From Clostridia bacterium (GTDB taxonomy: Bacteria > Bacillota > Clostridia > Oscillospirales > Acutalibacteraceae): a stretch of DNA of 64,000 bases. Below, in pieces: positions 1-64,000 of the stretch. How positions within the stretch are numbered: position 1 is the first letter of the stretch; the number at the start of each line of letters is the position of its first letter. Below the pieces are notes generated by a model that made no database searches, was not told the DNA's origin, and saw nothing but the letters and a program-made list of their open reading frames with translations. The translations under genes were made by a program, and so were the position numbers. The stretch covers positions 714 to 64,713 of the forward strand of contig JAWXUR010000003.1 of the NCBI GenBank assembly GCA_044426265.1. The letters run 5' to 3'.

Positions 1-1795
1 TTGAAAACTTGATTAAACAGTTGTCGATGCCCTCAATGATAATGCCGTCAATGCTCTTGCGTTTTTTAGGTTTTGTGATAACAATTTCATCAACTGTTGG
101 CTCTGGTGCGTTTTCTTTAACGATCTTATTAAACTCATCTTTTAAGCGAAGCATGATTTTGTTTAAGCTTATGCCGCCATAGCCAACACCAGCGTAAAAC
201 TCTTCAACGTCTTTGCATCTTTGCATTTGAACTGCACGAGCAAGGAGCTGCTGCATTTGATCGTCTGGCAAGATGATTTTGTTGCGCTTAAATTCTCTTT
301 CAACTTCTGCCTTGCCCTCAATGATATTATCATCACGTTTTTCTTTTTTAAACCAACTTCTAATCTTAGTTCTTGCACTGCTGGTTTTGGCAATTTTGAG
401 CCAATCACGGCTTGGGCCTTTATCTGCTTGCGATGTGGTGAGAATTTGAATGATTTCACCTGTTGAAATTTTATGATCTAAGGTAACAATTCTGTTATTC
501 ACCTTTGCGCCAATCATTTTGATTCCCACTTGTGTGTGAATTGCAAAGGCAAAATCGATGATTGTTGCGCCCAAAGGCAAGTTGATAACCGAGCCTTTTG
601 GTGTGAAAGCAAAAACTTCTTCAGACACGAAGTCTGTTTTAATTGTGCTAACGATATCTTCAACGTCGTCGCCCTCTTTTTGAGTGTCGAGAACTTTTCT
701 AATCCAAGAAAGGCGCTCTTCGAATTTTTGAGTGCCGTTGATGCCGAGTTTATATTTCCAGTGAGCTGCGATACCAAACTCAGCTGTGTGGTGCATTTCC
801 CAAGTTCTGATTTGAACCTCAAAAGGTATGCCTGAGCGGCCGATAACTGTGGTGTGCAGTGATTGATACATATTTGGTTTTGGAGTTGAGATGTAATCTT
901 TAAATCTACCTGGAATGAGCTTGTAAATCTCATGAACAATGCCTAAGCAGTGGTAACATTGCTCGATTGAGTCAACGATTAATCTAACTGCGTAAATATC
1001 ATAAACTTCGTCCATTGATTTTGGTTGCATGATTGTTTTACGGTAGATACCGTGGATACTCTTAATGCGACCAGCGATATTTACATTTGGAACATCTTGA
1101 ACCACACGATCATAAATGCGAGTTTTGATTGTTTCCAAAAACTCTTGACGTGATTCAACTTGATTTTCCAAAGTTGTTGCAATTTCTTTATAAGCCACTG
1201 GATCTAAGAAGCTAATTGCTAAATCTTCAAGTTCTTCTTTAAACTTACGCATACCAAGTCTGTGAGCAATAGGCGCATAAATTGAAAGGGTTTCACGAGC
1301 CTTGTATCTGCGTTTTTCTTCTGGCATGAAGCGCAAGGTTCTCATGTTGTGAACTCTATCGGAAAGCTTTATGATGATAACTCGAATGTCTTTTGACATG
1401 GCGAGAAACATTTTTCTAACGTTTTCGCTTTGCTCTTCTTCTTTACTAACTGATGCAGAAATTTGACCGAGCTTTGTTACGCCGTCAACAAGATATTCAA
1501 CGGTTTCGCCAAACTCTTTTCTGATGTACTCACTTGGGATATCCGTATCTTCAACAACATCATGCAAAAGAGCGGCACACACTGATTCTGAATCCATTCC
1601 AACTTCATCACAAAGAATTGATGCCACAGCGATAGGGTGAATGATGTACGGCTCACCTGAACGTCTTTTTTGACCACCATGAGCTTTTTCAGCGACTTCG
1701 AACGCTTTAACGATTTTTTCTACCTCTGCTGGTGTGAAACAATTTTTCACGCTATCTAATAACTTATTAAATCCAATTTCATATTCTTTTTCCAT
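1..1795 (-). CDS. relA: Bifunctional (p)ppGpp synthetase/hydrolase RelA/SpoT (RSH); C-terminus runs off the window
   Basis: Absent from the ORF track because there is no stop in the window. My translation from the ATG at 1795..1793 reads MEKEYEIGFNKLL... It has an HD hydrolase motif (HDVVEDT), a synthetase motif (RFKDYISTPKPNMYQSLHTTV) and a TGS region (VFAFTPKGSVINLPLGATIIDFAFAIH). Confidence 0.93.
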   Translation of the reverse strand, partial: MEKEYEIGFNKLLDSVKNCFTPAEVEKIVKAFEVAEKAHGGQKRRSGEPYIIHPIAVASILCDEVGMDSESVCAALLHDVVEDTDIPSEYIRKEFGETVEYLVDGVTKLGQISASVSKEEEQSENVRKMFLAMSKDIRVIIIKLSDRVHNMRTLRFMPEEKRRYKARETLSIYAPIAHRLGMRKFKEELEDLAISFLDPVAYKEIATTLENQVESRQEFLETIKTRIYDRVVQDVPNVNIAGRIKSIHGIYRKTIMQPKSMDEVYDIYAVRLIVDSIEQCYHCLGIVHEIYKLIPGRFKDYISTPKPNMYQSLHTTVIGRSGIPFEVQIRTWEMHHTAEFGIAAHWKYKLGINGTQKFEERLSWIRKVLDTQKEGDDVEDIVSTIKTDFVSEEVFAFTPKGSVINLPLGATIIDFAFAIHTQVGIKMIGAKVNNRIVTLDHKISTGEIIQILTTSQADKGPSRDWLKIAKTSSARTKIRSWFKKEKRDDNIIEGKAEVEREFKRNKIILPDDQMQQLLARAVQMQRCKDVEEFYAGVGYGGISLNKIMLRLKDEFNKIVKENAPEPTVDEIVITKPKKRKSIDGIIIEGIDNCLIKFS

Positions 1796-1811
1796 TTAGC
1801 GTTCCCTCCTA

Positions 1812-3845
1812 TTAAATTAATGAGTTTAAGTATGTTAAAATCTTCGAGTCATCTAAGTTGACCTTAGTTTGACTCTCGTTAATCATTATGCTTTGTGAAT
1901 TTTTATTAATTAGGTTAAGTTCAGCAAGCACATCAAGGGCAAAGAAAAACTTTGCTGCATTTTGCCCATTATCGCCAAGACGATAGCAAAAAACGTCCAT
2001 ATCGTGTTGCCAAAACTTCACTTTTTTGATAAATCTATAAACTAGTGCAATGTCGTTTCTAGTTGGTACAGCGCCTTGCGCAGTGGCTGGACTTGGTTTT
2101 TCACCACGCTTTATTCTTTCATACACTCGAGAGGCATTCAAAAAAGCCTCATCGCTTGTGTTTGACATTCTTATATTTTTGACATAAATGCTCACGCTAA
2201 TTCTGCCATTAAACTCGTTTTTCTTGATATTAACAGCTAAATCCACTTCATCACCGATAACATATGAAATTTGATCTGTGCTAACACCAAAATAAAGACC
2301 TGAAACAATAGCTCCATTTTTTTCTAATGTGAGTTTAGTGTGTGCCTTTGTTTTACCAAGAGGTTGTATGTCACGAATTTTCATCGAGTACAAGCCAAAA
2401 ATTGGTTCTTGATTAGCTTGCCCAAAAGGCTCAAAAACTGAAATTACATCGAGTATATCAGCTGAAATGAAGCTTGGATTTAAGCGTAAGTCAATCTTAA
2501 CTTTGGCAAAAGGCATTTTAACAGTTTTGCTATAAGCTTTAATGAATTTTCTAAATTCTGGTAAATTTTGCTTTTCAAGAGAAAAACCTGCCGCCATAAC
2601 GTGACCGCCATAATGAGTGAGCACACTTTTAGCACTGTCTACAGCCTCATAAAGTGAGAAGCCCTCAACACTTCTTGCTGAGCCACGAGCTAAATCGCCC
2701 TCAATCGAAATGAGCATGCAAGGCTTACCATATTTTTCAACCAATTTTGCACACACAATTCCAATAACTCCAGCGTGCCAGCCCTCGTTTGCAAAAATGA
2801 GCACATCTTCAAGCAAAAGCTTAGGGTTTTGCTCAATTGTTTTTTGTACGTCGGCAAAAATAACGCTTTCTGTTTCTTTTCTTTTTACATTGGCTTCGTT
2901 TATTTCAGTGGCAATAGCCATTGCTTTTTCAAAATTATCACTTGTTAAAAGATCCACTGCTTTTTTTGCATGGCTCATTCTGCCAAGAGCATTGATTCGA
3001 GGAGAAAGAGAAAAAGCAATTGTTGTTGCATCAACTTCTTTTTCGTCAACACCAGCAACCGATCTTAAGGCGCAGATGCCTATGTTTGTGCCGTCATTTA
3101 TCACTTGCAGACCTTTTTTAACTAAGAATCTATTTTCGCCAGTGAGAGAAACAATATCCGCCACTGTGCCAATTGCGACAATATCTGCAAAGCTTTCAAT
3201 CATCTCTTCAAAGTCTTCTTCGCAAAGTGCACAAACAAGTTTAAGAGCCACTCCAGCGCCGCATAAATGTTTAAATTGGCTTGGGCAATCTTTACGATGA
3301 GGATCAACAACAGCGCAAGCTTTTGGAAGTTTTTCACCAACTGTGTGGTGATCTGTCACAACTAAATCCATGCCAAGTGAGGCGATATATTCTGCCTCTT
3401 TTATGGCTGAAATTCCATTGTCAACTGTGATGATAAGGTTGACACCTTGCTCATGAAGTTTATCGATAGCGTCGCAGTTTAAGCCGTATCCCTCGCCATC
3501 ACGAGCTGGGATATAACTGACAAAGTTTAAACCTTGCATTTCAAAAAATAGGCTTAACACGCTCGTTGCAGTCACTCCGTCGGCATCATAGTCACCATAA
3601 ATTGCAACTTTTTCACCATTGTCGATAGCTTGATTGATTCTATCAACCGCTTTATCCATGTCTATGATTTCAAAAGGGTCGTTAAAGTTGAGTTCATTTG
3701 AGAAAAACTCATCGATTAATTCATCATCAACAATGTTTTTCGCAACAAGAAGTGCTGCAACGATAGGGTCAAGATCATGTTTTTCAGAAATCTCAATCGC
3801 TAACTCTTTATTTTGTTTTGATATTTCCCAAATTTTTCTACTCAT
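1812..3845 (-). CDS. recJ: Single-stranded-DNA-specific exonuclease RecJ
   Basis: 677-aa ORF with DHH/DHHA1 motifs (YGDYDADGVTA, VVTDHH, GGHVMAAG). Lies directly upstream of relA on the same strand. Confidence 0.93.
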   Translation of the reverse strand: MSRKIWEISKQNKELAIEISEKHDLDPIVAALLVAKNIVDDELIDEFFSNELNFNDPFEIIDMDKAVDRINQAIDNGEKVAIYGDYDADGVTATSVLSLFFEMQGLNFVSYIPARDGEGYGLNCDAIDKLHEQGVNLIITVDNGISAIKEAEYIASLGMDLVVTDHHTVGEKLPKACAVVDPHRKDCPSQFKHLCGAGVALKLVCALCEEDFEEMIESFADIVAIGTVADIVSLTGENRFLVKKGLQVINDGTNIGICALRSVAGVDEKEVDATTIAFSLSPRINALGRMSHAKKAVDLLTSDNFEKAMAIATEINEANVKRKETESVIFADVQKTIEQNPKLLLEDVLIFANEGWHAGVIGIVCAKLVEKYGKPCMLISIEGDLARGSARSVEGFSLYEAVDSAKSVLTHYGGHVMAAGFSLEKQNLPEFRKFIKAYSKTVKMPFAKVKIDLRLNPSFISADILDVISVFEPFGQANQEPIFGLYSMKIRDIQPLGKTKAHTKLTLEKNGAIVSGLYFGVSTDQISYVIGDEVDLAVNIKKNEFNGRISVSIYVKNIRMSNTSDEAFLNASRVYERIKRGEKPSPATAQGAVPTRNDIALVYRFIKKVKFWQHDMDVFCYRLGDNGQNAAKFFFALDVLAELNLINKNSQSIMINESQTKVNLDDSKILTYLNSLI

Positions 3846-3876
3846 ATTTTCAACTCCTTTTTTGTTTATCTGTTAG

Positions 3877-4178
3877 TGTGGACTTACGCATCATAGTTTG
3901 AAACTTAAAAATTTTTCAATTAGTTTTATATTAATGGGAAATTGAGGATTATAGGAAAAAATCCAAGATTTTTTTTAGATTTTAACCTTTTTTTTGCAAA
4001 GCAAAAATTACAATCGGAGTTCTAGCTCCCTTTTGAGGGAGATGTCAGCGAAGCTGACTGAGGGTTTGACCCTTAATTTTCCATTCTCAATTCTCAATTT
4101 TCCATTATTATTTTTTATTATTTTCTTAAGTTCCCAGCTATGGACTTACGCATTTGCCGAAGGCAAATTGTACCGCCC
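3877..4178. repeat. Mosaic hairpin-array repeat locus R1
   Basis: Chain of short perfect hairpins: TTTTTGC-AAA-GCAAAAA, GTCAGC-GAA-GCTGAC, AGGGT-TTG-ACCCT, TTTGCC-GAA-GGCAAA+TTGTACCGCC. Contains a 7-bp periodic tract at 4075..4109. The direct repeat TGGACTTACGCAT occurs at 3879..3891 and 4141..4153. Modules recur near 17670, 31004 and 51385. Confidence 0.8.
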
Positions 4179-4185
4179 ATCATGG

Positions 4186-6015
4186 CTATTGTGCGCAGTG
4201 TTTAACTAGTTCTGTTAAAAACGCTTCGCCATATTTTTGATATTTCGCTTCGCCGACACCTTGAATTTTCATTAAATCTTCTTTGGTTTGTGGCTTTTCT
4301 TCGCACATTAATCTCAGCGTTGCATCTGAAAAAATGATGAATGCTGGCAAACTGCTTTTTTTCGCTTGTTGTTGCCTTACAACCTTGAGTTTCAAGAAAA
4401 GGCGCATATCAAATGGTGCTTGCTCTTGAGTTTGTTTGTTAGAATCTGTTGGAAATGGAAGAAGATTTTTAAGGCTTTCTTTTTTCTGGAATTTTCTAAC
4501 TTTCTTTTGTCCAGTTAAAATCGGAGCAGCTTTTTCAGTTAAGCTAAGCTTATTTTTCGTATCAACCGCTATGTAGTTAAACCGAATTAAATGGTCTATA
4601 ACTTTTTTGATTTCTGATGGTGCAACGTCATTCATGATGGCAAAAGTTGTGAGTTTATCAAACTTCTTTTCCACAACAAAATCAGTTGTTTCACCTTTTA
4701 GTACGTCAATTAACACTTCAATAGGTTGCTTGCTTCTCATGCGCTTAATGCACGAGAAAATCTTTTGAGCCTCGATTGTGATGTCTATTGAGCTGCCAAC
4801 GCCATTGCAAGCGGAGCAGTTTCCACAGCGTACGTTTGAAGTTTCACCAAAATATGCAAGCATATATGCTCTAAGACAGCCTGCCTTAGTTGCATAGTTC
4901 ACCATCTTTTCAAGCTTTAAGAGTTTTAATCTTTTTAGTCCCTCTTTTTCAAGCTCAGAAAGTTGTTCGTTTTCTTCTGGGTTATTGATGAAATATTTTT
5001 GTGTGCGTATATCGCCAGCATTGAAAAACAAGATGCAATTTGCTGGTGAGCCATCTCGCCCAGCTCTTCCAGCTTCTTGATAATAGCTTTCAATGTCGCC
5101 AGTGATGTTATAATGAATAACAAATGAAACGTTTGATTTATCTATGCCCATGCCAAAAGCATTTGTTGCAATGATGATTTCGTTTTCATCGTTAATGAAT
5201 TTTTCTTGATTGAGTTGTCTTTCTTTTTTGCCTAAGCCAGCATGGTATTTTGTCACGCTATATGAATCATCACGAAGTCTTTCATAAAGCTCGTCAACCG
5301 CTCTTCTTGAAGAGCAATAAACGATGCCACAACTGCCTGAATAAAGGTCGAGATATCTTTTAAGGGCAATATATTTAATCTTAGGTTTTGCAACTTCAAA
5401 ATACAGATTTTTTCTGTCAAAGCCTGTCACAACAACCTTTGCTTTTTGAAGTTTCAAGAGTTTTTCAATGTCGTTTCTAACTCGCATTGTTGCCGTTGCT
5501 GTGAAAGCAGACACAATTGGTCGAGTTTTTAAGTTATCAATGAAATCGCTGATTTTAAGATAACTTGGTCTAAAATCTTGACCCCATTGAGATACGCAGT
5601 GAGCTTCGTCCACACACACCATTGAGATGTTGAGGTGCTCCACCAATTTCAAAAATGGTTTAGACTCCAATCTTTCAGGTGATACGTATAAAATTTTATA
5701 CTCACCATTGATTGATTTTTCAGCCACTATTGCATTTTGTTTTTCTGTTAAAGAGGCATTGATATATGCCGCTGGAATATCATTTTGTTGCAAAGAAGAA
5801 ACTTGATCTTTCATGAGCGAAATGAGCGGAGAAATAACCAGAGTTATCCCCTCAAACATCAAAGCTGGAATTTGGAAGCAGCATGATTTTCCTGCACCTG
5901 TTGGCATGATGCCTAAGCAGTCTTGCCCACTGACAATGCTATCGATAATTTCTTCTTGACCCTCTCTAAAAGTGTCATAACCGAAATGTTTTTTTAAATA
6001 ATAAAACTTATCCAA
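4186..6015 (-). CDS. recQ: ATP-dependent DNA helicase RecQ
   Basis: 609 aa with Walker A (PTGAGKS), DEAH box (VDEAHCVSQWGQDFRPSY), a Zn-binding Cys cluster (CGNCSAC) and a C-terminal HRDC-like region. Confidence 0.93.
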   Translation of the reverse strand: MDKFYYLKKHFGYDTFREGQEEIIDSIVSGQDCLGIMPTGAGKSCCFQIPALMFEGITLVISPLISLMKDQVSSLQQNDIPAAYINASLTEKQNAIVAEKSINGEYKILYVSPERLESKPFLKLVEHLNISMVCVDEAHCVSQWGQDFRPSYLKISDFIDNLKTRPIVSAFTATATMRVRNDIEKLLKLQKAKVVVTGFDRKNLYFEVAKPKIKYIALKRYLDLYSGSCGIVYCSSRRAVDELYERLRDDSYSVTKYHAGLGKKERQLNQEKFINDENEIIIATNAFGMGIDKSNVSFVIHYNITGDIESYYQEAGRAGRDGSPANCILFFNAGDIRTQKYFINNPEENEQLSELEKEGLKRLKLLKLEKMVNYATKAGCLRAYMLAYFGETSNVRCGNCSACNGVGSSIDITIEAQKIFSCIKRMRSKQPIEVLIDVLKGETTDFVVEKKFDKLTTFAIMNDVAPSEIKKVIDHLIRFNYIAVDTKNKLSLTEKAAPILTGQKKVRKFQKKESLKNLLPFPTDSNKQTQEQAPFDMRLFLKLKVVRQQQAKKSSLPAFIIFSDATLRLMCEEKPQTKEDLMKIQGVGEAKYQKYGEAFLTELVKHCAQ

Positions 6016-6059
6016 TTTATTTTCCTTTCCATAGCCATTTGACTACGAGCTTAACTAGT

Positions 6060-6767
6060 TTAGATGAAAAATTTCTCTGAAATCCACTTTCTCATTCGCT
6101 TACTCGAATAACAATAAACCAAAAATCCAACTAAAGCTGAACTTGAAGCAATTGAAATGATGCCAAGGCTTAATAAAATATGCCCACTTCCAAATAAAAA
6201 TGCATTAAGTCCACCTAAAAACATGATTATTCCCAAAAAGCTAAAAATAAACATAAATCTAAGCAGCCAGTGACGTGGTTTTGCTTTTGACCAAATCATA
6301 TAAATCAACACACAAATTGAGCCGATTACAAAATAAGGCAAGATAATTTTTAAAAACACACCAGTTTCAAAGCCGCCCACAACAAAAATCGAATAGATAT
6401 AAGCTGGGATTGCGATTGAATCAAACGCCCACATTAGATATGGTTTGAGTTTTGATGTGAAAAACGGAAACACAAACACCACCCATAATAAAAACATGGT
6501 TGAGCCAACACCTAGTGACCACAAACTCGATTTAAAAATCAAAATGTTGCACAGCACACAAATGATTGTTGGAATGAGCATCACTATCGAAATAATGTAA
6601 GACACAAATTGCTTTTGCACGCTTTGCGGTACGTGTTCAGCTTTTGCAAATGGGGTTTTTTCTTCTTCTATTTTCTTAATTTTGGGGTTAATAACACGAG
6701 TTGCGCACAAAGCACATTTTTTCGCACTCACATCGAGTTCAACTCCGCAGTTTACACAATATGACAT
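6060..6767 (-). CDS. Membrane protein with N-terminal zinc ribbon; function unknown
   Basis: 235 aa. N-terminal CxxC...CxxC (CVNCGVELDVSAKKCALC) is followed by about six hydrophobic helices. Confidence 0.7.
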   Translation of the reverse strand: MSYCVNCGVELDVSAKKCALCATRVINPKIKKIEEEKTPFAKAEHVPQSVQKQFVSYIISIVMLIPTIICVLCNILIFKSSLWSLGVGSTMFLLWVVFVFPFFTSKLKPYLMWAFDSIAIPAYIYSIFVVGGFETGVFLKIILPYFVIGSICVLIYMIWSKAKPRHWLLRFMFIFSFLGIIMFLGGLNAFLFGSGHILLSLGIISIASSSALVGFLVYCYSSKRMRKWISEKFFI

Positions 6768-6844
6768 CTTCTAAATTTTCTCCTTATATCCAAGTGGATT
6801 TTTGCTAATACGTTGATACTATCATTTTATAGTAGTGGTAATGG

Positions 6845-7103
6845 GTAGGGTTCGCTTTCGCTCACAATGAAAAATTAAGGTTTTTTCTTTTGTTTTATGG
6901 CTTGATTTATTAGTTAATCTCGTCTACGCTCGCCGTTAGTGTTTTGTGTCAACTAAAATATTACATATCTATCGGTTATTTTGCTTAAGTTGCTTGCATT
7001 GGAATTGTCCCTCGTTTATAATGTGTGCAACGCACGCCACCACAATTTTTCATTTTTCATTCTTAATTTTTCATTGTGAGCGATAGCGAACCTTAGCCGC
7101 TAC
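6845..7103. repeat. MITE-like element R2 bounded by 31-bp terminal inverted repeats
   Basis: Left arm 6849..6879 (GGTTCGCTTTCGCTCACAATGAAAAATTAAG) matches the reverse complement of right arm 7062..7092 at 30 of 31 positions. Outer ends are GTAG (6845) and CTAC (7103). Internal modules recur inverted at 17419..17500 and 42790..42900. Confidence 0.85.
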
Positions 7104-7147
7104 ATCACACTAACTATTAAACACACAAAACTACAACTAAATCAAAC

Positions 7148-8419
7148 TCACTCTCGATTGCTCTCGATTTTAACATGGACTCCCATTTTCACTAGTCTTG
7201 TGAAAAACTCTCTTTCTATGTCGCTTTCTTTGTAGCAATTTGAAAAAGTGAATGCTAGTTTGTCGTTAAAAGTTATAACTCCGCATCTTGCACCATTTAA
7301 TTTTCCTGGGCCTGTGAAAAACATATATTTTTCAATTTCATTTTCCATTTCTTGTGGCACTTGAATTGCGCCGAGGTTTGAAATTAAAGTTGTTGTGTTT
7401 TTTTCAGCAGTGAATAAAAAGCTGAGCGCTATGCCGAAGTTTTTTATTGGCAGCGGCAAAAATTTTGCAACTGGATTTTTTTCAATTTTCAGGTTTTGGC
7501 TCATCATTGAGTTCATGATTTTAGAATCGTTTGCAAGCTTTAATTGAAGTGAAATAATCTTTAAAATTTCTTCAAAGCTATAATCGCCTAAATTCGGATT
7601 TATTCTCACTTTTAAGCAAAGCACAAAGTTTCTAAGCGTTTTTGATGGGAACGCTTTTCTCAAATTAACTGGAATTTGAACTGTTAAATCTTGTTTTTTT
7701 CTCTTTTTCGTTTCGAGCTGATTTAAATAATGCACGTAAAGCAGCAAAGCTGAGAAAAATTCTGTCACGGTTACTCCATATGAGCGGCTGATTTCATGCA
7801 CTTGATTGAAATCCATTATTCCAATGGTGTAATTACAAAAATGTTTCTTCTCTTTTGTGCCTTCAAAATGATAAGCATTTTTTTCTCGCTTATTAGCTGT
7901 AAATTTCGAGTTTGCGTATCTCATGTATGAGTCTTCAACTTGCTCATGCGTTGGCTTTTCTTTTGTGCTAAGCACAAATTCATTCGAGCCAATTTCAAGA
8001 CCTTTGAGCCTTAGATATTCACCAGCTAAAGTGCTAAGAAAAACTGATGCGCCATAGCCGTCACTCAAAACGTGATATGTGTCAATCGCAATTCGATTTT
8101 GGTGATAATAAAGGCGAAACAAAAAACCTTTATCCTCTTTAAACTTTATTCTGTAGCAGTGGTTTTTAATGTCTTTTTCAACGAAAGCTTCATTTGGATT
8201 TTTTTCAAGGTAATACCAAAAAGCACCTCGCCTAATTCTAACATCAAAATTTGGAATTCTTTTTAATGTTGTTTTCAGTGCCGCTTCTAAAAGCGCTGGT
8301 TCAATCTCGTTTTTGAGTTCAATGCCAATTCTAAAAATATTTGACCAAGAGCTTGAATTTTGCCCCGGAAAAATCTTAGCCGCATTATCAAGTTTAAACC
8401 ATTCAAAATTATTCTTCAT
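7148..8419 (-). CDS. Condensation/alcohol-acetyltransferase-like acyltransferase (HxxxDG superfamily)
   Basis: 423 aa. HxxxDG catalytic motif is present (DTYHVLSDGYGASVF). N-terminus WFKLDNAAKIFPG. Family assigned from motifs only. Confidence 0.7.
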   Translation of the reverse strand: MKNNFEWFKLDNAAKIFPGQNSSSWSNIFRIGIELKNEIEPALLEAALKTTLKRIPNFDVRIRRGAFWYYLEKNPNEAFVEKDIKNHCYRIKFKEDKGFLFRLYYHQNRIAIDTYHVLSDGYGASVFLSTLAGEYLRLKGLEIGSNEFVLSTKEKPTHEQVEDSYMRYANSKFTANKREKNAYHFEGTKEKKHFCNYTIGIMDFNQVHEISRSYGVTVTEFFSALLLYVHYLNQLETKKRKKQDLTVQIPVNLRKAFPSKTLRNFVLCLKVRINPNLGDYSFEEILKIISLQLKLANDSKIMNSMMSQNLKIEKNPVAKFLPLPIKNFGIALSFLFTAEKNTTTLISNLGAIQVPQEMENEIEKYMFFTGPGKLNGARCGVITFNDKLAFTFSNCYKESDIEREFFTRLVKMGVHVKIESNRE

Positions 8420-8474
8420 ATATTTTTTCCTTAATTTTGCTTGTGTCGATTTAAATTTCTTTTTTCTTGTTGGG

Positions 8475-8512
8475 GGTCGTACCTTTTTGGCAAAGCCAAA
8501 AATTGTACCGCC
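8475..8512. repeat. GTAC-flanked T-run/A-run palindrome (family member 2)
   Basis: GGTCGTACC-TTTTTGGC-AAA-GCCAAAAA-TTGTACCGCC. Confidence 0.85.
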
Positions 8513-8704
8513 AAAAAAAGAGTTTAAATCGCCTTAATGATAAAAATAAACATTCCTTATTATACTATAAAAAAAGCAGCTTGACAATGCAGTTTTGAAA
8601 AAAAGATTGTTAATTTCGCAAAATTAAGCTAAATTTACTTTTATTTGATATAAAAATGTGTTAAAATAGGATTAATAATCATTGAAAGAATAGGATTTTT
8701 AAAT

Positions 8705-11678
<2,974 letters not shown>

Positions 11679-11776
11679 GTTGTACAGTTCGTTGCTCACG
11701 CTTTAAAATTTGAATAGATAAAAATTAAAATGCGACAGCAAAATGGTAAAAATCATTTTGCTTCCGCATTATTTTT

Positions 11777-12244
11777 TTAATATAAGCCATTAAAATATTC
11801 CGGATTTTCAAAAGCGTTGAAGATATTTTGAGGTGAATCATAGAAAAAACTGCTGTTATAATCTTCAATCTTATCACAAACGATTGAGTCGTAAGCCATA
11901 AACAAAGCATCGACTATGCTAATATTTTGACTTTTTGCAATCATTAAAATTAAGCGCTTAAAGACTTTCCCTATATCCCAATAAGTTGGAACATCGTATT
12001 CACAAATTGAAACATTATCAAATGAGCCTTTTTCAATATTGCAACTATCGATAAACTCATCACTAATTTTTTCTATATTTTCGCAGTGGTAAACATCTGC
12101 TAAGTCATAAATTTTAGCTATATTTTCTTTGCCTAATTCATGAACTATATATCGAGTTATGTTCTTTGTTTTTCTTGCAATATATTCAACGAAACTGCAA
12201 GTGAAAAATAAATCATTTTCCTTTTGTGGTTCTCTTCCTGTCAT
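11777..12244 (-). CDS. DUF3791-like small protein
   Basis: Start placed at ATG 12244 (MTGREP...), which overlaps the stop of the upstream gene as ATGA. The FVEYIARKT...IYDLADVYHCENIE pattern is as I remember for DUF3791. Confidence 0.65.
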   Translation of the reverse strand: MTGREPQKENDLFFTCSFVEYIARKTKNITRYIVHELGKENIAKIYDLADVYHCENIEKISDEFIDSCNIEKGSFDNVSICEYDVPTYWDIGKVFKRLILMIAKSQNISIVDALFMAYDSIVCDKIEDYNSSFFYDSPQNIFNAFENPEYFNGLY

Positions 12245-12696
12245 TCGTTTACCTCCTGACTTGAAATGAATTTTAAACATTTAAGTGCTTTTGGAGTTGA
12301 AAAAACTATTTGATGCGTTGGATATTTAAACTTAGCAAGCGCCCAAAATTGCTCTCTTGTGAGCACTCCATCAATATAGTCGGTAATATAGTTATAAACT
12401 TGGTCATCAGCCATTGAGCCTATCACAACATCATAATCATGCGATTTTCCCGCTCTTGAATCTATGATAAAATCAAGCCATTTCTCGCTCATTTGCTCAA
12501 ACTCAAGAATTTTCAAATCAGCTCCAAATTCAGCTTCGTAGGTGTTTAACACAGCTTTTGGATAACGTTTTGCCCAGCGTTTGGCTTGTTTTTCAATGAT
12601 AGTGCAATAAAAGCCAACTCCAAAATCTTTGGTGTTTTTTCCTTTGATAATCTTTGGCTCTTTTATGCTCTCATAACTGCCATGATAAACTATCAT
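12241..12696 (-). CDS. DUF3990-like protein
   Basis: 151 aa. N-terminus MIVYHGSY...KDFGVGFYCT...QAKRWAKR is as I remember for DUF3990. Confidence 0.65.
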   Translation of the reverse strand: MIVYHGSYESIKEPKIIKGKNTKDFGVGFYCTIIEKQAKRWAKRYPKAVLNTYEAEFGADLKILEFEQMSEKWLDFIIDSRAGKSHDYDVVIGSMADDQVYNYITDYIDGVLTREQFWALAKFKYPTHQIVFSTPKALKCLKFISSQEVNE

Positions 12697-12713
12697 AACT
12701 TTTTACCTCCCTT

Positions 12714-13523
12714 TTATTTCTTCATATAAACCAAAAAATCAAAATGAATTTCAGTGCTTAAGTTATCCACTTTTTTAAGCTTGTTTGAGCCGCTTACATC
12801 AGTTTTCCAGTAGTATGGAGTCATGGAAAATAAATCCCACACTTGCTCACTGCTTGTCAGGTTCGCTGTGCCTTTGACGCTGATGCGCTCGAGCAGTTCG
12901 AAGCCATCGTAAAAAGTGTCTTTTTCTTCGTTTTCGTATGGGTTTTCATATAGGATTTCTTTAAGCTCATAAAGATGTCTTTTGCCTGGAATTGCGTAAA
13001 TAAAAACGCCATCTTTTTTTAGTACTCGGTTAAATTCTTCTAGTGCCATTGGTGAGAAGATATTGACGAGCATATCGCAGCTGTTAGTTTTTATTGGAAT
13101 GTTAAAGCAACTTGCAACAGCGAAGTTTATGTTTTTGTACAGCCCAGCTGCTGCTTTCACGGCAAATTTTGAGATGTCAAAACCGACTATTTCAGCGTTA
13201 GTTACTGCCCCATAGCAGTTTGTGTAATATCCCTCACCGCAGCCGCAGTCTAGGATAAAATCGGCGTTTGCGCCGTATTTTTGTACAAGCTCACAAAGTT
13301 TTTCAGCGAAGATTTCATAATGTTTTTCGCCCAAAAATCTTCTGCGTGAATCAACCATTTCTTTGGTGTCACCTGGGTTTTTCGAGTGCATTTGATTTGC
13401 CATTAAAAGGTTGACATAGCCTTGACGAGCGAGGTCAAAACTGTGGCCATTTTCGCAGCTAAACGTCTTGTTTTCGAGCTTTAATTCGCCTTTACAAGTG
13501 GGGCAAATGAATTTGTTTGTCAT
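12714..13523 (-). CDS. rlmA: 23S rRNA (guanine745-N1)-methyltransferase RlmA-like
   Basis: 269 aa. N-terminal Zn ribbon (CPTCKGEL...CENGHSFD), then a class I SAM fold (LDCGCGEGYY). Confidence 0.82.
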   Translation of the reverse strand: MTNKFICPTCKGELKLENKTFSCENGHSFDLARQGYVNLLMANQMHSKNPGDTKEMVDSRRRFLGEKHYEIFAEKLCELVQKYGANADFILDCGCGEGYYTNCYGAVTNAEIVGFDISKFAVKAAAGLYKNINFAVASCFNIPIKTNSCDMLVNIFSPMALEEFNRVLKKDGVFIYAIPGKRHLYELKEILYENPYENEEKDTFYDGFELLERISVKGTANLTSSEQVWDLFSMTPYYWKTDVSGSNKLKKVDNLSTEIHFDFLVYMKK

Positions 13524-13538
13524 TTATATCTCCTTTGA

Positions 13539-13778
13539 TCAAGTCGGCGTGCTATTATAATATAATTCATCTGGGCATACATCTTGCCCATTTATCCACT
13601 CGATGCTCAAGCCAGCAGGTCTTACTGTGTTGAATAAGGCTTCGCTTTTTAATTCCACAAAAGGTTTAAAATCTAAATAAGGTTTAACGTCAAAAATCCT
13701 TTTTTCATCGTTGCTAAAAGTTATTAATAGTCGATAATCACTTAAAGTTTTAACTTGTGTTGCTCTTGGTCTAAGCAT
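13539..13778 (-). CDS. DUF2442-like small protein
   Basis: 79 aa. RBS GAGGTGA lies inside the end of the upstream gene, with a 4-nt gap. Confidence 0.7.
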   Translation of the reverse strand: MLRPRATQVKTLSDYRLLITFSNDEKRIFDVKPYLDFKPFVELKSEALFNTVRPAGLSIEWINGQDVCPDELYYNSTPT

Positions 13779-13782
13779 AAAA

Positions 13783-14049
13783 TCACCTCAATCCTTCAAC
13801 TTTGAGTATTTCACCATCTTGATTCCAAGCAATCCAAGCAGCATTGAGTTCATCTTCGTGTATAGTACACCAAGCTTCAACTAATTTTGCTTTATTCTTA
13901 GGAAGATTGCCCTCAATCAAGTTTCCTTGAAAATCGTATACAGCCTCAAATTCATTATATTTTGCATGAAAATGAGCTATGTTATGTTTGCTGTTTATCT
14001 CACGATAAATATAAATTAATATTCCATAAAATGATGATATTAGTGGCAT
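13783..14049 (-). CDS. DUF4160-like small protein
   Basis: Start placed at ATG 14049 (MPLISSFYGILIYIY...HFHAKY), preceded by AAAGGGGTGG. Confidence 0.7.
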   Translation of the reverse strand: MPLISSFYGILIYIYREINSKHNIAHFHAKYNEFEAVYDFQGNLIEGNLPKNKAKLVEAWCTIHEDELNAAWIAWNQDGEILKVEGLR

Positions 14050-14167
14050 ATTTCCACCCCTTTCACTCAATTATTAATATAGTTTTCTTCACACTATAAG
14101 TATATCATAAACAAGACAAAACATCAACATAGCTTCTATCTTATTATATAAATTAATTAACAACTCA

Positions 14168-15244
14168 TCAAGCCTTAATCGCCCAGCGAAGTTTGGCGCA
14201 CGTTGCTCTTGAATTGAGGAAACATTCCTCTTTTGATGCTCTTATAACATCACGAGCAACCTCGCTATAAACTCCCTCTCTTGCGTATTGTTTGAAGGCT
14301 TTTTTCACGATTCTGTCTTCACCTGAATGGAAGGTTAAAATCGCCACTCTTGCGCCCTCATTTAAAACGCTTGGAAGTTTGTCCATTAGTTCATACAGTA
14401 CTTCGTACTCCTTGTTAATATCAATTCTTATTGCTTGAAAGCAGCGTTGGCATGATTTTTTCACCGCATCTTTTTTGCCTTTTGCTGGCAAAAATGAGAG
14501 CGCATTTTCGATAACTTCTGCTAATTGTTTTGTGGTTTCGATTTTGCCGCCAGTTCTTAAATGCTTGATGATTGCGTTTGAAATTTGCACGGCATATGGC
14601 TCGTCTGCGTTTTCAATGAGCAAACCCTCGAGCTCTGGTTGGCGGATTTTTTGAAGCCTTTGAGCTGCGCTGATTCCTTTTTCTGGGTTGAGTCTTAAAT
14701 CGAGTGGGCCATCGTGTTTGAATGTGAAACCACGCTCTGGGTTATCAATTTGCATTGAAGAAACACCGAGGTCGGCGAGGACGAAGTCAAACTTTATTCC
14801 CTCTTTTGCAAACTTATCAATCTGGGCAAAATTTCTTAATTTAATTGTGAGTTTATCTTCGCCAAAGCCTTTTTCTTCTAATCTTTGTTTTGTTTTTTGC
14901 GATTCAATTGGGTCAACGTCAGTTGCGTACATATGCCCATTTTCACCGAGTTTTTCAAGCATTTTTTGCGTGTGACCGCCATAACCCAATGTGCAATCTA
15001 AGCCAGTTTCATTTGGCTGAATGTTGAGAATTTCTAAGATTTCATTGACACAAATTGAGATGTGCATTCCAGCTGGTGTCTTGCCTTTTTTGATGATATC
15101 TGCCACGTCATCTGCGTATTTTGTTGGGTCTAATTCTTTATATTTTTCTTTGAAATTGCGTGGGTGTGTGCCTTTATAGCGTTTGCGCCTAACGTGTTTT
15201 ACTTCTGATTCAGCTGCTTGTGGTTGTGATTTATTTTCGTCCAT
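14168..15244 (-). CDS. RsmH/MraW-like SAM-dependent 16S rRNA (C1402-N4) methyltransferase with a long basic N-terminal extension
   Basis: Motifs TLGYGGHT and DLGVSSMQIDNPERGFTFKHDGPLDLRL. Start placed at ATG 15244, after GGAGGA. Confidence 0.78.
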   Translation of the reverse strand: MDENKSQPQAAESEVKHVRRKRYKGTHPRNFKEKYKELDPTKYADDVADIIKKGKTPAGMHISICVNEILEILNIQPNETGLDCTLGYGGHTQKMLEKLGENGHMYATDVDPIESQKTKQRLEEKGFGEDKLTIKLRNFAQIDKFAKEGIKFDFVLADLGVSSMQIDNPERGFTFKHDGPLDLRLNPEKGISAAQRLQKIRQPELEGLLIENADEPYAVQISNAIIKHLRTGGKIETTKQLAEVIENALSFLPAKGKKDAVKKSCQRCFQAIRIDINKEYEVLYELMDKLPSVLNEGARVAILTFHSGEDRIVKKAFKQYAREGVYSEVARDVIRASKEECFLNSRATCAKLRWAIKA

Positions 15245-15260
15245 TACGTCCTCCGTGTGG

Positions 15261-15734
15261 TTAATTTTTTTCAATGAGTACAACGGCATGCGCCGCCATT
15301 GCGAGTTTTTCGCCTGTGAAGCCTAAGCCCTCTTCTGTGGTGGCTTTGATGCTGATGTCACCGAGATCAATGCCACAATTTTTTGCGATATTTTCACGCA
15401 TAGTGTCAATATATGGGCGAAGTTTTGGCGCTTGAGCTAGGATAGTTGAATCTATATTAATTATTTTATAGCCATGCTCATTTATCTTGCTGCATACGTC
15501 TGCGAGAAGTTTCATGCTGTCTGCTCCGCTGTATTTTGGATCGTTGTCTGGGTAAAATTTCCCGATGTCACCAAGGGCTAATGCGCCTAAGAGTGCATCT
15601 GAAATTGCGTGTAAGAGTACGTCTGCATCTGAGTGGCCGAGCAAACCTGTTTCGTGAGGAATTTTCACTCCACCTAAGATTAAATCTCTGCCGCTGACTA
15701 ATTTATGTACATCATATCCATGTCCTATTCTCAT
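15261..15734 (-). CDS. ispF: 2-C-methyl-D-erythritol 2,4-cyclodiphosphate synthase
   Basis: 157 aa: [12 protein letters not shown]...[12 protein letters not shown]... Confidence 0.93.
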
Positions 15735-15735
15735 G

Positions 15736-16320
15736 TTATAACTCCTTAACTGTGTTTTCGAAATCTTCGAAACTTATGAAACTGTTTAATATTTTTATCA
15801 TTGACGAACTCGACATTCTTTCTGGTAAGTCGAGAGTTTGAAGCAATTTTTTACGTTTTTCTTGGCTGTTTGGTCTGCCGCTTAAACCATGCTCGTAAAG
15901 ATCAGAATTTTTGATTAGTTTTCTTTCGATTTGCTCGTTTTCTTCGCAAAAAACGCCAGCTTTTTCAAAGGCTTCGAGAATAATTTTCTCGCTTATTCCC
16001 TCAACACCGAGTTTTCCCTCTTTTGAGGCTTCTGTTTTGCGTTTTTCTTTGCCGAAGATGTCTGGCATATAAACATGGGTGATTTGTTTGGTTGGTACGC
16101 TGGAATTTAGAAAGTTTCGAATCACAAAGCCAGCTGAGTCGCTGTCTGTTAAAACGACTATGCCATTTTTTTGAGCTAGTGAACGAATTAGTTTTTGTTT
16201 TTCTTTGTTTTTAAATATGCCGAAGCCGTCTGTTTTTATGATAACCGCATCGATGATGTTTGAGAGCTTTATTATGTCATATTTCCCCTCTACTATCACT
16301 GCTTGTTTTATTTTTATCAT
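15736..16320 (-). CDS. Toprim-domain protein (RNase M5-like)
   Basis: 194 aa. Toprim-like VIVEGKYD...VLTDSDSAG. Overlaps the holA stop by 4 nt. Confidence 0.7.
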
Positions 16321-17357
16321 ACTCTTTCACCATTTGAAATGAGCATCAATTGCACTAAGAGTTGCTCGATTACAATATTTGAAGCTTGAGCGGTGTTTTT
16401 AAGTTTGAAATCTGCTTGTGCTATTGCCTCTAAGCAGCGTCTAAGATCGGAAATATCCATTCTTGATGAATCTCTTGCTCCGTTTGTTAGGGCGAAAACT
16501 CTGTTTTTATAGTTAAAATCGTCTTTCAACGCCTCTGCTCTATCGCCACACAGCACTGAAACTTTTGCTCTGTACATATCGACAAAACCGCTTGTTATTG
16601 ATCCTAAAATATATTCTGGCTCTGTTTTTTGTCTAAGCAAGGTATCGAGGACTTCATAAGCTTTTTCGAAGTTTTTGGCTAGTAGCGCACGTATCAAGTA
16701 CGAAATCTTGGTGTCAAGACTTTTGACTGCGACTTCGTCAATGTGTTTTTTTGTTATCTCGCCAGTTTGAGCGTAGCTGCACACCTTGCTCAATTCATTT
16801 ATTAACACGTTGAAATCATCACCCACCACTGTTACGAGGTAATTCGCCATTTGAGGTGAGAGGACTAAGCCTTTTTTCTTTGCCGATGAAATGAGCGGAT
16901 TTATGAGATCTTTGCCAGTTCTTTTGTTTAGTACGCAAACAGCTCCATATTTATCGAAAAGTTCGATTGCTTTTTTCGCCGTACGCAGTGAGAGGTTGTT
17001 TTTTCTTTCAACGAAGATTAAAACTGTGCTTTGTGGAAGATTTTCGAAGTAGGTTTTCATTGTCTTGTGGTCTTTTTCTGGCATTGATTCAAGCTTGAAA
17101 TCTTCAACTAAAATGCAGCGTTTTTCTGCCATGAATGGCATGAGGTCTGCGGTTTGAAGTATCTTTTGAAGGTCTGTTTCTTTGCCGTCGAATTTATCAA
17201 AATTCATATCTTTGAAAGTGTCACCAAGGCATTTATCGCAGATTGTGTTTGCGTATAGTTGTTTTAGGTAGCTTTCATCGCCATAGATTAGATAGGCGGA
17301 TTTGAATTCTTTTGTTTTGATGTGCGCTTTTAATTGTTTTTCATCGAATTTTGGCAA
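16317..17357 (-). CDS. holA: DNA polymerase III delta subunit
   Basis: 346 aa. Typical HolA N-terminus (AYLIYGDESYL) and size. Confidence 0.82.
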   Translation of the reverse strand: MPKFDEKQLKAHIKTKEFKSAYLIYGDESYLKQLYANTICDKCLGDTFKDMNFDKFDGKETDLQKILQTADLMPFMAEKRCILVEDFKLESMPEKDHKTMKTYFENLPQSTVLIFVERKNNLSLRTAKKAIELFDKYGAVCVLNKRTGKDLINPLISSAKKKGLVLSPQMANYLVTVVGDDFNVLINELSKVCSYAQTGEITKKHIDEVAVKSLDTKISYLIRALLAKNFEKAYEVLDTLLRQKTEPEYILGSITSGFVDMYRAKVSVLCGDRAEALKDDFNYKNRVFALTNGARDSSRMDISDLRRCLEAIAQADFKLKNTAQASNIVIEQLLVQLMLISNGERV

Positions 17358-17418
17358 GATGTCACCTCTTTTTTTATTTTGTTGTTTTGGTTAGTTATTT
17401 TGTTTGATTTTGGTTTGT

Positions 17419-17745
17419 GGTACAGTTCGCTTCGCTCATAATGAAGAATTAAAAATGAAGAATGAAAAATTGTGGTGGCGTGCTTTGCACGCATTATAAA
17501 CGTAGGGGTGACCTGTGGTCGCCAGAAAATTTCATCAAACCTACTGGCGACCGCAGGTCGCCCCTACAATTTACCTATTGTAGGGACATGGCTTGCCATG
17601 TCCGCAAGTATAGTACAAACTCAGTTTCGGACATGGCAAGCCATGTCCCTACGTTGTGAGTGATGTTTTTTCCTTAAGTTCCCGAGTATGAGATGCGATT
17701 TTTCATTTTTCATTCTTCATTTTTCATTGCAAGCGCTAGCGAGCT
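17419..17745. repeat. Composite repeat R5: MITE-like frame carrying two REPIN-like doublets
   Basis: Outer arms (AGTTCGCTTCGCTCATAATGAAGAAT / ATTCTTCATTTTTCATTGCAAGCGCTAGCGAGCT) are imperfect inverted repeats with 7-bp periodic tracts. Inside are doublets at 17502..17567 and 17580..17652. About 210 bp recurs inverted at 51369..51600. The right end abuts the stop codon of the LicD-fusion gene. Confidence 0.88.
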
Positions 17746-19594
17746 AAATGTATTCTCCTAAATCCAGTTGGACTATATTGTGCCCTGAAAATCTTTGTGT
17801 ATATGGTAGTAAGTCCATGTAATTTTCGCCGTATAGCTTGGTTAAATATGGTTTTTCGTGGGCGGAAATTTTTATTTTACGTCCCTCGAAATTGGTTTCT
17901 TTTAGCTCTTGTAGCCACTCGATTGGCAGCGCACCTTTGAGCATATTGTTGCCCACTCCGTCAATGACAAATTTGCTGTTTTTCTTATTTTTATAAACGC
18001 AAAGAACCTTGTCAAAGCACCAGTGATAAAATTTGAATGGCAAGATTTTTAAAAATGGAAGTGCTATTTTTGAAAGTGTTTTTCTGTTTTGTTTTTTTGC
18101 TTCGTCAAGCCAAATCATGTTTAAAATCAGCTTGAAAATTCGAACAAAAAATATGTGAAGTTTTTGCATTTTTGAATTGTTTGAAGTCTTATCAAAAACC
18201 AAGATGTCAACGAAAATTCCGTTGTGCATTTTTGGGAAGTTGATTGATGAATCAGTTGCAAAAACAGTGCCGTTCAAGCGGATTTTATCGAAGATATAAT
18301 GTGAGTTTTCATCTGTTTTGTTGCACTGGAAAAACATTGACTCTGGCAGATTTTCGGCGCAGATTTTTCTGAATTTATCATAATCTTCACGCATCATGCC
18401 AAGGTCGATATCATCGTCCCATGGAATGAAACCGCCGTGTCTTACTGCTCCTAAAAATGAGCCACCAACAAGGAAAACTTCGAGCTCATTTTCTTTGCAA
18501 ATCCTTAAAATTTCATCGACAATATTCATTTCAAGAGCCTTGATTTTTTCGAGTTTGCCCTCATAAACGTCAACAAAAAACTCACCTTGATAGTCGATAT
18601 CCATTAAATAACTTGCGGTTTTTTTGATTGCTGTGCTAAACTTTATGTTTGGCTTAATGCCTAAATGCTCAGCTTTTTTGCAGCTTAAAACTTCATAGCT
18701 GTTTTGCGAATTTTCAGCGTTAAAATTACAGTTCACTTTGATGTTTTTATCGGCGAATGTTTCGAGCAAAATCGACTTTAATTCGTGGATTGTGAAGCTG
18801 TGGCTGTTAAGATTATAACTCGAACCAAACTCGCCTTTTTGAGCTAAGGTTAAAATCGCTATGATTAAATCGCTAACATAAATAGCGCCATAGTGAGTTG
18901 CACTATCATCTGCGTTAAAAGTTAGCTCGTTTGTTTTTATAAAATCTTCAATTATTTGATTTATGTCAAGCTTTGTTTTGGTTTTTACGCAAGGGGCAAA
19001 AACTGCGTTATGCCTTAAAATTAGGCTTGCGGTTTCGGCTTGTTTGAAATTTTGTTTTAATGTGTTTTCAAGGCTTAACATGAGTTTGCCTCGGGTGAAA
19101 GTTTCATCTTTTTTCGACTGTGAAAGCAGTTCATTCTCTGCTAAGGCGCAAATATTTTCTTCATGTGGCTTATTAAAATCGAACTGCTCACACAAGATGA
19201 ATTTATTTTCGTTTTCACTTGCGTATTTTACCCAATTTTCGAGGTCTTTTTCTTTGGCTTTAAATTCAGTTTCGTTTTGATATAAGTTTAAGTTTGTAAA
19301 GTAAAAGTAAAAAGCGGAGCTAATTTGAGTTTTGTTTTTTGTGAAATCTTCAAAGTTTTTATATGTTTTGATGCCGCCAAGTGGAAAACTTTCATCGCTT
19401 AGCTCACTTGAGCAAATAACGCTGCATTTTTCCCCAACGCTGGCGAGGATACGAGCCATGTACGAGCAAAAAGATGGCTCATCAAAAACTAGCACTATCT
19501 CTTTATTTTCGTAAGTTTTTAGATTTATTTTTTCATGCTTGAGCGCCTTTAAAATCTCATTAATTTCATCTTGAAAATATAAATTCATTGCCAC
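17744..19594 (-). CDS. LicD-family phosphotransferase fused to an N-terminal degenerate epimerase/SDR-like domain
   Basis: 616 aa. The C-terminal half has the LicD pattern (FLVGGSFLGAVRHGGFIPWDDDIDLGM). The N-terminal half resembles extended SDRs (YVSDLIIAILTLAQKGEFGSSYNL) but has no GxxGxxG. Confidence 0.78.
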   Translation of the reverse strand: MAMNLYFQDEINEILKALKHEKINLKTYENKEIVLVFDEPSFCSYMARILASVGEKCSVICSSELSDESFPLGGIKTYKNFEDFTKNKTQISSAFYFYFTNLNLYQNETEFKAKEKDLENWVKYASENENKFILCEQFDFNKPHEENICALAENELLSQSKKDETFTRGKLMLSLENTLKQNFKQAETASLILRHNAVFAPCVKTKTKLDINQIIEDFIKTNELTFNADDSATHYGAIYVSDLIIAILTLAQKGEFGSSYNLNSHSFTIHELKSILLETFADKNIKVNCNFNAENSQNSYEVLSCKKAEHLGIKPNIKFSTAIKKTASYLMDIDYQGEFFVDVYEGKLEKIKALEMNIVDEILRICKENELEVFLVGGSFLGAVRHGGFIPWDDDIDLGMMREDYDKFRKICAENLPESMFFQCNKTDENSHYIFDKIRLNGTVFATDSSINFPKMHNGIFVDILVFDKTSNNSKMQKLHIFFVRIFKLILNMIWLDEAKKQNRKTLSKIALPFLKILPFKFYHWCFDKVLCVYKNKKNSKFVIDGVGNNMLKGALPIEWLQELKETNFEGRKIKISAHEKPYLTKLYGENYMDLLPYTQRFSGHNIVQLDLGEYI

Positions 19595-19695
19595 TTCACC
19601 TCACTTTAATATTATTAAATTATACTATATTTACATGCTGATTGTCAAGGCGTTATACATTTATAATATATTTCTTCTCTTATTAACTGTTTAGC

Positions 19696-19724
19696 TTGAC
19701 TTGTTTACTAAAAAGATGTATAAT
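19696..19724 (+). promoter_or_regulatory. Sigma-70-type promoter upstream of tarI
   Basis: TTGACT (19696..19701), 17 nt, TATAAT (19719..19724). Confidence 0.6.
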
Positions 19725-19820
19725 TTTATAGGATTATTCAAAAAATTATGGTAAAATTAATTTTAATTTTAAGTATTATTAGTTTAATTTATAAAACAAT
19801 AAAAGTATGAGGTGTAAAAT

Positions 19821-20528
19821 ATGGTATATGCAGTTATTGCTGCTGGCGGAATTGGCAGCAGAATGGGAAACGTTGAAAAACCAAAGCAATTTTTAAAACT
19901 CAAAGGCAAACCTATCATCATGCACACAATCGAGAAATTTTATGTTAATTATAAAATTGAAAAAGTTATCGTTTTATGTCCTGAAAAATGGGTGAGCTAC
20001 ACTAAAGACATCATCGAAAAACATTTGCCTAAAAACGAGAAAATTGTTGTTTTATGCGGTGGTGACACTCGTAATGAAACTATCATGAATGCGATTAATT
20101 TCATCGAAGAAACAGATGGTTTAGCAGATGACACCATCATCTTAACTCATGATGCAGTGCGTCCATTTGTTAACGCAAGAATCATTGAAGAAAACATCGA
20201 TGCCGCTCTCAAATATGGTGCAACAGACACAGTAGTGCCTGCAACTGACACAATTGTTGAAAGCCAAGGTGGCGAAGTTATCAGCAATATTCCTGACAGA
20301 AGCAAGCTTTATCAAGGTCAAACTCCACAATCATTTAACGCAAAACTTCTCAAAGAGCTTTACACAAGCTTGAGCGATGAAGAAAAAGATATTTTAACTG
20401 ATGCTTGCAAAATTTTCAGCATCAAAGGGCATGACGTTCATCTTATCCAAGGCGAAGTTTACAACATCAAAATCACCTATCCATATGATTTAAGAGTTGC
20501 TGACTCCCTCCTTGACGACAATATGTAA
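19821..20528 (+). CDS. tarI: D-ribitol-5-phosphate cytidylyltransferase (IspD/TarI family)
   Basis: 235 aa. AAGGIGSRMGNVEKPKQFLKLKGKPIIMHTIEKF matches the TarI N-terminus. Confidence 0.88.
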   Translation: MVYAVIAAGGIGSRMGNVEKPKQFLKLKGKPIIMHTIEKFYVNYKIEKVIVLCPEKWVSYTKDIIEKHLPKNEKIVVLCGGDTRNETIMNAINFIEETDGLADDTIILTHDAVRPFVNARIIEENIDAALKYGATDTVVPATDTIVESQGGEVISNIPDRSKLYQGQTPQSFNAKLLKELYTSLSDEEKDILTDACKIFSIKGHDVHLIQGEVYNIKITYPYDLRVADSLLDDNM

Positions 20529-20540
20529 CCACTCATGTTC

Positions 20541-20628
20541 GGCGGTACAATTTTTGCGGTTAACCGCAAAAAGGTACGATCACCACGACATGAACTCCGT
20601 GATTGATTTGCTCAACGAGCAATCGAAA
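20541..20628. repeat. GTAC-flanked palindrome (member 3) plus two further hairpins
   Basis: GGCGGTACAA-TTTTTGCGG-TTAA-CCGCAAAAA-GGTACGA, then ATCAC...GTGAT and GATTTGCTC-AAC-GAGCAATC. Confidence 0.8.
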
Positions 20629-20707
20629 TAAAACTTAATGTTTAGTTTTAAAGCATAAAAAATATATTGAAATTTTATAAATAGTTAGCATTCGAAAGGA
20701 AAATTTA

Positions 20708-21730
20708 ATGTTTAATACAATTTATAGATTAACCCAACCACGTAAATTTGAAATTGCTTTTAACGAAGTGGATTTAAATGGTGGCAAAGTTATAGTTAAG
20801 CCTACTTATCTTTCAATCTGCAACGCAGACCAAAGATATTATTTAGGCACAAGAGATGCAAAAGTTATTGCTGAAAAACTTCCAATGGCTCTTATTCACG
20901 AGGGTATCGGCGAAGTTGTTTATTCTCCATGTGAAGATATTAAAGCTGGCGATACTGTTGTTATGATTCCTAACACTCCAACTGAAAAAGACGATGTTAT
21001 CGCTGAAAACTATCTTCGCTCAAGCAAATTTAGAGCTAGTGGTTTTGATGGTTTCATGCAAGAATATGTTAGCATTGATGCTGATAGACTTGTTAAAATC
21101 AGCGATAAAGTTGACAAAACTGTTGCCGCTTTCACTGAACTTGTTTCTGTAAGCGTGCACAGCATCATGCGCTTTGAGAGATTTTCACACAAAAGACGCA
21201 ATGTTATCGGTGTTTGGGGCGACGGCAATCTTAGCTACATCACCTGCGTTTTTCTTAAAAAGTTTTTCCCTGATGCAAAAATCTGCGTTTTCGGAATTGT
21301 TCAAAAGAAACTCGATGACTTCACTTTTTGTGATGAAACATATCTCACAACCGAAATTCCAAAAGACCTCAAAATCGATCACGCTTTTGAATGTGTTGGT
21401 GGCAACGGCAGCCCAATTGCAATTGAGCAAATTATCGATATGATTAACCCAGAAGGCACAATCGCCATTCTCGGTGTTAGTGAATATGCTGTGCCAATTA
21501 ACACAAGAATGATTCTTGAAAAAGGTCTTAGAATGTTTGGCAGCAGCCGTAGTGGTCGTGAAGATTTCAAAAAGGTTGTTGAAATGTATGAAAAATATCC
21601 AGATATCACCGCTGCTCTTCGCTGCATTGTTGGTGAAGTTAAACACGTTAGAAACATTGAGCAAATGATGAATTCATTTGACATTGATTCAACAAGAGCC
21701 TTCGGCAAAACTGTTATGAAGTGGATGTAA
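20708..21730 (+). CDS. tarJ: Ribulose-5-phosphate reductase (Zn-dependent alcohol dehydrogenase family, TarJ-like)
   Basis: 340 aa. YLSICNADQRYYLGTRD...KLPMALIHEGIGEVV resembles TarJ. Adjacent to tarI. Confidence 0.82.
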   Translation: MFNTIYRLTQPRKFEIAFNEVDLNGGKVIVKPTYLSICNADQRYYLGTRDAKVIAEKLPMALIHEGIGEVVYSPCEDIKAGDTVVMIPNTPTEKDDVIAENYLRSSKFRASGFDGFMQEYVSIDADRLVKISDKVDKTVAAFTELVSVSVHSIMRFERFSHKRRNVIGVWGDGNLSYITCVFLKKFFPDAKICVFGIVQKKLDDFTFCDETYLTTEIPKDLKIDHAFECVGGNGSPIAIEQIIDMINPEGTIAILGVSEYAVPINTRMILEKGLRMFGSSRSGREDFKKVVEMYEKYPDITAALRCIVGEVKHVRNIEQMMNSFDIDSTRAFGKTVMKWM

Positions 21731-21780
21731 GTATTTTAAATCATAATTGTCAAGTTTTTACAGCTTTTTTATGTAAAGAC

Positions 21781-21809
21781 TTGACAATTTGACATAATTA
21801 TTATATAAT
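21781..21809 (+). promoter_or_regulatory. Consensus sigma-70 promoter for tRNA-Leu
   Basis: TTGACA (21781..21786), 17 nt, TATAAT (21804..21809). Confidence 0.7.
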
Positions 21810-21847
21810 AGCTCTCGTAGACTTTTGGAATAAATAACTTTATATGT

Positions 21848-21934
21848 GCCGGTGTGATGGAATTGGCAGACGTAGTGGACTCAAAATCCACCGCTGGCGA
21901 CAGCGTGCCGGTTCGAGTCCGGCCACCGGCACCA
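21848..21934 (+). tRNA. tRNA-Leu (anticodon CAA), CCA encoded
   Basis: Hand-folded. Acceptor GCCGGTG/CACCGGC, 3-bp D stem, anticodon stem GTGGA/TCCAC with loop CTCAAAA. Long variable arm (GCTG-GCGA-CAGC) and T arm GCCGG-TTCGAGT-CCGGC. 87 nt. Confidence 0.9.
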
Positions 21935-21953
21935 TGATTTTATTCAAAAGTTT

Positions 21954-21992
21954 TAAACGCCACGGCTATTGTTATAGTTTGTGGCGTTTTTT
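21954..21992 (+). terminator. Intrinsic terminator after tRNA-Leu
   Basis: AAACGCCAC ... GTGGCGTTT followed by a T run. Confidence 0.72.
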
Positions 21993-22023
21993 TATTCGAG
22001 CAAGAGAAAGGTAATTTGTGAAA

Positions 22024-23919
22024 ATGCAAGAAAACATATTAGAAAATGAATTTGAAGATGAATATGAGTTTATTGAAGTTAGCCAAAGCATCAAAGAGAT
22101 AACTGATGAAAAAATCAAGAATAATGAAAAAGTTGTTTTCATTGATAAGATTTTTTTCAAACGCACTGTTTTTTGCGCTCAAGGGCGTTTAATCGGCTAT
22201 GATGATGATGCGAAGTTCATGGTTAAATTCACTAATCAAACTGGCGATATCAGCATTAACTTCAATCACATCGATGTTAAAGATGGTCAATTTAAAATTT
22301 CAATTAACTTAATCAGTGCTTATGAAAATGCACCTGTTGCAACTGGCAATTATTCTCTTGAGTTTCACGAAATCTTAAGTCCAGATTTTTTTGAGCTTGT
22401 ATCAACAAGCAGTGATGATGTGAGTGTAACGCTTTCAACAGAGGGCAATAAATCATTTGCTGTTTGTTATGATCAAGAAAATTACTATATCAAAACTGAG
22501 CTTTTAAGCACATATGAAAAAGCTTATGTTAGCCCTGATTATGAAATTGATTATAATTTTTACAAAGACAATGATGTTCACTGGAAACTTCAAAGATCTG
22601 CAATGAATTATTTTAGAGCATTTTCAAGTTATAATGTTGACAGCTGCTTATTTGAGCTTCGCATTGGTTATAAAGCACCAAACAATATGCCTGTGCCTTA
22701 TTGGGAGAAAAAACGCAATGAAAAGCGCAAGAAAAAAGCGTTAAAGCAAAGAGATGTTTCGCTTTATGGCAATCGCATAATCTTCAACTTTTTCTTAAGA
22801 TTTGCAAGAAGAAAAGGAAATGTCATCTTATTTTCTTCAGGCTCACGAGCAAAAATTGGTGGTAATGAAGAATTTGTTTATAAAAGAATGATTGAAAGAG
22901 GAATGAAAAAGACTCATAAATTCCTTTTTGACTTCAAGCCAACCATCACTGAAAAAATGCCATTTTTCAAAAAGATTAGCTTTTTATATAAACTAGCTGT
23001 GGCTGACATCATCATCATTGATGACTATTATCCTGATATTTACACTTTAGACTTTCCTGAATATAAAAAAGTTGTTCAAGTTTGGCACGCTTGCGGTGCG
23101 TTTAAGGCTGTTGGTTTAGAAAGGCTCGGCAAACCTGGTGCTCCTGCATTTAACACAAGAGTACACAAGTGTTACACCCATGTGCCTGTTAGTTCGTACC
23201 ACTCAGCGCTCCACCACGCCGAATGTTTCGGTTTAGATGAAAAATGTTTTTATCCAACTGGTGTGCCTCGTACAGACATCTTTTTTGACCCTGAATATAA
23301 AAAGAACATCATGGCTCAACTTGCTCAAGAGTTTCCTATGTCTGTTGGAAAGTCAAAGGTTTATTTGTACGCACCAACATTTAGAGGAAATGGTGCAAAC
23401 TCTGCTCACTTCCCTTATGAAAAAATTGACCTTGAAGCTTGGGGAGAATTTTGCATTGAAACTAACTCACTTTTCGTGATTAAAATGCATCCATTCGTGA
23501 AACAATTAATCAGAATTCCTGAAAAATATCAAGATTACATCATCGATGCAACTTCATATCGTGAAGTTAACGACATCTTGTTTATGATTGACGTACTCAT
23601 CACTGACTACTCTTCAATCATTTATGAATTTTCACTCTTGAAACGTCCAATGCTATTTTACGCATTTGATAAAGATGAATATGTTGCCACTAGAGATTTT
23701 TACGAAGAATTCGAAAAAATTGTACCAGGAAAAATCGTTGGCACTTCACAAGAACTTCTTGAGAGCGTTAAAAACGAAGATTTCGAGTTTGAAAAGATGG
23801 ATTATTTCATCAAGAAAAACTTCACTCACACTGACGGCAAGTCAACAGATCGCTTCATCGACCATATTATTTTAGATGAAGATTATGATTTAGATATTGA
23901 TTATAGCACTATATTTTAA
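22024..23919 (+). CDS. CDP-alditol:poly(alditol-phosphate) phosphotransferase (TagF/TarL family) with an uncharacterised N-terminal domain of about 300 aa
   Basis: TagF-family motifs VWHACGAFK, TGVPRTD, YAPTFRG, ITDYSSIIYEF and RDFY. ATG 22024 is preferred over GTG 22018. Confidence 0.85.
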   Translation: MQENILENEFEDEYEFIEVSQSIKEITDEKIKNNEKVVFIDKIFFKRTVFCAQGRLIGYDDDAKFMVKFTNQTGDISINFNHIDVKDGQFKISINLISAYENAPVATGNYSLEFHEILSPDFFELVSTSSDDVSVTLSTEGNKSFAVCYDQENYYIKTELLSTYEKAYVSPDYEIDYNFYKDNDVHWKLQRSAMNYFRAFSSYNVDSCLFELRIGYKAPNNMPVPYWEKKRNEKRKKKALKQRDVSLYGNRIIFNFFLRFARRKGNVILFSSGSRAKIGGNEEFVYKRMIERGMKKTHKFLFDFKPTITEKMPFFKKISFLYKLAVADIIIIDDYYPDIYTLDFPEYKKVVQVWHACGAFKAVGLERLGKPGAPAFNTRVHKCYTHVPVSSYHSALHHAECFGLDEKCFYPTGVPRTDIFFDPEYKKNIMAQLAQEFPMSVGKSKVYLYAPTFRGNGANSAHFPYEKIDLEAWGEFCIETNSLFVIKMHPFVKQLIRIPEKYQDYIIDATSYREVNDILFMIDVLITDYSSIIYEFSLLKRPMLFYAFDKDEYVATRDFYEEFEKIVPGKIVGTSQELLESVKNEDFEFEKMDYFIKKNFTHTDGKSTDRFIDHIILDEDYDLDIDYSTIF

Positions 23920-23940
23920 TTAAACAACGAGGTGTTTAAA

Positions 23941-25428
23941 ATGAAAAAGATTTATATTAGAGCTGGTATGTTACCGACTGAATTATTTACTCCACAAGAG
24001 ATGATAACTCGAAATGTTTTAGGCAACAATGTTGGAAATTTGATTTACCAATATGGAATTATTAGATCTTTAACCACTCCTGATACTGAATTTATGGCAA
24101 GCAGATATAAAAACAAATTAAGCGATGCTGAAATTGATCAAATCAACAATGAATGCAGTGCTCATATCTTGCCATTTGCTGATGCGTTTCGTCCAGATTT
24201 CGTTGACGAATTAAGACAAATCACGTCAAACATTAAAAGATTTAATATGCCAACTGTCATTGCTGGTGTTGGAATTCGTGCACCTTATGAGCCTAATTTA
24301 AATCAAGGATTTAAGTTTGATGATGCTGTTAAAGAGTTTGTTAAAGCTGTGCTTGATAAGTCAGCAATAATTGGTGTTAGAGGTCAAATCACTGCCGATT
24401 ATTTAACTAAACTTGGCTTTAAAGAAGGTCGTGATCACACTGTTATCGGCTGTCCTTCAATGTATTCAAATGGTAGAGAGTTTGAAATTAGAGAAACTGT
24501 TATCAATGAAAACTCAAAGTTTTCATTTAATACAACTAGTGCTTCAGCAGCAAACATTCAACAATTTATCATAAATAATGCCGCTAGTTTTAATGATTCA
24601 ACTTATATTCCGCAACTCGTTGCCGAACTCAATCTTTTACACACTGGTAAAGAATTTATCAGCCGTGCTCACTCATCTTATCCATCAACCATCACTGGAA
24701 AATTCCATTTAGAAGATAGAGTTAAATTCTTTTTAAACGCTCCATCTTGGATGAACTTCATGAAAAGTGTTGATTTAAGCTTTGGCACAAGACTTCATGG
24801 TAACATCGTTGCAACTATGTCAGGAACTCCGGTAATCTTAATTCCTAAAGATGCTCGCACAAGGGAAATAGCATCCTATCATAATCTCACTGTAATTGAG
24901 GGAGGTTTAAAACTTGACCCATCAGAAAAATTACTCGATTATGTTGAAAAATTAGATTTTCAATCACCTATAAAGGTTCAAAAAGAAAATTTCGATCACT
25001 TCATAGACTTTTTAGATGCTAACGGTCTTGATCACGCTTATAAAGAAGATAGAAATGCAAAACATTTAGAACTTGATCGTCAAATTAAAAACTGTTCGCA
25101 CAGAGCCGAGGCTAGTTCGCTTTACAAAAGCGTTGACGCAAGAGAAGTTATGAGAAGATTAGAGCCTATCAATGCACTCGATTTTTCAAAAGAAAACGTG
25201 TTTAAAGATAACTTCAATCAAATTAAGAGTCAGCATGATGAGCTTAACCTTTCAGATAAAGAAAGAAAAACTCTTCTTAAAAATGACTCAAATTCAATTA
25301 AAACACTCGAAAAAGAATTAGCAGAAGTTGAACAAAAGCTTTCTAAAAATCAAACAAAACTCGAAGAGCTTTCAGCTTTAATCTCCGCCCCAAATATTGA
25401 GAAAAAAAGTGACGGGAAGGTGTTATAA
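23941..25428 (+). CDS. Polysaccharide pyruvyl-transferase-like protein with C-terminal coiled-coil tail (paralog 1)
   Basis: NVGNLIYQYGIIRSL near the N-terminus and GTRLHGNIVATMSGTPVILIP resemble the PS_pyruv_trans pattern. The last ~90 aa are heptad-like and K/E/L-rich. ATG 23941 follows GAGGTG. Confidence 0.62.
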   Translation: MKKIYIRAGMLPTELFTPQEMITRNVLGNNVGNLIYQYGIIRSLTTPDTEFMASRYKNKLSDAEIDQINNECSAHILPFADAFRPDFVDELRQITSNIKRFNMPTVIAGVGIRAPYEPNLNQGFKFDDAVKEFVKAVLDKSAIIGVRGQITADYLTKLGFKEGRDHTVIGCPSMYSNGREFEIRETVINENSKFSFNTTSASAANIQQFIINNAASFNDSTYIPQLVAELNLLHTGKEFISRAHSSYPSTITGKFHLEDRVKFFLNAPSWMNFMKSVDLSFGTRLHGNIVATMSGTPVILIPKDARTREIASYHNLTVIEGGLKLDPSEKLLDYVEKLDFQSPIKVQKENFDHFIDFLDANGLDHAYKEDRNAKHLELDRQIKNCSHRAEASSLYKSVDAREVMRRLEPINALDFSKENVFKDNFNQIKSQHDELNLSDKERKTLLKNDSNSIKTLEKELAEVEQKLSKNQTKLEELSALISAPNIEKKSDGKVL

Positions 25429-25429
25429 A

Positions 25430-26947
25430 ATGAAAAAATATTATATGCGTTGCGGCACTTTGCCAACTGAACTCTTAAGCCCATTTGAATTTCAAACAAA
25501 AAATATCATTGGCTCAAATGCTGGTAATTTAGTTTATCAATATGGAATTATTCGTTCACTTCTCACTTATAAAAGCGAATTTATTCCAAGCCAATATGAA
25601 AATAAACTCAGCGATGCACAACTTGAACAAATCAATAGTGAATGCACAGCTCATATTCTTCCACTTTCAGATGCATTTCGTCCTGAATTTATGAATGAGC
25701 TAAGGCTTATCACAAAAAACGTGAAAAAGCTCGATATTCCAACTATCGTTACTGGCGTTGGCTTAAGAGCTCCTTATGAACCTGACTTAAGCCAAAGTTT
25801 TTCTTTTGATGAAGATGTTAAAGAGTTTATGAAAGCTGTGCTTGAAAAATCAGCTATCGTTGGTGTTAGAGGGCAAATCACAAGTGATTATTTAACTAAA
25901 CTCGGATTTAAAGAAGGCACTCATCACACTGTTATCGGCTCTCCTGGAATGTATGCAAAAGGTCGTGAGTTTGAAATTAGGGAAACTGTTATCAATGAGT
26001 TTTCAAAAGTTGCTTTCAACTCAACTAGCGCTTGTGGGTTAAATATTCAACGATTCATTATGAACAATGCTGATAAATTTGCTGAGGCAACTTTTCTTCC
26101 TCAACTCGTTGATGAACTTCGCTTGCTTTATGCTGGCAAAGAATTTATCAGCAAAGCGGATAAGTCATATCCATCAAAAATAGCTGGAAAATATCACATG
26201 GACGATAATGTTAAATTCTTTTTAAATGTGCCATCACGGATGAAATTTTTGAGCAATATGGACCTTTGTTTCGGTGCTAGACTTCACGGAAACATCGCCG
26301 CCTTAATGTCAGGCACTCCTGCAGTTATTATTCCAAAAGACACTCGCACTCGTGAAGCGGCTGAATATCACAATTTAACCATGATTAAAGACGGTTCAAA
26401 ACTTGACCCAGAGGCTAATTTGCTCGATATAATCGAAGATTTAGATTTGCAAGCTCCCAAAAAAGTACAAAAAGAAAACTTTGATCATTTTATTGACTTC
26501 TTAGATGCTAATGGACTTGAGCACGTTTATGTTCAAGATAAAGATCTTAAAACTACGACTTTAGATTTGCAAAACATTTCTAAAACTGCTGAGGTTAAAC
26601 CTCTTGTTAAATGCAATGTCAATGAAATTGTTTATCGTCTTTCCTCCTTCAACTCTTACGAGGCTGGAAAAATAAGAACCACTAATAAAAAAATTGATGA
26701 TATGAAAAAGAATATCGCTGGTTTTAGAAAACAAAGACCTATTCAGCTTAAGCAAATTGAAGATAATAAAGTCTTAATAAGCGAAAAGCAGGAACTACTT
26801 AATGCTAAAAAAGACGAGCTCGAAGAACTTAATGAGCAAGTTAAGTTAGTTCAAGAACAATACGATCTACAACAAGCCAAACTCAAAGAAGAAGCAGAAA
26901 GACTAGCTCAAGAAGAAGCAGAACTAGCTGAACAAGAGCAAATTTAA
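25430..26947 (+). CDS. Polysaccharide pyruvyl-transferase-like protein with C-terminal coiled-coil tail (paralog 2)
   Basis: Clear paralog of the preceding gene over ~400 aa. The tail ends QEQYDLQQAKLKEEAERLAQEEAELAEQEQI. ATG 25430 lies 1 nt after the upstream stop. Confidence 0.62.
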   Translation: MKKYYMRCGTLPTELLSPFEFQTKNIIGSNAGNLVYQYGIIRSLLTYKSEFIPSQYENKLSDAQLEQINSECTAHILPLSDAFRPEFMNELRLITKNVKKLDIPTIVTGVGLRAPYEPDLSQSFSFDEDVKEFMKAVLEKSAIVGVRGQITSDYLTKLGFKEGTHHTVIGSPGMYAKGREFEIRETVINEFSKVAFNSTSACGLNIQRFIMNNADKFAEATFLPQLVDELRLLYAGKEFISKADKSYPSKIAGKYHMDDNVKFFLNVPSRMKFLSNMDLCFGARLHGNIAALMSGTPAVIIPKDTRTREAAEYHNLTMIKDGSKLDPEANLLDIIEDLDLQAPKKVQKENFDHFIDFLDANGLEHVYVQDKDLKTTTLDLQNISKTAEVKPLVKCNVNEIVYRLSSFNSYEAGKIRTTNKKIDDMKKNIAGFRKQRPIQLKQIEDNKVLISEKQELLNAKKDELEELNEQVKLVQEQYDLQQAKLKEEAERLAQEEAELAEQEQI

Positions 26948-27011
26948 AATCACTGGGGAGCGTAGCGACCTGTACGCCCTTGAGAAAATTTGCATTTCAA
27001 ACAAACGAAAA

Positions 27012-27056
27012 AGCCAAAACAAACTTTGCTAATGCTGTTTGTTTTGGCTTTTTTTA
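27012..27056 (+). terminator. Intrinsic terminator ending the glycopolymer operon
   Basis: 13-bp stem AGCCAAAACAAAC / GTTTGTTTTGGCT followed by T7. Confidence 0.8.
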
Positions 27057-27183
27057 TGGGTTAGTTCACTCATCTAACTACATTTACGTTCATCTGTTTG
27101 TTTGCACAAAAATCAAATCCATTTTTTATGCAATTTAAACAACAGTTTTGTTTTAAAAAGTCAATGTTTATTGATTTTTTGTC

Positions 27184-27212
27184 TTGAAAGTTTGCTTTTT
27201 TAGTGTTACAAT
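27184..27212 (+). promoter_or_regulatory. Sigma-70-type promoter (extended -10)
   Basis: TTGAAA, 17 nt, TGtTACAAT. Confidence 0.55.
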
Positions 27213-27254
27213 ATTTGTCGAGTTAAAAAAATTGATGTAAAATTGGTGATTGAA

Positions 27255-27968
27255 ATGTTTAAAAATAAAACTTCCCCACACATTGAAGATGGTGTGATTT
27301 TCACTTTTGCGCTCACGTTCATAGGCGGTTATATAAATGCTTATTCTTATTTTATTCGTGGCGGTTCGCTTGTTACTATGCAAAGTGGTAATATGGCTCG
27401 AATTGGATTGGCTGTTTATATGCAAGACAAGGATTTGTTTATCATTAGTTTAGTGCCTATAATTGGCTGCTTTTCTGGTGTTGCAATTCTTCAATTTATG
27501 AGGCGCAATTTTTCTAATAAAGATGAATTTTTTTGGCAGAAAACTTCTATTTTAGCGGAGCTTATGCTCTTTTTGATAGTCGCCTTTATCCCTAGTGGAT
27601 TTCATGATCATATCTTAAATTACACTATCGCTATGGCCTCAGGTTTTCAACTTTGCCATCACAAAAACTATGCTGGCTATACTCACACAACTACTCTCGG
27701 CTCAGGAAATGTTAGAAATATGGGCTTGATTTTTGCAAATGCAATTTACGACAGAGATAAAAAGAGCATCAAACTTTTAGTTGAATATTTCATTTTGATG
27801 TCAACTTTCACCATTGGTGCGTACCTCGGCAGCGTTATCTGTGGACTTTGGGGCACTTATTCAATTTTGGTTTGCGTTGTTATGATGTTAGTGTTGCTGA
27901 CTCTCACAATCAAACTCGAAAAAGAATATCGCCTTTATGACGAATGCGCAGCAACTGATGTTATTTAA
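27255..27968 (+). CDS. YoaK/DUF1275-family membrane protein
   Basis: FALTFIGGYINAYSYFIRGGSLVTMQSGNMARIG is as I remember for DUF1275. Multi-TM. ATG 27255 is preferred over TTG 27243. Confidence 0.78.
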   Translation: MFKNKTSPHIEDGVIFTFALTFIGGYINAYSYFIRGGSLVTMQSGNMARIGLAVYMQDKDLFIISLVPIIGCFSGVAILQFMRRNFSNKDEFFWQKTSILAELMLFLIVAFIPSGFHDHILNYTIAMASGFQLCHHKNYAGYTHTTTLGSGNVRNMGLIFANAIYDRDKKSIKLLVEYFILMSTFTIGAYLGSVICGLWGTYSILVCVVMMLVLLTLTIKLEKEYRLYDECAATDVI

Positions 27969-28022
27969 ATTAAAACACAAAACACATAAAATTAGAGCAC
28001 TACAGCAGTCAAGCTGGAGTGC

Positions 28023-29564
28023 TCATTTTTTTATGTGTTTTATTTTTTCAGTTTTTTCATCTTCATCAAATAACCTTCTATTTTTAAGCACAAACAATAT
28101 CGCTAAGGCGGCTAAGCTCCAAATGATAACGTAAATTATTTGACTTGAGTCAAATTCATAGTACGCAAATTTCAAACTTGATAATTTTTCCACAACTAGG
28201 ATTGAAAAATCAGTTAGTTTGCTTAAAACAAAATTTATTGCTGTTGATAAAACTGGAATATCGTGCACTAAAGCGTACACACCAGAAAGCAAAATCATTG
28301 GCGCTAATAAGGCTAGAAAAATCAAGTTTGATAAAACACCAACGAATGAAACTTGACCAAAAGCGTAAAGCGTTATTGGCAAAACGAAAAATGTGGTTGA
28401 AATTGTGATTAAAGCGCTTGATGTTATCACTGTTAATAGCTTTTTAAATATGCTCGGCATACGGATTTCATCTAAGTAAAAAGATAATTTTAGAATTATT
28501 GGCAGTGCGATTTGTAAGATTGCAAAAGTTGAGCAAAACGAGAGCAAAAATCTGATATCTAGGGCACAATATGGGTTGATTAGCAAAATTACAAAGGCAG
28601 ATAAAAACAGTGCATTTGTTTGGTTAGAATCGTTTTTAACTAGTTTGGCAATGATAAAAATAAACAGCATTAACCCCGCTCGAAGCACGGATGGCGTGAA
28701 ATCTGCGAAGATGACGACTAAGAAAATTATCACCATTAGGGCTGTGTAGGTATAGGAGTTTTCGATGCCGAATTTTTTCATAAAAGCCATGAAAAACATC
28801 ACCCATATGGACATATGTAAACCAGAAATTGCCATTGAATGAGCCAAACCACAAGCAACAAATTTTTCATATAGCTCATCACTCAACTGTGTTTTATCGC
28901 CAAAAAGCAGTGAAATTAAAATGCCAGCGTTTTCCGAGTCAAAGTCGCTAAGAAATGTTTGTTTGATTTCATATCTTATGTTTTTCACCCAATTCATTGG
29001 GTTGTACGAGTTTTGCTCCCGCAAAACTTCATAGCTTGAAACTGAAAAAGTGCTTAGATAACAGCCTAAAGATTTATAGTAAATTTGCATCATGTCGGTG
29101 GTTGCGTAAACTTCTTGAGCAGTGCATGAAAGCTCAATTGTTTCGCCAGCTTTGAGATTTTCTAACCGCTCATCGTCTTTAAAATAGACAATGATTTTTC
29201 CGCTTACTTCTTCCCCATCAATTTGCTCAATGTCAATTTTGAAGTTGTAATAGGTGTTATCCGAGTCTATAACTGGATAATCTGCAACTTGCCCAGTGAT
29301 TGTGATGTATTGATCAATGTAGTTTGTGGTTTTTTCGTAATTGCTTTCATAAAAAGTAAAAATCAAAGTCGCAACGGCTACAAGGCAAAACGAAATGCTC
29401 AGCCAACGCACACGGTAAAAGCGTACAAAAGAAGTGACGAGAACAATTCCAAGCACACAAAAAAGCATGACAAAACACACGCTCGTAAAAAGGCTTGAAC
29501 TAATGTTAAGCCAAACGAGAGCGAGAAATATCATGCTTACAGTTGGAATTATTGGTCTTTTCAT
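28023..29564 (-). CDS. comEC: ComEC/Rec2-family DNA-internalisation channel protein (short form, no metallo-beta-lactamase domain visible)
   Basis: 513 aa, polytopic. The competence-domain pattern (GLAHSMAISGLHMS) follows an OB/DUF4131-like N-terminal part. Confidence 0.78.
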   Translation of the reverse strand: MKRPIIPTVSMIFLALVWLNISSSLFTSVCFVMLFCVLGIVLVTSFVRFYRVRWLSISFCLVAVATLIFTFYESNYEKTTNYIDQYITITGQVADYPVIDSDNTYYNFKIDIEQIDGEEVSGKIIVYFKDDERLENLKAGETIELSCTAQEVYATTDMMQIYYKSLGCYLSTFSVSSYEVLREQNSYNPMNWVKNIRYEIKQTFLSDFDSENAGILISLLFGDKTQLSDELYEKFVACGLAHSMAISGLHMSIWVMFFMAFMKKFGIENSYTYTALMVIIFLVVIFADFTPSVLRAGLMLFIFIIAKLVKNDSNQTNALFLSAFVILLINPYCALDIRFLLSFCSTFAILQIALPIILKLSFYLDEIRMPSIFKKLLTVITSSALITISTTFFVLPITLYAFGQVSFVGVLSNLIFLALLAPMILLSGVYALVHDIPVLSTAINFVLSKLTDFSILVVEKLSSLKFAYYEFDSSQIIYVIIWSLAALAILFVLKNRRLFDEDEKTEKIKHIKK

Positions 29565-29576
29565 TCGAAACTGCGA

Positions 29577-30116
29577 TTAGTCTTTAAAGAAAAGTGGAAG
29601 TGGCTCGAGGAAGATAATATCCTCACGTTTTGAAGCATCTCCTTCAGCTAAAATTGCTGCTTGACCCACGATTTGAGCGTCAAACTGTGCAGCCAAAGCG
29701 TTAACAGCGATGAGAGATTCTCCGGTGCTGATAACATCATCGAGGATAAGCACTTTTTTGCCACGCATTTTTTCGCCCTCTGTGCCGTCAAGATAAAGAG
29801 TTTGGATTTTGTCAGTGGTGATTGAGCGCACGTCAACGTGAACTGGGTCTTTCATGTAAAGTTTAGGCCCTTTTCTGCACACGAAATATGGTTTGCCACT
29901 TTGTCTTGACATATCGTGAGCGAGTGGGATACTCTTAGCTTCTGGAGTTAAGATGTAATCAAATTCTGGGCTTTTTTCGATGAGAGCTGTAGCGCACGCA
30001 ACAGTGAGTTCAGCATCACCGAAGATAACGAAAGCTGCGATGTCGAGCTTGTCATTAACTGTGCAAATTGGAAGTTTTCTTTTGAGTCCTGCGATTGTCA
30101 TGTCATAAGTTTTCAT
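29577..30116 (-). CDS. Purine/adenine phosphoribosyltransferase-family protein
   Basis: PRPP-binding motif VLILDDVISTGESL. Start placed at ATG 30116, after AAGGAGA. Confidence 0.78.
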   Translation of the reverse strand: MKTYDMTIAGLKRKLPICTVNDKLDIAAFVIFGDAELTVACATALIEKSPEFDYILTPEAKSIPLAHDMSRQSGKPYFVCRKGPKLYMKDPVHVDVRSITTDKIQTLYLDGTEGEKMRGKKVLILDDVISTGESLIAVNALAAQFDAQIVGQAAILAEGDASKREDIIFLEPLPLFFKD

Positions 30117-30133
30117 GTTGTTTCTCCTTTTTA

Positions 30134-30472
30134 TTAGCCTGCTGGCCATGTTAATTGTCTTCCACCCATGAGGTGAAAATGAATGTGTTTCACGCTTTGT
30201 CCGCCAAGTTCGCCGCAGTTGTTGACAACTCTATAGCCACCATCAAGACCGAGTTCTTTGCTAAGTTTTGCCACGACTTCGAAGCAGTGTGCAATAACAG
30301 CGCTGTTGGTTTCATCGATTTCGTCCGCACTTGCAATGTGTTCTTTTGGGATAATTAACACATGCGTTGGTGCTTGTGGTTCTAGGTCGTTGAATGCTAC
30401 TACTTTATCGTCTTCATAGATTTTTGTGGTTGGGATTTCTCCGTTTGCGATTTTGCAAAATATGCAATCCAT
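30134..30472 (-). CDS. HIT-family (histidine triad) nucleotide hydrolase
   Basis: 112 aa. CIFCKI... and the HIHFHLMGG triad. Confidence 0.9.
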   Translation of the reverse strand: MDCIFCKIANGEIPTTKIYEDDKVVAFNDLEPQAPTHVLIIPKEHIASADEIDETNSAVIAHCFEVVAKLSKELGLDGGYRVVNNCGELGGQSVKHIHFHLMGGRQLTWPAG

Positions 30473-30517
30473 TTTAGTTTTCCTCCTTGTTGAATTTATG
30501 TTTGTTTTGTTTTATTT

Positions 30518-31170
30518 GGTACAGTTTTTCTGTTATGCGTTTTTTATGGTACAGTTTTTGGCGGTAAACCGCAAAAAACGTGGTTTCGAGGGAGTGCGGT
30601 GGTTTTTGTTTCGTGAAATCACGAAACACGAATTTTTTCAGTTTCCATGGCATATGTATCGGTTAGTTTTTTTGTTTCTAGGTAGCTTTGATGTGTTGGG
30701 ACGTTTCGGCGAGCGTTTAATTTTGGCTTTGCCAAAATTATTGCGTGCCTTGCACGCAATTGCTGCGGCTTCGCCGCAGCAAAACGCTCGCCGAAACTGC
30801 ACCGCTAACTGACGATTACAATCCACAAAACAGTCGGCTGTCGCCGTCTGTTTTGCTAGTTTCATAAATCAAGCCGTAAAAATCGCTTTGCTCTTTTACT
30901 ACTAACGCAAATGCGATGTTATTTTCTCTTGGTTTGATTTGTAGGGTAATATAGTGCATTTAGTTTAGTTTTACGTTTATTTGAATCGCATTTGCTTTGC
31001 TTTAATTCTCAATTCTCAATTTTCAATTCTCCATTTTCTTGTGGTTTTCGCTCGTTGCGACGAGCGACTTAAGGCTCTGCCTTAAGAATCTGCAATTTTT
31101 CGTGAAAAATTGAGTAAAGCTTTGCTTGCTTTTTTTCTTTTTTCTTTTCTTTTTTTATTTTTTCTTTTTT
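30518..31170. repeat. Largest hairpin-array repeat locus R8 (~650 bp)
   Basis: GTAC palindrome (GGTACAG-TTTTTGGCGG-TAAA-CCGCAAAAAA), then GTTTCGTGA-AA-TCACGAAAC. A 16-bp outer stem encloses three hairpins at 30703..30797. Next come the AAAACAG..CTGTTTT hairpin, the CGCAAATGCGAT module, a 7-bp periodic tract (31004..31038), a partial hairpin chain (31046..31129) and a T/C tract (31130..31170) abutting the alaS stop. Confidence 0.88.
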
Positions 31171-33810
31171 TTAGCCTATCATTGTTTTGATAATCTCTGC
31201 CGCTTGCTCCAACGCCGCTGGAATCTTCGCAACATCCTTAGCTCCAGCCATAGCACTATCAGGTTTACCACCACCAGAACCACCAGCAAGCTGAGCAACT
31301 CCCTTAGCAATAAGTCCTGCCTTAGCACCTTTAGCAATAGCCTCTTTACCACAACAAACACCAATATTACCGCTACATTTTTCCTTTTGAACGCCGCCGA
31401 TAACACCAATATAATTTTCACCCTTATCACGAATCATGCTCATCATTTGGCGAATCTCATCAACTGTTGTATCTTCAAGCATAGTAGTAACAAGCATCAA
31501 ACCATCAATCTCAACAGCAGAATTTAACAGTGAACTAATTTTAATATTAGCAAGTTCAGTAGACTTTTTCTCGAGTTCTTTCTCTTTAAGTTTAAGAGTG
31601 TCAACAACAGCCTTAGTTTTCACAACAACGTCATTAACATTAGAAATCTTAAGCGCATCTGCAACTGAATTAATAACTCCCAATTTTTGGTTAACAAAGT
31701 TCAAGAAGTTTTTGCCTGTCACAGCCTCAATTCTTCTAACACCAGCTGCTACTGAACTCTCTGAAACGATTTTAAACAAACCAATTTCTCCAGCATTTGC
31801 AACGTGAGTACCGCCACAAAGTTCAACAGAAAAATCGCCAATTTTAACAACTCTTACAACGTCACCATATTTTTCGCCAAACAATGCCATTGCGCCCATT
31901 TCACGAGCTTTGTCGATAGGCATTTCCTCACTTTGTACGCTCAAAGCACCCAAGATGATTTCATTTACTCGAGTTTCAACCATTGCAATTTCCTCTGCTG
32001 TCATTGCAGAAAAATGCACGAAGTCAAAACGAGTGGTTTTTTCATCAACCAACTGACCAGCTTGCTCAACATGAGAGCCGAGAACTTCTCTAAGCGCTGC
32101 TTGCAAAAGGTGAGCTGCTGTGTGGTTTTTCTTAATATTTTGGTGTTTTTCGTCGTCCACTTTTGCGCTCACTTCATCGCCAACGCTCAAAATGTCACCG
32201 CTCACAAGCGAACCTGAATGCAAATAAATGCCGTCAGCTGTTTTTGTTGTACTATCAACCTTAAACACTGCTTTGTCAGTTTCGATTACACCGCTATCGC
32301 CCACTTGACCGCCACTAAGTGCATAAAATGGGGTTTTATCTAAGATGATAGTTGCTTTTTGCTCAGCTGTCACAAAGTCTTTTCTTTCATCGTCAGCCAC
32401 AACGGCTAAGATTTTTGCGTGAGCTGAAAGCTCACTGTACCCCAAGAAATCAGTTGAGTCAAGACCTTTTGTTGCTGTGCCTTTGTTTTTCCAAGCGTCA
32501 GCGCCAGCATCTTTTCGAGCGTTTCGAGTGCGCTCTCTGTTTTCTTTCACGATGCGTGCAAACTCTTCTTCGTCAACGCTCAAGCCTTTTTCTGCGAGGA
32601 TTTCTTTAGTTAAATCGATTGGGAAACCGAAAGTATCTTGAAGTTTGAATGCGTCTGCACCTGAAAGAATTTTGCCATCGAGATTTTCGATAACTTCACT
32701 CAAAAGGCGAAGCCCGTTATCAACTGTTTTTGCGAAACTTTCTTCTTCACTTTTGATGATTTTGATGATTAAATCTTTTTTCTCTAAGAGGTTAGGATAT
32801 GCGTTCTTGTTTTCCTCGATAACTGTTTCACACACTTTATAAAGGAAAGTTTCATTCACACCTAAGAGCTTACCATGACGAGCGGCACGACGAAGAAGGC
32901 GGCGAAGAACATAGCCACGACCCTCATTTGATGGAATAACACCATCGCTGATCATGAATGTCGTGCTGCGAATATGGTCGGTGATAACACGAAGTGAGAT
33001 GTCGTTTTTCTCATCGTCATGATAGTTAACTTTTGCGATATCGATAACGTGTTTCATGATTTTTTGAACTGTGTCAACTTCAAAAAGATTGTCGACACCT
33101 TGCATGATGCAAGCAAGTCTTTCAAGTCCCATACCTGTATCAATATTACAGTTTTTGAGGTGGTCATATTTACCTTTGCCATCACTTTCAAATTGAGTGA
33201 AAACTAAGTTCCAAAACTCTGTGTATCTGTCGCAGTCACAGCCTGGAGCACAGTCTGGTGAGCCGCAGCCGTACTTTTCGCCACGATCGAAGTGAAGTTC
33301 TGAACATGGTCCACAAGGGCCAGCACCGTGTTCCCAGAAGTTATCTTCTTTACCAAGACGTTTCATGCGATTTTCAGCCACACCGATGTGTTTTGTCCAC
33401 ATATCATAAGCTTCATCATCTTCAAGGTACACAGTAACCCAAATTTTATCGATTGGCATTTGCATAGTTTTTGTACAAAACTCCCATGCCCACTCGATAG
33501 CTTCTTTTTTGAAATAATCGCCAAAAGAGAAATTGCCGAGCATTTCGAAATATGTGCCGTGACGAGCGGTGATGCCCACACGTTCAATGTCAGGTGTACG
33601 GATACATTTTTGACAAGTTGTCATGCGATTTTTTGGCGGAGTAAGCTCTCCGGTGAAATATTTTTTTAAAGGCGCCATACCAGCGTTGATGAGTAGTAAG
33701 CTTTTATCTCCTTGTGGTACGAGTGAGAAGCTTTCTGCTTTGAGGTGGTCTTTGCTTTGAAAGAAGTTGAGGTATTGTTCACGGATTTCGTTTAGTGATG
33801 TCCATTGCAT
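31171..33810 (-). CDS. alaS: Alanine--tRNA ligase
   Basis: 879 aa. Class II core (RHGTYFEMLGNFSFGDYFK), editing-domain HxxxH (HTAAHLL) and a C-terminal DHHA1-like region. Confidence 0.96.
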   Translation of the reverse strand: MQWTSLNEIREQYLNFFQSKDHLKAESFSLVPQGDKSLLLINAGMAPLKKYFTGELTPPKNRMTTCQKCIRTPDIERVGITARHGTYFEMLGNFSFGDYFKKEAIEWAWEFCTKTMQMPIDKIWVTVYLEDDEAYDMWTKHIGVAENRMKRLGKEDNFWEHGAGPCGPCSELHFDRGEKYGCGSPDCAPGCDCDRYTEFWNLVFTQFESDGKGKYDHLKNCNIDTGMGLERLACIMQGVDNLFEVDTVQKIMKHVIDIAKVNYHDDEKNDISLRVITDHIRSTTFMISDGVIPSNEGRGYVLRRLLRRAARHGKLLGVNETFLYKVCETVIEENKNAYPNLLEKKDLIIKIIKSEEESFAKTVDNGLRLLSEVIENLDGKILSGADAFKLQDTFGFPIDLTKEILAEKGLSVDEEEFARIVKENRERTRNARKDAGADAWKNKGTATKGLDSTDFLGYSELSAHAKILAVVADDERKDFVTAEQKATIILDKTPFYALSGGQVGDSGVIETDKAVFKVDSTTKTADGIYLHSGSLVSGDILSVGDEVSAKVDDEKHQNIKKNHTAAHLLQAALREVLGSHVEQAGQLVDEKTTRFDFVHFSAMTAEEIAMVETRVNEIILGALSVQSEEMPIDKAREMGAMALFGEKYGDVVRVVKIGDFSVELCGGTHVANAGEIGLFKIVSESSVAAGVRRIEAVTGKNFLNFVNQKLGVINSVADALKISNVNDVVVKTKAVVDTLKLKEKELEKKSTELANIKISSLLNSAVEIDGLMLVTTMLEDTTVDEIRQMMSMIRDKGENYIGVIGGVQKEKCSGNIGVCCGKEAIAKGAKAGLIAKGVAQLAGGSGGGKPDSAMAGAKDVAKIPAALEQAAEIIKTMIG

Positions 33811-33887
33811 TATGTTTATTTCCTTTCGGTTTTTATTTTTGTTTTGTAATTAATAATGTTATAATTAATTGAGAAAAAATCATGTAA

Positions 33888-34086
33888 AATTTTACTCAAT
33901 TTTTTTAAAAAATTGCGGTTTCTTAAGGCAGAGCCTTAAGGCGCTCGCCGCAGCGAGCGAAATCTCCTATCGTCAAAAAAATCAGGAGGATAGACAAAAA
34001 TTTGTCCATTGGACAATTTTTTGTCGTAAGGAACCCTATTAAGGGGTTCCTTGATTTTGCCAAAGGCAAAACAATACAGATTTGCC
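33888..34086. repeat. Hairpin-chain element, full copy H1, inside the alaS 5' leader
   Basis: At least six consecutive stem-loops: CAATTTTT/AAAAATTG, CTTAAGGC-AGA-GCCTTAAG, CGCTCGC-CGCA-GCGAGCG, TTTGTCCA/TGGACAA, GGAACCC-TATTAA-GGGGTTCC and TTTTGCC-AAA-GGCAAAA. Collinear with 38392..38597 (inverted) and 40926..41290. Confidence 0.88.
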
Positions 34087-34181
34087 AATACAAAAAAACT
34101 ATAAATAAATATATTTTTGTTTGAATCGTTTTTTTGAAAATTGGTATTAGTGTATAGTTGATTTTCCTAAATCAAGACAAT

Positions 34182-34422
34182 AAAAAAAGCACTTTCCCAC
34201 AATCACAGGGTGAAAACTTGTGTTCCACGGTACCACCTGTGTTGTGCAAAAAGCACCACTCAATTTATCTTTAACGCAGATTTACGGCTAACTTTTCAAT
34301 TGCAACTTAGCTAGTAGCGCCTTAACACACAAACTTTAAAAATTCTTTCAGCCGTGGAATTTTCTCTCTTAAAAGCGAATGTTTTCGGTTCTAGCTTCTT
34401 TGTTTTTATTTTATTAAATTTA
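34182..34422 (-). promoter_or_regulatory. T-box leader (probable Ala specifier) controlling alaS
   Basis: On the minus strand: AGAGAG (GA motif), a candidate specifier GCU followed by a purine (ACGGCUGAAAG; plus-strand 34350..34352), stem III GTGC-TTTTT-GCAC and the T-box core GGTGGTACCGTGG (plus-strand 34225..34237). A weak terminator ends in U7 (plus-strand A run 34182..34188). Confidence 0.72.
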
Positions 34423-34429
34423 CCTTATT

Positions 34430-34459
34430 ATTATACAATTATTATCATAGTTTTGTCAA
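34430..34459 (-). promoter_or_regulatory. Consensus sigma-70 promoter for the alaS T-box leader
   Basis: On the minus strand: TTGACA (34459..34454), 18 nt, TATAAT (34435..34430). Confidence 0.68.
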
Positions 34460-34533
34460 GGTGTTTTTGAGCAAAAATTCAATTGTTTAACGCTATTTTT
34501 GAGTTCAGCTGTGCGAGCATAGCGAGCTGTACG

Positions 34534-34574
34534 AAAAAAAGCAAACTGAAAACGATTTCTCACTTTCAGTTTGC
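34534..34574 (-). terminator. Intrinsic terminator after trxA
   Basis: 11-bp stem GCAAACTGAAA / TTTCAGTTTGC. The plus-strand A7 run gives a U run on the minus strand. Confidence 0.75.
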
Positions 34575-34583
34575 TTTGATTTT

Positions 34584-34898
34584 TTACTTATTTTCGTTGA
34601 TGAACTCTATGATATCTTCTTTTGAATTAAGACCAACTAATCTTTCTTTTTCTTCACCGTCAACATAAAGAATCATGCATGGGATTGACATAACTCCATT
34701 GAGCATTGCAAGTTGTTGTTGCTCGTCGCAGTTAACTTTGCATACGTTTACTTCGCCATCGAGTTCGTCTGCAACTTCTTCGATAACTGGTGAAAGCATC
34801 ATGCAAGGTTGACACCATGGTGCCCAAAAGTCAACAAGGCTCACGCCTTCTGCTGTTATTTTTGCGAATTTTTCTTCGTCAAGTTCAATATAAGACAT
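34584..34898 (-). CDS. trxA: Thioredoxin with non-canonical WCQPC active site
   Basis: 104 aa with FWAPWCQPCMML. RBS GGAGGA. Confidence 0.9.
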   Translation of the reverse strand: MSYIELDEEKFAKITAEGVSLVDFWAPWCQPCMMLSPVIEEVADELDGEVNVCKVNCDEQQQLAMLNGVMSIPCMILYVDGEEKERLVGLNSKEDIIEFINENK

Positions 34899-34991
34899 AA
34901 TAATATCCTCCGTTAATTTATATTTTTTATTTATCTGTAAAAATTGAATTTCAATTAATTACTCTTTGTTTTGTTGTACTATTGTACTATT

Positions 34992-36167
34992 TTACTTTTG
35001 TAAAAGCTTTTTATATGTGTTATCAATCAAAAACGCTCCTATTGGTGCTGTTAATAGTATTGACACCACTGCCACACTTAATACTATCTTTCCACAATCA
35101 AGACCCATTGCAAGAGGTAAACCACCAATTGCGGCTTGAACTGTGGCTTTTGGCATATATGAAATTATGGTGAAAACTCTCTCTTTTTTGTTTAAGTCTG
35201 ATTTTGCAACGCAAACTAAAACGCCCACTGCTCTAAAAATCAAAACAGCAGCTATTAAAGCAATGGCGAAAAGACCTGCTTCGAGGGCATAGCTGATATC
35301 AACAGTTGCGCCAACTAACACGAATAATAAAATTTGAGCCGCTGACCATAGTTTCGAAAATTTTGCGCTTACTCTCGTTGTCATTTCAAGTTTTTTGCCT
35401 CTTAAAGTTAAACCCATTGCCATGATTGCAAGTAGGCCTGAAAAACCGATTGCTCCAGTGAACCAGCTTTCAACTGTGACAAGAATGAATGAAATTGAAA
35501 GCATTAAAATCACTTTTGAAGTGTCTGCCATGTGAATTTTCGAAAAAACGAAACTTAGGGCTAGTCCTATGATAACTCCGCCTAAAATGCCGAAAATTAT
35601 TGAAGTTGGAATAACGAAAAAGCTTGTGTAATCAAGCTCACCAGTTTGAGCGAGGGTTGAAAAAGCTGTGAAAAGCACGATAACAAACACATCATCAACT
35701 GATGCGCCAGCCATGACTAATTGCGGAATTGCTTTTTTCGTACCATATCCCTCATCTTTGAGTTTGAGCATTCTTGGAACAATTACCGCTGGCGAAACTG
35801 CTGCTATAACTGTGCCTAAAACTAGGCTTTCAAGAGTGGTTAAGCCAAAAAATATTGGTGCAAAAATCACTGTGCCCAAAATTTCAAAGCACGCTGGCAC
35901 GAAGCACATTAAAATCGCTGGTCTACCGACTTTTTTGAGTTCTGATAAGTCTAAATTCATTCCAGCTCTTGCCAAAATGATGATTAGGGCGATTTGTCTA
36001 AGCTGAGTTGATATGTCTAAAACGCTTGAATCGAGCAAATTCAGTGCGTATGGTCCGAGCAAAATTCCAGTGAGGATCATTCCAACTAAGCTTGGAAGTT
36101 TGATTAATTCACAAATTTTTCCTAGTGACATTCCAACGATAAAAATTAAGGCTAGTGATAAAAGCAT
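34992..36167 (-). CDS. Cation:proton antiporter (Na+/H+ exchanger family)
   Basis: Polytopic. The N-terminus MLLSLALIFIVGMSLGKICELIKLPSLVGMILTGILLGP is typical of CPA-family exchangers. Start moved to ATG 36167 (RBS AGGAGA), because the track extension to 36308 would read through a repeat. Confidence 0.83.
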   Translation of the reverse strand: MLLSLALIFIVGMSLGKICELIKLPSLVGMILTGILLGPYALNLLDSSVLDISTQLRQIALIIILARAGMNLDLSELKKVGRPAILMCFVPACFEILGTVIFAPIFFGLTTLESLVLGTVIAAVSPAVIVPRMLKLKDEGYGTKKAIPQLVMAGASVDDVFVIVLFTAFSTLAQTGELDYTSFFVIPTSIIFGILGGVIIGLALSFVFSKIHMADTSKVILMLSISFILVTVESWFTGAIGFSGLLAIMAMGLTLRGKKLEMTTRVSAKFSKLWSAAQILLFVLVGATVDISYALEAGLFAIALIAAVLIFRAVGVLVCVAKSDLNKKERVFTIISYMPKATVQAAIGGLPLAMGLDCGKIVLSVAVVSILLTAPIGAFLIDNTYKKLLQK

Positions 36168-36196
36168 GGTTTCTCCTTTAATGAGCGAGCGTAGCT

Positions 36197-36239
36197 GGTC
36201 GTACTTTTTTTGCGGCTTGCCGCAAAAAACTGTACCGCC
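36197..36239. repeat. GTAC-flanked palindrome (member 5)
   Basis: GGTCGTAC-TTTTTTTGCGGC-TT-GCCGCAAAAAA-CTGTACCGCC, preceded by GTAGCT. Confidence 0.85.
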
Positions 36240-36337
36240 CAAACGACAGGCGTTGACAATTTTTATTTTACATAAATAAAGTATATCACAAATGAAAATC
36301 ATTATCAATAAAAATTAGATTATTTGTCATTTTAGCA

Positions 36338-36366
36338 TTGACTTTTTTCCTATTAAAGATTATACT
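36338..36366 (+). promoter_or_regulatory. Sigma-70-type promoter for the MATE transporter gene
   Basis: TTGACT, 17 nt, TATACT. Confidence 0.58.
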
Positions 36367-36420
36367 ACTTAATGTTATAAACGTAACCAATCTATCGTGT
36401 GAAATTTTCGAGGTAAACAA

Positions 36421-37866
36421 ATGAATAAAACTCAATCAAACAAACTTGCAACTGAAAAAATTAGTAAGCTGCTTTTTTCAATGGCTGTGCCTGCAATCAC
36501 GGCGCAAATCATCAACCTGCTTTATAATATTGTTGATAGAATCTATATCGGTCACATCGCTGACATTGGCACTACTGCCCTCACTGGAGTTGGTGTTGTT
36601 ATGCCTATCATTACAATTCTCACCGCTTTTAGCAGCCTTGTTGGCATGGGCGGTGCACCTCAAGCAGCAATTGCAATGGGGCAAGGTAACAACGAAAAAG
36701 CCGAAAAAATTCTTGGCACTTGCGTTAGCACCATCGTCGGAGTTTCGGCGATTTTAACCGCTGTTTTGCTGTTTTTTGGTGAAGAAATTCTTTGGCTTAT
36801 CGGTGCTAGTGAAGACACCATCGGTTATTCAATGCAGTATTTAGGCATCTATTGTGTCGGCACAATCTTCATTCAATTTGTGCTTGCGATTAATCCATTC
36901 ATCACAACTCAAGGCTTTGCATCAATTTCCATGCGTACTACCCTACTTGGTGCTGTGACTAACATCATCTTAGACCCTATTTTTATTTTCGTGTTTGGTT
37001 TAGGAGTTCGTGGTGCGGCAATTGCAACAATTCTTTCGCAGCTTCTTTCAGCAATTTGGGTGCTTAAATTCTTAACAGGCAAAAAGACAATGTTAAAAAT
37101 CAAAAAAACTCATCTTAAAATCGATTTTAAACTTTTACTCGTAATTTTTGCCCTCGGTGTTTCGCCATTTATCATGCAATCAACTGAGAGCATACTCACA
37201 ATTTCGTTTAACACTTCGCTTGGCAAATATGGCGGAGATTTAGCCGTGGGCGCAATGACGATCTTATTTAGCTGTATGCAGCTTGTCACTCTTCCTCTTA
37301 TGGGGCTCACTCAAGGCGCACAGCCAATTGTTAGCTTTAACTATGGCGCTGGAAATATTGACAGGGTGAAAAAAGCGTTTAAAATACTGCTTATATCTTG
37401 CTTTGTGTTCTCATTCACTGTGTGGTCAATCATGATGATCTTCCCACAAGTTTTTGTTGGTCTTTTCTCAAGTGATGATAGCTTAATCACATTAGGTTGT
37501 TGGGCGATTAGAATTTATATGTTTGCAACTGGATTTTTTGGTTTACAAATGGCTTGCCAACAAACTTTCATTGCACTCGGTCAAGCGAAAAGCTCAATCT
37601 TCATCGCTCTTCTTAGAAAAGTTATCATGTTAATTCCACTCATTTATATCTTGCCAAACATCATGACAGATTCAATCGCTAACTTGTTTAACGCAGATGC
37701 AATGTCTAGCTTCGTAAGCGATCCAACTAAGGTTTTTGCTGTGTTTGTGTCCGAACCTATTGCTGACACTATTTCAATTATTGTGACTTTAATTGTGTTT
37801 AGCATCACTTTTAAAAGAATCGTTAAAGAGCTTGAGCAAAGCAAAAAATTAAGCACTGCAAATTAA
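36421..37866 (+). CDS. MATE-family multidrug/efflux transporter
   Basis: 481 aa, about 12 TM. The N-terminus (KLLFSMAVPAITAQIINLLYNIVDRIYIG) is typical of MATE. Confidence 0.88.
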   Translation: MNKTQSNKLATEKISKLLFSMAVPAITAQIINLLYNIVDRIYIGHIADIGTTALTGVGVVMPIITILTAFSSLVGMGGAPQAAIAMGQGNNEKAEKILGTCVSTIVGVSAILTAVLLFFGEEILWLIGASEDTIGYSMQYLGIYCVGTIFIQFVLAINPFITTQGFASISMRTTLLGAVTNIILDPIFIFVFGLGVRGAAIATILSQLLSAIWVLKFLTGKKTMLKIKKTHLKIDFKLLLVIFALGVSPFIMQSTESILTISFNTSLGKYGGDLAVGAMTILFSCMQLVTLPLMGLTQGAQPIVSFNYGAGNIDRVKKAFKILLISCFVFSFTVWSIMMIFPQVFVGLFSSDDSLITLGCWAIRIYMFATGFFGLQMACQQTFIALGQAKSSIFIALLRKVIMLIPLIYILPNIMTDSIANLFNADAMSSFVSDPTKVFAVFVSEPIADTISIIVTLIVFSITFKRIVKELEQSKKLSTAN

Positions 37867-37939
37867 TCAAAAATGTTTATAAAAACTAAAGGTACAAAGC
37901 TAAAAAATGCTTTGTACCTTTTTTGTTATTCACTTTAAA

Positions 37940-38290
37940 TTACAATAGTTCTTCAACCCATTGTTTTGGCTTGAAACCGATTAAAACTTTATCGTCTAAA
38001 ATCAAAAGCGGACGCTTAACAAGCATTCCATCTGTTGCCAAAAGCTCAAATTGTTCTTCATCACTCATGTTTGGCAGCTTATCTTTAAGCCCTAATGACT
38101 TATAAATCAAGCCGCTGGTGTTGAAAAGTCGTTTGAGTGGGAGGTCGGATTTTTGATGAAAGTCTTTTAATTCTTCGATGCTTGGGTTTTCATCTTTGAT
38201 TTCTCGAAAGGTGAAAACTTGATTGTTTTCTTCGAGCCATTTGATTGCGCTTTTGCAAGTTGTGCATTTGCTGTAGCCTATTAAAATCAT
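37940..38290 (-). CDS. ArsC/Spx-family redox protein
   Basis: 116 aa. N-terminal CxxC (SKCTTCKSA) and ArsC-family length and pattern. Confidence 0.8.
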   Translation of the reverse strand: MILIGYSKCTTCKSAIKWLEENNQVFTFREIKDENPSIEELKDFHQKSDLPLKRLFNTSGLIYKSLGLKDKLPNMSDEEQFELLATDGMLVKRPLLILDDKVLIGFKPKQWVEELL

Positions 38291-38391
38291 TGATTTTCTC
38301 CTTATCTTAATGTTTTCATATATTTTTTAATTGTAAATTACTACTTAATCTTGTGTACTAATTAGATTTAGCTTTTGTTTATAGTTTTTGC

Positions 38392-38597
38392 GTAGCGGTG
38401 AGATTGCTTTGTTTTGCCTTCGGCAAAATCAAGAAACCCCCGCCGAGGGTTTCTTACGCAAAAATGTCCACCGGACACTTTTGCTATCTTCCTGCGGTTT
38501 TTTGGCGATAAGGTATTTCGTTCGCTGCGGCGAACGCCCAAAGGCTCTGCCTTTGGAAACCGCAATTTTTCGAGAAAAATTGAGTAAAGCTTTGCTC
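38392..38597. repeat. Hairpin-chain element, full copy H2 (inverted relative to H1)
   Basis: Begins GTAGCGGTGAG. Same module order as H1 but with changed, still-complementary stems: CCAAAGGC-TCT-GCCTTTGG, AGAAACCC...GGGTTTCT and GTTCGC-TGCG-GCGAAC. Ends 24 nt from the stop of the lipid-kinase gene. Confidence 0.88.
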
Positions 38598-38620
38598 ATT
38601 ATATTGCTTTAAAATTCTTC

Positions 38621-39532
38621 TTAATCGAGCATCATGTGACAACCCTTTGGAATAATAAATTTGATTTTGTTTGGCACAATCTCAAATTCAGTTTCATGAG
38701 TGTAAAAACATTCGCCATCAACATTGACAGCAGCTTCCTTTTTCGCCTTAATAACGACTTTTTTGCATCTTTTGATGGTTGTTATTGGCAAATCTTTATG
38801 CTCGCCTTTTTTGTATTTTCCTAAAAGTCCAAGCAGTTTCAACTTGCTCACCTTTTCAATGGTTACAAGGTCGATATAGCCATCATTTGGCAGTGCATCT
38901 GGAGCACCTTTGTAACCACCGCCATACCAGCGAGAGTTTGCACCGAGGCAAAAAAGTAGCTCTTTAGTGTATTCTGGCTCATCGTCAACCTTGATTGTGA
39001 ACTCGTTGCTCATCTTGTTTAAAAGGCAATAAACAGCTGAAAGCTGAAAGGCGGTTTCGCCTGTGATTAATGGGATTTTTTTGAAACGAACTTGATTAGC
39101 GCAAGTTTCTGCGTCCATTCCCATTGAGCATTGGCTGATTGCGTATGTATTATTGCACTTCATCATGTCGAGCACAACGGCTTCGCCTTCGAGTTGATTT
39201 TCAATTTCCAAAAACTTTGTTTTATCGTTAAAAACTCTAACAAAATCATTGCCTGAACCGAGTGGAAAAATTCCTATTTCAGCATTTTCAAACTCAGCTG
39301 CTGCGTTGATTGCTTCAAAAAGTGTGCCGTCACCGCCAAAAGCGTACACTCTCACATGGTCGTCTTTGGCTAAATATTCTTTTAAAAATTTGATTCCGTC
39401 AAGTGGTGCTTTGGTGTAGTAAATCTCATATTCCACACTGTTTTTAGCGCAGTAAGCTTCAATTTCGGCAACTTTTTTCTTCAAGCCATCGCCCTTACCT
39501 GCGCATGGATTAACTAAAAATAAATTTTTCAC
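38621..39532 (-). CDS. Diacylglycerol-kinase-family lipid kinase (YegS/BmrU-like)
   Basis: 303 aa. NPCAGKG and the GGDGT motif. Confidence 0.83.
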   Translation of the reverse strand: MKNLFLVNPCAGKGDGLKKKVAEIEAYCAKNSVEYEIYYTKAPLDGIKFLKEYLAKDDHVRVYAFGGDGTLFEAINAAAEFENAEIGIFPLGSGNDFVRVFNDKTKFLEIENQLEGEAVVLDMMKCNNTYAISQCSMGMDAETCANQVRFKKIPLITGETAFQLSAVYCLLNKMSNEFTIKVDDEPEYTKELLFCLGANSRWYGGGYKGAPDALPNDGYIDLVTIEKVSKLKLLGLLGKYKKGEHKDLPITTIKRCKKVVIKAKKEAAVNVDGECFYTHETEFEIVPNKIKFIIPKGCHMMLD

Positions 39533-39588
39533 TGTTCCTTCTCCTCAAAATATTTTCTTCATTTTTCCCAATATTTTATATTCCCTTA

Positions 39589-40704
39589 TTATTTATAATA
39601 CATAAAGAATTGACACTTGATCATTCCGTTGTATAATTTTCTTCTTTTATCAGCTTTTTTGCCATAAAAAATCTCAAAGTCATCTGATGGACTAATTACA
39701 TAGTAAGCCCAACCACGTTCTTTCTCGAATTTTTTGCCCATGACGCCGTAAAGCTCCTCAGCCATTGAGCTGTCAAGAAGTCTTTCGCCATATGGTGGGT
39801 TGCAAATAACTGTGCCTTTTTCGCTCTTTTTGGTGAAGTTGCGAATGTCAGCTTTTTCAAATGTGATGTATTTATCAACGCCAGCTCTTTTTGCGTTGAG
39901 TTTAGCAATTTCAACTGATTTTTCGTCAATGTCTGAGCCGTACGCCTTGAAGTCTGATTCAGTGCGAACAAGGCTAAGAGCTCTTTCTCTTTCTTCTTTC
40001 CAAACTTTTTGATCGATGTTTTCCCATCTTTCAGCTGTGAAGTTGCGGTTAACGCCAGCTGGAATGTTATGAGCGAGCATTGCAGCTTCAATGAGAATTG
40101 TGCCAGAGCCGCACATTGGATCGTAGACAGTGTGATAATGTCTAACTCTTGCGAGGTTGCAAAGTGAAGCGGCAAGGGTTTCTTTAATTGGTGCACCGTT
40201 TGCATCAAGTCTGTAACCACGTTTGTGCAGACCAGGACCTGAGGTGTCGATTAAAAGGCTAACCTTATTTTTCATGATTGAAAATTGGATTTGATAAAGT
40301 GGGCCTGTTTCTTCAAACCATGAGATGTCGTATTTTGAGCTGAGTCTATCAACAACAGCTTTTTTGATGATTGATTGGCAGTCACTAACGCTGAAAAGTG
40401 CGGAGTTGATTGAGTAACCCTTAACTGGGAACGCATCAAAAGCGCCGATCCATTCTTCCCAAGGGAGAGCTTTTGTGCCTTGAAATAAATCTTCAAAAGT
40501 GAGAGCTTCGAAGCTGCCCACGAGGATTTGAATTCTTTCAGCATATCTTGAATTGATGTTTGCTCTTGCCAAGATGTATTCATCTCCGCTAAATAAAACT
40601 CTGCCATTTTCTGCGACAACGTTTTGAGCTCCGAGTTCTTTCATTTCATCTGCGATGAGTTTTTCAAGTCCGAGCAAACAAGGAATAACGAAATTGATTT
40701 GCAT
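39589..40704 (-). CDS. THUMP-domain class I SAM-dependent RNA methyltransferase (RlmL/YpsC-like)
   Basis: THUMP-like N-terminal half, SAM motif DPMCGSGT and catalytic NPPYGERL. Start placed at ATG 40704 (MQINFVIPCL). Confidence 0.83.
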   Translation of the reverse strand: MQINFVIPCLLGLEKLIADEMKELGAQNVVAENGRVLFSGDEYILARANINSRYAERIQILVGSFEALTFEDLFQGTKALPWEEWIGAFDAFPVKGYSINSALFSVSDCQSIIKKAVVDRLSSKYDISWFEETGPLYQIQFSIMKNKVSLLIDTSGPGLHKRGYRLDANGAPIKETLAASLCNLARVRHYHTVYDPMCGSGTILIEAAMLAHNIPAGVNRNFTAERWENIDQKVWKEERERALSLVRTESDFKAYGSDIDEKSVEIAKLNAKRAGVDKYITFEKADIRNFTKKSEKGTVICNPPYGERLLDSSMAEELYGVMGKKFEKERGWAYYVISPSDDFEIFYGKKADKRRKLYNGMIKCQFFMYYK

Positions 40705-40925
40705 AAATACCTGCTTTCTAAGTTTACATACTATTTTTAATTTCAAATTCAGCCAAGTTTATAAGTAGCTGATAAAATGATTTTAGGTTATAGGCACGCT
40801 CGATTGAACACACCTATAACCATTGTAACATTTTTATTCGGATTTTAAAAGTAGTTTAGCGTAAAAAGTTTGATTTATGCTTGACTTTTTTCAGTTTTTG
40901 CACAACCCAACAGAAAATTGAGAAA

Positions 40926-41290
40926 AAGCAAGCAAAACTTTACTCAATTTTTCACAAAAAATTGCGGATTCTAAAGGCAGAGCCTTTAGGCGCTCGCCGC
41001 AGCGAGCGAAACTCCCAATCGTCAAAAAAATCAGGAGGATAGGCAAAGTGTCCAGTGGACATTTTTTTGCGCAGTAGCTTGTAAATTTTAAAACTTTACA
41101 TAATTATCGAGAGATTTTTGTCTAAATCAAGGCGGAGGATTGAGCAATACTTTCGTATTGCGATTGACGACAACGCAGAGTTAGACTAAAATATACGATA
41201 AGTATGTGGAGTTTTAGGGTTTATAAGCTACTTTGGAACCCTATTAAGGGGTTCCTTGATTTTGCCGCTGGCAAAACAAAACAATCTTAC
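40926..41290. repeat. Hairpin-chain element, full copy H3, carrying a nested 158-bp hairpin insertion
   Basis: Collinear with H1 except for 41074..41231 (GTAGCTT...AAGCTAC), inserted between the TGTCCA/TGGACA and GGAACCC/GGGTTCC modules. Confidence 0.88.
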
Positions 41291-41343
41291 CATCAAGCAA
41301 AAACTAAAAGTAAAAGCAAAAACTAAAAGTCAAAAACTAAAAA

Positions 41344-41874
41344 TCAAGAATTTTCAACAGTCAAAAGACCATAACCACCGCTACTTCTTTTATAAATAGT
41401 ACCAATTTTACCAGTATCACTATCTAAGAAAAGATAAAATTGATGATCAAGCAAGTTCATTTGAAGAATAGCTTCATCTAAACTTTGAGGTTTAAGTACT
41501 AAGCTCTTTGTTCTTTCGAGCATATATTCGTCATCATCTGATTCGTAAGAATCGAATCTGTCGTAAGCTTCGAAAGCTTCTTGTTTGAGCCTTTTTTCCA
41601 CCTTCGTTTTATTTTTACGGATTTGACGTACCAAAGAATCAACGCAACTATCAAGGGCTTCGTTCATGTTAATCGCTCTTTCTTGACTACGGAAAATCAT
41701 ACCATCATGATAAATAGTAACTTCCACCTTTTGTTCGCTTTTTTCAACTGTAGCAGTTACTTTCGCTTCCGTATCACTTGAGAAGAATTTTTCGATTTTC
41801 TCGAGTCTTTTTTCAGCTCTTTGAATGAATGAATCTCTAATTACGCATTTTCTGCCGACAACTGTTATTTTCAT
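41344..41874 (-). CDS. hpf: Ribosome hibernation-promoting factor (long HPF/RaiA family)
   Basis: 176 aa. S30AE-like N-terminal domain and a C-terminal dimerisation domain (LKPQSLDEAILQMNLLDHQFYLF). Confidence 0.9.
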   Translation of the reverse strand: MKITVVGRKCVIRDSFIQRAEKRLEKIEKFFSSDTEAKVTATVEKSEQKVEVTIYHDGMIFRSQERAINMNEALDSCVDSLVRQIRKNKTKVEKRLKQEAFEAYDRFDSYESDDDEYMLERTKSLVLKPQSLDEAILQMNLLDHQFYLFLDSDTGKIGTIYKRSSGGYGLLTVENS

Positions 41875-42101
41875 AACGTCATCTCCTTTCGTTTTTAAAT
41901 TGCTAGAACCAACTAAAACTTAATTTGTTCTATCTATATTATAGCACATTGTAGCAAAAAATAAAGCTTTTTTAGATAATTTTATTATATTTCCATAAAT
42001 TTTGGGGCTTTTCTCTGTTTTAAACAAAGATTACATTGCGTTTTTAGATATTTTTTACAAAGTTTAATTTTTATTTTAATTAAATATTAATCAAACATTG
42101 T

Positions 42102-42341
42102 TTATATTTTCGTTTTATAGTAAGCTTTTTCCAATTTTTCTTCGTATGTATTAAACTCAAACGGCTTACCTGTTTGGTTTTCGTATTGGGTTAATAGGGT
42201 TTTTAATTTTTGATGATAGCATGAGTTTAGGGTGTTTGCGGTTTGGTCGGTTTTTTGTTTTTTTAGGTATAATTCTATTGATAAGATTATTCTTTTTGTG
42301 GTTTTTATTTGTGATGTTAGTGTTTGGATTGTTTGTTTCAT
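42102..42341 (-). CDS. Small hypothetical protein (79 aa), uncertain
   Basis: ATG is preceded by AAGGGGTGA with 5-nt spacing, and a TATAAT lies about 30 nt upstream. Lys/Thr-rich, helical-looking, with no motif I recognise. Confidence 0.35.
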   Translation of the reverse strand: MKQTIQTLTSQIKTTKRIILSIELYLKKQKTDQTANTLNSCYHQKLKTLLTQYENQTGKPFEFNTYEEKLEKAYYKTKI

Positions 42342-42459
42342 GGTTTCACCCCTTTTTTAGGGTATTATATGCTGTTTTTGGTTTGGGGTTATTTATAACA
42401 CCCCTTAACCACAAATAAAAAATAAACAAACAAACTAATCTAAACGAAGTAAGACGTAA

Positions 42460-43262
42460 AAAGTTGGACGTAAGGAGCACCGCAGGTGCGGATATCCCAC
42501 TTTATAAAAGACTAAGGCAAAGAAGACAAAGAACAAAACAGTCGGGGTGTGCCAGATTTTTAGGCTGCAAGGCAGGCTAAAAATATTCCCCACCGACGGC
42601 GATAAAAATAAAATGTCCTAAATGCAGTGAGTTCCCCAAGAACGCATTTTGGTTACTTTTGTGCGAGCAAAAGTTACGCTGTGTTTTGTGTTAATTAAAA
42701 TGTTACAATAGCTATCGAGGTATTTTGTTTAAAACAAGGCGGAGGATTGAGCAATACTTTCGTATTGCGATTGACGACAACGAAGTTTTAAGCAAAATAA
42801 CCGATAGATATGTAATATTTTAGTTGACACAAAACACTAACGGCGAGCGTAGACGAGGCTTTCTTATAAATCAAGCTATAAAACAATAAGATTAATTTCT
42901 TTATATTACCTAATATTCGTTTACAGGTCACCAAAATAGCCAGCTGTCGCTGTCTGTTTTGGTTATGCCCATAAATCAGTCCGTAAAAAATCGCTTTGCT
43001 CTTTTTACTACTAACGCAAATGCGATATCGTTTTTCCTTTACATTGCTGTTTAGGTTACGATACCGCATTTAGTTAAATTGTTCTATTTTTTTTCGCATT
43101 TGCTTTTTTCATTTTTAAGTTTTTTATTTGTTTTGAAATTGCTGGGGATTTCGCTTGCTGCTGCAAGCGCCTTAAGGCTCTGCCTTAAGAATCCGCAATT
43201 TTTCGTGAAAAATTGAGTAAAGCTTTGCTTGCTTTTTTCTTTTTCTTTTTATTTTTTCTTAT
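42460..43262. repeat. Hairpin-array repeat locus R14 (~800 bp)
   Basis: Contains GCACC-GCA-GGTGC and a TTTTTAGGCTGC/GCAGGCTAAAAA hairpin. Carries the 48-nt core (42735..42782) on its own stem, modules inverted relative to 6890..6990, the CGCAAATGCGAT module, a partial hairpin chain (43148..43232) and a T/C tract (43233..43262) abutting a gene stop. Confidence 0.82.
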
Positions 43263-43264
43263 GT

Positions 43265-44395
43265 TTATTTTGCTTGAGCGTATACTTTTTCAATGATCTT
43301 TTCCATCTCATCTAAATGCTCTTCCATACTCTCAACCAACTTAAACTGATTTCTAGCTCTATCCAAATTATGACTATCATGCTTAACCGCAAAATAAACA
43401 TTACCTTGAATATGATCAGTCAAAAATCTAATGCCACACTCAAGTGTCATCAAAATCGCTGAAAACGCAATATTTTCAACTTCAGCTTTAGTCAAAGCAC
43501 CAGCACACTCGCCCAAAAAGCCCTTAGCATAACTCTCAAAAAGTTCAAGAGAAACATTAACCTTACTCAAATCTGTTTCATCTTCAACCGCAGTGTTAGC
43601 ACCAAAACGAATTGAATCACCAAAGTCATAAAGTGAAAGACCAGGCATAATAGTATCAAGGTCGATAATACAAATGCCCTTTTTTGTGTCGTTATCAAAA
43701 AGGATATTGTTAAGTTTAGTGTCGTTATGTGTCACTCGAAGTGGAATCAAGCCTTGTTTATGTAAGTCAATAACTCGATTAGTGGAAGCCTCATGAGCTT
43801 TAACAAACTCAATTTCTTTTTGTACGCTTTCACATTTGCCCACGATGTCAGCTTCAACTGCTTTTAGGAAAGTTTGATATCTAACTGGTGTATTATGGAA
43901 GTTTTCGATAGTTTCGTGAAGAGTTTCGATTGGATAATCGCTAAGCCTTTTTTGGAAAAGTCCAAAGTTTTTGCCAGCGTCTTCAAAAATCGCCTTATCT
44001 TCAATCACGTTGCAAGTGTAAGAATTATCAACGAAGTCGTAAATTCTCCAGCACTTATCAGTTTCATAATATAAATAACTGCCCTCATTTGTTTTAAGAA
44101 AGTTCAGTGTACCTCTTTTATAATCTGCACCCTCTTGTTTCATTTTGTTTCTCAAATGAGTTTCAACTCCAACTGTGTTTTGCATGATTTTTTCAGGGCT
44201 TTTGAAAACAACAGTGTTGAATTTTTGCACGATGTACTTGTGTACCTCGCCCACATTTTCAAAAACGGCTAAATAAGTTGAGTTGATGTGTCCGTCCGTA
44301 TAACGTGAACAGTCGGTAAGCTCGCCTTGTATGCCAAAATTTCGGCAAACAGCAACAAGTTCTTTTTGTACGCTAATTTCGATGTCTTTAATCAT
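43265..44395 (-). CDS. APH-fold sugar kinase, N-acetylhexosamine 1-kinase (NahK)-like
   Basis: 376 aa. DGHINSTY, IVQKFNTVVFKSPE and VTHNDTKLNNILFD resemble NahK-type kinases. Confidence 0.65.
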   Translation of the reverse strand: MIKDIEISVQKELVAVCRNFGIQGELTDCSRYTDGHINSTYLAVFENVGEVHKYIVQKFNTVVFKSPEKIMQNTVGVETHLRNKMKQEGADYKRGTLNFLKTNEGSYLYYETDKCWRIYDFVDNSYTCNVIEDKAIFEDAGKNFGLFQKRLSDYPIETLHETIENFHNTPVRYQTFLKAVEADIVGKCESVQKEIEFVKAHEASTNRVIDLHKQGLIPLRVTHNDTKLNNILFDNDTKKGICIIDLDTIMPGLSLYDFGDSIRFGANTAVEDETDLSKVNVSLELFESYAKGFLGECAGALTKAEVENIAFSAILMTLECGIRFLTDHIQGNVYFAVKHDSHNLDRARNQFKLVESMEEHLDEMEKIIEKVYAQAK

Positions 44396-45018
44396 TATGC
44401 CTTTTCCTTTATACTAAAATTTGCAAAGCAGATTGGGTTATGAAAACCAGGGTATTGCTCGGCTACAGGTGCGTATGAACCAAAGTGAGGAATTTCGGTG
44501 AGGTCACCGCATTTATAAAAGTTTCCTCTGATTTCGCTTGCCTTAGCTTCAAAGTTTTCACCAAGCACTTCATTAACAAGTTTACATGGTACGAAAACTT
44601 CAGCGCTCCAACCATCTTTTGTGACAGTTGGTGTGATCACTGGAACTTCTTTCGAAAATTCGCTGATGTCTTTTCTTTTTGGCTTTTTAGCAACACCAAC
44701 ATGGCAAAGGTACGCACCATTTGAGTTAAACTCGAGGTTGAAATATTCTTGTCTTGATTCAACTGGAATGAAGAAAAATTCCATTGCGCTATCTTCCCAA
44801 ACTGGGCTATCTGGTGTGGTGTTAACCCGTCTTAAGTTAGTTTCGTCAGTTCTCATTCTTGCGAAGATTCCAACGTTTTCCAAAAAGCACATTTTGAAAT
44901 ATGTGTTAGGGCGAATAGTTTTTTCCAAAGTTTCTTCCCAGTGCCAGCACTCGATTTTTTCTTCTGGAACTATGTCCCAATCAATTTCGGTTTTAAAAGC
45001 ATAAGTATTGTAAGTCAT
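44395..45018 (-). CDS. Carbohydrate-binding-module-9-like / DOMON-like protein
   Basis: 207 aa. The WEDSAMEFFF...YFNLEFNSNG pattern. 1-nt overlaps with both neighbouring genes. Confidence 0.55.
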   Translation of the reverse strand: MTYNTYAFKTEIDWDIVPEEKIECWHWEETLEKTIRPNTYFKMCFLENVGIFARMRTDETNLRRVNTTPDSPVWEDSAMEFFFIPVESRQEYFNLEFNSNGAYLCHVGVAKKPKRKDISEFSKEVPVITPTVTKDGWSAEVFVPCKLVNEVLGENFEAKASEIRGNFYKCGDLTEIPHFGSYAPVAEQYPGFHNPICFANFSIKEKA

Positions 45019-47369
45019 TATTTATCCTCTTTCTTCTTAATATAGTATAGTCTTGAGTCGTTATCTAAAATCATGCGTGAAGTGGTTAAACTAAAACCGC
45101 TCATAACAAAAGGTTGGCAAGGTTTAAATCCTGCGTACATGAGAGCGTCACCGCCAACAGAGAAGCTTTCTTTTTCAGATTTAAAGCGTACAATCTTATC
45201 TGTCACAAACTCATAAAAATCGCCTTCGAGGTCAATTTTCTTTGGAAGTGGTGTGTTGATGATTTCGCCGTACGACTTGAGGTTGATATATTGACTTCTA
45301 CCTTTGAGGTCGTATGTCATATCTTCATCAAGTGAGGCAAATTTAATCACATCATTGCCCCAGTTTGGAATCATGCGGTCTAAGAAATAGCCGTACATCG
45401 CTTCGCTTTTGTCGCTGCTTGTGATTTGCCATTTCGAAATGTTGCTATCGAAAAAGTCATTTATACGAGTAAACTCACCGAATTGCAAAAGTTTTCTGTG
45501 TTTTTTATAATATTCAATTTGTTTAATAACTGCTTTTTTCTCAAAGCTTGAAAGCTGAGTGACATCGAGTTCATAACCGAGTAAACCAAAAGCTGAAACG
45601 TTAAATCTTTGCTCAATTGAAGCTGCTCGGAAGTCAGCAAAGCTGATGCCAGCTGCAACGTGCATTGTCATAACTGATTGAGGGTAGCCATACGATGTGC
45701 CTTGTTGGATATATAATCTATCTAGGGCATCGGTGTTGTCACTTGTCCAGCATTGAGGCATATAGCAAAATGTACCGAGGTCAAATCTGTTGCCGCCGCT
45801 TGAACATGATTCAAACAAGATATCTGGGAAACGCTCGGTGAGTGCTTGCCAAATTTCATAAAGACCTAAGATATATCTATGGAAATACTCACCGCTTTTT
45901 GAGCCTTTTGCTCTTGAATAAACGTCAGAGAAGTGGCGGTTATAATCCCATTTAATATATTTGATATTACCATATCTAAAAACATCTGTCATAGCGTTGA
46001 TGATAAACTCAACAACCTCAGGGCGAGTTAAGTCTAAAATAAGCTGATTTCTGCCTTGAGAAGCTTCGTATTTATCTGTTGTCATTGCCCAATCTGGATG
46101 CTCTTTATATAAATCACTTTTTGGTGAAACCATTTCAGGTTCAACCCAAAGACCAAAATCAAGACCCATGTCGTTAACTTTTTTTGCAAGACCATCAATT
46201 CCACTTGGCAGCTTTTTCATATTAATATACCAATCGCCAAGAGAACTTGTGTCGCTGTTTCGTTTGCCAAACCAGCCATCATCAAGCACAAACATTTCTG
46301 CTCCGAGCTCTTTAGTTGCTTTTGCAATGTTTAAAATCTTCTTTTCATTAAAATAGAAATAAGTTGCCTCCCAGTTATTAACAAGGATAGGGCGCTCTTT
46401 ATTTTTCCATGTACCTCTTACGATATGCTCTTTAACAAACATATGCATATTGTGGCTCATGCCGTTAAGACCTTTATCAGAGAATGTGAGCACACTTTCA
46501 GGTGCATCAAAACTCTTGTTTGGCTCGAGTGTCCATTCAAACTCAAATGGGTTTATCCCATTTTGTACTCTCAAAAGACCGTGAGTTGAAACTTCTGCTC
46601 TTGCGAGGTGGTTTCCAGTGTACACAAGGTTAAAACCGTAGCAATTGCCTTGATGTTCATCGCACACGCCCTCTTTAATTGCAAAAAATGGATTATGTCT
46701 GTTTGAACTGCCGCCTGTGATTGAGCCGATTGAGCAAACACCAGAGTTTAATTTATGCTCATTTTTATATCTTTCCCTAACCCAAGCGCCATCAAAAGTG
46801 AGCATTGTGTAATCGCCTCTTTGAAGATCGAGTTGCATGCTCATGAGCGAATGAATTTTGAAAGTTTCTTTGCTTGTGTTGACAAGTCTTGTGCTGCGTG
46901 TGATAACATTGCAGTCCTCGAAAACTGTATAATACATTAAAAGTTTTGCGCCGAGGTGTTTATCCTCTAATGTAATTGTTAAAGTTTCGCTTTCACCATA
47001 ACTTGATGGCAAGCCGTGAAGTTCAGGTTTTTGAGCAGTAACTTTTGCACAAACAAACACAAAATCAGTTGTGAAAATGTCATCATGAGAGGTGATTTGC
47101 ACGCTTGGTAAGCGGTAATCTCCCTTGCCATATGATGAATGTTCGAGGGCAATATGATCGAGCGAGAGCGTTTTATCGCTTTGGCTGCGAGGTGTTGCAT
47201 TTGAATATCCGCAGCTGTGCTTGTCGTACATAAAAGTGAAATCATCAACATTTTTGATTTTTTTACCATAATACATACTTTCAATTTGACCGCTTGGAAG
47301 TGCTCTCATAATATAGCTTGTGGTTTTTGTTTGCAAGTGAAAAACGTTGTTTTGATTTGTGAATATCAT
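45018..47369 (-). CDS. Alpha-galactosidase, glycoside hydrolase family 36
   Basis: GH36 motifs FVLDDGWFGKRNSDTSSLGDW, KWDYNR and CSSGGNRFD. ATG 47369 (RBS AGGAAG) is preferred over the track start 47393, which has no RBS. Confidence 0.9.
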   Translation of the reverse strand: MIFTNQNNVFHLQTKTTSYIMRALPSGQIESMYYGKKIKNVDDFTFMYDKHSCGYSNATPRSQSDKTLSLDHIALEHSSYGKGDYRLPSVQITSHDDIFTTDFVFVCAKVTAQKPELHGLPSSYGESETLTITLEDKHLGAKLLMYYTVFEDCNVITRSTRLVNTSKETFKIHSLMSMQLDLQRGDYTMLTFDGAWVRERYKNEHKLNSGVCSIGSITGGSSNRHNPFFAIKEGVCDEHQGNCYGFNLVYTGNHLARAEVSTHGLLRVQNGINPFEFEWTLEPNKSFDAPESVLTFSDKGLNGMSHNMHMFVKEHIVRGTWKNKERPILVNNWEATYFYFNEKKILNIAKATKELGAEMFVLDDGWFGKRNSDTSSLGDWYINMKKLPSGIDGLAKKVNDMGLDFGLWVEPEMVSPKSDLYKEHPDWAMTTDKYEASQGRNQLILDLTRPEVVEFIINAMTDVFRYGNIKYIKWDYNRHFSDVYSRAKGSKSGEYFHRYILGLYEIWQALTERFPDILFESCSSGGNRFDLGTFCYMPQCWTSDNTDALDRLYIQQGTSYGYPQSVMTMHVAAGISFADFRAASIEQRFNVSAFGLLGYELDVTQLSSFEKKAVIKQIEYYKKHRKLLQFGEFTRINDFFDSNISKWQITSSDKSEAMYGYFLDRMIPNWGNDVIKFASLDEDMTYDLKGRSQYINLKSYGEIINTPLPKKIDLEGDFYEFVTDKIVRFKSEKESFSVGGDALMYAGFKPCQPFVMSGFSLTTSRMILDNDSRLYYIKKKEDK

Positions 47370-47677
47370 TATTTGGTTCTTCCTTTTCTTCATATTTTGA
47401 TGATTTTTATTGATAGTTTTTACAATAAAAATCTGTCTTTTCTTAACTTATATTTTATACTATATCTCTTTAGCTGTCAATGGTATAAGAACAAATAAGT
47501 TAATTTTAAGGTAAATTAGACCAATAAATTCCAGAGTATTTAATAGAGTATTAACAAAAAGTAGTTAATTAATTTTTTAGTTAAAATTACCTTTAAAGTA
47601 TATAAAAACCATTGAAATATGTGCAATACTATGATATCATGTTATCAACAAATAAAAAACAAAGGAGCACAAAACAT

Positions 47678-48355
47678 ATGTCAAAAATTCTTATAGCAGA
47701 TGATGAACAAAAAATACTCAAATTAGTAGGCGACTTTTTAATCAACTCAGGTTACGAAGTTATCGAAGCAGAAGACGGCGATGAAGCTCACGAAGCTTTT
47801 GCTGCAAACGTGAATGATATCGATCTTGTTATCCTTGATATCATGATGCCAGGACTCAACGGTTGGGAAGTTTGCAAAAAAATCAGACAAGTTTCAAACG
47901 TACCAGTAATCTTCCTCACAGCACGTAGCGAAGAGTTCGATGAACTCATGGGTTACGAAGCAGGAGCAGATGATTATATCACAAAACCATTTAGCCCAAG
48001 CGTTCTTGTTAAAAAAGTTGAAGCACTTTTAAAAAGAACAAAATTAGTTGCACCACAAGTTGAAAAGAAAATCAACAACCTCACTTTCAACCACGATGCA
48101 CACGAAGTTAAACTCGGAAACCAAAGAATCGACCTCGCACTTAAAGAATATAACCTTTTAAACAAATTAATCGAATCACCAGGCAGAGTGTTTAGCCGTG
48201 AGCAAATTCTCACAACAATCTGGGGCTTTGATTTCGTTGGTGATGAAAGAACTGTTGACTCACACGTTGCAAGAATCAGAACAAAACTTGGCGACTGGGG
48301 CAATAAACACATCAAAACAGTTTATGGCGTAGGTTATAAAATCGAGGAAGACTAA
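47678..48355 (+). CDS. OmpR-family response regulator
   Basis: Receiver domain (ILIADDE...DLVILDIMMPGLNGWEV) plus a winged-helix output domain. ATG 47678 follows AAAGGAG. Confidence 0.92.
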   Translation: MSKILIADDEQKILKLVGDFLINSGYEVIEAEDGDEAHEAFAANVNDIDLVILDIMMPGLNGWEVCKKIRQVSNVPVIFLTARSEEFDELMGYEAGADDYITKPFSPSVLVKKVEALLKRTKLVAPQVEKKINNLTFNHDAHEVKLGNQRIDLALKEYNLLNKLIESPGRVFSREQILTTIWGFDFVGDERTVDSHVARIRTKLGDWGNKHIKTVYGVGYKIEED

Positions 48356-48356
48356 G

Positions 48357-49916
48357 ATGGGTATGGGGGTCTTGCAAAAGTTTATCTTGAGCATAGATAA
48401 TTTTAAAAATAGGATTTCGTTTATCACAACCATTTCGCTAGTTCTTGGAATGGGTTTGTTGACATTTGTTCAATTTGAATATATAGATGATTTATATGTT
48501 TGGGTTGCAAAAAACGATTTAATTGAAATAAGTGAACAAATTCGTAGCATTGCTAAAGATGATGATAACGCTGATGGAAAACTTTCGGCAATTGAAACTT
48601 CTAACAGCGTTTATCTTGAAATTTATAGCGACGACGATGTTCTTATTTATACCACACAAAACAACAACTCGATGTTTGGTGTTCAGATGGTTGATTATGG
48701 CGAAACTGCTGAATCTAGTGAAGATCTAATGAGCAGGGTTATGTCTGTTATTGACATTGAAGAACTAAGTGATGGCAGTTCTTTTCAAACAAGAGAAGAA
48801 TATTATGGAACTGCTTCTTATTTAGTTTACACTTCAGTTATGTCAGAGCATGAAACTGTTGAAATTTACACTTCAATGGACGTTATAATTTCTTCTGCTA
48901 ACACGGCTAGTTGGGCACTTTTCATTGTTACAATCTTTTTAGTTTGCACGTTTTTATTCGTTACTATCATTTATTTACGTATGTTTATTAGACCTATGTG
49001 GCAAATAAGTGAAGCGACGAAAAAAATTGCAAATATGGATTTTTCTGTTAACTGTCCATCATATCAAATCAACGATTTAAATGAGCTTAGCCAAAACATC
49101 AATGTGCTTGCAATTTCGCTAAACCGAGCGCTTCATGATTTAAAAAAGCAAAACAATCAACTTGAAAAAGAAATCGAAACGGAAAGAATGGTAGATAAAA
49201 CAAGGCGTTCGTTTGTTGCAAATGCATCTCATGAGCTCAAAACTCCAATAGCGATAATCCAAGGCTATGCCGAGGGCATTAAGTTTGGAATTGGGCATGA
49301 TAACACGATTGAATATTGCGACACAATTTTAGATGAAAGCGTTAAAATGAATAACCTTGTTGTTAGATTATTAGAGCTTAGCAGATATGATTCTGACGGC
49401 TATATGCTGCACAAAAAAGTGTTTAATATTCATGAATTGATTTTAGATTTTATTTCACCAAGAATTAAGTTCATCGAAGAGCAAGCCATCAATTTTAAAT
49501 ACACTATTAGCACAAAGTTTTACGCTAATGCCGATCCTGACTTAATTCGTGACGTGATTAACAACTATGTTTCCAACGCTTGCAGCCACATTTGCAATGA
49601 AAAAGAGCTTATCATTTCATGCAAAGAAGTTGACAATGCTTACAGGGTTAGCGTTTTCAACTCAGGCAAACAAATTTCAGAAAAAGACATCGACAACATT
49701 TGGTTTAGCTTTTATCGTGCCGACAAGGCTCACTCAAGAAATGAGGGACGTTTCGGCTTAGGCTTATCAATAGTTTCCTCCGTTCAAGATTTGCATGGGC
49801 AAAAATATGGAGTTGTTAACCATAATAACGGAGTTGAATTTTGGTTTGATATCGAAAAATCAGATGACATTGATTTGTTTGTTGAAGAAAATTCAAGTGG
49901 CGAAGTCAATCAATGA
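48357..49916 (+). CDS. Sensor histidine kinase (two TM, HAMP, HisKA, HATPase)
   Basis: H-box SHELKTPIAIIQGY and a G-box region GRFGLGLSIV. Starts 1 nt after the regulator stop. Confidence 0.9.
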   Translation: MGMGVLQKFILSIDNFKNRISFITTISLVLGMGLLTFVQFEYIDDLYVWVAKNDLIEISEQIRSIAKDDDNADGKLSAIETSNSVYLEIYSDDDVLIYTTQNNNSMFGVQMVDYGETAESSEDLMSRVMSVIDIEELSDGSSFQTREEYYGTASYLVYTSVMSEHETVEIYTSMDVIISSANTASWALFIVTIFLVCTFLFVTIIYLRMFIRPMWQISEATKKIANMDFSVNCPSYQINDLNELSQNINVLAISLNRALHDLKKQNNQLEKEIETERMVDKTRRSFVANASHELKTPIAIIQGYAEGIKFGIGHDNTIEYCDTILDESVKMNNLVVRLLELSRYDSDGYMLHKKVFNIHELILDFISPRIKFIEEQAINFKYTISTKFYANADPDLIRDVINNYVSNACSHICNEKELIISCKEVDNAYRVSVFNSGKQISEKDIDNIWFSFYRADKAHSRNEGRFGLGLSIVSSVQDLHGQKYGVVNHNNGVEFWFDIEKSDDIDLFVEENSSGEVNQ

Positions 49917-49934
49917 TAATTTTTAATTTTGGGA

Positions 49935-49977
49935 GGCGTACTTTTTTTGGCGGTTAACCGCCAAAAAACTGTACCCC
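49935..49977. repeat. GTAC-flanked palindrome (member 6) between convergent genes
   Basis: GGCGTAC-TTTTTTTGGCGG-TTAA-CCGCCAAAAAA-CTGTACCCC. Confidence 0.85.
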
Positions 49978-50048
49978 ACACCACACAAATAAAAAAGCAA
50001 CGAAGCGATTTAATTCACTTCGTTGCTTTTATTTTTTTGTTTAAATTA

Positions 50049-51131
50049 TTATTTGTTTTCAGCTTCAAATTTAGCCATGAACTCAACTAATTTTTCAACG
50101 CCTTCAATTGGCATTGCGTTATAAATTGAAGCTCTCATGCCGCCAACACTGCGGTGACCTTTAAGGTTGATGAATCCCAAAGCGTCTGATTCTTTGATGA
50201 ATTTTGCATTGAGTTCGTCACTCTCTGTTACGAAAGGAACGTTCATGAGTGATCTATCTTCAGCCACAACTGTGCCTTTGAACATTTCACTTGAATCTAA
50301 GAAATCATAAAGAATTTTAGCTTTTTTGATGTTGTGCTCTTGCATTTTTTCAAGACCACCTAAGTTTTTAATCCACTCTAAAACTAATTTACAAATGTAA
50401 ATAGTGTAGCATGGAGGTGTGTTATACATTGAGCCGTTATCAGCGTGGATTTTAAGATCTAACATTGTTGGAGTGCCTTCACGAGCGTTTCCAAGCATAT
50501 CTTCACGAACAATCATGATAACCAAACCAGCTGGTGCGATATTTTTTTGAGCGCCGCCATAAACAACAGCGAACTTTGAAACATCGATTGGCTCAGATAA
50601 GAAACATGATGAAACGTCTGCAACGAGAGGAAGCTCGCCAACGTCTGGAATGTCTTTATAAACTGTGCCATAAATTGTGTTGTTCATGCAGATATATGCA
50701 TAGTCTGCATCTTTTCTAAAATCGTCTTTAGTTGTTTTTGGAATGTAGCTGAAAGTTTTGTCAGCTGATGAAGCAACAGCTTTTGCATCGCCGAATTTTG
50801 CAGCTTCTTGCCATGCTTTTTTAGCCCATTGACCAGTGATGATATAGTCAGCTTTTTTGCTGCCATTCATGAAGTTCATTGGAATTGCTGCAAATTGAGT
50901 TGAAGCTCCGCCTTGTAAAAAGAGAACTTTATAGTTTTCAGGGATATTCATAAGCTCACGAATGAGAGCTTCAGCTGAATCGATGATGCCTTGATAAACT
51001 TTTGATCTATGTGACATCTCCATTACAGATTGACCGCTACCTTCGTAGTCGAGCATTTCACTTGCTGCTTTTTCGAGAACTTCAAGTGGTAACATTGATG
51101 GGCCTGCTGAAAAATTATATACTCTTGCCAT
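50049..51131 (-). CDS. serC: Phosphoserine aminotransferase
   Basis: 360 aa. YNFSAGPSMLP, SHRSK and the GGAQKN (PLP lysine) motifs. Confidence 0.92.
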   Translation of the reverse strand: MARVYNFSAGPSMLPLEVLEKAASEMLDYEGSGQSVMEMSHRSKVYQGIIDSAEALIRELMNIPENYKVLFLQGGASTQFAAIPMNFMNGSKKADYIITGQWAKKAWQEAAKFGDAKAVASSADKTFSYIPKTTKDDFRKDADYAYICMNNTIYGTVYKDIPDVGELPLVADVSSCFLSEPIDVSKFAVVYGGAQKNIAPAGLVIMIVREDMLGNAREGTPTMLDLKIHADNGSMYNTPPCYTIYICKLVLEWIKNLGGLEKMQEHNIKKAKILYDFLDSSEMFKGTVVAEDRSLMNVPFVTESDELNAKFIKESDALGFINLKGHRSVGGMRASIYNAMPIEGVEKLVEFMAKFEAENK

Positions 51132-51368
51132 TAGATTTATCCTCCGTAGTTTAAATGTTTTATATAAATACTAACTTAATTATACGTCAATCATCTCAAT
51201 ATGTCAATCTTATTTCATTTTTAATCATAGATTTTACTGCACTAAAATCATAGAAATTTGTTAAACTTGACTATTTGATTGTTTTTTTAAATTTAATTGA
51301 GTTTTGCTTGATTTTTGATTTGCTTTTGTACATGGTGAAATTTATGTTTTCAGTGAATTTGCTTGTTA

Positions 51369-51965
51369 GCGTAGGGGTTGACCTCATAGCTGGGAACTTA
51401 AATGAAAAACCATCAATCACAACGTAGGGACATGGCTTGCCATGTCAGAAACTTGGTTTGTGCTATACTTGCGGACATGGCAAGCCATGTCCCTACAATA
51501 GGAAAATTGTAGGGGCGACCTGTGGTCGCCAGTAGGTTTGATGAAATTTTCTGGCGACCTCAGGTCGCCCCTACACTAACAAATAAATTTTTCAAATCTC
51601 TTAAGTTACTGGCAATAAAATCGCCCACTACGTTTTTAAAGGAATTTCATAAAGCAATCCGTAAAAAATCGCTTTGCTCTTTTTACTACTAACGCAAATG
51701 CGATATCGTTTTTTCCTTTAGATTGCTCTTTAGGAAACGATACCGCATTTAGTTAGTTTGTTTTATTTTTTTATCGCATTTGCTTGTTGCTAATTTTCAA
51801 TTTTCAATTCTCAATTTTCAATTTTCTTGGGGTGTTTCGCTTGCTGCTGCAAGCGACTTAAGGCTCTGCCTTAAGAATCTGCAATTTTTCGTGAAAAATT
51901 GAGTAAAGCTTTGCTTGCTTTTTTCTTTTTTATTTTTATTTTTTATTTTTCTTTTTATTCTTTAC
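51369..51965. repeat. Composite repeat R16
   Basis: REPIN-like doublets at 51424..51496 and 51509..51574, inverted relative to 17502..17652. Also the CGCAAATGCGAT module (51655..51765), a 7-bp periodic tract (51792..51826), a partial hairpin chain (51835..51918) and a T/C tract (51919..51965) abutting a gene stop. Confidence 0.88.
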
Positions 51966-51977
51966 CTATTCTTCTAA

Positions 51978-52424
51978 TTATTCAGCTGAAAAAATCCCCT
52001 CAACAGCATCAACAATCATATCTTTAAGATAATTAAGACCATATTTGATAAGACCAACCCAAATGTTTGATTCATGATCAACATTTTCATTCGAAGTAAC
52101 ATAAGTTATTTCGCCATCTTCTTCAAATATTTCCATTGTGCAAGTGAATGAACAGTTGATTTCTTGTTTAACTGTAACTGTGTAAGTGCCGTCACCATTG
52201 TCATCATAAATAGTGTCTAACAAGTCGTAACAACAGCTCATGTCTAAGCCTTCAACCCTATAGATATAATATTTGGCATACACTCTAATTTCACTATCAA
52301 GTGTTGAAAGTTGAGTTGTTGTGAGATCGTCCATTGAAACTGCGGTTGAAGTTGCAGTTGCTGGAATAACGAGTGAGAACATCATGATTGCAGCGAGTGC
52401 AAATGAGATTAATTTTTTAGTCAT
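51978..52424 (-). CDS. Small secreted Cys-containing protein, unknown family (cassette copy 1)
   Basis: 148 aa from ATG 52424 (RBS GAAGGAGG; the track TTG start is unlikely). Has a signal peptide (MTKKLISFALAAIMMFSLVIPATA), four Cys and a DDNGDG loop. Confidence 0.72.
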   Translation of the reverse strand: MTKKLISFALAAIMMFSLVIPATATSTAVSMDDLTTTQLSTLDSEIRVYAKYYIYRVEGLDMSCCYDLLDTIYDDNGDGTYTVTVKQEINCSFTCTMEIFEEDGEITYVTSNENVDHESNIWVGLIKYGLNYLKDMIVDAVEGIFSAE

Positions 52425-52444
52425 TTTTCTTTCCTCCTTCAAAC

Positions 52445-54181
52445 TTAAGCGTCAAAATCGATGCCGTCAAAATCATCTGTGTATGTCCAAGTAACATCGC
52501 TAACGAAATATCTGTCAAACACACTTTGAATGTTGTCAAGAGCAAGTTCGTTATCTTCACGAGGCATTACGTAGAAGTTTTCAACTGTGATTCCGTCAAC
52601 ATAGCGGCAGTATAAGCCGTAAACTGGGATATCGTACATAAGAGAATCTTCATAGTTACCCATACCCATATAGAAAATCTTTGTGATTTCTGGATAAACT
52701 TCTGCTGCAGATTGTGCGAAGATGCATTCTAAAACACCTGGAAGATCGAGGTCACTTGTAACACCTTCTCTGTATTTCACAACAAAGTTTTTGATTGTTA
52801 CGTCAGTTACATAGTGAATTTCAGAGAAGTCTGTTAAGCCGTTTGTGCAGCCAACTACTGCGCTTGCCATGTAAACATTGTTAGCTTCGATATTTTCGAT
52901 AACAACGTTTGAGAGGCTGCCAACAGTTTCTGTGCTGTAACTCATTCTATAACCGAGCCAGATAAGAAGTGGAGATAAAATGCCGTCCATTTGAATGTCA
53001 TGAACATAAACGTCTTCAAGGTTAGAGCCATCAACGCTTTCTATAGCTATACCAGCGTAACCACCAGCTGTTCCAGCTTTGAAGAATTGACAGTCATAAA
53101 CTTCAATGTTGCCGATTCCTGTTGCTGTAGGTGTACCGATTTTGAAACAGTTCGCATTTGATATGATTTCACAGTTATAAAATTCATAGTTGTAACAACC
53201 GCCATCATCATATGATTTAATGCTCATGCCGTCATCTGCTGCTGAAATAAAGCAGTCATGCATAACAACGTTGTTGCAGTCTAAGTAGTCAACGCCGTCA
53301 CCATTTTCAGTGTGTAAGTTATTATTTAAGATAGTATATTCAACTAAAATGTTATCTGTTTCTTCAATCCACATAACGAACCCGCCAGAGTTATAAAGCT
53401 CAATGTTTTCAATAGTTAAGCCATCAACATTGCTAGTTCTAATGAGTTGAACTCTTGAGCCAGTTTTATATGTGATATATTCTCTCCAAGCTAAGTTATA
53501 TTCTTTAAGATTGAAGCTTGTTATGTCTGAAGCTAAAAGTGATAAGCCATCACCAGCGTAAGATTCATTCATGTAAGTTTGACCTTGACCATCGATAGTA
53601 CCAGGGCCTTCGATAGTTACATTATCACAGTTATAAACTTTGATAACAGCAGATGATAAACCACTACTTCCATCCACTTCACTGTTAAGCAACATTTGAT
53701 CATAATCAATGCATTGAAGTGTTGTATTAGTACCAACTTTTAAAGTAACATTTGATTGCATAACGATTGTTACGATTTCGAATGTTGTTTCAGCGCCATA
53801 GTTTGAAATGTACACTGTACCGCCACCAGCTGCGTTTGCTACAGTGATAGCTTCATTGATAGCTGCTGCATTTTCTTTACCTGTGTTGTTTTCTGAAAGA
53901 TCATAACCATCAGCCACAACGTCGATGAATGTATAACCGATAGCCGCTGCCTCTGCTTTAGCTTCTGCTTTTTCATCAGCATAGCTCTCAGCGTAAGTGA
54001 GATAATCATCATAAGGGATATTATCCACATAACCACCAGTTACTGTGTAGTCAGTCGTGTACATATCATCAAAGATTGATTCATCAACAGCTGCGCTGCT
54101 TGTTGTGAAAATTCCAAGTGATGATGTGGTTGTCATTACAACAACTAAAATGAGTTTGATAACGTTTTGAAATGTTTGCAT
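52445..54181 (-). CDS. Secreted right-handed beta-helix protein, GH28/pectate-lyase-3-like glycosidase (cassette copy 1)
   Basis: 578 aa with a signal peptide. N-terminal cap pattern NTGKENAAAINEAITVANAAGGGTVY and GH28-like acidic motifs ENGDGVD and AADDGMSIKS. Confidence 0.78.
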   Translation of the reverse strand: MQTFQNVIKLILVVVMTTTSSLGIFTTSSAAVDESIFDDMYTTDYTVTGGYVDNIPYDDYLTYAESYADEKAEAKAEAAAIGYTFIDVVADGYDLSENNTGKENAAAINEAITVANAAGGGTVYISNYGAETTFEIVTIVMQSNVTLKVGTNTTLQCIDYDQMLLNSEVDGSSGLSSAVIKVYNCDNVTIEGPGTIDGQGQTYMNESYAGDGLSLLASDITSFNLKEYNLAWREYITYKTGSRVQLIRTSNVDGLTIENIELYNSGGFVMWIEETDNILVEYTILNNNLHTENGDGVDYLDCNNVVMHDCFISAADDGMSIKSYDDGGCYNYEFYNCEIISNANCFKIGTPTATGIGNIEVYDCQFFKAGTAGGYAGIAIESVDGSNLEDVYVHDIQMDGILSPLLIWLGYRMSYSTETVGSLSNVVIENIEANNVYMASAVVGCTNGLTDFSEIHYVTDVTIKNFVVKYREGVTSDLDLPGVLECIFAQSAAEVYPEITKIFYMGMGNYEDSLMYDIPVYGLYCRYVDGITVENFYVMPREDNELALDNIQSVFDRYFVSDVTWTYTDDFDGIDFDA

Positions 54182-54288
54182 AAATTTGTTCCTCCACTTT
54201 TTTAATATTTTCTAAATCAACTAAGCATGAATTTCACAACTTCATATTGTTTTAACGAAAAATCACCTCTAGTTTAAAATATATTTAA

Positions 54289-54317
54289 ATTATAGCATAT
54301 ACAAAAACAATTGTAAA
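54289..54317 (-). promoter_or_regulatory. Promoter of cassette copy 1
   Basis: On the minus strand: TTTACA (54317..54312), 17 nt, TGcTATAAT (-10 at 54294..54289). Confidence 0.6.
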
Positions 54318-54391
54318 TCTATTTTTATTGTTTTTTTGTTTATTTTTCCTTTTTTTTGAAATTTTAATGGTGAAAATAAATATAAAATTAC

Positions 54392-54419
54392 AAAAAGAGC
54401 CCCTCTTTCGAGAAGCTCT
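54392..54419 (-). terminator. Intrinsic terminator of cassette copy 2
   Basis: On the minus strand: AGAGCUUCUC-GAAA-GAGGGGCUCU (10 bp including two G:U pairs) followed by U5. Confidence 0.75.
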
Positions 54420-54445
54420 TTAATTATTGGATTTTTTTACACTAA

Positions 54446-54892
54446 TTATTCAGCTGAGAAAATTCCCTCAACAGCGTCAACAATCATATCTTTAACCATG
54501 TTTAAGCCGTACTTGATAAGTGCAATCCAAATGTTTGATTCGTGATCTACTTCGTAATCAGAAGTAACATAAGTGATTTCACCATCTTCTTCAAAAAGTT
54601 CAAGAGTACAAGTGTAAGTACAGTTGATTTCTTGTTTGATAGTTACTGTGTAAGTGCCGTCACCATTGTCGTCATAGATAGTGTCTAACAAGTCATAACA
54701 GCAGCTCATGTCTAAGCCTTCAACTCTATAAATATAATATTTTGCTTCTGCAACAAGTGCGGTGTTAATTGATGTAAGAGTTGCTGCGTCAACATCGTCC
54801 ATTGAAATTGTTGTTTGTGCTGCAGTTGCTGGAATAACTAGTGAGAACATCATGATTGCAGCGAGTGCAAATGAGATTAATTTTTTAGTCAT
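54446..54892 (-). CDS. Small secreted Cys-containing protein, unknown family (cassette copy 2)
   Basis: Paralog of 51978..52424 with an identical signal peptide. ATG 54892 follows GAAGGAGG. Confidence 0.72.
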   Translation of the reverse strand: MTKKLISFALAAIMMFSLVIPATAAQTTISMDDVDAATLTSINTALVAEAKYYIYRVEGLDMSCCYDLLDTIYDDNGDGTYTVTIKQEINCTYTCTLELFEEDGEITYVTSDYEVDHESNIWIALIKYGLNMVKDMIVDAVEGIFSAE

Positions 54893-54912
54893 TTTTCTTT
54901 CCTCCTTCAAAC

Positions 54913-56649
54913 TTAAGCGTCAAAATCGATGCCGTCAAAATCATCTGTGTATGTCCAACTTACATCGCTAACGAAATATCTATCAAATACGTTTTGGATA
55001 TTGTCAAGAGGAAGTTCGTTATCTTCACGAGGCATTACATAGAAGTTTTCAACTGTGATTCCGTCAACATAGCGGCAATATAAGCCGTAAACTGGAATAT
55101 CATACATGAGAGCATCTTCATAGTTACCCATACCCATATAGAAAATCTTGGTAATTTCTGGATATACGTCTGGTGCAGATTGAGCGAAGATACATTCTAA
55201 AACACCTGGAAGTGTTGGATCACTTGTTACGCCCTCTCTATATTTCACAACGAAGTTTCTAATTGTTACGTCAGTTACATAGTGAATTTCTGAGAAGTCT
55301 GTTAAGCCGTTTGTGCAGCCTACTACTGCGCTTGCTAAGTCAACGTTATTAGCTTCGATATTTTCGATAACAACATTTGTTAAGCTACCAACTGTTTCTG
55401 TGCTGTAGCTCATTCTATAGCCGAGCCAGATAAGAAGTGGAGATAAGATGCCGTCCATTTGAATGTCATGAACATAAACATCTTCAAGGTTAGAGCCATC
55501 AACACTTTCAATTGCTATACCAGCGTAACCGCCCATTGTGCCGCCTTTGAAGAATTGGCAATCATAAACTTCAATGTTTCCAATTCCAGTTGCTGTAGGT
55601 GTACCGATTTTAAAGCAGTTAGCATATGAAATGATTTCGCAGTTATAAAATTCATAATTATAGCAGCCGCCATTATCATATGATTTAATACTCATGCCGT
55701 CATCAGCAGCTGAAATAAAGCAGTCATGCATAACAACATTATTGCAGTCTAAGTAGTCAACACCATCACCATTTTCAGTGTGTAAGTTATTATTTAAGAT
55801 AGTGTATTCAACTAAAATGTTATCTGTTTCTTCAATCCACATAACGAAGTTAGCTGCGTTATAAAGATCGATGTTTTCAATTGTTAAGCCGTCAACATTG
55901 CTAGTTCTAATGAGTTGAACTCTTGAACCTGTGTGGTAACAAATATATTGACGCCAAGCTAAGTTGTATTCTTTAAGATTGAATGTTGTTACGTCTGAAG
56001 CTAAGAGTGATAAGCCATCGCCCATGTAAGAATCATTCATGTAAGTTGTGCCTTGACCATCGATTGTTCCAGGGCCTTCAAGTTTAACATTGTCGCAGTT
56101 ATAAATCTTAATAACTCCGCCTGATAAGCCAGAGCTACCATAAAGTTCGTTATTTGCGAGCATTTGATCATAATCAATGCATTGAAGTGTTGTGTTCATA
56201 CCAACTTTTAAAATAACATTTGATTGCATAACGATTGTTACGATTTCATATGTTGTTTCAGCACCATAGTTTGAAACGTACACAGTACCGCCGCCAGCTG
56301 CGTTTGCTGCTGTGATAGCTAAGTTGATAGCTGCTGCATTTTCTATGCCAGTGTTGTCAACTGCAATGTCATAACCTTCAGCAACAACGTCGATGAAAGT
56401 ATAGCCGATAGCCGCTGCCTCTGCTTTAGCTTCTGCTTTTTCATCAGCATAGCTGTCTGCGTATGTTAAATAATCATCATAAGGAATTTCATTAACATAA
56501 CCACCAGTTACTGTGTAATCAGATGTGTACATATCATCAAAGATTGATTCATCAACAGCTGCGCTGCTTGAAGTGAAAATCCCCAGTGATGATGTGGTTG
56601 TTATCACAACAACCAAAATGAGTTTGATAACGTTTTGAAATGTTTGCAT
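54913..56649 (-). CDS. Secreted right-handed beta-helix protein, GH28/pectate-lyase-3-like glycosidase (cassette copy 2)
   Basis: 578 aa, collinear with 52445..54181 without indels. Roughly nine residues in ten are identical by eye. Confidence 0.78.
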   Translation of the reverse strand: MQTFQNVIKLILVVVITTTSSLGIFTSSSAAVDESIFDDMYTSDYTVTGGYVNEIPYDDYLTYADSYADEKAEAKAEAAAIGYTFIDVVAEGYDIAVDNTGIENAAAINLAITAANAAGGGTVYVSNYGAETTYEIVTIVMQSNVILKVGMNTTLQCIDYDQMLANNELYGSSGLSGGVIKIYNCDNVKLEGPGTIDGQGTTYMNDSYMGDGLSLLASDVTTFNLKEYNLAWRQYICYHTGSRVQLIRTSNVDGLTIENIDLYNAANFVMWIEETDNILVEYTILNNNLHTENGDGVDYLDCNNVVMHDCFISAADDGMSIKSYDNGGCYNYEFYNCEIISYANCFKIGTPTATGIGNIEVYDCQFFKGGTMGGYAGIAIESVDGSNLEDVYVHDIQMDGILSPLLIWLGYRMSYSTETVGSLTNVVIENIEANNVDLASAVVGCTNGLTDFSEIHYVTDVTIRNFVVKYREGVTSDPTLPGVLECIFAQSAPDVYPEITKIFYMGMGNYEDALMYDIPVYGLYCRYVDGITVENFYVMPREDNELPLDNIQNVFDRYFVSDVSWTYTDDFDGIDFDA

Positions 56650-56779
56650 AAATTTGTTCCTCCACTTTTTTTAATATTTTCTAGTTTTAACTAAACTTGA
56701 ACTCCCCCAAATTAAACACATAATTCTAAATTATAATTATTTTAATAAAAAGCTCACACTTAGTTTAAATTACATTTAA

Positions 56780-56808
56780 AGTATAGCATAATAGCAAACA
56801 ATTGTAAA
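56780..56808 (-). promoter_or_regulatory. Promoter of cassette copy 2
   Basis: On the minus strand: TTTACA (56808..56803), 17 nt, TGcTATACT (-10 at 56785..56780). Confidence 0.58.
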
Positions 56809-56898
56809 GTTATTTTAATTGTTTTTTACCTTGATTTTATTATTTTTTTGTGAATATTCACCAAAACCGAGTTTTTTGTTGTTTTATATTTCAAATTT

Positions 56899-56939
56899 GG
56901 GGTCTCATCTTTTTTTCGCTTGCGAAAAAACTGTACGGC
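56899..56939. repeat. GTAC-flanked palindrome (member 7, degenerate left flank)
   Basis: GGGGTCTCATC-TTTTTTTCGC-TT-GCGAAAAAA-CTGTACGGC. Confidence 0.75.
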
Positions 56940-56940
56940 A

Positions 56941-56970
56941 AAAAAAGAACTCCCCCTTTTCGAGAAGTTC
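56941..56970 (-). terminator. Intrinsic terminator after the methyltransferase gene
   Basis: On the minus strand: GAACUUCUC-GAAAA-GGGGGAGUUC followed by U6. Confidence 0.7.
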
Positions 56971-56978
56971 TTCGTGTT

Positions 56979-58133
56979 TTATTTAGCTTGATTTTCAATT
57001 AAAGTGCATAGGCATTGCTTGAAATTATATTTCTTTTCAAGAAAATTTACCGCTTTCAAATCAGGTGTTTTTTTCTTTTTAAGAGTGGCTCTAATCATCA
57101 AATTTTTAGGTGAATTTTCAAAATCCACAAACTCTAGCATATCCACATTATAGCCGCATTGCTCGAGGATTTCACCACGAATTGAGTCGGTGAGCATGGC
57201 GCTAAAACGCTCTTTGATAAGCCCATGGTGCAGCAGCAAATCAAAATCTCCGCCAGTTTTGATGCTTGAATTGATTTCATGTTGGCAACAAGGAATTGAG
57301 AAAATATGCTTCACCGAGTGCTTGATTGCGTGGTGTAAGGCATAATCTGTGGCGGTGTCGCAGGCGTGAAGAGTGATAATCATGTCAACATCTTTGCTGT
57401 AAAGCTCGTCATTTTTAACGTCATTAACGTAAAAATTGAGGTTCTCGTAGCCGTATTTCTTGGCAACATCGTTGCAGTACGCCACAACATCTTCCTTGAG
57501 GTCAAAACCGATAACTTTGGTCTTAACTTTTTTGATGTATGTGAAATAATAGTAGACAATAAAAGTCAGATAGCTCTTGCCACAGCCAAAATCAAGAATC
57601 GTGATTGAATCCTTATTCATCTTTTTAAAGTTATCATCAATAATTTCGATAAAGCGGTTAATCTGCTTAAATTTATCATATTTGCTGTTGATAATCTTAT
57701 AATCTTTGCTAAAAATTCCGAGGTCAACAAAAGCCTCAATTTTTTCACCTTGAGCGAGGATATAATTTTTCTCTTTATTATGAGAAAGGTTAACTTTTTG
57801 GCTGCTCGTGTTTTGTTGTACTCTTCGCTTCGCTACGCCGTTTGCATTAATAATGTAATGAATATTAACAGTTTCGCTCGCCAAATTCGCTTGCTTGAAG
57901 TTTACGACTGCGACTTCCCTAGTCCAATTAGTAAACTCGTCAAGACTCATGTTTTTGTGAAACACTTGATTGTTTTTATGCTGCTCAATTTGCCATTTAA
58001 CTTCGTTCTTACTCAAAAAAGGTTTAGCAATAACTTTTGAAAATTCCGCCTCTTTTTGCCTTTTATCGCTAAAAACAAGCTTGCTTATGCTCCGATTTAA
58101 TTCGTTTATATCATTTATCAAATTTACGCTCAT
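56979..58133 (-). CDS. Class I SAM-dependent methyltransferase, substrate unknown
   Basis: 384 aa. SAM motif I ILDFGCGKSYLT and an acidic loop GFDLKED. Confidence 0.75.
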   Translation of the reverse strand: MSVNLINDINELNRSISKLVFSDKRQKEAEFSKVIAKPFLSKNEVKWQIEQHKNNQVFHKNMSLDEFTNWTREVAVVNFKQANLASETVNIHYIINANGVAKRRVQQNTSSQKVNLSHNKEKNYILAQGEKIEAFVDLGIFSKDYKIINSKYDKFKQINRFIEIIDDNFKKMNKDSITILDFGCGKSYLTFIVYYYFTYIKKVKTKVIGFDLKEDVVAYCNDVAKKYGYENLNFYVNDVKNDELYSKDVDMIITLHACDTATDYALHHAIKHSVKHIFSIPCCQHEINSSIKTGGDFDLLLHHGLIKERFSAMLTDSIRGEILEQCGYNVDMLEFVDFENSPKNLMIRATLKKKKTPDLKAVNFLEKKYNFKQCLCTLIENQAK

Positions 58134-58273
58134 TAAAGTTCTCCTAAAGAAATATTTTTTAGTTTTATTTCTAATATTTTACCATAAAAGTCAAAAAATG
58201 TACAGTAAAACAAGCATATTGCGAAAAATAAGAAAGAAAATAAAAATTTATATACAAATTATTCACAAACCCC

Positions 58274-58302
58274 TTGACAAATGCGTTGAATTAATGTAAA
58301 CT
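58274..58302 (+). promoter_or_regulatory. Sigma-70-type promoter for the 46-codon ORF
   Basis: TTGACA, 17 nt, TGTAAACT (extended -10). Confidence 0.55.
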
Positions 58303-58346
58303 ATAAACATAAGAAAATACAAAATAATTTAGTGAGGTGAAACATT

Positions 58347-58487
58347 ATGTCATTTAGCGAAATCATTACAGAATTACAAGAAACAATCTTATTATTCGTA
58401 GATTATCTTCTTACAATTTTAGGTATTATTGAGCCTGAAGATCCTTCAGCTACAACAAGTACTGAAGACGATAATTTAACTGTTTAA
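58347..58487 (+). CDS. Small ORF (46 aa) below the ORF-track cutoff
   Basis: MSFSEIITELQETILLFVDYLLTILGIIEPEDPSATTSTEDDNLTV. RBS GTGAGGTGA lies 6 nt upstream. It has its own promoter and terminator. Confidence 0.5.
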   Translation: MSFSEIITELQETILLFVDYLLTILGIIEPEDPSATTSTEDDNLTV

Positions 58488-58507
58488 TTTATCAAAAATT
58501 AATAATT

Positions 58508-58539
58508 AAAGAATCTGCTTTATGGCAGGTTCTTTTTTT
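58508..58539 (+). terminator. Intrinsic terminator after the small ORF
   Basis: GAATCTGC-TTTATG-GCAGGTTC followed by T7. Confidence 0.7.
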
Positions 58540-58541
58540 GG

Positions 58542-58586
58542 TTTTAGTACTTTTTTTGCGGTTAACCGCAAAAAACTGTACTAAAA
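58542..58586. repeat. GTAC-flanked palindrome (member 8, nearly perfect 45-bp palindrome)
   Basis: TTTTAGTAC-TTTTTTTGCGG-TTAA-CCGCAAAAAA-CTGTACTAAAA. Confidence 0.88.
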
Positions 58587-58661
58587 AGCAGACAATTGAC
58601 CTTTTTGAAATTCAAACTTGAAACAAACTAATAAAACATGAATATATTTCATCAAATTAAC

Positions 58662-58689
58662 TTGACTTTTTAACAACATCAACTATAAT
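58662..58689 (+). promoter_or_regulatory. Sigma-70-type promoter for the ACT/UPF0210 operon
   Basis: TTGACT, 16 nt, TATAAT. Confidence 0.6.
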
Positions 58690-58747
58690 TAAATAAAGTG
58701 TATTTCAAAAACAAAATACATATATATTATTGAAACGAGGAATCAAA

Positions 58748-59017
58748 ATGAAAGCAATCGTAACAGTCTTAGGAAAAGATAGAACCGGCATCATCGCAAA
58801 CGTTTGCACTCTCTTAGCTGAAAAGCAGTGCAATATCTTAGACATCAGCCAAACAGTTATGAAAGAATGTTTCACAATGACTATGGTTATAGATCTCACA
58901 AACTCAACCGAAAGTTTCGCTCAAGTTGCTCAAGAATTAAAAGCAGCTGGCGAAAAAATTGGTCTTAACATTAGAATGCAATCTGAGGATATTTTTAACC
59001 TCATGCACAAAATTTGA
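58748..59017 (+). CDS. ACT-domain protein (UPF0237 family)
   Basis: 89 aa from ATG 58748: MKAIVTVLGKDRTGIIANVCTLLAEKQCNILDISQTVM. Confidence 0.85.
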   Translation: MKAIVTVLGKDRTGIIANVCTLLAEKQCNILDISQTVMKECFTMTMVIDLTNSTESFAQVAQELKAAGEKIGLNIRMQSEDIFNLMHKI

Positions 59018-59028
59018 GGAGGTAACTA

Positions 59029-60387
59029 ATGCATAATCAAAGCGAAATCATGAGCACCATTGACATGATTGACAATCAGCACTTAGATGTTAGAACAATC
59101 ACAATGGGAATCTCACTTCTCGATTGCGCAAGCGACAGCGTTGAAGTGACGGCTCAAAAAATATACGATAAAATTTGTGACAAGGCTAAAAACTTAGTTG
59201 CAGTTGGCGAGGCTATCGAAACAGAGTTCGGTATTCCAATCGTGAACAAGAGAATTTCTGTTACACCTATCGCCTTAGTTGCCGCAGCGTGCAAAGAAAC
59301 AGATTACACTCCAATCGCTCACGCACTCGACAGAGCAGCCGTGACTTGCGGAGTTAACTTCATTGGTGGCTTCACTGCGCTTGTACATAAAGGTTTCACC
59401 AAGGCAGATTTAAACTTAATTCATTCAATTCCAACTGCGCTCGCTCAAACTCAAAGAGTTTGCTCAAGCGTTTCAGTTGCTTCAACAAAAGCAGGCATCA
59501 ACATGGACGCAGTTGCGCTCATGGGTGAAATCGTTAAAGAAACGGCTGCTCAAACTGCTGATGCAGGCGGATTTGGCTGCGCTAAACTTGTTATTTTTGC
59601 AAACCCAGTTGAAGATAATCCGTTCATGGCTGGAGCTTTCCACGGTGTCAGCGAGGGTGAATGCGTTATCAACGTTGGTGTTAGTGGCCCTGGTGTTGTG
59701 CACCATGCGCTCAAAAAATGCAAGGGCGAACCTTTTGACGTGGTTGCAGAAACTATTAAAAAGACAGCGTTTAAAATCACACGCATGGGTCAACTCGTGG
59801 CTCGTGAAGCTTCAAAAAGACTTGACGTACCTTTTGGCATTGTTGACTTATCACTTGCGCCAACACCTGCTCAAGGTGACAGCGTAGCTCGAATTTTGGA
59901 AGAAATGGGTCTTGAAGTGTGCGGCACGCACGGTACAACAGCGGCGCTTGCAATGCTCAATGATGCTGTTAAAAAAGGCGGCGTGATGGCAACAAACCAC
60001 GTTGGCGGACTCTCAGGTGCTTTCATTCCAGTTAGTGAAGACGAGGGCATGATTGCCGCAACTCTTTGTGGCGCTCTCACACTCGACAAACTCGAAGCTA
60101 TGACTTGCGTTTGCTCAGTTGGGCTCGACATGATTGCCGTTCCAGGTGACACAAGTGCCTCAACAATTTCTGCAATTATCGCAGACGAAAGCGCAATTGG
60201 CATGGTTAACACCAAAACAACAGCTGTTAGAATTATTCCAGCAGTTGGCAAAAAAGTTGGCGAAATCATCGAATTTGGTGGTCTTCTCGGCTCAGCTCCA
60301 GTTATGCCAGTTCATGAGTTTTCTTCTTTTGATTTCATTGCTCGTGGCGGTCGTATTCCTGCACCTATGCATAGTTTGAAAAACTAA
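59029..60387 (+). CDS. UPF0210/DUF711 (PFL-like) protein
   Basis: 452 aa. [15 protein letters not shown] and the length match the family that is usually paired with the UPF0237 ACT protein. Confidence 0.85.
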
Positions 60388-60583
60388 TTGATATTCACAA
60401 CAAGAAGGAAAGTGACTTTTTCTCAACATTTTATTGCTTTATGTTGTGAATTTTTATAAATTTTAACAAATTACCCATCATAAATTGTTAAAATCTTAAA
60501 ATCAGATTAATAAATGGTTGATATAATACGCTCAGCACCAATACATAAAACACAAATTTAAAATTATTTTAAGGAGATTTAAA

Positions 60584-62167
60584 ATGAACGAAAACACAAA
60601 GAAAAACAAAACCCTACTCACTGTTTGCGCTTGCGTAATCACTGGCATTATCTGTTTTATTCTTGGCGGTTTCATCTTAGGCTCACAAGCAACAACTGAA
60701 ACAACCGATGAAGAAACAACAATTGAAGAAACAACAGTTGAGGAAACAACACAAGCAGCTGAAGAAGAAGATGCAATCGAATATGATGCTCTTTCACTCA
60801 CTGTTAACGGCTTCGATTTAGAAGTTAGTCTTGAAAATGGCACTCACACATGGTTTGACGTTGAGCAAATGAGCACTTTAATTCCAAACACAATCAGCTT
60901 AGACGAAACAATCGAGGGCTACACTGTTTACATTGACGGCAACGAAATGAGCGAAGGCGATGAAATCGAGGTTGAACTCGAATATCTCAGCCAAGCAAGC
61001 AGTATTGAAATTGAACTCGTTGACAATGAAACAGACGAAACAATTTGTTATAACATCAGAACACTTCACTCAATTTATGATGCTTACACTGAGGGTGAAG
61101 GCGAGGGAGATGGTTATTACTATTTCTCACAAAACGGCAATATCTATAAAATGGATATGAGCGGTAACATTGTATTTTATAAAGACTGCAATGGCACATC
61201 AGGTCGTGACTTCAAACAAGTTGTGACAGATGATGGCACAATTTATTACACTTATGTTGAAGCTGGTGAAAACTTCACAGACGAAAAAGCAAATGCTCAA
61301 TACACTCAATCTCAAGCAATCATCATGGATGAAAACTATGAAGTTGTTGACAAAGTTGAGTTCTTGAACACAAGCGAAGGTATGCCTGAAAATCACTCAA
61401 TCGAGGGTCACGAATTTATTATGATCGACCTCGGTCACTATTTCATTTCAGCTTATGTTACAATGGAAGTTGATAACTTCCCAACTGAAATCATGGAAGA
61501 CGGAACTGGCACAGTTGTTGCTTCTGTTTTGCAAGAAGTTAAAGATGGCGAACTCTTATTCCAATGGGTAAGCTCAGATTATGAAGAATTATATGCATAT
61601 TCAACCACTAATAGCGGTGAATTAACAAATTATGATGTTGAGGGTGGTTCAGACTATGTTCACTTCAACTCAATCGACTTTGATGAAAATGGCGATTTAA
61701 TCTGCTCATTTAGACGTCTTAGCTGCGTTATTAAAATTGACAGAGAAACAGCTGAAATCGTTTGGATTTTAGGCGGTGAAGGTGATGATTTCGGTTTAAC
61801 AGATGAACAAAAATTCTCATTCCAACATTTAGCTTATTATTCATCAGAAAACACAATCACTTTGTTTGACAATGGTCCTTTCATCTCTCAAACACGAGCA
61901 GTTGAAATCACAATTGACGAAGAAACAATGAGCGTTGTTGATTATAACGCATATGAAATTGATGGCTATTATGCACCAGCACAAGGTTCAGCAATTAGAC
62001 TTGACGATGATGAAGCAATCTTCTTAATGGGTTGGGGCACATGGTCAGGTGACGGCTGCAGATTCTCAGAAGTTAACTTTGAAACTGGCGAAGTTTATTT
62101 CGAATTATTCGATTTAGATGACGACACAGCAAACGGCACATATCGTGTTTATAAATTTGATTCTTAA
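60584..62167 (+). CDS. Membrane-anchored arylsulfotransferase (ASST)-family beta-propeller protein
   Basis: 527 aa. N-terminal TM helix, Thr/Glu-rich linker and an ASST-like pattern (YVHFNSIDFDENGDLICSFRRLSCVIKIDRETAEIVWILGG). Confidence 0.65.
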   Translation: MNENTKKNKTLLTVCACVITGIICFILGGFILGSQATTETTDEETTIEETTVEETTQAAEEEDAIEYDALSLTVNGFDLEVSLENGTHTWFDVEQMSTLIPNTISLDETIEGYTVYIDGNEMSEGDEIEVELEYLSQASSIEIELVDNETDETICYNIRTLHSIYDAYTEGEGEGDGYYYFSQNGNIYKMDMSGNIVFYKDCNGTSGRDFKQVVTDDGTIYYTYVEAGENFTDEKANAQYTQSQAIIMDENYEVVDKVEFLNTSEGMPENHSIEGHEFIMIDLGHYFISAYVTMEVDNFPTEIMEDGTGTVVASVLQEVKDGELLFQWVSSDYEELYAYSTTNSGELTNYDVEGGSDYVHFNSIDFDENGDLICSFRRLSCVIKIDRETAEIVWILGGEGDDFGLTDEQKFSFQHLAYYSSENTITLFDNGPFISQTRAVEITIDEETMSVVDYNAYEIDGYYAPAQGSAIRLDDDEAIFLMGWGTWSGDGCRFSEVNFETGEVYFELFDLDDDTANGTYRVYKFDS

Positions 62168-62197
62168 AAATAACAAAAATCAGTTATTATAAAAAAC

Positions 62198-62237
62198 ATC
62201 GCCCACTAGATAAATTTCTAGTGGGCGATAATTTTTA
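62198..62237 (+). terminator. Intrinsic terminator after the ASST-family gene
   Basis: 12-bp perfect stem ATCGCCCACTAG / CTAGTGGGCGAT followed by a T-rich tail. Confidence 0.7.
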
Positions 62238-62242
62238 TGTTT

Positions 62243-62283
62243 GGTGCGTACCTTTTTCGGCAAAGCCGAAAAATTGTACAGCC
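62243..62283. repeat. GTAC-flanked palindrome (member 9) between convergent genes
   Basis: GGTGCGTACC-TTTTTCGGC-AAA-GCCGAAAAA-TTGTACAGCC. Confidence 0.85.
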
Positions 62284-62297
62284 GAAAGAAAAGTGGT

Positions 62298-62711
62298 TTA
62301 TGCTTTTGCTTCGCAATAAAGGCAACGATAAACCTTGTTTTCACGATCAGTGAGCTCGAAAACTTGTTGCAAACTTTGCTCTGTTGTGCTGATGCAACGA
62401 GGATTTTTGCAGCTGATAACATCGCAAATCTTTTCTGGAAGTTCGAGATGCTTTTTCTGTGTGAGCTTGCCATCACGAATGATGTCAACTGTGATTCCAG
62501 TGTCGATATAGCCCAAAACATCAAAATTCAAATCGACTTTTGCATCGAGTTTGATGATGTCTTTCTTGCCCATTTTTTTGCTGTTTACGTTCGTAATTAT
62601 CGCAACTGGGCAATCGAGTGCACCAAAATCTAATAGATTATAAATAAATAAACCCTTGCCAGCTTCAATGTGGTCGATAACCACACCATCTTTAATTGAA
62701 TCAATATGCAT
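62298..62711 (-). CDS. pyrI: Aspartate carbamoyltransferase regulatory chain
   Basis: 137 aa. IKDGVVIDHI and the C-terminal Zn cluster (CKNPRCIS...YRCLYC). Confidence 0.92.
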   Translation of the reverse strand: MHIDSIKDGVVIDHIEAGKGLFIYNLLDFGALDCPVAIITNVNSKKMGKKDIIKLDAKVDLNFDVLGYIDTGITVDIIRDGKLTQKKHLELPEKICDVISCKNPRCISTTEQSLQQVFELTDRENKVYRCLYCEAKA

Positions 62712-62723
62712 GATTTTTCCCCC

Positions 62724-63653
62724 TTACACTTCAATTTCGAGCAATTTAAGAATGAGCGCCATGCGAATGTATTTTGCAAAAAGAACTTGATCAAAATAAT
62801 TCGCTCTTGGGTCGCTGTCAACGTCAACTGCGATTTCATTTACTCTTGGAAGTGGGTGCAAGATGCACAAATCAGATTTTGCGTGTTTGAGCTTTTCGAG
62901 GTCTAAGATATAGCTATCACGAAGTCTGAGATATTCTTCTTCGCTGAAAAAGCGCTCTTTTTGAACTCTTGTCATATAAAGAATATCCATCTGTGGAAGT
63001 GCTTTTTCAAGGTCGGTCACTTCGCAGTATTCGATATTATTATTTTCGATAATTTCTTTTTTGATGTAGCTTGGTACAACTAATTCTTTAGGTGAAACCA
63101 AAATCATTTTAACATTTGTTTGGCGTGAAAGTGCTGTGATGAGAGAGTGAACTGTTCTGCCGAATTTCAAGTCACCACAAAAACCGATTGTAAAATTATC
63201 AAGTCTGCCCTTTTTCATTTTGATTGTGAGCAGGTCGGCTAGAGTTTGGGTTGGGTGGTTGTGTCCGCCGTCACCAGCGTTGATAACTGGAATGTCAACA
63301 TTCATGCTTGCCACGAGAGGTGCACCCTCTTTTGGGTGACGCATTGCAATGATATCAGCATAACAGCTAACAGTTTTAGCTGTATCAGCCACACTTTCTC
63401 CCTTGCTTGCGGAGCTACTTTGAGCCTCAGAAAATCCGAGTACGTTGCCGCCAAGCTCAAACATTGCAGCTTCAAAGCTTAATCTTGTGCGAGTTGATGG
63501 CTCGAAAAATAGGGTTGCTAATTTTTTATATTTGCAAACTTCTCTATATTTAACAGGGTTTGCGATAATATCTTGAGCGACTTCAATCAAGCTGTCGATT
63601 TCTTCTTGACTTAAGTCTAAGATGTCAATTAAGCTTCTCATAACTTTAACCAT
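62724..63653 (-). CDS. pyrB: Aspartate carbamoyltransferase catalytic chain
   Basis: [17 protein letters not shown] and HPLPR motifs. The start could instead be ATG 63641. Confidence 0.92.
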
Positions 63654-63725
63654 GCATTTTTCGTCGATACACTCTAAAAAGCAGTTTATCGCCGAGAAAT
63701 TACCTTTCTATGATTTGTAAAACAA

Positions 63726-64000
63726 TTAAGCGCCAATCCAGCTTTCGTCAGCTGGGTTGTTTCTAAATGCAACAAGGCGAGCTTTATCTTCAGCTTTGAT
63801 GTAACCTTCAGCAGCAGCAACTTCAACAGTTGTGTCAAAATCTGTGAGGCTGTAATTTAAGATGTCAGCAGCAGCAAGTCTATCAAGACCTTTTTGCATA
63901 CCATAAGTGTAAATGCTAACAACGCCGAGAACTTCAGCGCCATATTCACGAAGAACGTCAACAACTTCGATAACACTGCCGCCAGTTGAAATGAGGTCTT
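63726..64000 (-). CDS. pyrE: Orotate phosphoribosyltransferase, C-terminal part (N-terminus off the window)
   Basis: Not in the ORF track. My translation reads ...DLISTGGSVIEVVDVLREYGAEVLGVVSIYTYGMQKG...NNPADESWIGA, with the stop at 63726..63728. DLISTGGS is the PRPP-binding loop. Confidence 0.82.
   Translation of the reverse strand, partial: DLISTGGSVIEVVDVLREYGAEVLGVVSIYTYGMQKGLDRLAAADILNYSLTDFDTTVEVAAAEGYIKAEDKARLVAFRNNPADESWIGA

What the first reader, a model, noticed from the sequence alone, without database searches (positions are those of the whole stretch)
6845..7103. MITE-like frames with 31-bp terminal inverted repeats sharing interchangeable internal modules
The arms 6849..6879 and 7062..7092 are inverted repeats identical at 30 of 31 positions (GGTTCGCT[T/A]TCGCTCACAATGAAAAATTAAG). 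The element is capped by GTAG (6845) and CTAC (7103). A related, more diverged arm pair frames 17419..17745. The right interior of this element (CGTTTATAATGTGTGCAACGCACGCCACCACA plus the 7-bp periodic tract) is the reverse complement of the left interior of the 17419 element. Its centre (6890..6990) recurs inverted at about 42790..42900 without the arms. The same parts are therefore reassembled in different combinations, as in mosaic (BIME-like) elements or nested non-autonomous transposons.
Basis: seen in the sequence. Interest (0 to 1): 0.62.

Follow-up and report, generated by a model that had tools for sequence, protein, structure and literature searches.

The report
Mosaic intergenic repeat cluster forming a hairpin
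A 260-base non-coding insert sits between two genes of an uncultured fish-gut Clostridia bacterium; it is pieced together from short repeats that occur tens to about a hundred times in the same community, so it is a new family of a well-known kind of bacterial "junk/regulatory" repeat rather than a new kind of system.

Summary
The arms 6849-6879 and 7062-7092 match at 30 of 31 positions, against 0 matches in 100 shuffles. The pairing extends to 6838-7103 at 88%. All three cross-matches to 17.4 kb and 42.8 kb hold up under BLASTN.

The host is an uncultured fish-gut Oscillospirales bacterium, with Acutalibacteraceae-like relatives.

The element is an insertion. In five related genomes the two flanking genes lie 13-39 nt apart. 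One of these is a 78%-identical relative from the same fish study. In the window the gap is 380 nt.

The element is not a uniform MITE:
- Contig depth differs by module: about 3-10x for the centre, about 25x for the linker, about 60x for module B and about 110x for the heptad tract plus arm.
- Module boundaries are ragged.
- There is no target-site duplication of 4 nt or more.
- None of 40 window ORFs scanned is a transposase.

The second frame encloses GTAG-tagged REP doublets.

The best reading is a BIME/REPIN/BOX-like mosaic of short dispersed repeats. It is transcribed with its neighbours, and the arms can close a stem of about 40 bp. How it spreads is inferred, not shown. Single-strand hairpin (HUH/RAYT-type) processing or microhomology recombination is the leading idea.

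It is a new family of a known kind, of moderate to low interest.

The parts
6838..6848 (+). Outer extension of the left arm, including the GTAG head (6845-6848). It pairs imperfectly with 7093-7103.
   Evidence: 42-nt inverted repeat, 88%
6849..6879 (+). Left arm a1: GGTTCGCTTTCGCTCACAATGAAAAATTAAG. Its complement carries GCGAAAGC (the GCGNNAGC mini-hairpin motif).
   Evidence: motif from PMC13037366
6876..6935 (+). Module C1: a T-rich stretch followed by GGCTTGATTTATTAGTTAATCTCGTCTACGCTCGCCGTTAGT. Depth is about 3-10x the single-copy flank. In other copies it is preceded by ...CAATGCAAGCAAC instead of the arm, and the junction falls inside the shared TTAAGG.
   Evidence: boundaries 6875/6876 and 6935, loose ends
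6937..6988 (+). Module C2, at about 20-30x depth. It also occurs as an inverted pair, 42681-42735 / 42785-42837, around a core hairpin.
6983..7012 (+). Linker GCTTAAGTTGCTTGCATTGG followed by a degenerate REP tail (AATTGTCCCT). In other copies the linker abuts a GGGGCGACC-type REP. This stretch differs between samples.
   Evidence: loose ends
7013..7044 (+). Module B: CGTTTATAATGTGTGCAACGCACGCCACCACA. It holds a TATAAT hexamer and a small G+C hairpin. Depth is about 60x. A second copy lies at 17472-17502 (-).
7045..7075 (+). Heptad tract, ATTTTTC x 4.4 (AATGAAR on the other strand). It overlaps the inner part of the right arm. It is the most abundant piece, at about 110x.
7062..7092 (-). Right arm a2: GGTTCGCTATCGCTCACAATGAAAAATTAAG. 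It carries GCGATAGC.
7093..7103 (-). Outer extension of the right arm (TTAGCCGCTAC), a degenerate head.
6060..6767 (-). Downstream flanking gene: a 235-aa zinc-ribbon membrane protein (orthologues have a weak DUF6320 hit). RNA contigs run from this gene up into the left arm (to 6855).
7148..8419 (-). Upstream flanking gene: a 423-aa AATase-like (alcohol acetyltransferase / condensation-like) protein.
17419..17745 (.). Second frame, between the LicD-family gene and holA. Parts in order: arm a3 plus heptads (17419-17470), module B copy (17472-17502), GTAG REP doublet D (17502-17567), GTAG REP doublet E (17580-17652), module X (17660-17697), heptads plus arm a4 (17698-17745). Arm a4 abuts the TAG stop of the LicD gene.
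42788..42886 (-). Arm-less copy of module C (94% identical to 6890-6988), inside a 1.39-kb gene-free stretch.

Best explanation
The feature is one cluster of a lineage-specific system of short dispersed intergenic repeats. It resembles BIME, REPIN and BOX elements. It is not a single transposon.

Shown:
- The cluster is built from at least five separable modules: arm/heptad, C1, C2, linker and B. Each has its own copy number and its own set of neighbours elsewhere in the genome or community.
- Two arm units in opposite orientation bracket the rest.
- The whole block is an insertion into what is a 13-39-nt intercistronic spacer in related genomes.
- The genes on either side are transcribed, and RNA contigs run from the downstream gene into the arm.

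Inferred (function):
- The block is co-transcribed with the two genes.
- In RNA, or in transiently single-stranded DNA, the arms close a stem of about 40 bp. That stem could be cut (RNase III-type) or could protect transcript ends. Either effect would loosen the expression coupling of the two genes.
- In gene orientation the first arm places stop codons in all three frames (TGA, TAA, TGA, one per heptad) directly after the upstream gene.

Inferred (spread):
- The modules probably do not move by cut-and-paste DDE transposition.
- More likely routes are hairpin-directed single-strand processing of the REP/RAYT (HUH-Y1) type, and/or microhomology recombination or template switching between copies.
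- The near-identical left arm looks like a local inverted copy of the terminal 35-42 nt of the right-hand B-arm unit.
For: Repeat structure:
- Arms and cross-matches are confirmed.
- Depth ratios to the single-copy flank differ by module, from 3x to 110x.
- Alternative neighbours appear at boundaries 6875/6, 6935/7, 6988, 7012/3 and 7044.
- A 286-nt RNA contig joins the linker, a REP, the 8484-8502 hairpin, a B-variant and the heptad arm in another order.

Insertion:
- The orthologous gene pair is 27 nt apart in L016/L017, 13 nt in L019, 16 nt in L030-32 and 39 nt in L033. L033 is 78% identical and comes from the same fish study.
- The window gap is 380 nt.
- About 53 kb of non-fish relatives (L016-L020) has no hit to any module.

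Structure:
- RNA fold of frame 1: -70.8 kcal/mol, z=-6.3, 0 of 200 shuffles as good. DNA fold: z=-7.5.
- Frame 2: -156.7 kcal/mol, z=-15.

Transcription:
- RNA contigs cover 6631-6855 and 6528-6828, and 17249-17480, which is the holA leader including arm and heptads.
- B-arm units have RNA depth 2880-3142 in X5, while the REP doublets have 0-58.

Against a DDE MITE:
- No TSD of 4 nt or more.
- Ragged arm ends.
- No transposase among 40 window ORFs.

REP context:
- GTAG-headed palindromes in inverted doublets lie inside frame 2 and at 51.4 kb.
- Arms of other copies end in GGTA-N-R-GTTCGC.
- There is precedent for REP dimers nested in long palindromes, and for TIRs made of degenerate GTAG units joined to unrelated stem-loops (PMC3733652).

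Independent confirmation of the sequence.
Against: - No Y1/HUH or other transposase could be looked for in the rest of the genome. Only 64 kb is in hand, and the one genome-contig scan did not return this genome.
- The arms themselves are not palindromic REPs. Only one of the two arms has a clean GTAG head.
- Depth ratios come from metagenome unitigs. Related species in the same samples may carry the same repeats, so the ratios are upper bounds on per-genome copy number.
- RNA evidence comes from unstranded assembled contigs that may contain DNA. No contig spans the element from the upstream gene, and RNA depth is 0 over 7122-7591. Co-transcription and processing of the stem are therefore not shown.
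- The high RNA depth of B-arm units relative to REPs could instead mean that module B carries a promoter.
Confidence: 0.62

Rival explanations
1. It is a classical MITE: a non-autonomous cut-and-paste element with 31-bp terminal inverted repeats, moved in trans by a DDE transposase of an IS elsewhere in the genome. Other small elements later nested inside it.
For: - Near-perfect 31-bp terminal inverted repeats.
- Small size, no ORF, A+T-rich.
- It is an insertion relative to relatives.
- It folds into a long hairpin.
- A 'TAG' trinucleotide flanks 6849-7093 on both sides.
Against: - The 3-nt flank match is at chance level among about 440 boundary pairs tried; no TSD of 4 nt or more was found.
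- Copy numbers of the parts differ up to about 30-fold, so the frame is not the unit of amplification.
- Arms occur singly (L008 and L014) and with ragged outer ends.
- No transposase in the window.
Confidence: 0.13
2. The abundant 85-nt 'B-arm' unit (TATAAT, small hairpin, U-rich heptads, CAUUGUGAGCGNNAGCGAAC) is a functional cis-regulatory cassette, either a portable promoter with leader or an RNA stability/processing signal. Selection, not mobility, keeps it upstream or downstream of many genes. Frame 1 is an accidental pairing of one such cassette with a partial inverted copy.
For: - A perfect TATAAT lies at 7017-7022 and is conserved in the 17.4-kb copy. There it points at holA, whose RNA leader contains the arm and heptads.
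- A variant of the module also keeps TTATAAT (loose ends at 7044 and 17698).
- B-arm units are 50-100 times better represented than REP doublets in RNA run X5, relative to DNA.
- Similar single units lie in the sense orientation after rpmJ (L008) and after an RluD-like gene (L014) in ruminant Clostridia MAGs.
- All four arms keep the GCGN(N)AGC mini-hairpin motif, and the bases that differ are the N positions (PMC13037366).
Against: - The promoter scan found nothing on either strand of 6700-7200. The best -35 (TTGCAT) matches only 3 of 6 positions and is not part of the conserved module.
- In frame 1 the TATAAT points antisense into the 3' end of the upstream gene, and no RNA is seen beyond the arm (depth 0 over 7122-7591).
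- The unit occurs in both orientations relative to genes.
- No Rfam family matches.
- GCGNAGC and GCGNNAGC also occur at about 50 other positions across the window, with no clustering in the repeats.
Confidence: 0.17
3. The module combination is an assembly artefact: a chimeric path through repeats chosen by the assembler.
For: - Positions 6995-7022 have zero depth at 99% identity or better in four runs that otherwise hold 94-96% of the region's words.
- Logan contigs break inside the element.
Against: - Run X8 contains an exact 129-nt unitig for 6926-7054 and a 762-nt contig running from 7032 into the right flank.
- Left-flank contigs reach 6911-6930 exactly.
- Frame 2 is tiled by exact overlapping unitigs in X1.
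- The flanking genes are syntenic with relatives.
Confidence: 0.03

Closest known systems
BIMEs (bacterial interspersed mosaic elements) and GTAG-tagged REP clusters / REPINs of Proteobacteria and other phyla (Di Nocera et al. 2013, PMC3733652; Nunvar et al. 2010, PMC2817692)
   Same: - Extragenic position.
- Tens to hundreds of copies.
- Short modules in alternating orientation, joined by a limited set of linker motifs in varying combinations.
- Location mostly between co-directional genes and after coding regions.
- No target-site duplication.
- Fold into larger stem-loops.
- Genuine GTAG-headed palindromic doublets lie inside the sister frame (17502-17567, 17580-17652).
- REP dimers nested in long palindromes, and TIRs made of degenerate GTAG units joined to unrelated stem-loops, are described in that paper.
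   Different: - The arms of this element are not self-complementary REPs. They are 31-50-nt units made of a TCGCT(N)TCGCT direct repeat, CACAATG and AATGAAR heptads.
- The stem is formed between two arms 182 nt apart.
- No RAYT gene could be looked for.
- The host is a Clostridia bacterium. The text of the 2013 survey (8 phyla) contains neither 'Firmicutes' nor 'Clostridi'.
BOX elements of Streptococcus pneumoniae (Croucher et al. 2011, PMC3049150)
   Same: - Gram-positive host.
- Modular build, with terminal modules (boxA, boxC) that pair and a variable interior (boxB copies).
- Size range 67-637 bp.
- Transcribed as untranslated parts of operons and predicted to form stem-loops.
   Different: - BOX modules come in a fixed order A-Bn-C and are reported to make target-site duplications. 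Here the order and identity of the interior modules vary and no duplication is seen.
- Sequence similarity to BOX was not tested.
Correia elements of Neisseria and other MITEs (as summarised in PMC3049150)
   Same: - Terminal inverted repeats of 26-31 bp.
- About 100-260 bp long.
- Inserted in operons and transcribed.
- The long RNA stem is an RNase III target in Neisseria, which is the model for the inferred effect here.
   Different: Correia elements are uniform full-length copies with a TA duplication and precise ends. This element has neither.
Heptanucleotide STRR repeats and small dispersed repeats nested in larger palindromic repeats in cyanobacteria (my own recollection of Mazel et al. 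1990 and Elhai et al. 2008; not retrieved here)
   Same: Tandem 7-nt units in intergenic DNA, and small repeats inserted inside larger repeats without duplications.
   Different: Different sequences and phylum. This is a resemblance recalled from memory only.

Membership tests
MITE (definition as in PMC3049150 background: small, A+T-rich, terminal inverted repeats, base-paired structure, target-site duplication, TIRs shared with a resident IS) | Terminal inverted repeats | tested here: met
   30/31 over 31 nt, extending to 42 nt at 88%; 0 matches in 100 shuffles
MITE | Small, non-coding, A+T-rich, folds into a hairpin | tested here: met
   259-266 nt with only spurious ORFs of 46 aa or less. 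RNA fold z=-6.3, DNA fold z=-7.5.
MITE | Target-site duplication of fixed length at the ends | tested here: not met
   All end pairs 6832-6851 x 7088-7109 and 17405-17429 x 17735-17759 were scanned. Only 3-nt matches appeared, at chance frequency. The empty sites in relatives are too diverged to map the junction.
MITE | Many copies of the same full-length unit with precise ends | tested here: not met
   Module depth ranges from 3x to 110x the flank. Outer arm ends fall at 17425, 17432 and 17440 in other copies.
MITE | Resident IS with matching terminal repeats | not testable with these tools
   Only 64 kb of the genome is available and it holds no transposase among 40 ORFs. The genome-contig scan did not return this genome.
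REP / REPIN / BIME (GTAG super-family, PMC3733652) | Unit is a 20-40-bp imperfect palindrome with an unpaired GTAG tag at one end | tested here: not met
   The arms of 6845-7103 have a GTAG/GGTA head but no internal palindrome. The criterion is met only by the units inside frame 2: GTAGGGGTGACCTGTGGTCGCCAG and GTAGGGACATGGCTTGCCATGTCCG.
REP / REPIN / BIME | Extragenic, high copy number, units in alternating orientation combined with linker motifs in varying mosaics | tested here: met
REP / REPIN / BIME | Cognate RAYT (TnpA-REP, HUH-Y1) gene in the genome, usually flanked by the repeats | not testable with these tools
BOX (S. pneumoniae) | boxA-boxB(n)-boxC order and sequence | not tested
   No BOX reference sequence was compared. 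Only the architecture is analogous.
Any curated RNA family (Rfam 15) | Score at or above the gathering threshold | tested here: not met
   No hit at gathering threshold in the window except a tRNA. E-value mode returned nothing for 6760-7150, and only sub-threshold generic miRNA-hairpin hits for 17350-17760 and 41875-43264.

The most novel reading that the evidence does not exclude
The arm/heptad units and the GTAG-tagged REP doublets they enclose are cis-sites of an as yet unseen HUH-Y1 (RAYT/TIRYT-type) single-strand DNA processing system in Clostridia. That would be the first BIME/REPIN-like system described in Firmicutes. The arm itself would be a selected insulator carrying three features: a GCGN(N)AGC mini-hairpin, stop codons in all three frames, and pairing with a partner arm. 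Such insulators would partition operons at the RNA level.
Probability: 0.12. Interest if true: 0.6.

Novelty: new member of a known kind. Interest (0 to 1): 0.33.

Why it matters
If the reading is right, this uncultured fish-gut Oscillospirales lineage has recently filled its intergenic spacers with a set of REP/BIME-like modules. Examples are a 380-nt gap here against 13-39 nt in relatives, and 340 nt against 40-73 nt between recQ and recJ.

This matters in three ways:
- It extends mosaic REP-type repeats, including GTAG-tagged doublets, to Clostridia.
- It explains why short-read assemblies of these genomes break at every such spacer.
- It offers natural with/without comparisons, in closely related species in the same fish, for testing what a 40-bp stem inside an operon does to expression.

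It does not reveal a new kind of system.

Tried and rejected
- Scan of 185,579 species genomes for the arm pattern. It gave 12 hits. Only two are genuine arms: L008 (Ruminococcus MAG) and L014 (Clostridia MAG). The rest are chance matches inside genes (e.g. L006). The window's own genome was not returned.
- Two JGI metagenome scans. The strict pattern gave 0 hits. The loose heptad pattern gave 9 heterogeneous hits. Several are merely A+T-rich leaders in front of start codons on the other strand (L025-L027). I therefore do not claim that the arm is widespread.
- Protein search with the 46-aa spurious ORF that spans module B and the arm, meant to fish out other copies. No candidate was found.
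- The look-up of encoding contigs with the 423-aa protein: not on record. With the 235-aa protein: only short contigs that break in module C.
- Promoter and terminator scan of 6700-7200: none. My hand-found TTGCAT-17-TATAAT has a weak -35 that is not conserved in the 17.4-kb copy.
- Rfam at gathering and at E-value thresholds: nothing real.
- Viral contigs: 0 hits.
- Integron attC, lac/cre-type operator and leader-peptide (MKNEKLWWRALHTL) readings were considered from the sequence. All were dropped. The flanking genes are conserved housekeeping genes. The operator-like bases fall on the variable N positions. The mini-ORF has no ribosome-binding site.
- GCGNAGC / GCGNNAGC counts in the window: about 50 sites scattered across the window, not clustered in the repeats; no test against composition or coding bias was run. 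I keep this as an observation, not as evidence.
- CTTAAG is 5.6 times denser in intergenic DNA, but this simply reflects its presence inside several repeat modules.
- Literature search for RAYT in Clostridia or Firmicutes: nothing relevant.

Full report
**What is there.**
- The sequence at 6838-7103 lies between two minus-strand genes. Upstream is a 423-aa AATase-like protein (7148-8419). Downstream is a 235-aa zinc-ribbon membrane protein (6060-6767).
100 dinucleotide-preserving shuffles gave none.
- The inverted repeat extends to 42 nt at 88%.
  - 6890-6988 against the reverse complement of 42788-42886: 94%.
  - 7013-7091 against the reverse complement of 17425-17502: 91%.
  - 7045-7089 against 17698-17742: 91%.
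- The four arms align under MAFFT. Two arms from ruminant-gut Clostridia MAGs align with them (A3).
- The only correction concerns the caps. CTAC at 7100-7103 is 7 nt away from the arm. Other copies end in GCGAAC-Y-N-TACC. The conserved head is therefore GGTA-N-R-GTTCGC.

**Whose DNA it is.**
- Runs that hold the region are fish-gut metagenomes from one study.
- The best named relatives of the 423-aa protein are Acutalibacteraceae and Clostridia MAGs, at about 63-68% identity.
- The 40 window ORFs that were scanned are ordinary chromosomal genes. They include recJ, holA, alaS, ispD, pyrI and competence and cell-wall genes; recQ and ligA are assigned from the Pfam hits on their orthologues in related loci. 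None is a transposase.

**It is an insertion.**
- In relatives the same two genes are adjacent and co-directional. Their gaps are:
  - 27 nt in L016/L017.
  - 13 nt in L019.
  - 16 nt in L030-L032.
  - 39 nt in L033, a relative with a 78%-identical protein from the same fish study.
- The window has 380 nt.
- A third fish-gut relative (L015, 76%) has a diverged arm directly after the stop codon, and its contig breaks there.
- The site is therefore filled in some members of this clade and empty in others.
- About 53 kb from non-fish relatives has no hit to any repeat module of the window.
- The recQ-recJ spacer shows the same inflation: 340 nt with heptads and small hairpins, against 40-73 nt.

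**It is a mosaic, not one unit.** Metagenome unitigs were laid on the region. Summed depth relative to the single-copy flanks is:

| Part | Coordinates | Depth vs flank |
|---|---|---|
| Left arm | 6840-6873 | about 3x |
| C1 | 6876-6935 | 3-10x |
| C2 and linker | 6937-7012 | 20-30x |
| Module B | 7013-7044 | about 60x |
| Heptads plus right arm | 7044-7077 | about 110x |

- In frame 2, B-arm units give 70-108x and the two GTAG REP doublets give 44-690x.
- The ratios are upper bounds per genome, because related species in the samples may share the repeats. They do agree with the 2-4 arm units seen per 64 kb.
- Loose ends define module boundaries at 6875/6876, 6935/6937, 6988, 7012/7013 and 7044. 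They also show other neighbours at each boundary:
  - C1 is usually preceded by ...CAATGCAAGCAAC rather than by an arm. That junction lies inside the shared TTAAGG.
  - C2 is usually followed by the core hairpin seen at 42736-42784.
  - B is usually preceded by a GGTCGCCCCTAC REP tail.
  - A B-variant (TTATAATCCGGAACGAAGTGACCCTT) can replace B.
- One 286-nt RNA contig strings together the linker, a REP, the 8484-8502 hairpin, the B-variant and the heptad arm.
- The outer ends of the arms are ragged in other copies.
- No direct repeat of 4 nt or more flanks either frame.

**Is the assembly right?**
- Frame 2 is tiled by exact overlapping unitigs in X1, and the other three runs also carry exact pieces.
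- For frame 1, positions 6995-7022 are missing at 99% identity or better from four runs.
- A fifth run of the same study contains an exact 129-nt unitig for 6926-7054. It also has a contig running from 7032 into the right flank.
- The combination is therefore real, and the centre of the element differs between samples.

**Structure and expression.**
- As RNA in gene orientation, the element folds into one long hairpin closed by about 40 bp of arm pairing. The energy is -70.8 kcal/mol with z=-6.3. As DNA the z-score is -7.5.
- Frame 2 folds with an outer arm stem, two REP-doublet hairpins and the small B hairpin. The energy is -156.7 kcal/mol with z=-15.
- Metatranscriptome contigs from the same study cover 6631-6855 and 6528-6828. 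These run from the downstream gene into the left arm.
- Another contig covers 17249-17480, the holA leader with arm, heptads and part of B.
- B-arm units are far better represented than the REP doublets in RNA run X5.
- These contigs are unstranded and may contain DNA. No RNA is seen over 7122-7591. Read-through across the element is therefore plausible but not shown.
- No sigma-70-like promoter or intrinsic terminator passes the scan.
- No Rfam family fits.

**Details of the arm.**
- All four arms keep GCGN(N)AGC on the T-rich strand: GCGAAAGC, GCGATAGC, GCGAAGC and GCGCTAGC. The bases that differ between arms are the N positions. This is the consensus of the very stable DNA mini-hairpin reviewed in PMC13037366.
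- The motif also occurs at about 50 other positions scattered across the window. I record it as a lead only.
- In gene orientation, the arm that follows each upstream gene reads AATGAAR heptads. With a 7-nt period these place stop codons in all three frames within 21 nt, which the sequence shows directly. In frame 2 the TAG stop of the LicD gene directly abuts the arm.
- Similar single units lie in sense orientation after rpmJ in a Ruminococcus MAG and after an RluD-like gene in a sheep Clostridia MAG.

**Interpretation.**
- The facts fit a BIME/REPIN/BOX-like mosaic. Short modules have been amplified to different degrees and joined in varying orders. They accumulate in spacers between co-directional genes, lack duplications and fold into stem-loops when single-stranded.
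- The literature describes the same pattern for GTAG REPs. It includes dimers nested in long palindromes and TIRs built from degenerate GTAG units plus unrelated stem-loops (PMC3733652).
- Modular BOX elements in a Gram-positive host are a further parallel (PMC3049150).
- The strict MITE reading fails two defining tests: target-site duplication and uniform full-length copies.
- The mechanism of spread is inference. Candidates are HUH-Y1 hairpin processing or microhomology recombination. The left arm looks like a local inverted copy of the end of the right-hand B-arm unit.
- A promoter-cassette role for module B remains a live rival.

**Verdict.** The thing is a new family of a known kind. Interest is moderate to low.

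Noticed in passing
window 17502-17567, 17580-17652, 51424-51496, 51508-51575: GTAG-tagged G+C-rich palindromes occur in inverted doublets (REPIN-like): GTAGGGGTGACCTGTGGTCGCCAG...CTGGCGACCGCAGGTCGCCCCTAC and GTAGGGACATGGCTTGCCATGTCCG...CGGACATGGCAAGCCATGTCCCTAC. The 185-nt block D+E recurs inverted at 51390-51574 (91-93%). Depth in the metagenomes is 44-690x the flank. The text of the 2013 survey of GTAG REPs contains neither 'Firmicutes' nor 'Clostridi'.
   Followed up: partly
window 31046-31140, 33874-33962 (-), 38516-38610, 40912-41011 (-), 43149-43243, 51835-51929: A 95-nt module of three consecutive hairpins is present in at least 6 copies flanking alaS and other genes: TCGCTCGT..ACGAGCGA, CTTAAGGC..GCCTTAAG and CAATTTTTC..GAAAAATTG. 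Stems differ between copies by paired changes, e.g. CGTTCGC/GCGAACG and CCAAAGGC/GCCTTTGG in the 38.5-kb copy.
   Followed up: no
window 8478-8523, 20538-20573, 30543-30581, 36203-36236, 49938-49974, 58542-58587, 62247-62294, 4150-4180: A family of A/T-stem hairpins bracketed by GGTAC/GTACC (e.g. GGTACAATTTTTGCGGTTAACCGCAAAAAGGTAC), some lying directly after coding regions (e.g. 20538 after the 19821-20528 gene, 4150-4180 after recQ). The copy at 8478-8523 sits in the 5' leader of the 423-aa gene, downstream of a conserved TTGTCA-17-TATAAT promoter. It is absent from the orthologous leader in L015.
   Followed up: partly
window 41875-43264: A 1.39-kb stretch has no ORF of 90 aa or more except one spurious ORF. 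It contains a long palindrome (42681-42735 / 42785-42837, module C2) around a core hairpin, GCAATACTTTCGTATTGC, which recurs at 41116-41175. It also holds several other repeat modules shared with 30.8-31.2 kb and 51.6-52.0 kb.
   Followed up: no
window 3846-4185: The recQ-recJ spacer is 340 nt here against 40-73 nt in relatives. It holds a second heptad class (AATTCTC/AATTTTC, also at 31004-31035 and 51792-51826) and a row of small hairpins (GTCAGCTTCGCTGAC, CTCCCTCAAAAGGGAG).
   Followed up: partly
window 51974-54214 and 54442-56683: A tandem duplication of a 2.2-kb two-gene unit (a 154-aa protein plus a GH28 glycoside hydrolase) at 87.5% identity, with repeat-rich spacers around it.
   Followed up: no
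window 24028-25041 and 25517-26530: Adjacent paralogous genes, 73% identical over 1 kb (the first has a polysaccharide pyruvyl-transferase hit; the second was not scanned), in a cell-wall/teichoic-acid gene cluster (LicD, IspD, CDP-glycerol glycerophosphotransferase).
   Followed up: no
window 6995-7022: The linker/module-B junction of the element is exact in run X8. It is absent at 99% identity or better from four other runs of the same study that otherwise hold 94-96% of the region's words. The interior of the element is therefore polymorphic between fish samples.
   Followed up: partly
L015 7285-7367: In a 76%-identical relative from the same fish study, the arm next to the upstream gene is followed by AAGGTGTTTTTCTTG. 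In the window that sequence follows the far (left) arm. The interior may be inverted between the two species, as expected from recombination between inverted arms. The contig ends there.
   Followed up: no

Follow-up and report, generated by a model that had tools for sequence, protein, structure and literature searches.

Two adjacent inverted doublets, designated units A and B, lie at positions 17502-17652 (locus 1) of the window, that is, of the whole 64,000-nt (64-kb) stretch of DNA that was analysed, and recur in inverted orientation at a second site (locus 2). With a probability of about 80%, these doublets belong to the group 4 / subclass 2.4 class of REP/REPIN elements. Their eight arms are REPs of the GTAG super-family, arranged at each locus as two head-to-head dimers placed side by side, in the manner of a small BIME-type cluster. 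REPINs A and B are one module within a mosaic of intergenic repeats, and many further repeat families populate the window, their copies being 88-94% identical.

REP/REPIN elements are non-autonomous, and each arm folds into a hairpin on single-stranded DNA. RAYT (TnpA-REP) proteins are single-strand nuclease-ligases of the HuH/Y1 kind that recognise both hairpin and GTAG foot, and cut and rejoin the DNA beside it. The components of the two loci are listed below; no strand is assigned unless stated.

17502..17567: unit A (REPIN A) of locus 1, inverted A-type arms with GTAG feet outward, 66 nt
17502-17523: A arm 1, GTAGGGGTGACCTGTGGTCGCC
17546-17567: A arm 2, GGCGACCGCAGGTCGCCCCTAC
17580..17652: unit B (REPIN B) of locus 1, inverted B-type arms with GTAG feet outward, 73 nt
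17580-17603: B arm 1
17629-17652: B arm 2, separated from B arm 1 by a 25-nt spacer
17653..17689: tail of locus 1, GTTGTGAGTGATG...CTTAAGTTCCCGAGTATGAG, co-duplicated with A-B; the likeness to locus 2 fades here
51371..51389, plus strand: extra degenerate GTAG-footed arm, GTAGGGGTTGACCTCATAG, without an intact hairpin (from sequence inspection)
51390..51423: tail of locus 2 (from the repeat search)
51424..51496: REPIN B of locus 2, inverted copy of 17580-17652
51509..51574: REPIN A of locus 2, inverted copy of 17502-17567

Unit A reads GTAGGGGTGACC-TGT-GGTCGCC, a 22-nt spacer and GGCGACC-GCA-GGTCGCCCCTAC. Its stem (GGYGACC / GGTCGCC; GGGCGACC) is 7 bp long and closes a 3-nt loop. Unit B reads GTAGGGACATGGC-TT-GCCATGTCC, a 25-nt spacer and GGACATGGC-AA-GCCATGTCCCTAC, and features a 9-bp stem (GGACATGGC) with a 2-nt loop. 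The A/B junction, CCCTACAAT-N6-ATTGTAGGG, is self-complementary. All eight arms start with the GTAG foot, followed by GC-rich stems of 7-9 bp and loops of 2-3 nt; they are short, GC-rich imperfect palindromes able to form a stem-loop, and both loci are extragenic, being located between ORFs. The original prediction had described units A and B as GTAG-footed inverted doublets and had claimed their inverted recurrence, the ability of the A/B junction to pair with itself and a REP/REPIN architecture. The letters are exactly as claimed, and the other three points hold as well, the recurrence being supported by both repeat measures given below and the architecture by the head-to-head orientation of the GTAG-footed arms and by the predicted folding.

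The arms stand out clearly from the background. Each 23-24-nt arm pattern has four matches in the window, versus none in 100 shuffles, and GTAGGG is observed 15 times versus 4.6 expected. Folding of the single-stranded DNA yields two long hairpins per locus, at -63.7 kcal/mol (z = -14.9) for locus 1 and -61.5 kcal/mol (z = -14.0) for locus 2. Across the 64 kb, no site combining GTAG with a GC-rich hairpin was found beyond the eight arms, which amount to two loci.

Other categories of element were checked for the same sequences. An intrinsic terminator was rejected: T-tracts are absent, and no terminator-like site was detected in 17300-17800. Ends of an IS200/IS605 element were also rejected, as no tnpA/tnpB coding capacity exists between or beside the hairpins and no Y1 match was obtained in the window. 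CRISPR repeat and integron attC site readings were discarded too. An Rfam scan of the window at gathering thresholds returned one tRNA only, with no match at either locus; blastn of locus 1 against a plasmid collection gave no match, and no small ORFs spanning the REPs were found in the protein collection searched. The A-B junction pattern had 0 matches in metagenome contigs. A full-text literature search for GTAGGGACATGGC retrieved a single, unrelated eukaryotic paper.

The repeat search delimited inverted arms of 185 nt with 91% identity (17502-17686 and 51390-51574), and blastn of locus 1 against locus 2 aligned 171 nt at 94.2% identity (17502-17672 with 51574-51404). Since the repeat reaches past A and B in both cases, A, B and a tail of ~20-35 nt form one duplicated module. 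The window copies are, consequently, copies of an A + B + tail composite and not independent REPIN insertions. The two copies are inverted, lie 34 kb apart and have unrelated flanks; towards A, the loci cease to be alike precisely at the outer GTAG foot. A portion of the tail, CTTAAGTTCCCAGCTATG, is found again at 4125-4142. On the outside of the locus 2 cluster, the arm at 51371..51389 resembles an A-like REP that has decayed. Eight differences separate the copies in 17502-17652: two in stems, two in hairpin loops, three in the B spacer and one in the junction. Differing positions thus number 2/82 in stems and feet versus 6/69 elsewhere, a contrast that is not statistically significant; one of the stem differences (17509) yields a G-T pair.

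A and B arms are widespread in other genomes. The B arm was scanned, at 21 specified bases, against 596 Gb comprising one genome per GTDB species. Among the matches listed are more than 112 stretches, versus ~0.3 expected by chance, in ~54 genomes of at least 8 phyla, as counted from record titles. Hosts among these matches include Abditibacteriota/Armatimonadota, Bacteroidota (including Rhodothermales and Ignavibacteria), Chloroflexota and Cyanobacteriota, no fewer than 7 Clostridia MAGs (a RAYT is present in one of them), and single MAGs of Treponemataceae, Peribacteria and Alphaproteobacteria. Some of the REP-bearing MAG contigs may be mis-binned. When architecture classes were assigned with exact feet, a palindromic arm being equal to its own reverse complement, the B matches listed comprised 87 single arms, 37 head-to-head dimers and 20 "double-foot" palindromes of 28 nt. 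The listed dimers span 47-216 nt (median 85), versus 73 nt in the window. The A arm was found in 56 IMG/VR stretches and, among the matches listed, in more than 120 metagenome stretches, human gut included. In an Oscillospiraceae MAG (L067), A, B and a third REP type are mixed in one intergenic cluster, which shares with the window the tail-to-head adjacency ...CCCCTAC-N-GTAGGGAC...

Some of these external arms are physically tied to RAYT-like genes. Among the B stretches listed, three hold such a gene. In L093, an Abditibacterium MAG, two inverted B REPs directly flank an ORF of 174 aa, the TAG stop of which falls within a GTAG foot. L117 is part of the complete Abditibacteriota genome AP024152 and carries, beside a B REP, a gene 75% identical to that of L093. 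In L036, a B-type doublet is in frame and brackets the central RAYT coding part, ~105 nt of conserved coding sequence; this gene has a frameshift at an A6 run just ahead of the catalytic Y-x3-NP motif. Among the A stretches, four feature a RAYT-like gene. L284 has one A REP in frame ("NGRPPVAPTG") and a second at its 3' end, where GTAG contains the stop codon. A REPs are also in frame in L290 and L251 ("YGRPLVAPT" and "YGRPMVAPT", respectively), whereas they lie upstream of the gene in L215.

Six external RAYT-like proteins share the motifs YDY..GAYF.T, PNHxH, WQ..(F/Y)(W/Y)(D/E)HI(I/V)R and Y-x3-NP. The NCBIfam profile NF047646 ("REP-associated tyrosine transposase") matches L093 and L036, the two proteins scanned, with E values of 4e-18 and 8e-17, at 61-66 bits, under the curated cutoff of 80; L036 also matches Pfam Y1_Tnp. 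In a PDB search with L284 and L093, the sole match was E. coli TnpA-REP (4ER8). RAYTs linked to near-identical REP hairpins across many phyla are only ~35-40% identical. Judged by shared features rather than by phylogeny, the external RAYTs would fit subclass 2.4.

No Y1 transposase was detected in the 64-kb window, as the original prediction had stated: tblastn gave no match, and the best hit of the RAYT profile (E = 0.18) falls outside both loci. The proposed link to RAYTs holds in part. The arms are tied to RAYT-type Y1 genes elsewhere, but the window copies are composites, and that of locus 1 is bounded by an unrelated inverted repeat (X, described below). The A and B hairpins would be those used by group 4 / subclass 2.4 RAYTs; by cutting and rejoining DNA, such enzymes enable the copying of REP/REPIN elements to new intergenic sites. 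We infer that a RAYT elsewhere in the genome, or in its ancestry, generated these copies. Current mobilisation of the doublets by a resident RAYT is conceivable, at somewhat less than even odds.

The window is chromosomal and derives from a low-GC, Gram-positive-like host, as originally predicted: it has ~36% GC and belongs to a Clostridia MAG. HolA and SerC are identical to MFI3140834.1 and MFI3140859.1, respectively, from the NCBI MAG "Clostridia bacterium". The nearest named relatives by protein are Ruminococcus, Acutalibacteraceae, Faecalibacterium and Oscillospiraceae MAGs. The genes bordering the loci are the following.

16317-17357, minus strand: holA, the start of which borders locus 1
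17744-19594, minus strand: LicD-family gene, the 3' end of which borders locus 1
50049-51131, minus strand: serC, with locus 2 located upstream of it

Locus 2 is located downstream of a duplicated ORF154 + GH28 pair. Each locus thus has genes of the same direction on either side, with one gene upstream and the next downstream of it; the A-B orientation relative to transcription is opposite at the two loci. Short-read Logan contigs stop inside the repeats, at 17476/17480 and at 51446, and the assembly breaks there because of these repeats; two copies suffice as a cause. Comparison of the window with the retrieved external loci by blastn/tblastn revealed REP-level matches and one serC match at 66% identity (L293); the L293 contig ends at the start of serC. 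In serC relatives with 86-87% identity, the neighbours at locus 2 differ and synteny is lost.

At locus 1, relatives provide an empty site. In two lineages from the same sample series, in which HolA is 86% (L297/L298) and 85% (L299-L301) identical, LicD adjoins holA directly, with a 12-nt gap or an overlap. Because LicD abuts holA in both lineages, the intervening block of ~328 nt is an insertion in the window genome. Its components, for which no strand is assigned, are listed below.

17420..17747: whole extra block, ~328 nt, missing in the two related lineages (from the alignment)
17425..17470: left arm of the X inverted repeat, GTTCGCTTCGCTC then an AATGAAR heptamer array; pairs with 17698-17744
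17471..17501: short module with a GC hairpin, TGTGGTGGCGTGCTTTGCACGCATTATAAAC, located between the X left arm and REPIN A; homologue at 7013-7045, within the second X copy
17698..17744: right arm of the X inverted repeat, an ATTTTTC heptamer array then GCAAGCGCTAGCGAGC; provides the LicD stop

Through the insertion, LicD has lost its terminal ~19 codons. The protein ends here with ...LDLGEYI*, and its TAG stop (17744-17746) is provided by the insert; in the relatives, LicD runs on to ...LDLGKYIFKQTQNEKISKNDLRGELY*. A diverged remnant of the LicD tail remains between the insert and the ribosome-binding site of holA. The original prediction had called for a comparison of relatives for presence or absence of the doublets. 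Such polymorphism does exist at locus 1, since the block is absent from L297-L301, but what is missing is the larger 328-nt mosaic and not the doublets as such. The edges of the insertion are the X inverted repeats, not GTAG feet. A second X copy (6838-7103, with arms at 6838-6879 and 7062-7103) carries a different repeat module as internal cargo, and the two X copies are homologous up to, and no further than, the GTAG of REPIN A. The block has features of the MITE type, with terminal inverted repeats of ~45 nt (17425-17470 and 17698-17744) and no ORF of note; no clear target-site duplication was found at the X block in the alignment with the empty sites. Since the block is bounded by the X family, a mosaic element of a MITE-like kind, rather than a REPIN, may have been what moved at locus 1. 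Locus 2 carries the A-B-tail module without X repeats, and the module is therefore not tied to X. At locus 1, the composite occupies the place of cargo in a larger element that has inverted repeats at its ends. Considering that the copies are A + B + tail composites and that one of them lies in such a position, the latest moves were probably those of a repeat mosaic, via recombination or MITE-type transposition, and not of single REPINs.

The REP doublets could be passive cargo or relics, moved by the X-bounded, MITE-like mosaic or by recombination with no active RAYT, an explanation that we consider rather unlikely. It would account for the X-repeat ends of the block missing from relatives, for the other cargo held at the equivalent position by the second X copy, for the non-REP tail taken in by the duplicated unit and for the many other repeat families of the window with similarly diverged copies. 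Against it stand the A-B-tail module lacking X repeats at locus 2 and the exact stop of homology, both between loci and between X copies, at the A-side GTAG foot, which is expected if the foot is the junction of a RAYT-type cut; moreover, no clear target-site duplication lies beside the X block, and the explanation is compatible with a RAYT origin of the REPs themselves. A plain segmental duplication of an intergenic fragment, in which the hairpins would be incidental and immobile, is very improbable. The presence of just two copies in 64 kb, with identical A-B order, junction and tail, is what it would predict. However, the copies face opposite ways at a distance of 34 kb, with flanks that are unrelated, a unit of just ~171-185 nt ends sharply at the GTAG foot, the arms match RAYT-linked REPs of dozens of unrelated genomes, and locus 1 is inserted relative to related lineages.

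The hairpins might also have been retained for a role in the host, whatever their arrival, as a 3'-end stabiliser, an attenuator, a terminator or a site for nucleoid proteins or gyrase, binding of which has been proposed for E. coli REPs. The location of both loci between co-directional genes (LicD-holA, and upstream of serC), the lower number of differences in stems and feet (2/82 versus 6/69) and the G-T pair produced by the stem change at 17509 agree with such a role. Nevertheless, the stem versus loop contrast lacks statistical significance, T-tracts and terminator-like sites are absent at locus 1, the copies are opposite relative to transcription (n = 2), and the relatives lack the element at locus 1; on balance, we hold a host role to be unlikely. 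A host role and REP identity are not mutually exclusive. Because REP pairs of subclass 2.4 lie in frame inside tnpA, the doublets could, in principle, be the remains of a decayed RAYT gene, and the B-type doublet of L036 does bracket central RAYT coding sequence. Nonetheless, the window spacers measure 22 and 25 nt, compared with a conserved coding stretch of ~105 nt in L036, and the RAYT profile has no match at either locus, its best E value (0.18) being obtained elsewhere. A decayed RAYT gene is thus effectively refuted. The preferred reading is still that of group 4 / subclass 2.4 REP/REPIN elements.

A broader and more speculative proposal, which we consider a long shot, is that a REP hairpin "alphabet" is shared across at least 8 phyla and that two REPINs were captured by an inverted-repeat element, which spread them independently of a RAYT. 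The A stem GGGCGACC and the B stem GGACATGGC may be two letters of this near base-for-base "alphabet", and the RAYTs paired with it may share only ~35-40% identity and have these hairpins in frame in their own genes. If true, this would imply a second, RAYT-independent route of REP spread within and possibly between genomes, and either extreme constraint at the DNA level or repeated horizontal transfer acting on a hairpin of 20-28 nt. The occurrence of near-identical REP hairpins across many phyla, beside distant RAYTs, is broader than one window establishes. At the scale of this window, locus 1 is a concrete case of a REP-bearing block that landed in the 3' end of LicD and redrew its C-terminus.

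The elements of the window resemble several known systems, each in part. MITEs with terminal inverted repeats include Nezha, Correia/NEMIS and RUP. Like these, the ~328-nt block has terminal inverted repeats of ~45 nt, is non-coding and varies in its interior between copies; unlike these, it showed no target-site duplication in the empty-site alignment, and we know of no cognate transposase for it. The REP doublets themselves, unlike MITEs of this kind, are not elements with terminal inverted repeats. The BIMEs of E. coli combine REPs of alternating orientation and linker motifs into mosaics, and their associated binding partners are IHF, gyrase and Pol I. The clusters described here are similar in that more than one type of REP arm occurs in alternating orientation, with conserved linkers, among other short repeats; they differ in their companion modules (heptamer arrays, TTCGCT..CGCTC hairpins and X inverted repeats), which bear no relation to BIME linkers.

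As in REPINs (PMC3116915) and head-to-head dimers (PMC3733652), inverted REPs have their feet outside, are separated by a short spacer and span 66-73 nt in total. As in REPINs, the entire doublet folds as one long hairpin (PMC3116915); it is preserved whole in both copies, the replicated unit seen being the A + B + tail composite. Classical REPINs of Pseudomonas and E. coli, in contrast, occur in tens to hundreds of copies, with one flanked RAYT per genome, versus two copies seen here (PMC3116915), and both copies in the window, unlike classical REPINs, sit in a two-REPIN composite with a tail. GTAG REPs were described by Di Nocera et al. 2013 as single elements, as HH, TT or HT dimers 20-100 bp apart and as clusters, with several families per genome, in Proteobacteria, Cyanobacteria, Chloroflexi and PVC; Firmicutes are not mentioned (PMC3733652).

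The closest correspondence is with TnpA-REP subclass 2.4, which Quentin et al. 2018 equate with RAYT group 4 and report as scattered over phyla (PMC6006769). REPs of this subclass are long, have three G-C pairs at the bottom of the stem and include "double foot" forms; uniquely, they are found in frame within tnpA, between HuH and Y (PMC6006769). Bertels et al. 2017 found RAYT group 4 in 17 bacterial classes, with low REP copy numbers and flanking 16-mers that are only modestly repeated (PMC5581495). The elements analysed here share with this type GTAG followed by G-C pairs (GTAG-GGG/GGA feet), the 20 double-foot B palindromes among the external matches listed and the in-frame REPs of the external L036, L284, L290 and L251 (PMC6006769), as well as patchy spread over phyla and an apparently low copy number (PMC5581495, PMC6006769). 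They differ in having no RAYT within 64 kb. The passages searched in PMC6006769 and PMC5581495 do not give the A and B stems letter by letter, and they do not name for subclass 2.4 the group of the host, a Clostridia (Oscillospirales-like) MAG. The original prediction had considered REPs in a low-GC Gram-positive-like genome unusual. This was overstated, since the RAYT class is documented as patchy, group 4 occurring in 17 classes (PMC5581495), and the B-type REP is present in at least 7 other Clostridia MAGs. The kind of REP is already known, and the Clostridia elements are an additional member of it, which brings the group 4 / subclass 2.4 REP/RAYT type to an uncultured lineage of gut or rumen-type Clostridia. 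Noteworthy are both the near-identical REP hairpins in many phyla, beside distant RAYTs, and the presence of REPINs within a different repeat element, by which LicD was truncated.

The repeat block inserted at locus 1, between LicD and holA, has cost the LicD gene (17744-19594) its last ~19 codons relative to two related lineages in which LicD directly abuts holA (L297, 1083-3032; L299, 1069-3009). The stop codon of the shortened gene is supplied by the insert, and a diverged remnant of the old LicD tail still lies at 17358-17419. The X inverted-repeat arms around locus 1 are made of heptamer arrays, the units of which (AATTCTC, ATTTTTC and AATTTTC) recur between genes of the window; a small GC hairpin (TTCGCT..CGCTC or ..GCTGC..GCGA) is found a few tens of nucleotides from every array checked. 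The outer ends of a second X element likewise read GTAG...CTAC. Its internal module (6890-6988) differs from the locus 1 cargo and recurs inverted at 42788-42886, with 94% identity.

Repeat features of the window
4075-4099, 7045-7075, 17440-17470, 17698-17728, 31004-31038 and 51792-51826: short tandem heptamer arrays, intergenic
6838-7103: second X inverted-repeat element (arms 6838-6879 and 7062-7103)
20545-20579, 30548-30581, 36201-36235, 49938-49968 and 58547-58581: palindromes of the form GTAC-T7-GCGGTTAACCGC-A7-GTAC
31046-31140, 38516-38610, 43149-43243 and 51835-51929: small hairpins stacked over ~95 nt, present in inverted orientation near 33908 and 40923 as well
51648-51944, compared with 42970-43257 and 31003-31162: ~297-nt composite repeat element

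The GTAC-bounded palindromes, which are intergenic or close to gene ends, look like bidirectional terminators. A Logan contig bearing serC stops at one of them (49946). Other intergenic repeat families, among them the hairpin stack and the composite element, crowd the window; their copies are 81-93% identical, and they are unrelated to the GTAG REPs. Directly beside locus 2, a tandem duplication with a period of 2468 nt is observed (51974-54441 and 54442-56909). The duplicated unit consists of a 154-aa ORF and a GH28 glycoside hydrolase, and the two copies show 85-94% identity in the compared segments.

Outside this genome, an IMG/VR viral contig family with a GC content of 41-44% (L121, L123, L125, L136, L137, L141, L144, L148, L156, L166, L170, L171 and L173) shares one A-type REP at a single conserved locus; a metagenome contig (L293, position 5610) has it there too. 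In contrast, a search of IMG/VR with the B-type arm returned no match whatever.

Two unrelated RAYT genes outside this genome, the B-associated one of L093 (619-650) and the A-associated one of L284 (near 2218-2250), run into the GTAG foot of the REP downstream of them: the last three bases of the foot serve as the TAG stop codon, an exact overlap of gene end and REP foot. The RAYT gene of L036 (4028-4552; Oscillospiraceae MAG CAYJLB010000022.1) contains an in-frame B-type REP doublet, and its reading frame shifts by 1 nt at the A6 run that comes directly before the Y-x3-NP catalytic motif. Programmed slippage could account for the shift, as could an assembly error, or the gene could be a pseudogene.

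Different GTAGGG REP types are also combined as hetero-dimers and mixed clusters, as in the Oscillospiraceae MAG L067 (3900-3965 and 4139-4206) and in the stretches L119 and L146 (near 3962). The hetero pairings comprise a B arm with a GGGCGATTC arm and an A arm with a GGGCGCATG arm; unlike arm types can therefore join in one doublet.

Follow-up and report, generated by a model that had tools for sequence, protein, structure and literature searches.

A strand-symmetric nested palindrome in the repeat mosaic between alaS and a HIT-family gene of an uncultured Oscillospirales bacterium

In the 64,000-nucleotide stretch of genomic DNA analysed here and called the window below (contig JAWXUR010000003.1, assembly GCA_044426265.1), alaS and a HIT-family gene lie one after the other on the minus strand, separated by a long spacer block in which a 95-nt element is found approximately 375 nt downstream of the alaS stop (Table 1). 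According to its AlaS protein the host is a gut or rumen member of Oscillospirales, near Acutalibacteraceae MAGs, and the best species-representative genome is only 69% identical. The locus is core chromosome, and no transposase, RAYT, recombinase, phage or plasmid genes were found among the approximately 40 ORFs of at least 100 aa in the window that were scanned against Pfam. GC skew does not shift at this place, for which reason a replication-terminus or dif-like role was rejected, and the cumulative GC skew falls, which suggests the minus strand as the leading-strand sequence. An earlier note, made from the letters alone, had correctly placed the element between the alaS stop and the HIT start in an intergenic block; the block does exist, but its limits are 30473-31170 and not 30518-31170. 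The description of the block as made almost entirely of hairpins does not hold, as approximately eight hairpin elements cover about one third of it and the remainder consists of A/T-rich spacer and heptamer repeats.

Table 1. Positions of genes, hairpins and repeats in the window (a dot marks features listed without a strand)
Feature	Position	Strand	Remarks
alaS	31171-33810	-	
HIT-family gene	30134-30472	-	then phosphoribosyltransferase, ComEC
alaS-HIT spacer block	30473-31170	-	698 nt; lineage-specific mosaic insertion
T-run/GC-stem/A-run palindrome	30554-30579	.	short dispersed family, others at 20551, 49943, 58552; copy here within 30541-30581
Perfect 10-bp hairpin TGTTTCGTGA-AA-TCACGAAACA	30607-30628	.	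same-species short-read contigs all end inside it, at 30624
Outer stem, 5' arm GTTTCGGCGAGCGTTT	30703-30718	.	16/16 Watson-Crick with 30782-30797
Hairpin 1 AATTTTGGC-TTT-GCCAAAATT	30719-30739	.	9 bp, triloop; AT-rich arm
Hairpin 2 ATTGCGTGC-CTT-GCACGCAAT	30740-30760	.	9 bp, triloop
Hairpin 3 TGCTGCGGC-TTC-GCCGCAGCA	30761-30781	.	9 bp, triloop; minus-strand loop C-GAA-G
Outer stem, 3' arm AAACGCTCGCCGAAAC	30782-30797	.	pairs with 30703-30718
13-bp hairpin, one mismatch	30826-30855	.	left end of R-long-A; in copy 42932, missing from copy 51645
R-core: three abutting perfect hairpins TCGCTCGT / CTTAAGGC / CAATTTTTC and T-rich tail	31040-31130	+	conserved core of R families
R-core, other plus-strand copies	43143-43233, 51829-51919, 38510-38600	+	
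R-core, minus-strand copies	40927-41017, 33879-33968	-	
R-long-A	30826-31170 (+), 42932 to ~43271, 51645-51956		~345 nt, three copies; first 77-84% identical to others
R-long-B	33867-34109, 38374-38596, 40916-41069		
MITE-like families	6838-7103, 17433-17735, 42681-42837		27-42-nt inverted repeats
GTAG-headed REPIN-type nested palindromes	17502-17692, 51383-51575		GTAG/CTAC heads

The element (30703-30797) consists of a 16-bp outer stem around three abutting 21-nt palindromes, each of 9 bp with a 3-nt loop. Altogether it has 43 Watson-Crick pairs, no G-U pair and nine unpaired bases, all of which belong to the loops, so that 86 of the 95 nt are paired and the junction has no unpaired base at all. 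The sequence layout reads as it had been written in the earlier note, and the four uninterrupted helices described there are the RNAfold MFE structure of both strands, a four-helix junction of -64.9 kcal/mol; the three hairpins with 3-nt loops were also seen correctly, but the “aa” and “tt” that had been left unpaired do pair, which gives arms of 9 bp. The RNAfold z is -10.5 and -10.9 on the two strands, with none of 200 dinucleotide shuffles as stable, and with DNA parameters the element gives -48.6 kcal/mol and z -11.5. Its four-helix fold is retained in 181-nt and 698-nt context, and, the three arms being mutually unrelated in sequence, there is essentially a single fold. GC content is approximately 51% in the element versus approximately 37% in the background, in agreement with the earlier remark on GC-rich stems in an AT-rich genome, and the flanks read ...TTGGGAC and TGCACCG....

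Two side observations concern the arms: hairpin 1 has a 17-nt core which is the same as that of a palindrome in terminator position at 8485-8501, and hairpin 2 bears a faint likeness, 94% over 16 nt and without significance, to the GCGTGC-TTT-GCACGC hairpin at 17478-17493 in repeat family M3. Hairpins 1 and 3 agree at only 8 of 21 positions, and an inverted duplication of 46 nt with hairpin 2 at its centre was therefore rejected.

A custom scan for outer stems of at least 8 bp that enclose at least two perfect hairpins was run over 1.17 Mb (the window and 100 fetched loci), and its sole match was the 95-nt element. The nested structure is real and far beyond chance. Its strand symmetry, that is, 43 pairs with no G-U among them and the same MFE on both strands, argues for an origin at the DNA level, and the remark of the earlier note that perfect stems and triloops would fit a DNA structure is well taken.

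The same note had called the fold cloverleaf-like; a conserved functional RNA of this kind is not supported. ARAGORN found only a tRNA-Leu at 21848, Rfam at gathering thresholds gave only tRNA-Leu, and Rfam at E <=10 over 30400-31250 returned three chance-level matches, none of them relevant. A new class of functional structured RNA, such as a four-way-junction small RNA or a cis-regulatory element, would be in keeping with so stable and unambiguous a fold (z about -10.5), but we regard it as decidedly unlikely: the element is conserved in no relative and carries no promoter or terminator signature, its strand symmetry favours the DNA level, and a structure with no G-U pairs, bulges or internal loops and with nearly all its bases paired is atypical of natural functional RNAs and presents no obvious surface to a ligand or a protein.

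The gene order itself is widespread. HIT follows alaS in 59 of 80 relatives, the gap being <=35 nt in 34 of these 59 and <=209 nt in 53 of them. The closest protein match is one sister species with AlaS 89% identical, after which identity drops to 73%; the contig of this sister species runs from alaS into HIT over a gap of 79 nt that holds a single imperfect hairpin, and in relatives at genus level the two genes stand 62 and 285 nt apart, versus 698 nt here. No part of the 698-nt block was found by blastn in 100 loci, and the outer stem, which occurs nowhere else in the window even if 3 mismatches are allowed, is absent from the loci of 80 relatives. Since the gap is so short in most of the relatives that were compared, amounts to 79 nt in the sister and none of the fetched loci contains a piece of the block, the block as a whole, and the 95-nt element with it, was acquired in the lineage of this species, and the mosaic split an ancestrally tight alaS-HIT junction. 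The earlier note had named absence from relatives and a non-conserved outer stem as what would speak against it, and this is largely what we see, the whole block being absent in the sister species and in all of the 80+ relatives. Its observation is thus confirmed and its functional interpretation only partly supported.

What other assemblies of this species confirm of the block is its edges alone. An identical HIT protein is encoded on nine Logan short-read contigs; eight of them were retrieved for alignment, and every one of these ends at 30624, while a single Logan contig with identical AlaS ends at 31123 and 33898; in this way 30473-30624 (152 nt) and 31123-31170 (48 nt) are confirmed at 100% identity, and 30625-31122, thus also the 95-nt element, is seen in this one assembly only. 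Such contigs extend approximately 30 nt (k-1, with k = 31) into shared sequence, a rule that was checked at two edges: the far end of the 8719-nt HIT contig is approximately 29 nt inside tRNA-Leu, and the contig end at 33898 is 30 nt inside the R-long-B boundary (33867-33869). From the contig stop at 30624 and this rule we infer a probable start near 30595 for a repeat that extends toward the element and has another copy outside the window. It would be possible to take the same contig ends (the HIT contigs that stop at 30624 and the alaS contig that stops at 31123), together with ORF-based look-ups across the region that gave nothing, as signs of an assembly artefact absent from the real chromosome. 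We hold this to be highly improbable. Both edges of the block are identical in independent samples, where alaS and HIT are never directly joined, and therefore an insertion exists; contig breaks are ordinarily explained by k = 31 repeats, and a nested palindrome that is non-repetitive and has three different arms is not something an assembler makes up.

When the spacers of the window were compared among themselves, they proved to be a mosaic of dispersed repeats of at least five families. R-core is a unit of approximately 90 nt with six copies in the window, which its covariance model scores at 99-114 bits; over the six copies 96% of cells are paired and seven pairs carry compensatory double changes. 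Nine double-sided cells versus two one-sided G-U-type cells were counted among the R-core substitutions, and the stems of the repeat families in this genome therefore evolve by double changes that preserve Watson-Crick pairing, with almost no G-U intermediates. A 47-aa ORF of R-long-A was rejected as a gene, as it has indels and stops in the other two copies. The window contains 40 perfect hairpins of at least 8 bp versus 8.6 +/- 2.5 in shuffles, 33 of the 40 fall in its non-coding 18%, and their density is approximately three times the median of the relatives' loci. The 1.17 Mb contain nine arrays in which at least three perfect hairpins abut, all of them in this window: six R-cores, two REPIN clusters and the 95-nt element; eight of the nine are multicopy. 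According to this analysis the other recognisable pieces of the alaS-HIT mosaic are copies of dispersed repeats, and arrays of abutting perfect palindromes of approximately 20 nt are the signature of these families in the genome.

The 95-nt element is the top non-member match of the R-core covariance model, with 15.3 bits (E ~0.06) on the minus strand, versus the range of the members given above, and 14.9 bits on the plus strand. In the minus-strand alignment its arms follow in the order GC-rich, intermediate and AT-rich. Both have three abutting perfect palindromes of approximately 20 nt with unrelated sequences, and their AT-rich arms have AATTTT/AAAATT in common; R-core, however, has a T-rich tail and no closing stem, while the element has a closing stem and no tail. 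The likeness is one of common architecture, and homology is not demonstrated. Homology of the outer stem to R-core hairpin A (TTTCG...GCGAGCG) or to the M2 repeat (TAACGGCGAGCG) was rejected, there being just 7-12-mer coincidences which are not significant. Within the 64-kb window the element has no second copy, and blastn and nhmmer comparison of 30582-30825 with the rest of the window gave nothing significant (nhmmer E > 1). Its edges show no target-site duplication, as the flanks hold no direct repeat, and no GTAG or CGTC tag stands beside any of its four helices.

R-long-A has TTAC at its left junction. In the copy at 30826-31170 about 8-28 nt separate this end from the element, and the other R-long-A copies have a different palindromic module 15-70 nt from the same end, namely the M2 inverted repeat and a GTAG-REPIN cluster. 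Palindromic modules thus stand beside all three left ends (8-70 nt), which points to insertion next to palindromes, or to hot-spots of nesting.

A further insertion is found upstream of alaS. Its T-box leader (34203-34409, minus strand, 73.6 bits, E 6e-16, under the Rfam gathering score) ends 392 nt before the alaS start, versus 52-69 nt in the loci of four relatives (L001, L098, L099, L100), and an R-long-B copy in sense orientation fills this interval. As this R element lies in the leader of an essential gene and in its sense orientation, it must be read through in transcription. The sister species' contig starts inside the R-core of the alaS leader, so that the leader insertion is older than the block downstream of alaS.

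These arrays bear on the suggestion that selection fixed the 95-nt element as a transcriptional insulator or an RNA-stability element, which would terminate or pause alaS read-through or protect the alaS 3' end and in this way set the alaS:HIT expression ratio; such a function, and not selfish spread, would then account for its presence. This role looks unlikely to us, although the element does sit where an operon junction once was, in a sense-transcribed spacer, and no sigma-70-like promoter and no promoter-like site for HIT was found between the two genes. REP/BIME elements stabilise RNA, and these stabilisers would be a precedent. Clusters of adjacent hairpins downstream of a stop, with no U-tract required, have been proposed as intrinsic terminators in one report (PMC8355165), which puts them within 80 nt of the stop; the 95-nt element is some 375 nt away from the alaS stop and is enclosed by an outer stem, and any termination at it is putative. 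As an intrinsic terminator in the usual sense, a GC-rich hairpin with a U-tract near the stop, it does not qualify: no T-run or U-tract follows it on either strand, and on the plus strand a terminator scan of 30300-31300 flagged only the hairpin at 30607-30628. Also, the sister species gets by with its one imperfect hairpin, and the R-family arrays in the alaS leader are evidently non-terminating.

The perfect Watson-Crick stems and the stability of the DNA-parameter fold would suit a further alternative, a functional site in ssDNA or cruciform form, such as a structure for primosome assembly, one resembling a single-strand origin, or one recognised by a recombinase or HUH enzyme. The minus strand, suggested as the leading-strand sequence, presents a C-GAA-G loop, which is the very stable DNA mini-hairpin motif, and the GTAG-headed REPIN-like elements of the window suggest a RAYT-type HUH enzyme in the genome. 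This alternative is nevertheless very unlikely, as the neighbours are housekeeping genes with no plasmid, phage or mobile-element genes nearby, the element has neither a GTAG nor a CGTC tag, and with an interior of 63 nt it is unlikely to be extruded as a cruciform from duplex DNA. Phage blastn with the element gave no match, viral contig scans with three patterns gave nothing, and blastn against a plasmid collection returned nothing beyond two E. coli records, matched over 51 nt at chance level (E 0.2). Single-strand-origin or oriT-type DNA of a plasmid or phage was rejected on this lack of similarity and on the neighbours (alaS, HIT, phosphoribosyltransferase, ComEC), and an invertible switch (inverton) was rejected likewise, as there is no promoter-like site, no recombinase among the scanned ORFs, and the interior is fully self-paired.

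Seven JGI metagenome matches to the outer-stem pattern were rejected as homologues: they come from an unrelated soil-type organism of 55-57% GC and carry a long REPIN-like hairpin (TTTGGAGTG-CGGCGAGCGTTTTTTGCGCGCCGC...) that has only a chance 12-mer in common with the outer stem. A coding role of the block was also rejected. Pfam gave its ORFs no more than one match below threshold, over 21 residues, to a family of cysteine-rich peptides, and of the two ORFs that cross the element, one of 75 aa on the minus strand and a partial one of 71 aa on the plus strand, expected at a contig edge, neither protein is on record.

Among known systems the element works most like REP/BIME/REPIN elements or MITEs, and of the criteria that could be run on it only terminal inverted repeats were found. 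REP are repetitive extragenic palindromes, with families tagged by GTAG or CGTC (PMC3733652), and BIME are mosaic clusters of them; REPINs belong here too (PMC3116915). The likeness consists in short GC-rich intergenic palindromic units clustered in mosaics, in stems kept by paired changes, in tolerance within operons with an ability to act as RNA barriers, and in the presence of true GTAG-headed REPIN-like pairs in the same window (17502-17692, 51383-51575). Unlike them, the element has no tag, was seen in one copy and has no RAYT among the scanned window ORFs; its three units are unrelated and not alternating copies of one unit, and they abut without a spacer and are closed by a perfect 16-bp outer stem. 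With MITEs (for example Correia/NEMIS, or the modular BOX of Streptococcus pneumoniae) it shares a size of approximately 100 nt, an intergenic site, perfect 16-bp terminal inverted repeats (30703-30718/30782-30797) and a predicted stable RNA fold if co-transcribed, and further MITE-like families, with inverted repeats of 42 nt and 38 nt, are clearly present in the genome (6838-7103 and 17433-17735). In contrast to MITEs, it lacks a target-site duplication, a second copy in the 64 kb and a known cognate transposase, and its interior is entirely self-paired, which is untypical of them. Repetitive hairpin-forming elements of sponge mtDNA (PMC2800124) and palindromic repeats of Volvox (PMC2670323) are GC-rich hairpin-forming selfish DNA too, and there as well clusters of GC-rich palindromes invade and inflate the spacers of an AT-rich genome; the present host, however, is bacterial, and one copy of the element was seen in the window. 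The closed four-way arrangement is an unusual feature among hairpin-forming intergenic repeat DNA.

From our analysis and the comparisons above we propose that the 95-nt element is, on balance probably, a DNA-level nested palindrome, a piece of REP/BIME/MITE-like selfish hairpin-array DNA in the intergenic spacers of this species. Three things suggest the selfish-repeat origin: the symmetry of its pairing, which is Watson-Crick throughout, its position within a mosaic of repeats, and the genome's repertoire of hairpin-array repeats. The element may have arrived or been assembled by hairpin-dependent ssDNA transposition, or by insertion targeted beside palindromes, as with REP/REPIN, IS200/IS605-type and REP-targeting IS elements. 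Its perfect pairing would then be kept by recency and by hairpin-templated correction on ssDNA and not by selection for an RNA function. With no sigma-70-like promoter seen between alaS and HIT, co-transcription of the element as part of their spacer is probable, and in RNA a four-way junction of -65 kcal/mol might be a barrier to 3'-to-5' exonucleases and partly uncouple HIT from alaS, as intercistronic REP/BIME do; by this analogy an RNA-barrier role is conceivable.

What counts against a selfish origin is that the window has one copy only, that significant similarity to the repeat families is lacking, and that neither a target-site duplication nor, among the scanned ORFs, a transposase was found. 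Furthermore, the exact geometry, three arms of 9 bp and 3 nt with a 16-bp closing stem, is hard to obtain by haphazard nested insertion and looks more like a constrained unit, and this very regularity keeps the insulator, the structured RNA and the ssDNA site in play as alternatives to a selfish repeat. One may even suggest, quite speculatively and with little expectation of its being so, that the element is one member of an undescribed class of closed hairpin arrays in uncultured Oscillospirales, of which R-core and R-long would be the open forms; such arrays, built as modules from perfect palindromes of approximately 20 nt that abut, would be mobilised as ssDNA, their multi-way junctions would serve a dedicated enzyme or act as RNA roadblocks, and the geometry would be functional.

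The single locus in itself, where an insertion without conservation separates two housekeeping genes, matters little. It is of value as a pointer to a rich and undescribed set of hairpin-array repeats in an uncultured lineage of gut Clostridia, notable for a triple-hairpin core with compensatory evolution, for GTAG-headed REPIN-like clusters in a Firmicute, and for insertions that enter the T-box leader of an essential tRNA synthetase gene and flank it on the 3' side. With these repeats spacers grow from approximately 20 to 700 nt and short-read assemblies break at places that can be predicted, which bears on the spread of palindromic selfish DNA outside Proteobacteria, on its tolerance by essential operons and on the quality of MAGs. 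The repeat landscape merits a separate genome-wide look, and if the closed four-way geometry proves to be recurrent, it would be a new structural type of bacterial repeat.

Spacers of the window are populated by a dispersed repeat of about 90 nt, the R-core, built of three abutting perfect hairpins with a T-rich tail and present in six copies within the 64-kb window. Among these six copies, compensatory double changes were found at seven base pairs and G-U pairs are nearly absent; no Rfam family matched the repeat. A truncated R-core also opens the contig of the sister species (L097).

Repeats and other features of the window
Feature	Strand	Positions
R-core	+	31040-31130, 43143-43233, 51829-51919, 38510-38600
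R-core	-	40927-41017, 33879-33968
R-long-B copy at alaS	-	33867-34109
alaS T-box leader	-	34203-34409
TTAC ahead of R-long-A		30813-30822, 42920-42930, 51617-51625
Tandem heptamers		31002-31038, 4072-4106, 51791-51828
GTAG/CTAC-headed clusters		17502-17692, 51383-51575
MITE-like elements		6838-7103, 17433-17735, 42681-42891, 41088-41207
MITE-like module, first		6886-6988, 42788-42891
MITE-like module, second		7009-7091, 17425-17507
Direct repeat upstream of HIT		30509-30559
T-run/GC-stem/A-run palindromes		20551-20572, 36206-36229, 49943-49968, 56911-56930, 58552-58575, 62253-62273, 8484-8502
Duplicated two-gene unit		51978-54181, 54446-56649

In the longer form R-long-A, all three copies share one orientation and a conserved TTAC about 10 nt ahead of the first hairpin, an arrangement that may recall the target and end organisation of IS200/IS605-type (IS608-like) elements. 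Short arrays of four to five tandem heptamers, TTCTCAA or TTTTCAA, lie within R-long-A and in one other spacer; in R-long-A an alternative fold is possible, in which the heptamers at 31015-31023 base-pair with 31106-31114 in the 3' arm of R-core hairpin C.

Short-read Logan contigs (L081-L089, k = 31) of the same species stop at 30624, 31123 and 33898, terminating about 30 nt into each repeat, and assemblies from short reads therefore systematically lack the spacers of this species. That the contigs break at 30624 implies that a further, unseen copy of a repeat begins near 30595. Nearby, immediately upstream of the HIT ribosome-binding site, stands a direct repeat, GTTTTATTTGGTACAGTTTTT / GTTTTTTATGGTACAGTTTTT, with 30-nt spacing, which could be an operator or promoter element and is missing in the sister species.

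Other families accompany the R-core. Two copies, inverted relative to each other and 92% identical, of a nested-palindrome cluster with GTAG/CTAC heads (for instance GTAGGGGCGACCTGTGGTCGCCAG ... CTGGCGACCTCAGGTCGCCCCTAC) represent a REPIN-like architecture in a Firmicute; no gene for the REPIN-associated transposase RAYT occurs within the 64-kb window. MITE-like elements carry terminal inverted repeats of 27-42 nt, and different loci have modules in common (93% identity for the first, 90% for the second). Unlike bidirectional terminators, with their canonical order of A-run, stem and T-run, the gene-end palindromes have the reverse order of T-run, GC stem and A-run, the runs lengthening the stem; several resemble one another across 30-40 nt. 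The window also holds a tandem duplication of a two-gene unit, comprising a 154 aa gene and one for a 578-aa GH28-like protein, the two GH28-like copies being 90% identical.

In a more distant relative (GCA_965355925.1; 48% GC, AlaS 72% identical) an intergenic array at 20473-20626 of its locus L098 consists of five hairpins side by side, all perfect or nearly so and unrelated to one another in sequence (201 nt, -127 kcal/mol, z -12.4), and hairpin arrays therefore exist also outside the window species. A dispersed long-hairpin repeat of about 100 nt, TTTGGAGTGCGGCGAGCGTTTTTTGCGCGCCGCTTT...loop...AAAGCGGCGCGCAAAAAACGCTCGCCGCACTCCAAA, with at least seven copies and variable loops, came up by chance, via a common 12-mer, in JGI metagenome contigs of an unrelated organism (L090-L096, 55-57% GC).

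Inverted R-core copies lie on both sides of alaS, both T-rich tails pointing toward it. The gene has a T-box leader (73.6 bits, under the Rfam gathering score of 93), and the distance from it to the start codon is 392 nt in the window versus 52-69 nt in relatives. A copy of the longer form R-long-B is inserted between the leader and the start codon, so that the 5' UTR of an essential gene contains a repeat.

Follow-up and report, generated by a model that had tools for sequence, protein, structure and literature searches.

The alaS gene in this window (the whole stretch of DNA analysed, 64,000 nucleotides) lies behind a leader that we explain as an alanine-specific T-box followed by an inserted, sense-oriented copy of a dispersed repeat composed of two modules, A and B. 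We consider it probable, though well short of certain, that repeat and gene are co-transcribed, that T-box control has been kept and that the element is mainly a tolerated passenger. We infer both the co-transcription of the repeat in the alaS 5' UTR and the near-neutrality of the insertion. The affected gene encodes an essential aminoacyl-tRNA synthetase. On the minus strand, the order is the trxA terminator, a promoter, the T-box leader, 371 nt of mostly repeat-derived DNA, the RBS and the alaS ATG (33810). The initial annotation, made from the sequence of the window, had already given the order promoter, T-box, repeat and start codon correctly and had placed the elements at or near the positions reported here.

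The upstream gene, trxA (34584..34898; TIGR01068 match), ends at an intrinsic terminator on the minus strand (34538..34577; an 18-pair stem followed by a T run), so the alaS unit is isolated from transcription upstream. The sigma-A-type promoter follows at 34430..34459 on the minus strand, with TTGACA at 34459..34454, an 18-nt spacer and TATAAT at 34435..34430; it matches the consensus at 12/12 positions and is the consensus promoter called previously at 34459..34430. The T-box leader (34203..34409, minus strand) was found with RF00230 at 73.6 bits (E-value 5.9e-16) over the full model (1-219). The T-box proposed in the initial annotation was accordingly recovered at full length and with a low E-value, but under the Rfam gathering cutoff for this family, which is 93 bits. 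Because of that cutoff, a gathering-threshold Rfam scan of the whole window returned a tRNA as its only match, and the alaS T-box surfaced in a permissive scan of the leader.

Features of the leader itself indicate its specificity and its mode of action. The specifier GCU (34318..34316) is followed by a purine, A (34315), and the gene downstream is alaS. The T-box core GGTGGTACCGTGG occupies 34237..34225, and the UGGU within GGUGGUACCGUGG (34237..34225) matches the A73-CCA end of tRNA-Ala(GGC), which is encoded in the same genome (G000:C158:394-469) with G3:U70, A73 and CCA. A long predicted helix ends at 34189 and is followed directly by a U7 tract (34188..34182); the 3' strand of this terminator helix and the U7 tract together span 34182..34202 on the minus strand, and the fold of 34262..34168 has a predicted energy of -26.4 kcal/mol. 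The coding sequence of alaS (alanine--tRNA ligase, 879 aa; TIGR00344, 955 bits) runs from 33810 to 31171 on the minus strand (31171..33810). Directly before it lies a retained 3' part of the leader (33811..33872, minus strand), which carries the RBS GAAAGGA (33827..33821) 10 nt before the ATG. Judged by its sequence, the alaS T-box is real, Ala-specific, transcriptional and of a working type; we hold it to be real despite its sub-cutoff score because the leader is conserved across the genus and because the genome has a matching tRNA-Ala.

This conservation was assessed in congeners. Of 12 congeneric alaS loci scanned, 11 gave an RF00230 match immediately before the gene, with scores of 59-91 bits, every one of them below the cutoff, which means that the Rfam gathering threshold is too strict for the alaS T-boxes of this clade. 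The terminator U tract is retained throughout an alignment of 12 leaders, as are the motifs AGAGA, GCGTTA and GGGTGGTACCG, and all 12 genus leaders have GCU plus a purine at the specifier position in the alignment. The insertion assumed in the initial annotation is apparent when the leader is set beside insertion-free relatives: the distance from T-box core to ATG is 72-116 nt in 15 of 16 congeners versus 427 nt in the alaS leader here. The U tract of congeners is followed by the conserved GAAAGGA RBS at a distance of 25-55 nt, and the same RBS motif stands on the far side of the extra DNA in the leader studied. A search for the A+B repeat (34109..33873) gave no match in 18 further species of the genus or in the 12 other families sampled first. 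The ancestral spacer of 25-55 nt between U tract and RBS has therefore received an insertion of about 335 nt of mosaic repeat DNA that is lineage-specific.

The insertion was also followed across strains. In five other samples, contigs with 97.3-100% identity cover trxA and the T-box, enter module A at one and the same site and in every case end at base 34045; a shared stop of this kind is expected of assemblies that break in a repeat, and the insertion is thus common to all strains on record. No insertion-free allele was present among these five contigs, the 90% cluster of AlaS has a single member, and a 38-nt segment of the T-box had no match in metagenome contigs. Strain differences amount to 1.2-1.6% in every part of the region and are too even to reveal purifying selection on a T-box that has acquired the insertion. 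That the extra DNA was inserted, and that all sampled strains have it, we regard as shown.

Between the U tract and the ATG, the gap measures 371 nt (the initial annotation had estimated about 370 nt), and the 237-nt A+B copy (34109..33873) fills 64% of it. The repeat had been said to take up more than half of the gap, and this is so by either delimitation, since the 199-nt copy first delimited as H1 would account for 54%. Between terminator and repeat lies a spacer of about 72 nt (34110..34181, minus strand), composed partly of other low-copy repeat fragments (1-20 genome copies). Module A (33963..34109, minus strand) is 147 nt long, shows compensatory changes in an alignment of 39 copies and contains four hairpins on the minus strand: A-h1 (34072..34055), A-h2 (34051..34029), A-h3 (34025..33993), which has an A tract on one side and a U tract on the other, and A-h4 (33990..33962), which pairs CUCCU with AGGAG. 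Module B (33873..33962, minus strand) is 90 nt long and consists of three covarying hairpins and an A/U-rich terminal hairpin that ends in U6; its conserved loops are CTGCGG and GGCTCTGCC, and its conserved linker is GAAnCCGC.

The predicted structure of this DNA is strong. The region folds at -101.7 kcal/mol (z = -7.1 versus shuffles), and as single hairpins A-h2, A-h3 and B-h1 reach -12.0, -13.9 and -12.6 kcal/mol, respectively, with four more at -5 to -7 kcal/mol; the all-A/T hairpin B-h3 is unstable alone in the alaS copy. The stable hairpins that had been predicted for the leader are consequently borne out by folding. The folds are predicted to leave the RBS free, as its probability of being unpaired is 0.73 in the full read-through leader versus 0.71 without the insertion. 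A leader peptide was also sought in the insertion, which holds only TTG-initiated chance ORFs, none of them credible.

The hairpins raise the question of premature termination. If A-h3 (A6, stem, U5) or the U6-tailed end of module B stopped much of the read-through transcription, the repeat would act as a second, unregulated attenuation step that lowers alaS expression. Some BIMEs do attenuate inside operons, and SPRITE elements resemble terminators (PMC3049150). The A-h3 core (34016..34002) was called terminator-like on both strands and is followed by AUUUUU (34000..33996), and other copies of A-h3 carry the stronger form GCUGUCC-GAG-GGACAG followed by U7, which resembles a real bidirectional terminator. 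The core stem of the alaS copy, however, has 6 pairs, an energy of -5.1 kcal/mol and A-U pairs beside the U run, and is therefore weak and poorly suited to intrinsic termination; the insertion contains no strong terminator, and this weak core is its only terminator-like hairpin. The essential nature of alaS, the presence of the insertion in all sampled strains and the lack of a good promoter downstream also speak against such a step, as do the many sense copies located directly upstream of housekeeping genes. We regard a polar effect of this kind as very unlikely. The initial annotation had described all the hairpins as lacking a U tract behind them; this is not entirely accurate, given the AUUUUU after the (weak) A-h3 core and the U6 at the last hairpin of B.

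Under the reading that we prefer, a co-transcribed passenger behind a functioning T-box, uncharged tRNA-Ala would stabilise the antiterminator, RNA polymerase would pass the U7 terminator, the whole repeat would be transcribed within a 5' UTR some 610 nt long, and the polymerase would then reach the intact RBS and alaS. The sense orientation of the repeat between the T-box terminator and this RBS implies that read-through transcripts would include it, and its position downstream of U7 read-through, together with the intact RBS, implies that T-box control would be retained. The hairpins of the repeat may modestly alter the half-life or processing of the mRNA. Transcription through the element is also expected from other loci, because at least 4 sense A+B copies stop just 34-45 nt short of a start codon, too little for a separate promoter to fit in between, and must be read through.

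Most alaS mRNA could nevertheless skip the T-box if the repeat or its flank supplied an outward promoter. The possible sites are TTCAAA-16-TATAGT (34125..34098), assigned to the spacer, and the junction sequence TTTACA-16-AATTAT (33861..33888, minus strand), with its -35 in module B and its -10 in the flank; both score 9/12 and have the crucial A2 and T6 in their -10 hexamers. Correia elements do give rise to terminal promoters (PMC2649163), and two congeners (L083 and L100) have alaS behind a plain promoter without a T-box, so T-box control of alaS is dispensable in the genus. On the other hand, promoter-like matches occur at chance level in this AT-rich stretch (4 found versus 2.9 +/- 1.7 expected), the mean score of junction promoters is 6.68 for copies facing gene starts versus 6.52 for copies facing stop codons, and the -35-like TTTACA is present in just a subset of B copies. 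The idea of a hybrid junction promoter borne by module B was rejected because such promoters are not enriched where copies face a gene start. The alaS leader moreover has its promoter, specifier, T-box core and terminator intact, and its T-box score is like those of insertion-free relatives. We therefore think a bypass of the T-box quite unlikely. The initial annotation had named a second promoter between 33811 and 33888 as evidence that would place the repeat outside the alaS mRNA; a promoter-like match does exist there (33888..33861), but at chance level and without enrichment at copies that face gene starts.

The family to which the alaS copy belongs was characterised by BLAST against its own genome (2.2 Mb in 162 contigs), on which all copy counts are based. 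Module A has about 50 full copies, with 60 loci that contain it, and module B has about 151 full copies. Together they form about 159 loci (B, 96; A+B, 41; A alone, 13; BAB, 3; BB, 2; and one each of ABAB, BBB, ABB and ABA), in keeping with the previous description of H1 as one copy of a dispersed family; 40% of the repeat loci, 66 in number, are located where a contig ends. Of the classifiable loci, 32% are in convergent intergenic regions versus a background of 15%, and 6% in divergent regions versus 18%, a bias that has also been described for BOX, RUP and SPRITE (PMC3049150). The 3' end of module B is nearly always within about 100 nt of a gene boundary, and copies occur in both orientations relative to genes. 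The genes downstream of 19 sense A+B copies are functionally diverse, without a common class, and include spoVT, purD, lepA, topB, argF, PBP2, an ABC-F ATPase, gyrB/parE and dapA; the idea of a regulon was rejected, as these are unrelated housekeeping genes.

Beyond this genome, weaker copies of module B were found in 10 of 400 genomes of the order, spread over several families and multi-copy there. A search with a 21-base pattern from the B core matched at least 120 metagenome contigs, some of them from human-gut and hare-gut assemblies, and the 82 unique metagenome copies of B keep TTYCG, CTGCGG, GGCTCTGCC and GAAnCCGC while their stems vary freely. Module B is a three-hairpin unit that is widespread, though patchy, in gut Clostridia. 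An Rfam scan of the leader to an E-value of 10 gave no credible match for the repeat; a leu/phe-leader match at 24.7 bits was dismissed as noise.

With regard to mobility, the element has no terminal inverted repeats: in the 39-copy alignment, A starts with TTTATTTATAG... and B ends with ...CATGATTTTTTC, and neither is the inverted form of the other; an inverted GGGG..CAAGCAACTTAAG unit that does flank some copies is part of a different repeat. No target-site duplication is visible at the alaS copy or in the 39-copy alignment, and no empty site was recovered for comparison. Units made of GTAGGG and a hairpin (REP/REPIN type), often arranged as inverted doublets, flank many A+B copies. The Y1-transposase domain PF01797 has one strong match in the genome (141 bits, contig C63) and four weak ones (22-30 bits). 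An origin of the repeat from the IS200-like locus on C63 was rejected, since that locus shares no sequence with A or B. The best reading of the repeat is a non-coding, selfish family of modular palindromes resembling BOX and BIME elements.

Whether the element acts as RNA was weighed from its conservation and its distribution. Stem pairs in the 39-copy alignment are almost all of the Watson-Crick type, and double compensatory changes are frequent (a single pair is found as CG, AT, TA and GC); in an alignment of 26 module B sequences from genomes of several families, 18 of 24 pairs have changes on both sides. Strong covariation of B, together with loops and linkers conserved across many organisms, would indicate constraint on both structure and unpaired bases, and with it a functional RNA module, either a co-opted 5' stabiliser or RNase III site or one strand of a B duplex of about 90 bp between the 5' and 3' ends that controls the decay or processing of alaS mRNA. 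However, departures of the G:U type and of the A:C type in the stems are balanced (9 versus 8 in the 39-copy alignment and 10 versus 7 in the cross-genome alignment), as expected of palindromes whose symmetry lies in the DNA, and neither strand is singled out as RNA; the occurrence of copies in both orientations relative to genes and the absence of a shared function among downstream genes weigh against the same proposal.

The duplex version of this proposal involves a second copy of module B (repeat family D4; 31046..31140, plus strand), which lies about 30 nt past the alaS stop codon and is inverted relative to the leader copy. A duplex between the two copies is predicted at -103.8 kcal/mol, compared with about -58 kcal/mol for the pair of local folds. 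The stretch from the alaS stop codon to the downstream copy is free of terminators, so that a full alaS transcript would carry complementary segments of about 90 nt at its 5' and 3' ends. Cleavage of a T-box leader by RNase III is known from the met leader of S. aureus (PMC7913692). Against the duplex, the local hairpins would form co-transcriptionally, before any long-range pairing.

The same question is raised by other T-box leaders of the genome. Seven T-box matches were found, of which three (those of alaS, of pheS and of a leader on contig C24) are then followed by the element in sense orientation. The pheS T-box (107.7 bits, specifier UUC) has its core 778 nt from the ATG versus 95-122 nt in relatives, and its leader contains a chain of GTAGGG units and then an A+B copy that ends 57 nt before the ATG. 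The third T-box probably has the specifier GUA (Val) and is probably the leader of valS; its contig ends inside the element. In both complete leaders (alaS and pheS), the element ends about 60 nt before the start codon. If 60 A-containing loci are distributed over 955 intergenic regions, their presence in three of the seven T-box leaders corresponds to a crude binomial p of about 0.007 (about 0.001 if only the sense orientation is counted), which exceeds the expectation of simple neutrality and leaves room for a site preference or a function. By contrast, a T-box core was present within 1.2 kb at 0 of 89 metagenome copies of B, which argues against a family-wide association with T-boxes.

Two cautious conclusions follow the weighing of these data. 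We give a small but appreciable chance to the view that T-box leaders were not colonised by accident, either through preferential insertion beside intrinsic terminators or through a function of module B in the transcript; module B could protect or process the read-through mRNA, or pair with the inverted B in the alaS 3' UTR. A role of the alaS copy itself as a functional RNA module that governs the stability, processing or decay of the mRNA we hold to be unlikely, yet deserving of some weight.

These findings have practical and general consequences. As the Rfam gathering score misses every alaS T-box of the genus and the leader is several times its normal length, automated pipelines would separate the riboswitch from alaS. 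The gap between T-box terminator and RBS can evidently absorb hundreds of bases of folded repeat in essential aminoacyl-tRNA synthetase genes (alaS, pheS and probably valS). Module B, a well-defined, covarying unit that is common in gut metagenomes and unmatched in Rfam, merits a family description of its own, whether it is selfish DNA or a functional RNA.

Several known classes of repeat share features with the A+B element. REP, BIME and REPIN sequences are GTAG-tagged palindromes served by RAYT transposases (PMC3733652, PMC3116915, PMC6006769). Like them, A+B copies form extragenic palindromic mosaics that are enriched at gene 3' ends and have perfect Watson-Crick stems on both strands; GTAGGG and hairpin units flank A+B copies and fill the pheS leader, and ORFs with a Y1_Tnp domain are present in the genome. 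The modules of the alaS copy differ in having no GTAG or CGTC tag, and A/B units, which measure 90-237 nt and comprise several distinct hairpins, greatly exceed a REP (a palindrome of 20-40 nt) in length. Correia elements of Neisseria (also NEMIS or CREE) are often co-transcribed in 5' UTRs, can form promoters at their termini and can serve as RNase III substrates (PMC2649163); they too are abundant, small and structured, but their hallmarks, namely defined terminal inverted repeats, a TA target duplication and an IHF site, were not seen in A+B. The absence of terminal inverted repeats likewise sets A+B apart from MITEs. Terminator-like repeats resemble it through a hairpin with a U-rich tail, a location near gene ends and enrichment between convergent genes; the difference is that just A-h3 has a U-tailed form, which is weak in the alaS copy, and that the element lies directly upstream of many genes.

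The closest comparison is with the pneumococcal BOX elements. A BOX element lies between the T boxes of the trp leader, where it is co-transcribed and the riboswitches still regulate; this compound 5' UTR of nearly 1 kb was documented by RNA-seq and RT-PCR (PMC3049150). Repeats of this sort are enriched downstream of genes, and their flanking genes have no functional theme (PMC3049150). BOX and A+B are both non-coding, modular and highly structured repeats with variable module combinations, each reaching 100 copies or more in a Firmicute genome about 2 Mb in size; in both cases copies are concentrated downstream of genes, without a theme among the flanking genes, and one copy lies within a T-box-controlled 5' UTR. 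The resemblance is one of organisation only, and a sequence relationship to boxA, boxB or boxC is not expected. The alaS element follows a single T-box terminator and precedes the RBS, whereas the pneumococcal BOX has a T box on either side. In the present genome, three of seven T-box leaders contain the element, the host is an uncultured Oscillospirales bacterium, and co-transcription, which we infer for alaS, was demonstrated for BOX. The insertion of a repeat into a T-box leader therefore has a precedent, while the repeat family and the host order are new, and the single pneumococcal BOX/trp case is extended to another order and another repeat family.

The leader of pheS in the genome to which the window belongs (G000) also contains an A+B copy. 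This leader lies on the minus strand of contig C83 (13024-14005; locus L146:1125-2106) and contains a Phe (UUC) T-box scoring 107.7 bits. Downstream of this T-box lie some 660 additional nt, made up of a chain of GTAGGG+hairpin units resembling REP/REPIN elements and then the A+B copy, whose end is located 57 nt upstream of the ATG. The distance from the T-box core to the ATG is 778 nt in G000, compared with 95-122 nt in relatives. The highest-scoring T-box of G000 (123.6 bits; C24:1-472, locus L147), with a probable GUA/Val specifier and UGGU, leads within ~80 nt into a GTAGGG unit and a sense-oriented copy of module A; contig C24 terminates within the repeat, before any regulated gene.

The alaS T-boxes found in congeners (loci L082-L097) scored 59-91 bits, all under the RF00230 gathering threshold of 93, so that standard annotation would miss every one. 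Congeners L083 and L100 have a consensus-like plain promoter upstream of alaS and no T-box. PheS identity to G000 was 78-81% in four congeners, versus 41-47% for the best match in 15 others (loci L149-L167); AlaS did not follow this split, its identities throughout the genus being 64-71%. Only the 78-81%-identity PheS type and L153 showed a T-box core ahead of pheS. This pattern suggests that the genus contains two lineages of pheS or has undergone a replacement of the gene.

Around alaS itself, module B copies at window positions 31046-31140 (+) and 33873-33962 (-) bracket the gene in inverted orientation at 85-90% identity. A full-length alaS transcript would therefore contain complementary segments of ~90 nt in its 5' and 3' UTRs, for which the predicted duplex energy was -103.8 kcal/mol. 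Module B was surveyed further in metagenome contigs (L185-L264) and in loci L123-L145. At least 120 metagenome contigs carry the module B core, TGCG-N5-CG-N6-GGCTCTGCC-N5-AANCCGC, among them contigs from human-gut and hare-gut assemblies; its three hairpins covary while their loops are invariant, and in 34 of 50 classifiable copies the 3' side adjoins a stop codon whose gene runs in the opposite direction. The alaS-leader copy of module B matched no Rfam family.

In module A, the conserved 5' end (TTTATTTATAGT) includes a -10-like TATAGT, with TTCAAA 16 nt upstream of it in the alaS copy (window 34098-34125, -); no conserved -35 partner for this TATAGT was found in the other copies. The last module A hairpin (window 33962-33990, -) pairs CCUCCU, which resembles an anti-Shine-Dalgarno sequence, with AGGAG, and the segment CYCCTYCCTG is kept in A-like copies of other genera (genomes G278 and G235; loci L125, L133-L136 and L142).

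Five ORFs of G000 matched Y1_Tnp (PF01797), one strongly (141 bits; C63:5339-5695) and four weakly (on C33, C1, C68 and C95). The C63 locus is single-copy, and its sequence is unrelated to modules A and B. These ORFs are candidates for IS200-type or RAYT-type transposases acting on the GTAGGG REP units.
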